This document shows, one piece after another, positions 1-20,000 of a DNA stretch of 20,000 nucleotides. The stretch comes from an uncultured virus (IMG/VR IMGVR_UViG_3300046746_000620) (Duplodnaviria > Heunggongvirae > Uroviricota > Caudoviricetes). The translations under genes were made by a program, and so were the position numbers. Below the pieces are notes generated by a model. That model searched no databases and was not told where the DNA came from. It saw only the letters and a program-made list of their open reading frames with translations. Location of the stretch: the IMG/VR virus record IMGVR_UViG_3300046746_000620, positions 54,523 through 74,522 of that record. The stretch is one strand, 5' to 3'. The first letter of the stretch is position 1. Each line of letters starts with the position of its first letter.

Positions 1-1261
1 GTAGAGCGTTAATAAATTGTACACCACCATTATAATCGCCTACAATAGCTTTTATATTAAAATTATTTAATATATAATTAAAATATTGTATATGATTTTT
101 TAAACTTTCTCCAGCCATTGCATAAACATGAACTAATGTACAAGTATTTTTTTCTGGATGTAATTTAAATACCTGCATGGCAAAGTCATCAGAGCTTTCT
201 GATTCAGCCCAACTTGGGTCAAATGCCAATAAATATTTAGCACCTTCTTCTCCTTTCACCTCGACACTCGGATGACTACCTTCTTCTACGGTGCAAGCTT
301 TCATTGTTGAAATCTTAAAATAGCCTGAGCTATCATCAGTAAAAATTGCACCAAATTCTCGATCATATTGACTTTGACTCATGGTTGACTTCGCTTGTTC
401 TACCAAATTCTGATCATATAGTTGTTTTGGAGCGCAGTCATAAGAGAAGTGCATAATAGATCTAGAAGCGTTATCATTTTCATTTTCTTTTAATATAGAT
501 TGCTCAAAGTTTTCGTAAAGCTTATATAGATACTCAAATTTATAACTTGCAGACGAAAGCATAATTAGCTTATTGTTAGGCCAAACATATCTATCCTCTT
601 CTTTCATTTCTCCGCTAGCTATTAGCTTTGTTTCAAGATTGTACATATCTTCTCTTTCTTTTGGATTTTGAACAACAGACAAGAATGGGACGATAACCTC
701 ATTATAAACTCTCTCTGGCATAAGTAACATCTCATCGATAATAATCCTATGAAACCTAAACCCTCTAAGTTTTGATCCATCTCCCAAAGGTAATGCTCGA
801 ATAGAGCTGTCGCCTATTTCCATAACCCATTCATCATTTTGCTTGGAAACTCTTGTAATACAATTTGATAAATATTTGGCTTCTGGTTTAGCAGCGATAT
901 CTTCAATTTTTTTAAAAATCATTTTTGCTTGTCGAAATGATTTAGAAAGTATACCAATATCTACCCCTTGATTCATTATTGCATCCATGAAGGCAAAAAT
1001 TCCAGTAGTCCAGGATTTTGACATACCACGAGACCATATACCCAAAAAGTAATCGCTCTCAAACATTGCTTTTATAGCCATATGTTGAAATGGAAACAAA
1101 TCCACCCCTGCAATTAAATTAGTACTGAAAGTTACATTCTCTTTCAAAAATTTATACAACAATATCTTAGCTTCCCTTTCTTCTAGAAAACCTTGTTTAG
1201 ATTTTAGGATATCATTGATATCCTCTTTCTTTTTCTTTTTGTGTGGTTGCTCCCAAGCCAT
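1..1261 (-). CDS. terL: Terminase large subunit (3' end runs off the left edge of the window)
   Basis: Not in the ORF track; hand-translated from ATG at 1261 (MAWEQPHKKKKKED...). Contains LFPFQ (adenine-binding Q motif), WSRGMSKS (Walker A variant), LRGFRFHRIIIDE (Walker B), LSSAS (motif III), QYDREFGAIF and YLLAFDPS (start of the RNase H-like nuclease domain). Confidence 0.9.
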   Translation of the reverse strand, partial: MAWEQPHKKKKKEDINDILKSKQGFLEEREAKILLYKFLKENVTFSTNLIAGVDLFPFQHMAIKAMFESDYFLGIWSRGMSKSWTTGIFAFMDAIMNQGVDIGILSKSFRQAKMIFKKIEDIAAKPEAKYLSNCITRVSKQNDEWVMEIGDSSIRALPLGDGSKLRGFRFHRIIIDEMLLMPERVYNEVIVPFLSVVQNPKEREDMYNLETKLIASGEMKEEDRYVWPNNKLIMLSSASYKFEYLYKLYENFEQSILKENENDNASRSIMHFSYDCAPKQLYDQNLVEQAKSTMSQSQYDREFGAIFTDDSSGYFKISTMKACTVEEGSHPSVEVKGEEGAKYLLAFDPSWAESESSDDFAMQVFKLHPEKNTCTLVHVYAMAGESLKNHIQYFNYILNNFNIKAIVGDYNGGVQFINAL

Positions 1262-1702
1262 TTAAATTATTTGTTGTATTGCTTCTTGTGATATTCCAGA
1301 TGGAGTATGAATTGTTTTTATACCAACTTCATTAGCATCGTCAATAATTGTTTGAAGATCATCTATTAATAATATGTTTTTATATTCACAATTAAACTTT
1401 TTTTTAGTTTCTTCTATGTGATATCTTTTAGATGGATAAGAGGGATGAATTACGATAATATCAAAAAATTTTTTTTCAAAGATATATGATAAATAATTTT
1501 TACAGATCTCTGCAGCTGGACTTGCTGAAGCTATTCCTACTTTATAACCTTTATTCTTTAAAGATTTGATTACATCTACAGCATTCGGCATCAACATGCT
1601 TTCAACTTGTTGTTTTGATAAAATCTTTGAAGCCCAACTGTCAAATCTCCATATAGTTCTATCTAGATCTATTAATACTATTTTTATTTCTTTTGTGTTC
1701 AT
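1262..1702 (-). CDS. HAD-superfamily phosphatase (MDP-1-like)
   Basis: Motif I IDLDRTIW, motif II IASAS, motif III K (PSK), motif IV LLIDD; 146 aa, no obvious cap domain. Confidence 0.8.
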   Translation of the reverse strand: MNTKEIKIVLIDLDRTIWRFDSWASKILSKQQVESMLMPNAVDVIKSLKNKGYKVGIASASPAAEICKNYLSYIFEKKFFDIIVIHPSYPSKRYHIEETKKKFNCEYKNILLIDDLQTIIDDANEVGIKTIHTPSGISQEAIQQII

Positions 1703-2628
1703 ATTTTTAAAATTCTTTTATCTATATAGTATTGTATGTCGCAGTGCCACATTTCAGGTCCATATTCAAGAAGTATTGGAATTAGGTTTTCGGATCTTTT
1801 TCGCCCCCCTGAAAATATAAACTGACAACTTCTAGGGAACTCATGAGATAATACTCTCATTTGATGCCATACAAAAGTTAAATTTGATTTATGCGGAGAA
1901 AAGGAATTATTTCTAATAATTTTTTCAATAGAACTTTCCACAACAATATATAAAAATGAGTCGAAAGCTACAGCTCTTTCAAGTTCTTTTTTAAATCTTT
2001 CAAACCCTACAGTCATAGTAGATTTAAAATCTGTTTCACTTTTCCTGTCAATGTATGTATGTTTATAATCCTCTCCTGATGCCGTGTAGTCTCCAAAGTC
2101 TAATTTTTGAAGTCTAGAATTAGGGAACTTTAATGGAGTTTGCTCTCTAGTGTCAATCAATATCTCTATGTCATTTAAATTTTTATTTTCTTTTAAAAAT
2201 TTACTTTTAATAATTTTATTTAATAATGGCTCCACTTGGAGCCTCCTACAGGCTTCGCTGTAGGATTTAAAATATAATTTATATATTTCTATTTCAGGTA
2301 AATTAAGTAATTTTAATTCTAAATGATTTGGCGCGTATTGCAAATTTTTGCTAATTATTCTTTTTTGTAATATATCTAATAATATTTGTTGAACATGTTC
2401 ATGGTCAGCTGTCGCTGCCCATTTTTCTAATTCAACATTATTCGAAAAATAAGTAGAAAAATATTGATCTTTATTTTTAAAAGGAATTAATTCATTAGTA
2501 TATAAATTATATCTAGGATAATATGTTGTATAATATTCAGAAAGCAAAATTCCATGAGCTTTTATATGAGTGTGGAGAGAACGCTCACTTTTAAATTTTG
2601 ACCCGCATATTTTACATGTTATACTCAA
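1699..2628 (-). CDS. C2H2 zinc finger plus C-terminal ERCC4-type (XPF/Mus81-like) nuclease
   Basis: N-terminal CKICG...HTHIKAH; C-terminal IDTREQTPL, LDFGDY and IDRKS match the ERCC4 pattern (DxRE...GDY...ERK). Confidence 0.8.
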   Translation of the reverse strand: MSITCKICGSKFKSERSLHTHIKAHGILLSEYYTTYYPRYNLYTNELIPFKNKDQYFSTYFSNNVELEKWAATADHEHVQQILLDILQKRIISKNLQYAPNHLELKLLNLPEIEIYKLYFKSYSEACRRLQVEPLLNKIIKSKFLKENKNLNDIEILIDTREQTPLKFPNSRLQKLDFGDYTASGEDYKHTYIDRKSETDFKSTMTVGFERFKKELERAVAFDSFLYIVVESSIEKIIRNNSFSPHKSNLTFVWHQMRVLSHEFPRSCQFIFSGGRKRSENLIPILLEYGPEMWHCDIQYYIDKRILKI

Positions 2629-3287
2629 CGTCTAACCCACACTGACTGTTTTAAATTTAATAAACATATATATCCATCACTCTCCAATTGCCTCTTGGCA
2701 AGAAGAGTTTGAGAGCCGCCAGGATAATCGTTTCCTTCGAGTAACACGATAGAATGCTTACTTAGATTTGGTTTAAAGGTATTATACTGCTTTAAAACTC
2801 GTTTTTGACAAGGTTCTATTAAGTTACCAAAATGCTTTACCATGTCTTCTTCTGGATATCCTTTTAACATATTTAGACATTCTAATGTTGTTATATTTTT
2901 GTCTATCTTATTTTTAATTTCTTTTATTGGATATGTTATATCATTTATTATTAATAAATCTATATTACTTGAATGATTTAATTTTATATCAGTAGATATA
3001 GATACTTTATTAATATCATAATTTTTATATAATGTTGATTTTATGTTATTTAATCTACTTTGACTAATATTATTAGTATCTAAATAAAATTCATAAGTGC
3101 CCATTTCTATGTCTTCAATAAATTCTCCCAATACTGAATAAAAATCTATAGGTGAATACTCGAAATCTCTTACCTGACCCCCAACTTGAACAATAGAAGT
3201 CAACCCATAGCTTTTAAAGAGATTTAGAGCTAATTGAGTGGTATAATAACGTTCACCCCACAAACTATAATCAGTTTTAAATTGCAT
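2625..3287 (-). CDS. Hypothetical protein, possibly a degenerate class I SAM methyltransferase fold
   Basis: IVQVGG, IDLLIIND and SIVLLEGNDYPGG fall where such proteins have IVExG, IDLLxxD and IIxxDD; the key acidic residues are substituted. Confidence 0.4.
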   Translation of the reverse strand: MQFKTDYSLWGERYYTTQLALNLFKSYGLTSIVQVGGQVRDFEYSPIDFYSVLGEFIEDIEMGTYEFYLDTNNISQSRLNNIKSTLYKNYDINKVSISTDIKLNHSSNIDLLIINDITYPIKEIKNKIDKNITTLECLNMLKGYPEEDMVKHFGNLIEPCQKRVLKQYNTFKPNLSKHSIVLLEGNDYPGGSQTLLAKRQLESDGYICLLNLKQSVWVRR

Positions 3288-4326
3288 CTTCTTTACTAAT
3301 ACCTAAAACTCTAGCCTTCCAGCTATCCATTCTCTCAAGCGAATCAGCTTCTTCTTTTATTAATAATTTTTGTTTTTCTGCCATCTCTACCATTCTAGTT
3401 CTATCTTCTTCATTTTGAAACACCTTCACTAACGATAATATAGATGCATTATCTTTATGTTTATTTTTGACACGCTCTTTTCTATCACCATTTAAACGCG
3501 CGATTAATGTTTCTTGCCTCTTTTCGCATTGATTATATTCTTCGCTCTTTGTTTTTAATAATTCCGCTAATCTAACAGTCATATCTTGTTGGTCTTCACA
3601 TTCTTCAAACATGCGATTTAATTTATCTATTGCTTTACTGATATTTTTTAAATGTATATAATCCATACAAACATTTATATATAAATTTAATTCATCACTT
3701 GTTAAGTCTGGTTTATCCCATACAGATCTTATATATTCAGCCTCAAAGAGTTTTCTATCATCTCCAGATGTATAAGTATTAATAACTTGAATAAAACGAG
3801 GAGCCGAAAGAAATTTCATCGAACTTTCTAAATTGTCTAAATCGCCTCTATTTAGCTTTTTTTCATCTAGATCCTCTTGGCAGTATTCATTTACCTTTTT
3901 AACTACCCTAGAGATTGATTTAGGGGCAAAATATTGGCTATTTAAGGCTGTTTCTGAGGAATGTAATAACCTGAAGTCAACATCTTCGATGAATTTAGCA
4001 ACCTCGGTAACTTCTTTACTTAAATTAGTTACATTTATTTCTGGAAAAATAATTTTTGAAATTTCATAAGCCGTCATTCCTTCTTTCGCATATTGAATCA
4101 TAAACTCTTTCTGTTCTTGAGAGAATGTTATATCTTCTTTTTTTTCTTTTTTTGTTGTATTGTAATTTAACTCTCTATCAACCAAAAATTTTCTAACAGC
4201 TCTCCCCTCTTTTGTTCTTCCATCTAAGCTTTCATCATTGAATGTCAATCGGGTTAATTCTATTAGGTCAGGAACCCTATCATAATTCTCAATTATAAAA
4301 TTAGCTTGTATTTCTGTAAGTTTCAT
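3277..4326 (-). CDS. Hypothetical protein with a possible HTH segment and a long C-terminal coiled coil
   Basis: 349 aa ORF overlapping both neighbours; GMTAYEISKII is HTH-like; the C-terminal third is charged and heptad-rich. Confidence 0.7.
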   Translation of the reverse strand: MKLTEIQANFIIENYDRVPDLIELTRLTFNDESLDGRTKEGRAVRKFLVDRELNYNTTKKEKKEDITFSQEQKEFMIQYAKEGMTAYEISKIIFPEINVTNLSKEVTEVAKFIEDVDFRLLHSSETALNSQYFAPKSISRVVKKVNEYCQEDLDEKKLNRGDLDNLESSMKFLSAPRFIQVINTYTSGDDRKLFEAEYIRSVWDKPDLTSDELNLYINVCMDYIHLKNISKAIDKLNRMFEECEDQQDMTVRLAELLKTKSEEYNQCEKRQETLIARLNGDRKERVKNKHKDNASILSLVKVFQNEEDRTRMVEMAEKQKLLIKEEADSLERMDSWKARVLGISKEDAI

Positions 4327-5039
4327 AATATATCTTGTTTTTTAATCACTTGTTTTGCAATAATTTTAAATTGTTTTTCTGCATTTTTAATTTGTTTATA
4401 ACCTGCAGATCTACCTTTTTCATTAGAGATATACCCTAATTTCTTAGCTATTTCATCATGTGGTAGATGAAGAATATAAAGCATTTCGTAAATTTTAAAT
4501 TGCTTAGGGGTTAACTTGAGCTCCATAGCTTCATGCAATCTTTGAGCAGATAAATCTAAATTAAAACCATTAGAACATGTAATTCTATCTTCTTTATCTG
4601 TTATTGTGGCTGCCAAATTTATATCAAAAGAGCTTTTTTTTCCTACAAGCCATTTTTTATATAATGGACATGTTTTATCTTGGAGCCCCGATTTTGTCCA
4701 GCTGCAAAAATTTTCATTATCATTATAATTATCTTGAGCTCCAGAAGAATTAAATGGACATTGAACACAGGGTTTAACAAAATTTCCATAATAATTTCTT
4801 AATAAATTTTTAAGCTGATTAGATATGATTCTATTCAACCATGGCTTCATAGGGCGTTTTTGATCCCACAAAGACCATTTTTTTTCAATATGCACTAATA
4901 TTATTGACTTTATATCTTCCCACGATATCCAGCTAATGGCATTTAGAAACCACTTACCCCTCCTTTTCTCTACACAGGCTTCTACTTCTTCAAAACTCTC
5001 AATAAATGTTATTTTTCTAGGTCGTCCCCTCTTCTTCAT
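4323..5039 (-). CDS. Phage-encoded ECF-like (sigma70 family) sigma factor
   Basis: Region-2-like WEDIKSIILVHIEKKWSLWDQKRPMKPWLNRIISNQLKNLLR and region-4-like LTPKQFKIYEMLYILHLPHDEIAKKLG. ATG at 5039 preferred over the track's TTG at 5054. Confidence 0.7.
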   Translation of the reverse strand: MKKRGRPRKITFIESFEEVEACVEKRRGKWFLNAISWISWEDIKSIILVHIEKKWSLWDQKRPMKPWLNRIISNQLKNLLRNYYGNFVKPCVQCPFNSSGAQDNYNDNENFCSWTKSGLQDKTCPLYKKWLVGKKSSFDINLAATITDKEDRITCSNGFNLDLSAQRLHEAMELKLTPKQFKIYEMLYILHLPHDEIAKKLGYISNEKGRSAGYKQIKNAEKQFKIIAKQVIKKQDIL

Positions 5040-5298
5040 TCTGTTTTGGCCCAAATATCTCCTCAGCCGAGAATGTTTTTCTTTGCATCGGGGAGACTGT
5101 GTAATTTAACTTTCTAATATTTGGGACAAAATTAGAATCACTCTCAAAATCATTAAGCTCTTCACTAATTTCTACACTATTGCTTATGTTTTTTGAACTC
5201 GTAGCGCTGAAGTTTCCACCACAAAAACTACAGAACTTTGGCTCAATTCCAAGGTATTGATTTTTTTTACCACATTTTTTGCAATATTTGTAGCTCAT
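5017..5298 (-). CDS. Zinc-ribbon protein
   Basis: CKKCG-x11-CSFCG at the N-terminus. Confidence 0.7.
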   Translation of the reverse strand: MSYKYCKKCGKKNQYLGIEPKFCSFCGGNFSATSSKNISNSVEISEELNDFESDSNFVPNIRKLNYTVSPMQRKTFSAEEIFGPKQNEEEGTT

Positions 5299-5519
5299 TT
5301 TATGATATACACAGTTTTTTGTTGAGACCCTGTAGAGGTTTCTTTAAAGAACGGGCTGCTGTTAGATTCTATAATTACAATTTGACTGTTATCTATATGT
5401 AATTTTTTTTGTAAATTTTCTGCCAATAAATCTCGCCTTTTATTCTCTCTCTTTTTATTTATTAGCGCAACGCAAATTGCCGAAAATGCTCCTATTAAAG
5501 CTGATATTACAATTTCCAT
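5295..5519 (-). CDS. Small membrane-anchored hypothetical protein
   Basis: N-terminal hydrophobic stretch IVISALIGAFSAICVALI followed by basic NKKR; ATGA overlap with the next gene. Confidence 0.6.
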   Translation of the reverse strand: MEIVISALIGAFSAICVALINKKRENKRRDLLAENLQKKLHIDNSQIVIIESNSSPFFKETSTGSQQKTVYIIK

Positions 5520-5545
5520 ACATACATTATAATATGTACATATGT

Positions 5546-5743
5546 TTATTTTTCAATAATTTTTATTTCAGCAATTTTACAATCTATTACGCATTCAGAA
5601 AAAAGCCCCATGCAATTATCAAGAGATATGACAGCTTTTTGGAAACCATGGTCAGAAAACCCTATTTGTGTATATATTTTTATTATTCTACCTGAAACTT
5701 CAGTATTGTTGTGGTAAAATCTTATATGCTCACCTTCTCTCAT
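5546..5743 (-). CDS. Hypothetical 65 aa beta-rich protein
   Basis: Co-oriented ORF with ATG start and plausible composition. Confidence 0.55.
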   Translation of the reverse strand: MREGEHIRFYHNNTEVSGRIIKIYTQIGFSDHGFQKAVISLDNCMGLFSECVIDCKIAEIKIIEK

Positions 5744-5955
5744 AACACATTAAAACCAAGAGGTTGGGCATGTATTGTGTAATGGCCCCCCAACCACTGT
5801 TAAATTTTCTGCCCAACCTCTTTTGGTTAAATTTTTTTTTAAATTTTCGCAAAACTTCCACGTTTATATTTACACTTTTAAAAGGTAAAGGGAAAAAGGA
5901 CTGTGTTAAAAATATAGTCCACACAGGAAATTTTTTTGGACTATTTTAATTTAAT

Positions 5956-6687
5956 TCAAGATTTTAATTCTTCTAGTTTTTTAACTATATATTTTAATAT
6001 CTCGCTTCTTTTTATATCTTTATGATCAAAATCAAAAGTATGTATCCCTTGCCTTTTAGAGCTTTCTTCATCAAAGAGTTCTTTAATTGGAGATAAACCA
6101 CTCTTTCCGTTTATATCGCTTTGCATTATATCTCCGCAAATAAACATTTTTGTGTTTTCTCCTATTCTCGTAATTAAAGTTACTAACTCTTTTAAACTGA
6201 AGTTTTGAGCTTCGTCGGCTATTACGATTTGATCGTTTAAGCTGGCTCCTCGTAAATAGTTGATTGGCATAGCTGTAATTACACCTTTGTCAACTAAATT
6301 TTTTGCTGTTGATATTGGTATTAACTCATACAGTTTATCATTAAGCGGCATCATAAATGGGCAAAATTTCTCATCAACATTTCCTGGTAATGCGCCCATG
6401 CCCCTGTCAGCACTTTCAATGATTGTTCGCACATAACTAATACTATAGTTATTATTCATATTAAATAATTGAAGAGCACCGTAAATAGCCATAAACGTTT
6501 TACTTGTTCCAGCAGGACCGTTTATAAAAATTATCTTAGTATCTCTGTCAAATATTAACTTCAACAACTCTTGTTGTTTATCAGAAAAATCTATTTTTTT
6601 GAGCTTCACTTTTGTCTTAGACATGGAGCTCATGATTTTTTCTATTTCTTGATCGTCTTCTATTTCAGATTTTTTGCGTCTTGGCAT
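5956..6687 (-). CDS. phoH: PhoH-family ATPase
   Basis: GPAGTSKT (Walker A), MGALPG, YLRGASL, IADEAQN, TRIGE, GDIMQSD and DIKRS are PhoH-family motifs; likely start MPRRKK at 6687. Confidence 0.95.
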   Translation of the reverse strand: MPRRKKSEIEDDQEIEKIMSSMSKTKVKLKKIDFSDKQQELLKLIFDRDTKIIFINGPAGTSKTFMAIYGALQLFNMNNNYSISYVRTIIESADRGMGALPGNVDEKFCPFMMPLNDKLYELIPISTAKNLVDKGVITAMPINYLRGASLNDQIVIADEAQNFSLKELVTLITRIGENTKMFICGDIMQSDINGKSGLSPIKELFDEESSKRQGIHTFDFDHKDIKRSEILKYIVKKLEELKS

Positions 6688-6903
6688 GTCTATCAAAGAT
6701 ATACTATATGATACACAATTAAAATTCAAGTGTCGCCGATTTTTTTTTGAAAAATGTTATTCACAAAAGATCGAAGCTTTGATTTTTTGAGAAAAACCAC
6801 CCCCCCGCCAAATCTGTCAAGCTTAATCTGTAAAAAATTCAAAAAACGGGGGACATCCTTAAATTTTTAAAAATAAAAATAATAGTTTTTTTTTTGAATT
6901 AGT

Positions 6904-6932
6904 TTGACGTGAAGCTCTTTTTTGTTTAGTTT
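6904..6932 (+). promoter_or_regulatory. Sigma70-type promoter, probably leaderless (ATG 6939)
   Basis: TTGACG-N17-TAGTTT-N6-ATG. Confidence 0.75.
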
Positions 6933-6938
6933 GTATAT

Positions 6939-7151
6939 ATGAACATTACTAAAGGATTAAAAGTCGGAAGCCTTTACCACTCAAAGGTTAATAATAAAGT
7001 TGTTCGTCTCGTGTCTATCGACAGAGTCGGATCTCAACGGATCGCAACGATCAAGCATCATGCGCAAAATCATCTTTTCGAGTCAGAGGTTTTTATCTCT
7101 GACCTAATCAAGGCAACTGCCGATCAAGTCAAGGCTTACTTTAAAAGGTAA
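6939..7151 (+). CDS. Hypothetical early protein (70 aa)
   Basis: ORF starts 6 nt after the predicted -10 box. Confidence 0.75.
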   Translation: MNITKGLKVGSLYHSKVNNKVVRLVSIDRVGSQRIATIKHHAQNHLFESEVFISDLIKATADQVKAYFKR

Positions 7152-7187
7152 GTCTTGACACAACACACAAGGAAAGGTAAAAAAGAA

Positions 7188-7358
7188 ATGATTAAAATAC
7201 TACGAAACCCTAACTTTTCAAATTGGTTTGACATTCGCCTTTTTGGGGAACTAATAGACAACGCAAAATCACAAGCAAAAGCCTTGCAAATTGCAAAACA
7301 AATAAAACGAAACAATCCACATTTTCAAATCGTAACAGAGGGAGAAACAAATGCGTAA
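7188..7358 (+). CDS. Hypothetical protein (56 aa), paralog of 19812..20000
   Basis: ATG 7188 after purine-rich AAGGAAAGG; MIKILRNPNFSNWFDIRLFGELID... Confidence 0.75.
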   Translation: MIKILRNPNFSNWFDIRLFGELIDNAKSQAKALQIAKQIKRNNPHFQIVTEGETNA

Positions 7359-7647
7359 AGTAACAGAAAGAATTAAACAAGCCTTTGAGCAAGGCACTTC
7401 TCTAAAGGTCGGCAACACAAGAACAGACGGCACAAGCGTCTTCTTGCATGGTAACGAGATAATCAAACGAGATGAAAGCGGGCTTGTAATGGCTACGCTT
7501 GCAGGATGGAACACGCCAACCACAAGGGAAAGAATCAACGGCATAACAGGATTGGGCATCTACCAAAAGAACTTTGCTCCTATGCTAAACGGGCAAGAAA
7601 TTGACGAATACGATTGGGTGACGCATACAGAGGAGGTGTATGTATGA
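7351..7647 (+). CDS. Phage hypothetical protein (LHGNxI...GWxTxTTRERIN type)
   Basis: GGGAG SD-like sequence; motif pattern recalled from other phage early proteins, function unknown. Confidence 0.8.
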   Translation: MRKVTERIKQAFEQGTSLKVGNTRTDGTSVFLHGNEIIKRDESGLVMATLAGWNTPTTRERINGITGLGIYQKNFAPMLNGQEIDEYDWVTHTEEVYV

Positions 7648-7694
7648 CTTGCATAATCCTCTTATCCATTGCATTATACTTCTACTCTAAATAA
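7644..7694 (+). CDS. Putative 16 aa hydrophobic micropeptide MTCIILLSIALYFYSK
   Basis: AGGAGG at 7631-7636, 7 nt before the ATG; ATGA overlap with the upstream gene; similar to 10711..10767. Confidence 0.55.
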   Translation: MTCIILLSIALYFYSK

Positions 7695-7705
7695 AATAAG
7701 CCGCC

Positions 7706-7778
7706 TAAGTGACTGAATAACAAGCACTTAGAGCGCGGCGCTGCCGCGTGACCTAAGTACTTAATAAACAACAACTTA
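7706..7778. repeat. Bipartite palindromic element, copy 1
   Basis: TAAGTgactgaataacaagcACTTA-gagcgcggcGCTGCcgcgtgacc-TAAGTacttaataaacaacaACTTA. Confidence 0.95.
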
Positions 7779-7859
7779 CGAAAGTCTCGTACAGAAATCA
7801 TGCCAATTCATGTAATAGAATAATGCAATAAAATAGTTGCCAAATAATTCAAAATAAAT

Positions 7860-7888
7860 TTGACTTTAGTTAATAGATGCTTTAGTTT
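7860..7888 (+). promoter_or_regulatory. Sigma70-type promoter, probably leaderless (ATG 7895)
   Basis: TTGACT-N17-TAGTTT-N6-ATG. Confidence 0.75.
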
Positions 7889-7894
7889 ATATAT

Positions 7895-8245
7895 ATGAAA
7901 TCAATATACAATACAGACACAGAAGAATTTACTTTTAACTTTTTAATGAGCATCGAGGGTGCAACTTATAGAATCGAAGCCGTAGCTTGTCAAGATGACA
8001 TCTTGCTGAGCGAACAATATCGTCCCGAATATATCGACGTTTATATGGCTAAATTAATAAATGACAAAACAGGTGAATTTATAGAATCAAGCATCTATAA
8101 AAACACAGATCTTTTAAAGGTTGTGAGCGACAAGCTCACAGAAAGGCTAATTACAAATGCAAGCAAAACTTGGTTTGTTACTGATGCGCCAAGGCTTTTC
8201 CGTGAGCAATTCGACACTTGCCTTGAAATAATGTTTCAAAAATAA
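7895..8245 (+). CDS. Hypothetical protein (116 aa)
   Basis: ORF track; has its own promoter. Confidence 0.8.
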   Translation: MKSIYNTDTEEFTFNFLMSIEGATYRIEAVACQDDILLSEQYRPEYIDVYMAKLINDKTGEFIESSIYKNTDLLKVVSDKLTERLITNASKTWFVTDAPRLFREQFDTCLEIMFQK

Positions 8246-8257
8246 TTCAAAATAAAT

Positions 8258-8286
8258 TTGACAAAAGTTAAAAAATAGACGATAGT
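8258..8286 (+). promoter_or_regulatory. Possible sigma70-type promoter for 8292
   Basis: TTGACA-N17-GATAGT-N5-ATG; the 23 bp ending within the -35 box are identical to those of the 7860 promoter. Confidence 0.55.
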
Positions 8287-8291
8287 AAGGT

Positions 8292-8627
8292 ATGACAGAA
8301 ATAAAAATAGAATTCGACGAAGTAAACAATGAAGAGTTTTCCGCCTATGCTGAAGTAGGCGAGGAATACTACGAACTGCAAGGCACAACATGGACAGATG
8401 AGCAAGAGTCTCTTTATGGAGATCAAGTCTCAGCCGTTCACTTAGTGGCTTACTTTGATACTCTTGAAAGCGTGAAGCGCTTCGATGGCAACGGCAAACA
8501 AATTGATTCAATGAACTTGGATCTTATCAAAGCAATTAAAAAAGAACTTAATAAAAACATGGATGAAGAGATAGGATCACACTCTTGCCGTGTTGACTAC
8601 TCGCCACAATACTACGACCTAATCTAA
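8292..8627 (+). CDS. Acidic hypothetical protein (111 aa)
   Basis: ORF track; strongly D/E-rich. Confidence 0.8.
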   Translation: MTEIKIEFDEVNNEEFSAYAEVGEEYYELQGTTWTDEQESLYGDQVSAVHLVAYFDTLESVKRFDGNGKQIDSMNLDLIKAIKKELNKNMDEEIGSHSCRVDYSPQYYDLI

Positions 8628-8629
8628 TC

Positions 8630-8803
8630 ATGGAATACATAAAAAACACGATCAACAAATTAAGAACTCAAATCATGGCATTGAATAGCGAAAGAATCAA
8701 GGCAATGAAATTGAACAATAAAAAGAAGGCTTCAGACATTGAAGCTATACAAATAGAATTAGACAATCAAATAGCACGATTGGAAGGTCTCGCACACCGA
8801 TAA
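8630..8803 (+). CDS. Hypothetical coiled-coil protein (57 aa; MEYIKNTINKLRTQ...LEGLAHR)
   Basis: Hand-translated, below the ORF-track cutoff; fills the gap between 8627 and element 2. Confidence 0.7.
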   Translation: MEYIKNTINKLRTQIMALNSERIKAMKLNNKKKASDIEAIQIELDNQIARLEGLAHR

Positions 8804-8814
8804 GATCAGCCCCC

Positions 8815-8887
8815 TAAGTTACTGATAACCAAGCACTTAGGTCAGGGCGCCGCGCTGCGCTGTAAGTGCTTAATAAGCAACTACTTA
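8815..8887. repeat. Bipartite palindromic element, copy 2
   Basis: TAAGTtactgataaccaagcACTTA-ggtcagggcGCCGCgctgcgctg-TAAGTgcttaataagcaactACTTA. Confidence 0.95.
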
Positions 8888-9007
8888 TATAACTCCATAA
8901 ATCTAGTTTAAAATTGCATAATCCCGCCACCACTAAAAAGTTGCACTATTTGACTATTTGGTATTTAAATAAAAAAACAAAAAAAATGAAAATAAATCCG
9001 TATTTGC

Positions 9008-9036
9008 TTGCAAAACACGCACTACTAGTTTACCTT
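9008..9036 (+). promoter_or_regulatory. Sigma70-type promoter, probably leaderless (ATG 9043)
   Basis: TTGCAA-N17-TACCTT-N6-ATG. Confidence 0.7.
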
Positions 9037-9042
9037 GTTTTT

Positions 9043-9276
9043 ATGGATAAGATCAGAATCAATCATGTAATCGGAGTCAATGGACTTCTTGAATTTTCAC
9101 GCGACGAAAAGTCGGGCATATCCCTGTGGGAAGATGTTGCAAATAATGTTTGGACTTGGGATCAAATAGTCGAAGCATCTAAAGATGTAACAAATAAAGA
9201 AATCATCGACGCCATGAAAGTAGATGGACACATCACTGAGCCATGCGTAAATGATCTTTTAAATATACTAAAATAA
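9043..9276 (+). CDS. Hypothetical protein (77 aa, MDKIRINHV...)
   Basis: In frame with track ORF 8914..9276; start moved to the ATG that fits the promoter geometry. Confidence 0.7.
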   Translation: MDKIRINHVIGVNGLLEFSRDEKSGISLWEDVANNVWTWDQIVEASKDVTNKEIIDAMKVDGHITEPCVNDLLNILK

Positions 9277-9279
9277 AAT

Positions 9280-9308
9280 TTGCAATTATATCATAACTCG
9301 TTTACCTT
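9280..9308 (+). promoter_or_regulatory. Sigma70-type promoter, probably leaderless (ATG 9315)
   Basis: TTGCAA-N17-TACCTT-N6-ATG. Confidence 0.7.
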
Positions 9309-9314
9309 ATATAT

Positions 9315-9563
9315 ATGAAAGCTAATACAGACACCATCTCAATCGTTGACCTAATCGAAAACGAATCATATAAAAATCACCAAGCTTACAACTTAGCAAA
9401 AGCTCTCTTGGACATTGCGGTTCAAGCAAGATCCATAAAAAACACAGTTTCAGAAAACATTTCAGGCGATGGAAAAGTGTTCAATGAAAATGTTGATAAA
9501 TGGATGACCGAAATCAACAACATTGCAAACAATGTGGTAAGGGAAGAAATGTTAACCAAATAA
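9315..9563 (+). CDS. Hypothetical protein (82 aa)
   Basis: ORF track; has its own promoter. Confidence 0.8.
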   Translation: MKANTDTISIVDLIENESYKNHQAYNLAKALLDIAVQARSIKNTVSENISGDGKVFNENVDKWMTEINNIANNVVREEMLTK

Positions 9564-9577
9564 GGAGGGAATAAAAT

Positions 9578-9766
9578 ATGAATAAACAACAAATACTAGA
9601 AAAAATTTCCGCCCTTCACGAAAAACTCAAGAACTCTGTTCTTGCTCCTGCTGATGCCGTTGCTATCCGCAATGAAATCGGAGAGCTTGAGGATAAGGTC
9701 TCTCTTCTCGACTTTTACAACGACGAAGGGGATTATGATTATGGCTACCACTCCCAATGGGAGTAA
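9578..9766 (+). CDS. Hypothetical protein (62 aa)
   Basis: AAGGAGG SD upstream; its stop TAA is the first 3 nt of element 3. Confidence 0.8.
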   Translation: MNKQQILEKISALHEKLKNSVLAPADAVAIRNEIGELEDKVSLLDFYNDEGDYDYGYHSQWE

Positions 9767-9835
9767 GCCTTTGATAATCAACTACTTACATCGCCGCGCA
9801 GCCAAGCACCTAAGTGCTTGGCAGTCAACAACTTA
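9764..9835. repeat. Bipartite palindromic element, copy 3 (between convergent genes)
   Basis: TAAGCctttgataatcaactACTTA-catcgccgcGCAGCcaagcacc-TAAGTgcttggcagtcaacaACTTA. Confidence 0.95.
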
Positions 9836-10057
9836 CTCTTCTAGTAGCCATGCATCGAGAGCTTCTGTGTCGATGTCTGGGTCATCATATTGAGCCCCAT
9901 CAGGTGTGGACTCGAATCCATATTCAACTTTAAGATGTTCAACTAAATCTTTATAATATGCAAACCTGCGAGATAAAAAATAAAGATGTTCATCATTCCC
10001 TAACCAAAGAGCAACATTCCAGGTCGCCCAGTTTTTCCAGCCGTTGTAAGTATCCAT
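9833..10057 (-). CDS. Phage hypothetical protein (YNGWxNxxTWNVALW type)
   Basis: N-terminal YNGWKNWATWNVALWLGNDE and a TPDG motif; its stop overlaps the end of element 3. Confidence 0.85.
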   Translation of the reverse strand: MDTYNGWKNWATWNVALWLGNDEHLYFLSRRFAYYKDLVEHLKVEYGFESTPDGAQYDDPDIDTEALDAWLLEE

Positions 10058-10060
10058 AAT

Positions 10061-10246
10061 TTAATAAACGAGTTGTGAGTTAATAGCTAATTGATCAATC
10101 ATATCTTGAATATGTTCTTTTTCATTTTCTGCATTGATTACTAACTGCATCGAGTTAATACAACCTTGATCTGCGGCATCTGTCTCATTGTTAATAATCT
10201 GCTGAAGTTCGTTAATTCTGTTAAATAAATCTTTTAATGTTTCCAT
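10061..10246 (-). CDS. Hypothetical helical protein (61 aa)
   Basis: ORF track; has its own promoter. Confidence 0.75.
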   Translation of the reverse strand: METLKDLFNRINELQQIINNETDAADQGCINSMQLVINAENEKEHIQDMIDQLAINSQLVY

Positions 10247-10252
10247 GATAGT

Positions 10253-10281
10253 AAGATAATTAAAAATAGAAATAATTGCAA
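10253..10281 (-). promoter_or_regulatory. Sigma70-type promoter, probably leaderless (ATG 10246)
   Basis: TTGCAA-N17-TATCTT-N6-ATG. Confidence 0.75.
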
Positions 10282-10289
10282 GAAAAAAA

Positions 10290-10496
10290 TTAAAATTTTA
10301 ATGCTTTTAGCGATGTGTTTCTTTTTAACCATCTACGCAATGGGTGAAATGCTCTTGCACTAAAATGAGCGAGATACTGCTCTCCGTTTTTGGCAAGGAT
10401 CATATGCCCGCTTGCAGTTTCACGGATCTTTTCGATTTCAGGGCATTTCCGTAATTGTTTTAACACTTTGCGAGTTCCACTTTCTGAATGTTTCAT
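10290..10496 (-). CDS. Basic hypothetical protein (68 aa), possibly HicA-like
   Basis: Helix, then ASGH, beta strands and a C-terminal helix; size fits the HicA fold. Confidence 0.65.
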   Translation of the reverse strand: MKHSESGTRKVLKQLRKCPEIEKIRETASGHMILAKNGEQYLAHFSARAFHPLRRWLKRNTSLKALKF

Positions 10497-10502
10497 AAGT
10501 AC

Positions 10503-10531
10503 AAGCTAAAGCAAAAAATAAAAATACACAA
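10503..10531 (-). promoter_or_regulatory. Sigma70-type promoter, probably leaderless (ATG 10496)
   Basis: TTGTGT-N17-TAGCTT-N6-ATG; 26 bp from element 4. Confidence 0.65.
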
Positions 10532-10557
10532 GAAAAAAGTGAATAAAAATGCTTTCG

Positions 10558-10630
10558 TAAGTCTTTGATTATAAAGCTTTTAAGGGTTAACGCAGCCGAC
10601 TGCCCTAAGTGCTTGATAATCAACTACTTA
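10558..10630. repeat. Bipartite palindromic element, copy 4
   Basis: TAAGTctttgattataaagcTTTTA-agggttaacGCAGCcgactgccc-TAAGTgcttgataatcaactACTTA. Confidence 0.95.
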
Positions 10631-10710
10631 GGACAGCCACACATGCAGACTACGACAACTAATACGACTAAAAAATTATTTGCGAGTTTTCGTATTTGCT
10701 ATTTTTAGTT

Positions 10711-10767
10711 TTAATCTTTTGTATATATATATAATAGTATTGACAAGATAATAATTATTGGAATCAT
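10711..10767 (-). CDS. Putative 18 aa hydrophobic micropeptide MIPIIIILSILLYIYTKD
   Basis: ATGA overlap with 10764..10841; similar to 7644..7694. Confidence 0.5.
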   Translation of the reverse strand: MIPIIIILSILLYIYTKD

Positions 10768-10841
10768 TCTTCTTTTAAATCTTGCCACATTAAGTAAAAA
10801 ACAAAAAGCCAAGGAGTGAAAAATAATAATTCAACTATCAT
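10764..10841 (-). CDS. Putative 25 aa membrane peptide MIVELLFFTPWLFVFYLMWQDLKEE
   Basis: Overlaps the end of 10831..11094 with AAAGGA upstream; hydrophobic core and charged tail. Confidence 0.5.
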   Translation of the reverse strand: MIVELLFFTPWLFVFYLMWQDLKEE

Positions 10842-11094
10842 AATATATTCCTTTCATTTCATCGGATAATCCGATTTCTTCATCTTCCTCATCAACATCT
10901 TCAGCGACATCAGTAAGTAAGAATTGAGTTTCATCTGTAATGTCATCTCTCTCGACATCTTTTAATCCATGCTCGACAACTAATTGTTCTGCTTGTAAGT
11001 CTGCGACTAATTCTAATACTGAGGAATCAGTTGGCAAACCTTTGGATTCACGATGTGCGTTAGCGATAACTGCGAGTCTTTGTTCTTCTGTCAT
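10831..11094 (-). CDS. Highly acidic hypothetical protein (87 aa)
   Basis: ORF track; DVAEDVDEEDEE tract; has its own promoter. Confidence 0.8.
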   Translation of the reverse strand: MTEEQRLAVIANAHRESKGLPTDSSVLELVADLQAEQLVVEHGLKDVERDDITDETQFLLTDVAEDVDEEDEEIGLSDEMKGIYYDS

Positions 11095-11100
11095 AGTAAT

Positions 11101-11129
11101 AATATAGTTTAGTTTTGTTTAGTCGTCAA
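11101..11129 (-). promoter_or_regulatory. Sigma70-type promoter, probably leaderless (ATG 11094)
   Basis: TTGACG-N17-TATATT-N6-ATG. Confidence 0.8.
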
Positions 11130-11514
11130 GCCCTAATTCTCTTCTAAATTCTGCTTTGTCTTCAATTAGCTCATCAACCCAAACGCTTCCTTCGACTTGA
11201 GCTTTTGCCATTAGGATAGATACTTGAGCAGGAGATTGCCAACCGACAACATCATCAGAAGGAGAAAGAGGAATCATGCCGTTTTTATCGTAGATTGCAA
11301 CTTCGTACAAACCTTCTTTTAAGCTTCCATATAATCCTTTATAGTCATCTTTACCTGCAATAACAGAAATTTCTAGTCCGTTGCCAAAGTCAAGTTTTGC
11401 ATGGACTGCTTCATCATGATAACGATGTGGTTTAAAATCAAGATCGTCAAAGTCTAGCATTGAAGGTTTTGGTTGAAATTGTGAGATTGAGTTTGGTATG
11501 TCGTAGTTAATCAT
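11119..11514 (-). CDS. Phage hypothetical protein (FGNGLEISV...GLYEVAI...DDVVGW type)
   Basis: ORF track; motif pattern recalled from other phage early genes. Confidence 0.85.
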   Translation of the reverse strand: MINYDIPNSISQFQPKPSMLDFDDLDFKPHRYHDEAVHAKLDFGNGLEISVIAGKDDYKGLYGSLKEGLYEVAIYDKNGMIPLSPSDDVVGWQSPAQVSILMAKAQVEGSVWVDELIEDKAEFRRELGLDD

Positions 11515-11520
11515 ATAAAC

Positions 11521-11549
11521 ACATTAAACTCTTTTAACAATTAACGCAA
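11521..11549 (-). promoter_or_regulatory. Sigma70-type promoter, probably leaderless (ATG 11514)
   Basis: TTGCGT-N17-TAATGT-N6-ATG; 27 bp from element 5. Confidence 0.7.
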
Positions 11550-11576
11550 GAAAAAACTTAAATAAAAATGCTTTCG

Positions 11577-11648
11577 TAAGTCGTTAACTGTTAGGCAGTT
11601 AGCTTTGGCGGCAGCCAGCCACCTAAGTGATTGACTATAAAGGATTTA
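11577..11648. repeat. Bipartite palindromic element, copy 5
   Basis: TAAGTcgttaactgttaggcAGTTA-gctttggcgGCAGCcagccacc-TAAGTgattgactataaaggATTTA. Confidence 0.9.
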
Positions 11649-11649
11649 C

Positions 11650-11853
11650 CTATCTTAATACTGTTGTCAACTCATTTTGAAATTTTTTTGCTTCAACTAA
11701 ATCTTTTAAGTCAAAACTAATTGCAACAAGATTGTCGTTAATATTCTTCATTACCTTGACAAGGTCGTCCATGTTTGCATAACGTCTATGCTCTAACATC
11801 TCATCTGATAATCCGTCAATGGCTTGTTTAATTCCTTTTAATTCTTCTTTCAT
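11650..11853 (-). CDS. Hypothetical coiled-coil protein (67 aa)
   Basis: ORF track; stop lies 1 nt from element 5. Confidence 0.75.
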   Translation of the reverse strand: MKEELKGIKQAIDGLSDEMLEHRRYANMDDLVKVMKNINDNLVAISFDLKDLVEAKKFQNELTTVLR

Positions 11854-11854
11854 T

Positions 11855-12010
11855 TTAATGTTTACCTTTCTTTATAAAATTTTCTAAATAATATGCAACC
11901 CACTCAATAGCTTCATTTTGTTTTGATGCCTCCTCTTTCATTTCAGGATCGTCAATAACGTTTTGATTGGCTAGGTCTAATACAATTTCTAATGCTGTTG
12001 TGATATTCAT
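11855..12010 (-). CDS. Hypothetical protein (51 aa; MNITTALEIVLDLANQNVIDD...)
   Basis: Hand-translated; ATGA overlap with the upstream gene and fills the gap. Confidence 0.7.
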   Translation of the reverse strand: MNITTALEIVLDLANQNVIDDPEMKEEASKQNEAIEWVAYYLENFIKKGKH

Positions 12011-12420
12011 GATATATAAGCTGTTACTTTGTTGTGTGTTAATAAAACTTCGTCCGCATAGTACGCAAACCTTTCGGTGTCCTTCTCAACGAAAGTTTCA
12101 TACTTGTAGGGATTGTACGTTACCTCGACTTCCCTAGTGGCAACTTGTGGATTACGAGATACATTTTCTGCATCTTGAAGATACCCTTTGACAAAAGCAT
12201 GAACATTCTTACGCTTCTCTCGAAGAACTTTTTCTCTGCCCTTAATATCGACATGAAAATAGCAATCCCATAATCCAATAGCATGATCCTTTGGGATATG
12301 AGCTTTGACTAATCCATGTTGCTTAATGCTCCAACAATCTTTGTGAAGATTCTTGTAAACATAAACAGGGCGATTCTTTTTAATTCTATATCGTGGGTCT
12401 TGCTGGTTTCTTAGTATCAT
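12007..12420 (-). CDS. Phage hypothetical protein (VYxNLH...GREKVLREKRKNVHAFV...YNPY type)
   Basis: Motif pattern recalled from other phages; function unknown. Confidence 0.85.
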   Translation of the reverse strand: MILRNQQDPRYRIKKNRPVYVYKNLHKDCWSIKQHGLVKAHIPKDHAIGLWDCYFHVDIKGREKVLREKRKNVHAFVKGYLQDAENVSRNPQVATREVEVTYNPYKYETFVEKDTERFAYYADEVLLTHNKVTAYIS

Positions 12421-12426
12421 GTAGAC

Positions 12427-12455
12427 ATACTAAGCCATTTTTTTAATTATAGCAA
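12427..12455 (-). promoter_or_regulatory. Sigma70-type promoter, probably leaderless (ATG 12420)
   Basis: TTGCTA-N17-TAGTAT-N6-ATG; 27 bp from element 6. Confidence 0.75.
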
Positions 12456-12482
12456 GAAAAAAGTTTAGTAATTTTACTTACC

Positions 12483-12554
12483 TAAGTATCTTGTATTCAA
12501 GTACTTATGTTTTTGCGCAGCCGCCGCCACAAGTGCTTGATAATCAAGGCTTTA
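12483..12554. repeat. Bipartite palindromic element, copy 6
   Basis: TAAGTatcttgtattcaagtACTTA-tgtttttgcGCAGCcgccgcca-CAAGTgcttgataatcaaggCTTTA. Confidence 0.92.
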
Positions 12555-12731
12555 GTACCCTAACCACTCAAGAACTTTTTGGGCTGAGTACCCTTCCTTG
12601 TCACCCATGTCTTCAAAAAATTCAATAATTTCCTCACTGGAAGTAATGCCGTGCCTGGCTAATTCCTCTAAGGCACGATCTTGTGAAATGTCAATTCCTT
12701 GGGCTGAGTCAAAATAAGTTTCTTCATTCAT
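12552..12731 (-). CDS. Acidic hypothetical protein (59 aa; MNEETYFDSAQGIDIS...EWLGY)
   Basis: Hand-translated; its stop TAA is the outer end of element 6. Confidence 0.75.
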   Translation of the reverse strand: MNEETYFDSAQGIDISQDRALEELARHGITSSEEIIEFFEDMGDKEGYSAQKVLEWLGY

Positions 12732-12746
12732 GGCTTTAATTATAGA

Positions 12747-13472
12747 TTAATGAGCTAAATATGCAATACCTTTTTTGCATCCTTTGATAAAACATAAGTT
12801 GCAATTATGAGCTTTACAAGTTGCAAGAACCTTGCCGTCTTCGCCCTTAACATAAGTTGCGGGGCAAACAAAATGACCATCTTGCTCGGCTTGCTCTTTT
12901 GAGCTATAGACGGAAGTTCCCGCATCTAGACCATCGATTTGTGGAGCGGGTTCATCAACATACAAGGCACTTGGTTTTAAGCATACATTCTTTAAACTTG
13001 CGAGCTTGCGAAGTGAAGGTAATTGACTATCCCTTGCCCACTCACGAGTTGGAAACCAAAAGCGAATGGTGGGAAAGTTTTCGCAAATCTTAATCCACGC
13101 CTCAATATACTTTGGGGAAAACAAGTCGCCTGAATCATGAACGCGAAAAAGATCTGTGTTGACATTCTTTAAAACTTTTTTGTTGCCTTGCTTGTCAAAA
13201 TACTTTGCGGTAATTTGCTTGGATATCTCATTTACAAAAGTTTGCCCATTGTCTCGATGCAAAGACTTGGTGACAAAATTTGCCTTGTCTTGCAAACTTT
13301 GTTTAACATTGTTAAACATATAAAAACCTTTGCAAGCATAACAAGCATCACAAATAAACTTTTTTGCTTTGTCTTTGACTTTTGCCATAAGTTGAGCTGC
13401 TGGGCAATACTTGAAAGCGGGAATGTTAAAGCCTAAGCAAGGCATTTTAGAAGGATTTGATAGTAAGTTCAT
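12747..13472 (-). CDS. Gp88-like protein (mycobacteriophage gene 88 family; Cys-rich)
   Basis: SKMPCLGFNIPA..CP, ICDACYACKG.Y, FRVHDSGD, FWFPTRE and C-terminal CPA...CxxxxCxxC. Confidence 0.75.
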   Translation of the reverse strand: MNLLSNPSKMPCLGFNIPAFKYCPAAQLMAKVKDKAKKFICDACYACKGFYMFNNVKQSLQDKANFVTKSLHRDNGQTFVNEISKQITAKYFDKQGNKKVLKNVNTDLFRVHDSGDLFSPKYIEAWIKICENFPTIRFWFPTREWARDSQLPSLRKLASLKNVCLKPSALYVDEPAPQIDGLDAGTSVYSSKEQAEQDGHFVCPATYVKGEDGKVLATCKAHNCNLCFIKGCKKGIAYLAH

Positions 13473-13478
13473 AATAGT

Positions 13479-13507
13479 AAACTAAAATAATTTTAACAAT
13501 TATGCAA
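13479..13507 (-). promoter_or_regulatory. Sigma70-type promoter, probably leaderless (ATG 13472)
   Basis: TTGCAT-N17-TAGTTT-N6-ATG. Confidence 0.75.
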
Positions 13508-13700
13508 GCGAAAAAATAAGATCTTCAAAGAAATCTGGTTCTAAGCCGAATTCGCTGGTAAATGTCTCTTCCCATTCAAACGGATCTCCGCCCATTGCAA
13601 TGTCTTCAGACATTTCACGAAAAAAGGTTGCGGTTTGGTGAATAGCATCTTCACGGGAAAGCCCGTCACGCTCCATAAGTATCTTGATTATTCTTTTCAT
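13500..13700 (-). CDS. Phage hypothetical protein (ILMERDGLSREDA...FGLEPDF)
   Basis: ORF track; has its own promoter. Confidence 0.8.
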   Translation of the reverse strand: MKRIIKILMERDGLSREDAIHQTATFFREMSEDIAMGGDPFEWEETFTSEFGLEPDFFEDLIFSLA

Positions 13701-13706
13701 GATAAC

Positions 13707-13735
13707 AATATCTCACAAAAAATAATTTAACGCAA
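13707..13735 (-). promoter_or_regulatory. Sigma70-type promoter, probably leaderless (ATG 13700)
   Basis: TTGCGT-N17-GATATT-N6-ATG; 26 bp from element 7. Confidence 0.6.
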
Positions 13736-13761
13736 GAAAAAATGAATTAAAAATACATCCG

Positions 13762-13833
13762 TAAACCCTTGATGCTTAAGCAGTTAGCTCGCGCCGCAGC
13801 CGCTTCCATAAGTGCTTAATAATCAAATACTTG
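13762..13833. repeat. Bipartite palindromic element, copy 7
   Basis: TAAACccttgatgcttaagcAGTTA-gctcgcgccGCAGCcgcttcca-TAAGTgcttaataatcaaatACTTG. Confidence 0.9.
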
Positions 13834-13852
13834 TGAAACACTAAATCAACCC

Positions 13853-13880
13853 AAAAAAAAAGCCCCCCAATCGGGGGGCT
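13853..13880 (-). terminator. Rho-independent terminator after the DUF932 gene
   Basis: AGCCCCCC-aatc-GGGGGGCT 8 bp stem followed by a U8 run on the minus strand. Confidence 0.85.
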
Positions 13881-13903
13881 AAAACGAAACAACAAACCAA
13901 TAT

Positions 13904-14776
13904 TTAAACCTCTATCAATTCGCCCTCAGCAACTTCTATGTCAATAGTATTATCAACATGATTATCTATATCGAAATCGACATAACTATCGAGAACAGAA
14001 TGAAGAGCGTCTGAACGATTTGGCAAGGCAACTAAGTTACCTTTATAAATTTCAGTAAAAGCATTATAGAGAGAATTTACATTACGATCCTTAAATTCTA
14101 AATGGTCACTTGACTCCCATTGATCTGCCACATCAAGAATTTTTGACTTAGGTAAAGCCCCTGCACGAACTGCTTTGATGATTAAATCATGAGCAAGAAC
14201 ATTCCCGATAGAATGATTTTTATAAGCATTGATTCTTTCATCTTGTCCATGCCAAAAGCCAAACAATTTACCCAAAGCACGATTGATCATAAAATCAAGA
14301 TCGTTAAGTATGTTGCGAGTATGTCTACGAGCAAGTTTAATAGTGTTTGTGAAAATTAAATTATCGCAAACAAATGGAGCATCACCTGCGCAAAGTCCTG
14401 CAGGAAAAGTTTTGTCATGAGAATTGCGAACTCCTACGACACAACCACGATCTGATTCGTCACGATCAGGATGATCAACAGAGAATAGACCAAAGTAATG
14501 TTGGTTATCTCTAGCGAGAGAATGTAATTCGTCTTGAATAGTAAACCCTCTCTTGACAAGAGAATCTTTAGTACGAACAACAAGCTCGTCATGAGCAATG
14601 GGCTGATGAGAAACGGCAAGCTCACCTGTTCTCTTGTTTGGTTTGTTGCGCATTGTAGGTAATGGAGTTGGTACTGCTTGTACTTGATCAAAATCTACGA
14701 TTGTGCGATTGCCTCCACAAATGTGTAAATCTACGGATTTGCGAGGAGCGGTATTAGTGTTTTCTTCTGTATTCAT
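13904..14776 (-). CDS. DUF932-family protein
   Basis: HQPIAH, GVRNSHDKTF, FVCDNLIF, RRHT and SLYNAFTE motifs. Confidence 0.8.
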   Translation of the reverse strand: MNTEENTNTAPRKSVDLHICGGNRTIVDFDQVQAVPTPLPTMRNKPNKRTGELAVSHQPIAHDELVVRTKDSLVKRGFTIQDELHSLARDNQHYFGLFSVDHPDRDESDRGCVVGVRNSHDKTFPAGLCAGDAPFVCDNLIFTNTIKLARRHTRNILNDLDFMINRALGKLFGFWHGQDERINAYKNHSIGNVLAHDLIIKAVRAGALPKSKILDVADQWESSDHLEFKDRNVNSLYNAFTEIYKGNLVALPNRSDALHSVLDSYVDFDIDNHVDNTIDIEVAEGELIEV

Positions 14777-14782
14777 GATAGT

Positions 14783-14811
14783 AATATAATAGTTTTAATG
14801 TTTTTTGTCAA
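14783..14811 (-). promoter_or_regulatory. Sigma70-type promoter, probably leaderless (ATG 14776)
   Basis: TTGACA-N17-TATATT-N6-ATG (near consensus). Confidence 0.85.
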
Positions 14812-14814
14812 GAG

Positions 14815-15048
14815 TTAATTTTTAGAATATTGGTTTTCTTCTGAGGTTAGCATTTCAAATGCATAAGCTTTTTTAGCTATATCTCGTAAGGCTAAACCAA
14901 CCCAACTAATTTCATCTAAATCTTCTACGGAAAGATTTTTAGCATGAGGTGTTACTAGAATATCCCAAATGGATTTCATGCAATCTTTGTTTAGCTCTAA
15001 AGAGTTGAAATCGGGCAACTCATCCACATTTTGTTTAATTACATACAT
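14815..15048 (-). CDS. Hypothetical protein (77 aa)
   Basis: AAGGAG SD upstream; ORF track. Confidence 0.75.
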   Translation of the reverse strand: MYVIKQNVDELPDFNSLELNKDCMKSIWDILVTPHAKNLSVEDLDEISWVGLALRDIAKKAYAFEMLTSEENQYSKN

Positions 15049-15163
15049 AGTTTAGATTCTCCTTGTGTTTTAGTTTTCTGTGTATCGTTTTAGTTTTGAC
15101 TTTGTGAGGTCTTGATTTAGTGAAAAGAATGGTTTTTCTGATCTTAATGTCTCTCGCTTTCAT
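15035..15163 (-). CDS. Very basic 42 aa protein MKARDIKIRKTILFTKSRPHKVKTKTIHRKLKHKENLNYVCN
   Basis: Hand-translated; ATG lies exactly 6 nt after the predicted -10 box. Confidence 0.7.
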   Translation of the reverse strand: MKARDIKIRKTILFTKSRPHKVKTKTIHRKLKHKENLNYVCN

Positions 15164-15169
15164 GTAAAC

Positions 15170-15198
15170 ATACTAAGCTAATTTTTTAATTATAGCAA
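15170..15198 (-). promoter_or_regulatory. Sigma70-type promoter, probably leaderless (ATG 15163)
   Basis: TTGCTA-N17-TAGTAT-N6-ATG; near copy of the 12427 promoter; 28 bp from element 8. Confidence 0.75.
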
Positions 15199-15226
15199 GA
15201 AAAATAACAAATAATTTTAACTTTTT

Positions 15227-15298
15227 TAATTCCTTGTGTATCAAGCACTTAGAGCGCGCGGCAGCCAGCCACATAAGTGACTGATAATCAAAAGGTTA
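15227..15298. repeat. Bipartite palindromic element, copy 8
   Basis: TAATTccttgtgtatcaagcACTTA-gagcgcgcgGCAGCcagccaca-TAAGTgactgataatcaaaaGGTTA. Confidence 0.92.
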
Positions 15299-15457
15299 TG
15301 ATCTACCTGAATAAAGCTTATATAATAGATTGTCGTGCATCGCTCTTTTTTCCTTATAATCTTTCGATTGGTCCCCCGCTTGCTCTCTAATGGCTAGCAT
15401 GTGACCTAATTTTCTTACAATTTGCTTTAAGGTTAAGACTTCTTTATTTTTTTTCAT
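15296..15457 (-). CDS. Hypothetical protein (53 aa; MKKNKEVLTLKQIVRK...SGRS)
   Basis: Hand-translated; its stop TAA is the outer end of element 8. Confidence 0.7.
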   Translation of the reverse strand: MKKNKEVLTLKQIVRKLGHMLAIREQAGDQSKDYKEKRAMHDNLLYKLYSGRS

Positions 15458-15459
15458 AA

Positions 15460-15690
15460 TTAGATTTTATTAAGAGATATAATTTGGTCGTATCGAAAGG
15501 ATCGTATGCCGTCCCTATTTAGACAAAAAGATCTAAAGCCAACAACCCCCCTTCCTTCTTGTTGATTGCCAAACTCATTTTCGTGCTGAGGTTTGGTTAT
15601 TGTGTACATTTCAGTTCTGCCGTCTTTAGTCTGATAAACAACTTGATATAACGGATTAAACCAACGATAAATTTTAGTCAATAATTTCAT
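15460..15690 (-). CDS. Small WYL-like domain protein
   Basis: YQVVYQTKDGRTE...FCLNRDGIRSFRYDQIISL resembles the WYL signature C..R...RxFRxDRI; start moved to MKLLTK (GAGAGG SD). Confidence 0.55.
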   Translation of the reverse strand: MKLLTKIYRWFNPLYQVVYQTKDGRTEMYTITKPQHENEFGNQQEGRGVVGFRSFCLNRDGIRSFRYDQIISLNKI

Positions 15691-15919
15691 CTTCGACATC
15701 CTCTCTTGCGGGGTTTTGGTTGTAGTGATTGTAAGCATCGCAAGCTGAATCTGCCGACTCGAAACTCACGGATAGAATATCTCTTGGAATATCGTACGGA
15801 AACCAAGGTGTTTCTGATTCTTCAAAAAATAATTCCCATTGCTCAGTATCTTCGTTGTATTCAGGTAAATCTAGCGGACTGCCGATGCAGGTTGCTTCTA
15901 TGTAATTATTCATTTTCAT
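15674..15919 (-). CDS. Acidic hypothetical protein (about 81 aa)
   Basis: ORF track; overlaps both neighbours. Confidence 0.75.
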   Translation of the reverse strand: MKMNNYIEATCIGSPLDLPEYNEDTEQWELFFEESETPWFPYDIPRDILSVSFESADSACDAYNHYNQNPAREDVEDEIID

Positions 15920-16118
15920 TATCCTCTATGTTATAGACTCCGAAGTGAGACGCAAGCTCTAAAATCATTTTATCTTTGTTAAAATAACGATAGGCAAAAG
16001 AAAGTAAATCCTCTTGTTGTTTTCTCGTATGCCCATCTCTAAGTTCATCATAAATCTCAAAGATATTCATGTTCCAATTCCAACTCTCTACTCTCGCTTC
16101 TACTTGTGATGCTGTCAT
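15906..16118 (-). CDS. Hypothetical protein (70 aa)
   Basis: ORF track; TAATG stop/start coupling with the upstream gene. Confidence 0.75.
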   Translation of the reverse strand: MTASQVEARVESWNWNMNIFEIYDELRDGHTRKQQEDLLSFAYRYFNKDKMILELASHFGVYNIEDNENE

Positions 16119-16333
16119 TATACTGCCCTTTCGTTTACTTGTTCTAACATAAGTTTAAATTGATCAAAAACTTTTTGCTTGCTACCTTTGAGACCAAACT
16201 CTTGTTTGATGATAGAATAGCAAGATCTGCCTCGACTCATTTGCATACCTAAAGTCTCAAGCCTTAAACCTCTGAGAAGAGTTTTGTAGCGAAACATTTC
16301 GATTTGTTCGGGTGTGTCTAATACTGCTGTCAT
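16118..16333 (-). CDS. Phage hypothetical protein (71 aa)
   Basis: AAGGA SD; GLRLETLGMQMSRGRS...IKQEFGLKGSKQKV. Confidence 0.8.
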   Translation of the reverse strand: MTAVLDTPEQIEMFRYKTLLRGLRLETLGMQMSRGRSCYSIIKQEFGLKGSKQKVFDQFKLMLEQVNERAV

Positions 16334-16346
16334 AATTTTCCTTGTG

Positions 16347-16571
16347 TTATAGTTGTGCTGATTGAAAAGATGATTCTATTCTACGTTCATCTTGTAATGC
16401 TGTCAAGTCCCTAATGATATCTTCTAAAGATTCATCCTCCGATTGGAATGAGCTACCCTTCGGGAACTTGTCAGGGTGGCGTTCGCATTGGTCGAGACAA
16501 ACTGTTGACATGGGATCCGACCATGCGAGGTTGCCTCTAACGATATCCATAATTGATTCTGATAATGTCAT
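16347..16571 (-). CDS. Hypothetical protein (74 aa, MTLSESIMDIV...)
   Basis: C-terminal part of track ORF 16347..16745; ATGA overlap with 16568..16735 supports the later start. Confidence 0.7.
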   Translation of the reverse strand: MTLSESIMDIVRGNLAWSDPMSTVCLDQCERHPDKFPKGSSFQSEDESLEDIIRDLTALQDERRIESSFQSAQL

Positions 16572-16735
16572 TGTTTTGCCCTTTCGTTTTGGTCGTCTAC
16601 AATCTTTGCGAGGCGAAGTAATTCTTGGGTTACTTCTGCTTTTGCGGTGTTGTTTGCTTGTGGGCTTTTCAACACCTCGACCATAACAGGAACGAGTGCT
16701 GACCATGTTGGTGTGATATCTATTGTTTCTTGCAT
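16568..16735 (-). CDS. Hypothetical protein (55 aa; MQETIDITPTWSALVPVMVEVL...)
   Basis: Hand-translated; ATG 6 nt after the predicted -10 box. Confidence 0.75.
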   Translation of the reverse strand: MQETIDITPTWSALVPVMVEVLKSPQANNTAKAEVTQELLRLAKIVDDQNERAKQ

Positions 16736-16741
16736 ATAAAC

Positions 16742-16770
16742 ACACTAAGGGAATTTTTAGTTGCTGTCAA
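16742..16770 (-). promoter_or_regulatory. Sigma70-type promoter, probably leaderless (ATG 16735)
   Basis: TTGACA-N17-TAGTGT-N6-ATG; 26 bp from element 9. Confidence 0.8.
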
Positions 16771-16796
16771 ATAAAAAGAAAATAAAAATGCTTTTG

Positions 16797-16869
16797 TAAG
16801 TTGTTGAATTTTAAGCAGTTAGGGTTTATCGCAGCGCTCCGCTTTAAGTGCTTGACTATCAACACTTTA
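16797..16869. repeat. Bipartite palindromic element, copy 9
   Basis: TAAGTtgttgaattttaagcAGTTA-gggtttatcGCAGCgctccgctt-TAAGTgcttgactatcaacaCTTTA. Confidence 0.92.
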
Positions 16870-16943
16870 TACAATCACCTTGTTCCTAACATTACTTAAT
16901 AATTCTTCATAATTTTTATTATATTTATATTATTTGTTATTTA

Positions 16944-17159
16944 TTATTTGTTATTATTTATACTAATGTTATTTATTATATATCCAGGACTGGGTAGTAA
17001 TTTATTATTTTGGTAATACATATTATCCCATGTACATTCTATTTGATATGCGTCAAGATACCAAGGTATTAACCAATGGTAAGCAAGAAAGAATGCAAAA
17101 TATATAAAAATAAACATAAAAAAATAATTTATTATTTTAAATGAGAATTTAAGAATCAT
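16944..17159 (-). CDS. Putative small membrane protein (71 aa)
   Basis: Hydrophobic YFFMFIFIYFAFFLAYHWLIPW; ATG at 17159 is in frame with the track ORF. Confidence 0.5.
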   Translation of the reverse strand: MILKFSFKIINYFFMFIFIYFAFFLAYHWLIPWYLDAYQIECTWDNMYYQNNKLLPSPGYIINNISINNNK

Positions 17160-17214
17160 AATCCATAAGTAATTTAAAACCAAGAACGATAGACATTATT
17201 ATCACTATTTCCAT
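17149..17214 (-). CDS. Putative 21 aa hydrophobic micropeptide MEIVIIMSIVLGFKLLMDYDS
   Basis: Hand-translated; fills the gap and overlaps the next start. Confidence 0.4.
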   Translation of the reverse strand: MEIVIIMSIVLGFKLLMDYDS

Positions 17215-17234
17215 ATTATATATTGTTATTATTG

Positions 17235-17489
17235 TTATTTGGCTATAGCAAAAACTGTTCTTAAGAGATCCATCTCTCGACCCCTGAAGAAAACATTACG
17301 ACAGTAATCGATATCGTTTTTTTCTACTTCAGTGATGCGAGCAGCTGCCCTCCAAGCTTCGATAACCTCTCTCTCCATGGCTCCCCACTTAATAACTACT
17401 TTAGTGCAGGGAAAGTGCTCTGCGAGCTCAGTTAACTGTTTTTTGTTCATATAACCATATGATGATAGAATTTCTTTTATTGTTTCCAT
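17235..17489 (-). CDS. Hypothetical protein (84 aa)
   Basis: ORF track; has its own promoter. Confidence 0.8.
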   Translation of the reverse strand: METIKEILSSYGYMNKKQLTELAEHFPCTKVVIKWGAMEREVIEAWRAAARITEVEKNDIDYCRNVFFRGREMDLLRTVFAIAK

Positions 17490-17495
17490 AATAAT

Positions 17496-17524
17496 ACTCT
17501 AGTATAAAATATTAATATGGTCAA
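17496..17524 (-). promoter_or_regulatory. Sigma70-type promoter, probably leaderless (ATG 17489)
   Basis: TTGACC-N17-TAGAGT-N6-ATG. Confidence 0.7.
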
Positions 17525-17526
17525 AC

Positions 17527-17565
17527 AAAAAAGCCCCCCTCGATCATCCATGGATCGAGGGGGGC
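17527..17565 (-). terminator. Strong rho-independent terminator after the ncRNA
   Basis: Perfect 13 bp stem GCCCCCCTCGATC/GATCGAGGGGGGC, 7 nt loop, U6 on the minus strand. Confidence 0.9.
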
Positions 17566-17582
17566 GAGTGTTCAGAGGAAAT

Positions 17583-17794
17583 TGGTGTGGGGAGGGATTA
17601 CTGTATACCCTCAAGTTTTCGGCGTGAACATCAGTTCATGGTGTACCTACTTCCAACCACAAATTAGACATGGTATTTGTCATCGGCTCATTCGATTGAA
17701 CTCTACCGCCCCACCACAGGGAATTTGCATACCTTAACCCGCTCACGACAGGTTTATTCGGTCACCCACAGGAAGGATTATAAGCCCTTCCAAA
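17583..17794 (-). ncRNA. Structured ncRNA, probably manA RNA motif-like
   Basis: GC-enriched stretch with no track ORF. Minus strand has a GGAAGG/CCUUCC hairpin, GUGACCGAAUA, GUUAAGGUAUGC, UUGUGGU, GAGGGUAUACAGUAAUCCCUC hairpin and a 3' CCCACACCA that can pair with 5' UGUGGG. These resemble my recollection of the manA motif; not searched. Confidence 0.65.
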
Positions 17795-17805
17795 GTGATA
17801 AAAAA

Positions 17806-17817
17806 TATTAAAGAACA
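17806..17817 (-). promoter_or_regulatory. boxA-like antitermination site
   Basis: TGTTCTTTAATA versus E. coli rrn boxA TGCTCTTTAACA (10/12), located between the promoter and the ncRNA. Confidence 0.45.
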
Positions 17818-17879
17818 AAAATTTTGAGGCTATTTTATTTATTTGAGTCGCCTCTTCTCAATCATGGATGATACTTACT

Positions 17880-17908
17880 ATAATACTAAAAAAATTACCT
17901 TTTGTCAA
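17880..17908 (-). promoter_or_regulatory. Sigma70-type promoter for the ncRNA
   Basis: TTGACA-N17-TATTAT. Confidence 0.75.
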
Positions 17909-18587
17909 CTATTAAATGGTTTCTATCAAATATAATTGTATTTTCATCGATTAGTTTTTTATACTTTATTTCCTTTTTAAAATCTTCGAGTAATAAAAAT
18001 TTGTAACCTAATTTAGATTCTTCTTTTGTTCTGTAAGCATGATATTCACTTTCCACTATAGGCAAGCTTCTGCACATCAATGCTTCATAAAATCTGAAAC
18101 TCCAAGTAGCATCACCTGCTGGACACAGGCAGTATTTACTTTGACACATTATTTGAAGATATTCTTTATCATTTTCTAAGGGGTTGTATCTTAAATTTTG
18201 CAAATCTTTAGTGAGGGTGCGATTATTTCTAGGGTTATATCCTTTACCCGAATTTGTATAATCAAATGAACCTAAACTTTTCCAATTAGGTTCATCATCT
18301 GTATTTAAAAAATACGATTTGTTTGTAAAATTTTTTTTTGCAAATTCTATAACCCACTGTCTGTTATTTTTAATTCCTTTTGAATTTATTGTCCCCATAA
18401 AGCAATAGTCATAAATCTTTTTTCTTGGCAATTTGTGGACTTGTTGGTAAAATCTCTTCGAGAATTTAGCTATCGGAGGGTTTGCAACCACATTTTCAGG
18501 ATTTAACCCCTCTTCCCTTAAAGCTTCTTCCATCTGATATTTAAACTCTAAATATCCAGAACCTCCTTGAAATTTGCTAGGACTCAT
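17895..18587 (-). CDS. Exostosin/GT47-like glycosyltransferase domain protein
   Basis: YDYCFMG, NRQW, YLQIMCQSKYCLCPAGD and SFRFYEALMCRSLPI match the exostosin pattern S.FCL.P.G...R.YEA...G.IP. Confidence 0.75.
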   Translation of the reverse strand: MSPSKFQGGSGYLEFKYQMEEALREEGLNPENVVANPPIAKFSKRFYQQVHKLPRKKIYDYCFMGTINSKGIKNNRQWVIEFAKKNFTNKSYFLNTDDEPNWKSLGSFDYTNSGKGYNPRNNRTLTKDLQNLRYNPLENDKEYLQIMCQSKYCLCPAGDATWSFRFYEALMCRSLPIVESEYHAYRTKEESKLGYKFLLLEDFKKEIKYKKLIDENTIIFDRNHLIVDKR

Positions 18588-18820
18588 TGAGTTTTTGACC
18601 TTATTATCCTTAATGCTCTTGATTTCGCATCATCGTTAAATCTATTTGATCCTTCTATATCTTCAAAATAAGGATGGAGATGAGCGAGGTCTTCATCACA
18701 CAAATAGCAAGGTCCGTGACCTGCCTTCGGGCAACTATGAGAGGTTGGAGCATGAGGGTCACTATAATCGCAATGGTTGCATCCTGTTAAAAATAATAAG
18801 ATAAGAGTTATATACTTCAT
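18584..18820 (-). CDS. Putative small lipoprotein, Cys/His-rich
   Basis: MKYITLILLFLTG-C lipobox; HC...HSCPKAGHGPCYLC. Confidence 0.6.
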   Translation of the reverse strand: MKYITLILLFLTGCNHCDYSDPHAPTSHSCPKAGHGPCYLCDEDLAHLHPYFEDIEGSNRFNDDAKSRALRIIRSKTQ

Positions 18821-18838
18821 TTATATTAAATAGTAATA

Positions 18839-19309
18839 TTATTTATATAATTTTTCAAATTCTTTTGAGAACATTTCTTTAGTATCTTCTATATTTAAAA
18901 CTAAATCTTGATGTGCCGAATTAGTTTTCAATGAAGAACCCAAACCATTATTAAAAGTAGATATATATTCTTCTATACCATTAAAGGGCATTAATACTAT
19001 TTTAGTTTTATATCTATCTTGATAAATAGCAAACTTAACTTTATCTTTATCTAATTTTTGTTTAACTATTTTGATGAGTTTTTTTACATCGTAACTTCTT
19101 TTAAGCTTAACTCCATTAAGTTCATATCTATATTTAGAAACAACTTCCAACTGATATGGTGGATGTTGCTTCCATGTTTTGGGGCAAAGTATTTTTACCT
19201 CATTGCCATGTTTGTCAGTATAAAACCTAGGATTTTTTAACCAAGTTAAATCGCAACAAGCAAAACTTTTAGTTGCAATTAAAAATGTAATAAATGTAAT
19301 GTATTTCAT
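18839..19309 (-). CDS. Putative secreted protein or lipoprotein (156 aa)
   Basis: N-terminal MKYITFITFLIATKSFA-CC is signal-peptide-like. Confidence 0.65.
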   Translation of the reverse strand: MKYITFITFLIATKSFACCDLTWLKNPRFYTDKHGNEVKILCPKTWKQHPPYQLEVVSKYRYELNGVKLKRSYDVKKLIKIVKQKLDKDKVKFAIYQDRYKTKIVLMPFNGIEEYISTFNNGLGSSLKTNSAHQDLVLNIEDTKEMFSKEFEKLYK

Positions 19310-19563
19310 AATAGATTATCCTTGTTTAATTCGCGTAACTCTTTTAATAATTCTTTTATTTTAAACCAACTTTTATCCGCAGGAAACAATTCTGCATGAT
19401 AATTACTCTCAGTAGACCTATATAAATCATCTGCAAACTCTTCTAGTTTAACTAATTTAATCAACATTAATTCTTTTGGAGTTAATTTCTCGTATAGTTC
19501 TTCATTGGTTGCGAAGAGACTAACATCGGGGTGATCACCGATTTTCTTGATTGATGCGTCCAT
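19306..19563 (-). CDS. Hypothetical protein (85 aa)
   Basis: ORF track; overlaps both neighbours. Confidence 0.75.
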   Translation of the reverse strand: MDASIKKIGDHPDVSLFATNEELYEKLTPKELMLIKLVKLEEFADDLYRSTESNYHAELFPADKSWFKIKELLKELRELNKDNLL

Positions 19564-19754
19564 TATGCTACCCCCTTTGCTAATCTTTTAGCTTGTATTT
19601 GTTTCAACCTGCGATCTGCTTCTCGTTGTTGGGCGAGAATACCTTCTGTCGCCTCATTATAACCTAAGAACCTGCGAGTGAAAGCGAATGGGTCTTTGCC
19701 CTTTACTTTATTCATTACTGATGTTGCTCTTGCGCATTTTGCTATATTAGCCAT
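19563..19754 (-). CDS. Basic hypothetical protein (63 aa)
   Basis: AGGAGG SD upstream. Confidence 0.8.
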   Translation of the reverse strand: MANIAKCARATSVMNKVKGKDPFAFTRRFLGYNEATEGILAQQREADRRLKQIQAKRLAKGVA

Positions 19755-19786
19755 AATTTTTCCTCCTATTTGAATGTTATGATTAC

Positions 19787-19815
19787 ATCCTAGTCTAAAT
19801 TCTACCCCTTGTCAA
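19787..19815 (-). promoter_or_regulatory. Sigma70-type promoter with a short SD-containing leader
   Basis: TTGACA-N17-TAGGAT; predicted leader of about 26 nt containing AGGAGG before ATG 19754. Confidence 0.7.
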
Positions 19816-20000
19816 ACTTTTTTTAATTGAATTGTTCTTTTTCCTTCTTCAGTTTGTATTCTAATTAATTCTTGCTTTTGTTTTCTAGCAATTCGAGAGG
19901 CTTTTCTTATTGCCATTGCCTCGCCTCGATATTCGTCAACGATTTTGCCGAAATTTAAAACTTGAAAAAATTCTTTAAAATTAGAGTGTTGAATTATTTT
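19812..20000 (-). CDS. 5'-truncated hypothetical protein, paralog of 7188..7358
   Basis: Hand-translated ...KIIQHSNFKEFFQVLNFGKIVDEYRGEAMAIRKASRIARKQKQELIRIQTEEGKRTIQLKKV*. Confidence 0.7.
   Translation of the reverse strand, partial: KIIQHSNFKEFFQVLNFGKIVDEYRGEAMAIRKASRIARKQKQELIRIQTEEGKRTIQLKKV

Follow-up and report, generated by a model that had tools for sequence, protein, structure and literature searches.

The window, a 20,000-nucleotide stretch of DNA, belongs to a 74.5 kb IMG/VR record, which is a fragment of the 205,857-bp (~206 kb) genome of an uncultured, long-tailed marine phage. Nine copies of an intergenic element span positions 7706–16869 (~9 kb), and copies 4–9 are each followed in the direction of transcription by a predicted promoter module:

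7706–7778, no strand: element copy 1, between plus-strand genes 7351–7647 and 7895–8245; without a standard promoter module alongside
8815–8887, no strand: element copy 2, with plus-strand genes on both sides; without a standard promoter module
9764–9836, no strand: element copy 3, between convergent genes 9578–9766 (plus) and 9833–10057 (minus); the outer box TAAs are both stop codons
10494–10557 (approximate), minus strand: promoter module after copy 4
10558–10630, minus strand: element copy 4, upstream of a promoter module and gene 10290–10496 (minus)
11512–11576 (approximate), minus strand: promoter module after copy 5
11577–11649, minus strand: element copy 5, chimeric relative to a related phage, with the switch within ~3 nt of the core centre
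12418–12482 (approximate), minus strand: promoter module after copy 6
12483–12555, minus strand: element copy 6
13698–13761 (approximate), minus strand: promoter module after copy 7
13762–13834, minus strand: element copy 7, with a canonical intrinsic terminator (13880–13861, minus strand) just upstream in the transcription direction
15161–15226 (approximate), minus strand: promoter module after copy 8
15227–15299, minus strand: element copy 8
16733–16796 (approximate), minus strand: promoter module after copy 9
16797–16869, minus strand: element copy 9

All nine copies were recovered at the starts listed here, as the initial annotation had reported, and its description of their geometry was confirmed. 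Each copy comprises two 25-nt boxes separated by a 22–23 nt GC-rich spacer, with GCNGC at spacer positions 10–14 in 9/9 copies. The palindromy ascribed to the boxes held at the level of the consensus only: positions 6–7/19–20 are unpaired, and pairing is no commoner than in column-shuffled controls. The copies are indeed all intergenic, although the outer box TAA is often the stop codon of the flanking gene. Scanning the 74.5 kb record with the box consensus gave 18 boxes scoring 14–18 of 18, all within 7706–16869; the rest of the record held just three sites at 14–15, and weaker sites occurred at the level of base-shuffled controls (10–22 matches at a score of at least 13 in 20 shuffles). Moreover, a profile built from 80 copies and run over the whole 205.9 kb genome (E ≤ 10) returned the same nine sites and no other.

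Beyond the window, 125 profile matches were obtained on 15 contigs of uncultured viruses; together with the window they give 80 distinct copies. The element is 73–77 bp long across the family, and its layout is that of four TAAGTGCTTGA-type half-sites surrounding a GGCNGCC core, which is present in 60/80 copies. Each of five genomes carries a single array of 9–11 copies over 9–12 kb. The family is restricted to one lineage of marine, uncultured, long-tailed phages; the terminase of the window's phage is only ~22–26% identical to that of any cultured phage. No described repeat family matched the element. No copy was found in cultured phages or, by two patterns that recover 14/80 and 25/80 known copies, in 185,579 bacterial and archaeal species genomes: the strict pattern gave 0 matches, and the loose pattern gave 74 single matches, all partial and at most 19 bits versus 46–66 for true copies. 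Small conserved proteins of two families without assigned function (A and B) flank the array in all five genomes, and many array and flanking proteins belong to no known family.

A short intergenic repeat with terminal inverted TAAGT...ACTTA and many copies could be a selfish miniature mobile repeat (MITE- or REPIN-like) that spread within the region. However, the copies are only ~65–80% alike while length and register are strictly conserved, and orthologous copies persist across diverged phages. The confinement to one array, with none elsewhere in 206 kb, and the lack of copies in bacterial genomes also speak against mobility. In addition, Y1 transposase (PF01797, RAYT) was found in 0/5 genomes, with positive controls found. 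We therefore regard a mobile repeat as very improbable.

Whether the element is conserved as sequence or as a fold was evaluated across the family. The boxes are strongly conserved as sequence, as measured by information content. Pairing within and between boxes equalled the column-shuffle expectation (z of means +0.3, −3.2 and −4.0, the last for box 1 with box 2), and no base-pair covariation was detected in any box pairing model tested; therefore, the boxes are conserved DNA motifs rather than hairpins. The lack of covariation fits the original proposal of protein-dimer sites, for which binding is predicted. The central GC palindrome occurs in 19/70 copies, against 19.3 (sd 3.2) in a null with arms swapped between copies. 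Local hairpins in which a spacer arm pairs with the half-box next to it were enriched (27/70 vs. 16.8, sd 2.1, with swapped arms), which leaves room for some single-strand structure.

Such hairpins, a fold strength of −17 to −34 kcal/mol per 93 nt, and the location of the elements between convergent genes and at the 3′ ends of genes, where they often touch the stop codon, would suit a function in RNA. The element could then be a terminator, attenuator, processing site or 3′ stabiliser of the upstream cassette, comparable to the stem-loop of PeSLs (promoter-early stem-loops) or to the RNase III sites between the early genes of phage T7. Among the eight RNA-library contig pieces listed, one crosses an element and two end 7 and 22 nt before one, although this run consists of contigs that possibly contain DNA. 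Apart from the missing covariation, 28/70 copies have no stem of at least 6 pairs in the spacer region, neither strand is preferred for folding (the sense strand is more stable in 3/6 window copies), and no U-tract directly follows a stem. Rfam covariance models, searched against positions 6500–17800 of the window, gave no element match at E ≤ 1. Furthermore, the canonical terminator lies immediately upstream of copy 7 and also of its homologues in relatives, so that a terminating element would be redundant. We consider a role in RNA unlikely.

The upstream stop codon coincides with the box TAA in 12/41 ORF ends, and in tandem cases the next ATG lies mostly 55–61 nt past the element. At a fixed distance, 24/49 elements are followed by a conserved predicted σ70-like promoter and an almost leaderless ATG. 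This module consists of an AT-rich stretch, a T-run with CTTG (TTG), an interval of ~20 nt, a TAnTnT-type box and the ATG; no Shine–Dalgarno sequence was found at the starts that follow it. In five records (~505 kb), 24/25 matches to the module adjoin an element, always on its downstream side. The other 25/49 elements are without the standard module, and some lie between convergent genes, a setting in which it is not obvious what an upstream promoter site would do.

Sequence-conserved dyads that keep a fixed register with a promoter type seen nowhere but in the array are also what would be expected of operators. A phage-encoded regulator might switch the whole cassette set, recombination being a side effect, comparable to mycobacteriophage L5 with its dispersed stoperators or P1 with its C1 operators. 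The confinement of the family to one phage lineage and the presence of families A and B beside the array would fit this arrangement. However, a DNA-binding domain is recognisable in none of the array proteins, and the sole conserved protein with one is a borderline sigma-like candidate (24.4 bits vs. a cut-off of 25.7) that nothing links to the boxes. Moreover, the element lies upstream of the −35 region without overlapping the promoter, and half of the elements are without a standard promoter alongside. An operator function is thus quite unlikely in our view.

The half-boxes offer a lead to a possible binding partner. Exact matches to WATCAANNNNTTR were found in 76/309 half-boxes and matches with at most one mismatch in 198/309, against a background of 12 and 207 per 119,976 positions (1e-4 and 1.7e-3), and the invariant box columns are those of CAA and TT. 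The string WATCAANNNNTTR is the IHF consensus and is in use for IHF in the literature; the likeness was spotted after the motif had been seen, with a real look-elsewhere risk, and the resemblance of each half-box is a lead only. No HU/IHF family member scored above cut-off in any of the five phage records. A DNA-bending protein of the IHF/HU type from the host would be the leading candidate for binding the boxes.

Comparison of the five related phages showed that the blocks between elements keep their content and orientation, whereas their order differs. Adjacency was conserved in 107/162 comparisons within blocks (66%) versus 17/99 across an element (17%), an odds ratio of 9.4, the comparisons being non-independent because the five genomes are related. 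Orientation was kept by 32/33 shared families, and cassettes are often multi-gene in the cassette strings of the five genomes. Between the window and its relatives, block order is permuted and blocks of homology end on elements. The cassette borders proposed initially are thereby borne out: relatives carry the cassettes in other orders, and synteny across the elements, whose conservation would speak against cassettes, is not conserved. Each block order was agreed by independent assemblies with identical spacings, and contigs of other samples bridge copies 1–2 and 7–9. The interior of blocks varies as well, at a distance from elements; one joint there, from 11855 to 12005, has 160 letters replaced. 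Joints that run backward, for example 15163 to 10526, fit both circles and rearranged genomes.

The position of the switch points bears on the route of exchange. All mapped switch points (21/21) fall within ±42 nt of the core (±130 allowed), and they are spread over the element rather than fixed at one position. Ten of the 21 (non-independent) points fall no more than 12 nt from the core, and three events have one border within ~3 nt of it, to which one variant contig joint, 9563 to 9801 (59-nt side), can be added; this clustering could mean a preferred crossover. Together with the travel of blocks as units of kept orientation, the many proteins of no known family, and a layout like that of recombinase sites (two pairs of inverted binding sites flanking a conserved core), it would suit site-specific recombination, in which an unrecognised recombinase acts on the boxes, perhaps with IHF-type bending, and exchanges strands at GGCNGCC. 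On the other side, the remaining switch points lie at arm/box borders or outer box edges, and two indels with one border at the core have the opposite border away from any element. Recombinase core sites are not known to have a 3-bp gap between half-sites and 22–23 bp between boxes. No recombinase was seen in the window, as had been noted initially, and the five genomes gave the same result: six-frame searches found tyrosine recombinase (PF00589) in 0/5 genomes, with 14/14 controls found, and serine recombinase (PF00239) in none of the five, with positive controls found. Integron-like cassette movement by such sites is accordingly quite unlikely. The same holds for a more specific, phage-borne version, in which IHF-type proteins would bend the boxes, an unrecognised recombinase or nuclease would act at GGCNGCC to excise and re-insert promoter-equipped cassettes, and the scatter of switch points would reflect later gene conversion between copies.

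Among known systems, PeSLs are the closest. They are described from T4-type phages, in hyperplastic regions rich in small genes without assigned function (PMC2839356, PMC4122927). The comparison with PeSLs made in the initial annotation is apt. In both systems the intergenic unit is composite: it starts at the upstream stop codon, passes through an AT-rich stretch and a σ70-like promoter (predicted here), and ends at the next ATG. In both, the units lie in hyperplastic regions and mark the breakpoints between related phages, conservation extends over ~100 bp, enough for homologous exchange, and a dedicated recombinase may or may not assist (PMC2839356, PMC4122927). Unlike the G-run/C-run stem-loop and the many scattered units of the PeSLs, the present system has a 73–77 bp triple-dyad motif without covariation and one array per genome. 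A stable terminating stem-loop of the PeSL type was not found by our sequence tests (covariation, palindrome null, stems and U-tract). The system also differs in its ~206 kb, long-tailed marine phage lineage, in the nearly leaderless start without a Shine–Dalgarno sequence, and in that whole blocks change order.

Integron attC sites conserve a single-strand fold with paired R and L boxes rather than a sequence, and integron cassettes are mostly promoterless, served by one common promoter, with the IntI tyrosine recombinase adjacent. The present arrays resemble integron arrays in cassettes of the same orientation separated by imperfectly palindromic sites of 60–140 bp, and in cassette order and content that vary among relatives. 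However, here the sequence is conserved and not the fold, no integrase is present in the five genomes, cassettes are often multi-gene, many have a promoter of their own, and switch points are scattered. The integron/attC-like system suggested initially is thus not upheld. E. coli BIME/RIP (RIB) units combine REP palindromes with an IHF site at the 3′ ends of transcription units. Both they and the present elements are composite repeats at gene ends with a GC-rich palindrome and IHF-type sites, but the arrangement here is inverted, with IHF-like boxes flanking a GC core. Unlike REP, BIME and REPIN sequences, the family is phage-only, confined to one array rather than dispersed on bacterial chromosomes, tied to a promoter and not accompanied by a RAYT. 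L5 stoperators are repressor sites, asymmetric and 13 bp long, that are scattered across a temperate genome, and the modular theory predicted linker sequences, conserved at module borders, that guide exchange. The elements share with both the character of short, conserved, much-repeated intergenic sites oriented with transcription; unlike stoperators, they are 73–77 bp long, symmetric, clustered and without a known repressor.

We propose that the element is a PeSL-like boundary and regulatory repeat that acts as double-stranded DNA, rather than as a hairpin, and serves as a homology patch for cassette shuffling; we give this reading about an even chance. Within a hyperplastic region, the element would be the conserved border of a gene-cassette array, and a functional analogue of the T4-type PeSL. 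Its three dyad-symmetric motifs, ~24 bp apart (a 25-bp box, the GGCNGCC core in its GC-rich spacer, and a second 25-bp box), are most simply seen as putative protein-binding sites. The element begins at the upstream gene's stop codon or just past it and, in the main transcription direction, is followed in fixed register by a σ70-like promoter predicted to start an almost leaderless mRNA. It may thus shape or insulate the DNA ahead of each cassette promoter. The ~135-bp unit of element and promoter is repeated 9–11 times in direct orientation, and the units would therefore provide homology patches for the phage's general recombination system; the 206 kb genome encodes a RecA-like ORF and a PD-(D/E)XK nuclease. 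Recombination between two copies would remove a block, by deletion or excision, and the block would return through exchange with a third copy. Block order would be altered in this way, while orientation and expression signals would be kept.

Hyperplastic regions are where phages store and trade small accessory genes, many of which probably serve host takeover or counter-defence, and the safe movement of such genes has been worked out for one group only, through the PeSLs of T4-type phages. Our results suggest that an unrelated, uncultured marine lineage may have reached the same logic with a different and far more elaborate boundary element. The shuffling can be read with unusual ease, since each genome compared has whole blocks in a permuted order, and the linker-sequence idea of modular phage evolution becomes directly testable in a second system. 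Moreover, a sequence profile is now available for finding such arrays in viromes, and the defined DNA site allows a search for the candidate binding protein, whether of the IHF type or new.

Nine copies of the element start at window positions 7706, 8815, 9764, 10558, 11577, 12483, 13762, 15227 and 16797 (copies 1–9), exactly where the initial annotation had placed them, and each consists of two 25-nt boxes around a GC-rich spacer of 22–23 nt, with GCNGC at spacer positions 10–14 in all nine. When the 74.5 kb record was scanned with the box consensus, the 18 boxes scored 14–18 of the 18 specified positions, all within window 7706–16869. Just three sites outside the array scored 14–15 in the same scan, and the total of weak matches elsewhere in the record equalled the base-shuffle level. 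This record (G000) proved to be a fragment of a 205,857-bp genome (G001), in which its two ends connect via ~131 kb of additional sequence. A scan of the full G001 sequence with an 80-member profile (E ≤ 10) recovered the same nine sites only, so that the array takes up about 9 of the ~206 kb.

The additional ~131 kb codes for Pol III alpha, DnaB, RecA-like, ClpB-like, C5 DNA methylase and QueF-like proteins, and is also rich in glycosyltransferase and sulfotransferase genes. Further features of the genome are as follows.

Window 17582–17791, minus strand: strong match to the manA RNA motif (RF01745; 88.2 bits, gathering score 55.2), lying between a GT47-type glycosyltransferase gene (17895–18587, minus strand) and a strong intrinsic terminator (17565–17533, minus strand).
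G000 27058–37551 (L002:7058–17551), minus strand: giant ORF of 3,497 aa, its N-terminus matching tape-measure families (3e-45).
G001 L070:4853–13795, minus strand: giant ORF of 2,980 aa, no Pfam match.
G001 about 145,000–168,800 (L071, L072): ~25 tandem diverged paralogues of an 889-aa ORF, with 72–75% nucleotide identity.
G000 1507–4176: first copy of the 889-aa ORF repeat block, no family match.

A tape-measure identity of the 3,497-aa ORF would imply an extremely long tail. An N4-like phage, in which a virion RNA polymerase would use hairpin promoters, had been proposed from this ORF; the N-terminal match led us to reject it. The 74.5 kb record probably breaks at the 889-aa paralogues because of their tandem repetition.

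The distribution of the element was assessed using a degenerate pattern, which retrieved 58 stretches on 28 viral contigs, and a profile of the nine window copies, which located 125 sites in the window and on 15 of these contigs. Thirteen of the 28 pattern-matched contigs, with single pattern matches and without a profile match, were attributed to chance. After removal of duplicates, 80 distinct copies were obtained. Exactly one array, with 9–11 copies in 10–12 kb, is present in each of five genomes, covered whole or to the limits of their records. Packaging and structural genes of these genomes are syntenic (55–80% amino-acid identity) and the array adjoins the PhoH gene in 5/5, indicating that the five genomes represent one lineage. 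The terminase is only about 22–26% identical to that of any cultured phage, and the phage DNA occurs in many seawater metagenomes. IMG/VR labels one relative (G003) a provirus; an integrase was not found in G003. In addition, two seawater DNA runs give window 8966–9326 a summed contig depth of 868 and 784, ~100-fold that of the adjacent bins (about 7–15), suggesting that this stretch (gene 8914–9276) is common to other abundant genomes.

No true element copy was detected in 185,579 species-representative bacterial and archaeal genomes using two pattern scans, which recover 14/80 and 25/80 of the known copies. Three OCS116 matches were rejected as bacterial copies, as all fall within a single conserved segment with the appearance of a coding region. 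Among cultured phages, megablast of 12 kb and blastn of one unit (element plus downstream promoter segment, ~135 bp) gave a 21-nt chance match as the sole match, and Rfam returned no match to the element at E ≤ 1. The architecture had initially not been recognised as a described element, and a keyword search of a library of papers, together with Rfam and cultured phages, likewise yielded no described repeat family. Within the reach of the two pattern scans, the element is not a REP/BIME-type host repeat.

The elements had been proposed to divide the region into gene cassettes. This was borne out by comparison of the window with contig 3300048556_000716, in which the same blocks occur in another order and homology blocks start and end on elements. 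The arrays of the five genomes were then coded as strings of gene families and elements. Blocks that kept their content and orientation were [P K K J O], [I H], [G U N], [F. M], [E D] and [C T], and block order differed in every one of the five genomes. The gene pair (ab ac) stands as a cassette of its own in one genome, and a second genome has it within another block. Gene adjacency within blocks was conserved in 107/162 cross-genome comparisons, whereas adjacency across an element was conserved in 17/99 (odds ratio 9.4, from non-independent comparisons), so synteny across the elements is not conserved in relatives. Orientation was kept in 32 of the 33 common gene families. Several cassette genes match families (L5 gp82-like, GP88, Kyanoviridae Gp96 and DUF7249) that are otherwise recorded solely in phages, and the array would trade accessory genes widely shared among phages; the matching cassette genes are located as follows.

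Window 12007–12420, minus strand: gene of a phage-only family.
Window 12747–13472, minus strand: gene of a phage-only family.
Window 7351–7647, plus strand: gene of a phage-only family.
Window 9833–10057, minus strand: gene of a phage-only family.

For each array order, two or more independent assemblies show the same spacings, and several elements are bridged by contigs from other samples. In one variant metagenome joint, copy 4 with its promoter stands ahead of a gene that in the window comes after copy 8; other variant contigs show replacements inside blocks. Many variant joints are weakly anchored and were given little weight, and those with sides of 20–23 nt (6893->16951, 9950->16914, 10302->16913 and 15220->17104) were set aside as too weakly anchored.

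The palindromic appearance of the boxes was evaluated using pairing models on 80 copies, with the 3′ column of each pair shuffled among copies as control. Pairing amounted to 68.2% for a box 1 hairpin (68.0% in the control), 67.2% for a box 2 hairpin (69.5%) and 66.4% between box 1 and box 2 (68.7%), which ruled out both a separate hairpin in each box and one long hairpin formed by the two. The palindromy therefore stems from a conserved half-site, approximately TAAGTGCTTGA, used four times; the boxes are palindromic only in their consensus and do not pair beyond the shuffled control. The inner two half-sites are the best conserved, and a few positions are invariant. With copies centred on the spacer, a GGCNGCC core is found in 60/80. 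A GC-rich palindrome around the core is present in 19/70 copies, against 19.3 in a null in which left and right arms were swapped between copies, ruling out the central palindrome as a maintained stem and indicating that this palindrome, too, is a sequence motif. One structural signal persists: in 27/70 copies (null 16.8, sd 2.1) a spacer arm could pair with the variable bases in the half-box next to it, a count to which related copies contribute non-independently, and 28/70 copies lack any six-pair stem in the spacer region. Neither strand consistently folds better. Judged from its sequence, the element is mainly a set of three dyad-symmetric DNA motifs about 24 bp apart.

The positions of exchange were analyzed in 21 element pairs sharing one flank only. 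With ±130 nt allowed, the best switch point lay within ±42 nt of the core in 21/21. Base by base, switch points fell at the core, at the arm/box borders or at the outer box edge, and the spacer sometimes differs despite a shared box and flank. In three events, one of the borders is no more than about 3 nt away from the core.

Near-core border 1: the chimeric copy 5.
Near-core border 2: an indel between two phages that are 93–97% identical.
Near-core border 3: copy 3, in two comparisons and one variant contig.

In both indels with a near-core border, the opposite border lies away from any element. The scattered switch points do not support a single fixed crossover at the core as the rule, although the core may be a preferred position. 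Neither tyrosine or serine recombinases nor Y1 transposases turned up in six-frame searches of the five genomes, in which the positive controls were recovered; this extends to whole records the earlier remark that no recombinase is visible in the window. The 206 kb genome codes for a RecA-like protein and a PD-(D/E)XK nuclease. The shuffling would be explained most simply if the directly repeated ~135-bp units underwent homologous or homeologous exchange and gene conversion with one another.

All elements are intergenic, consistent with the initial annotation. An ORF called across copy 3 by a greedy ORF caller was judged spurious; it runs into the ends of both convergent genes there, and a conserved DUF7249 protein is the product of one of them. 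The commonest upstream ORF stop lies at −35/−36 from the core, that is, at the first TAA of the box (12/41 ORF ends), and at copy 3 both convergent genes end in box TAAs. In the main transcription direction, the next ATG follows 55–61 nt past the element. The intervening segment is conserved across the phages and comprises an AT-rich stretch, a T-run ending in CTTG, ~20 nt and a TAnTnT-type box, with the ATG 5–8 nt on; no Shine-Dalgarno sequence was found in it. The segment reads as a putative sigma70-like promoter with an almost leaderless start. A Bacteroidota-type (−33/−7) promoter, our first reading, was dropped because the spacing is equally compatible with a sigma70-type −35/−10. A profile of the promoter segment gave 25 matches in the five records (about 505 kb), of which 24 are beside an element, always on its downstream side.

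The standard promoter segment is absent from 25/49 elements, mostly in the opposite-strand part of the array or where genes converge. In these parts a putative TTGACT-type promoter takes its place, as in the window at 6895, 7851 and 9271. This second conserved type precedes plus-strand genes (window 6895–6944, 7851–7900 and 9271–9320, plus strand) and combines a TTGAC-type −35, 17 nt and a TAGTTT-type −10 with an ATG 6 nt on, again predicting leaderless mRNAs. Copy 7 and its homologues in relatives each have a textbook intrinsic terminator just upstream, which argues that the element itself is not a terminator. The four runs examined consist of contigs and give no transcript starts or ends; the bins lacking RNA cover (9688–10048 and 11493–12214) were given no weight.

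The consensus for IHF is WATCAANNNNTTR. Every box fits this string with its right half and, on the opposite strand, with its left half, and the invariant box columns are its CAA and TT columns. Exact matches were obtained for 76/309 half-boxes and matches with at most one mismatch for 198/309, compared with a same-genome background of 12 and 207, respectively, per 119,976 positions. This resemblance was noted post hoc, and an IHF-type protein acting at the boxes would be a lead only. No HU/IHF protein scored above the family cut-off in any of the five phage records, and the candidate would therefore have to be the host's. A 70-aa ORF in the array of one relative (G002:C1:16137-16247, plus strand; L076) gave a sub-threshold HU/IHF-family match (14.9 bits, cut-off 22.4). 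No known DNA-binding domain was detected among the array proteins. A further protein conserved in all five phages is encoded 2 kb from the array.

Window 4323–5039, minus strand: sigma-like protein whose ends are weakly sigma-2-like and sigma-4-like, enclosing four invariant cysteines (C91, C94, C112 and C124).

A PDB profile search with this protein returned nothing below E 0.2, its AlphaFold model (mean pLDDT 57) was too poor for a structure search, and no link to the boxes was found. A separate Sigma70_r2 protein is encoded at G001 L068:9502–10026.

Two known systems had been raised as analogues. The element is not an integron: in contrast to integrons, it has no structure-conserved site, no integrase in the five genomes searched and no promoterless cassettes. 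Among known systems, the T4-type phage PeSL comes closest. PeSLs are described as composite promoter/stem-loop units in hyperplastic regions, where they mark the borders of insertions, deletions and replacements and may give rise to mini-circles (PMC2839356, PMC4122927). The element appears to work like a PeSL, but the stem-loop part of the analogy did not hold; it further differs in its triple-dyad architecture, in its occurrence as one array per genome and in a phage lineage unrelated to T4-type phages.
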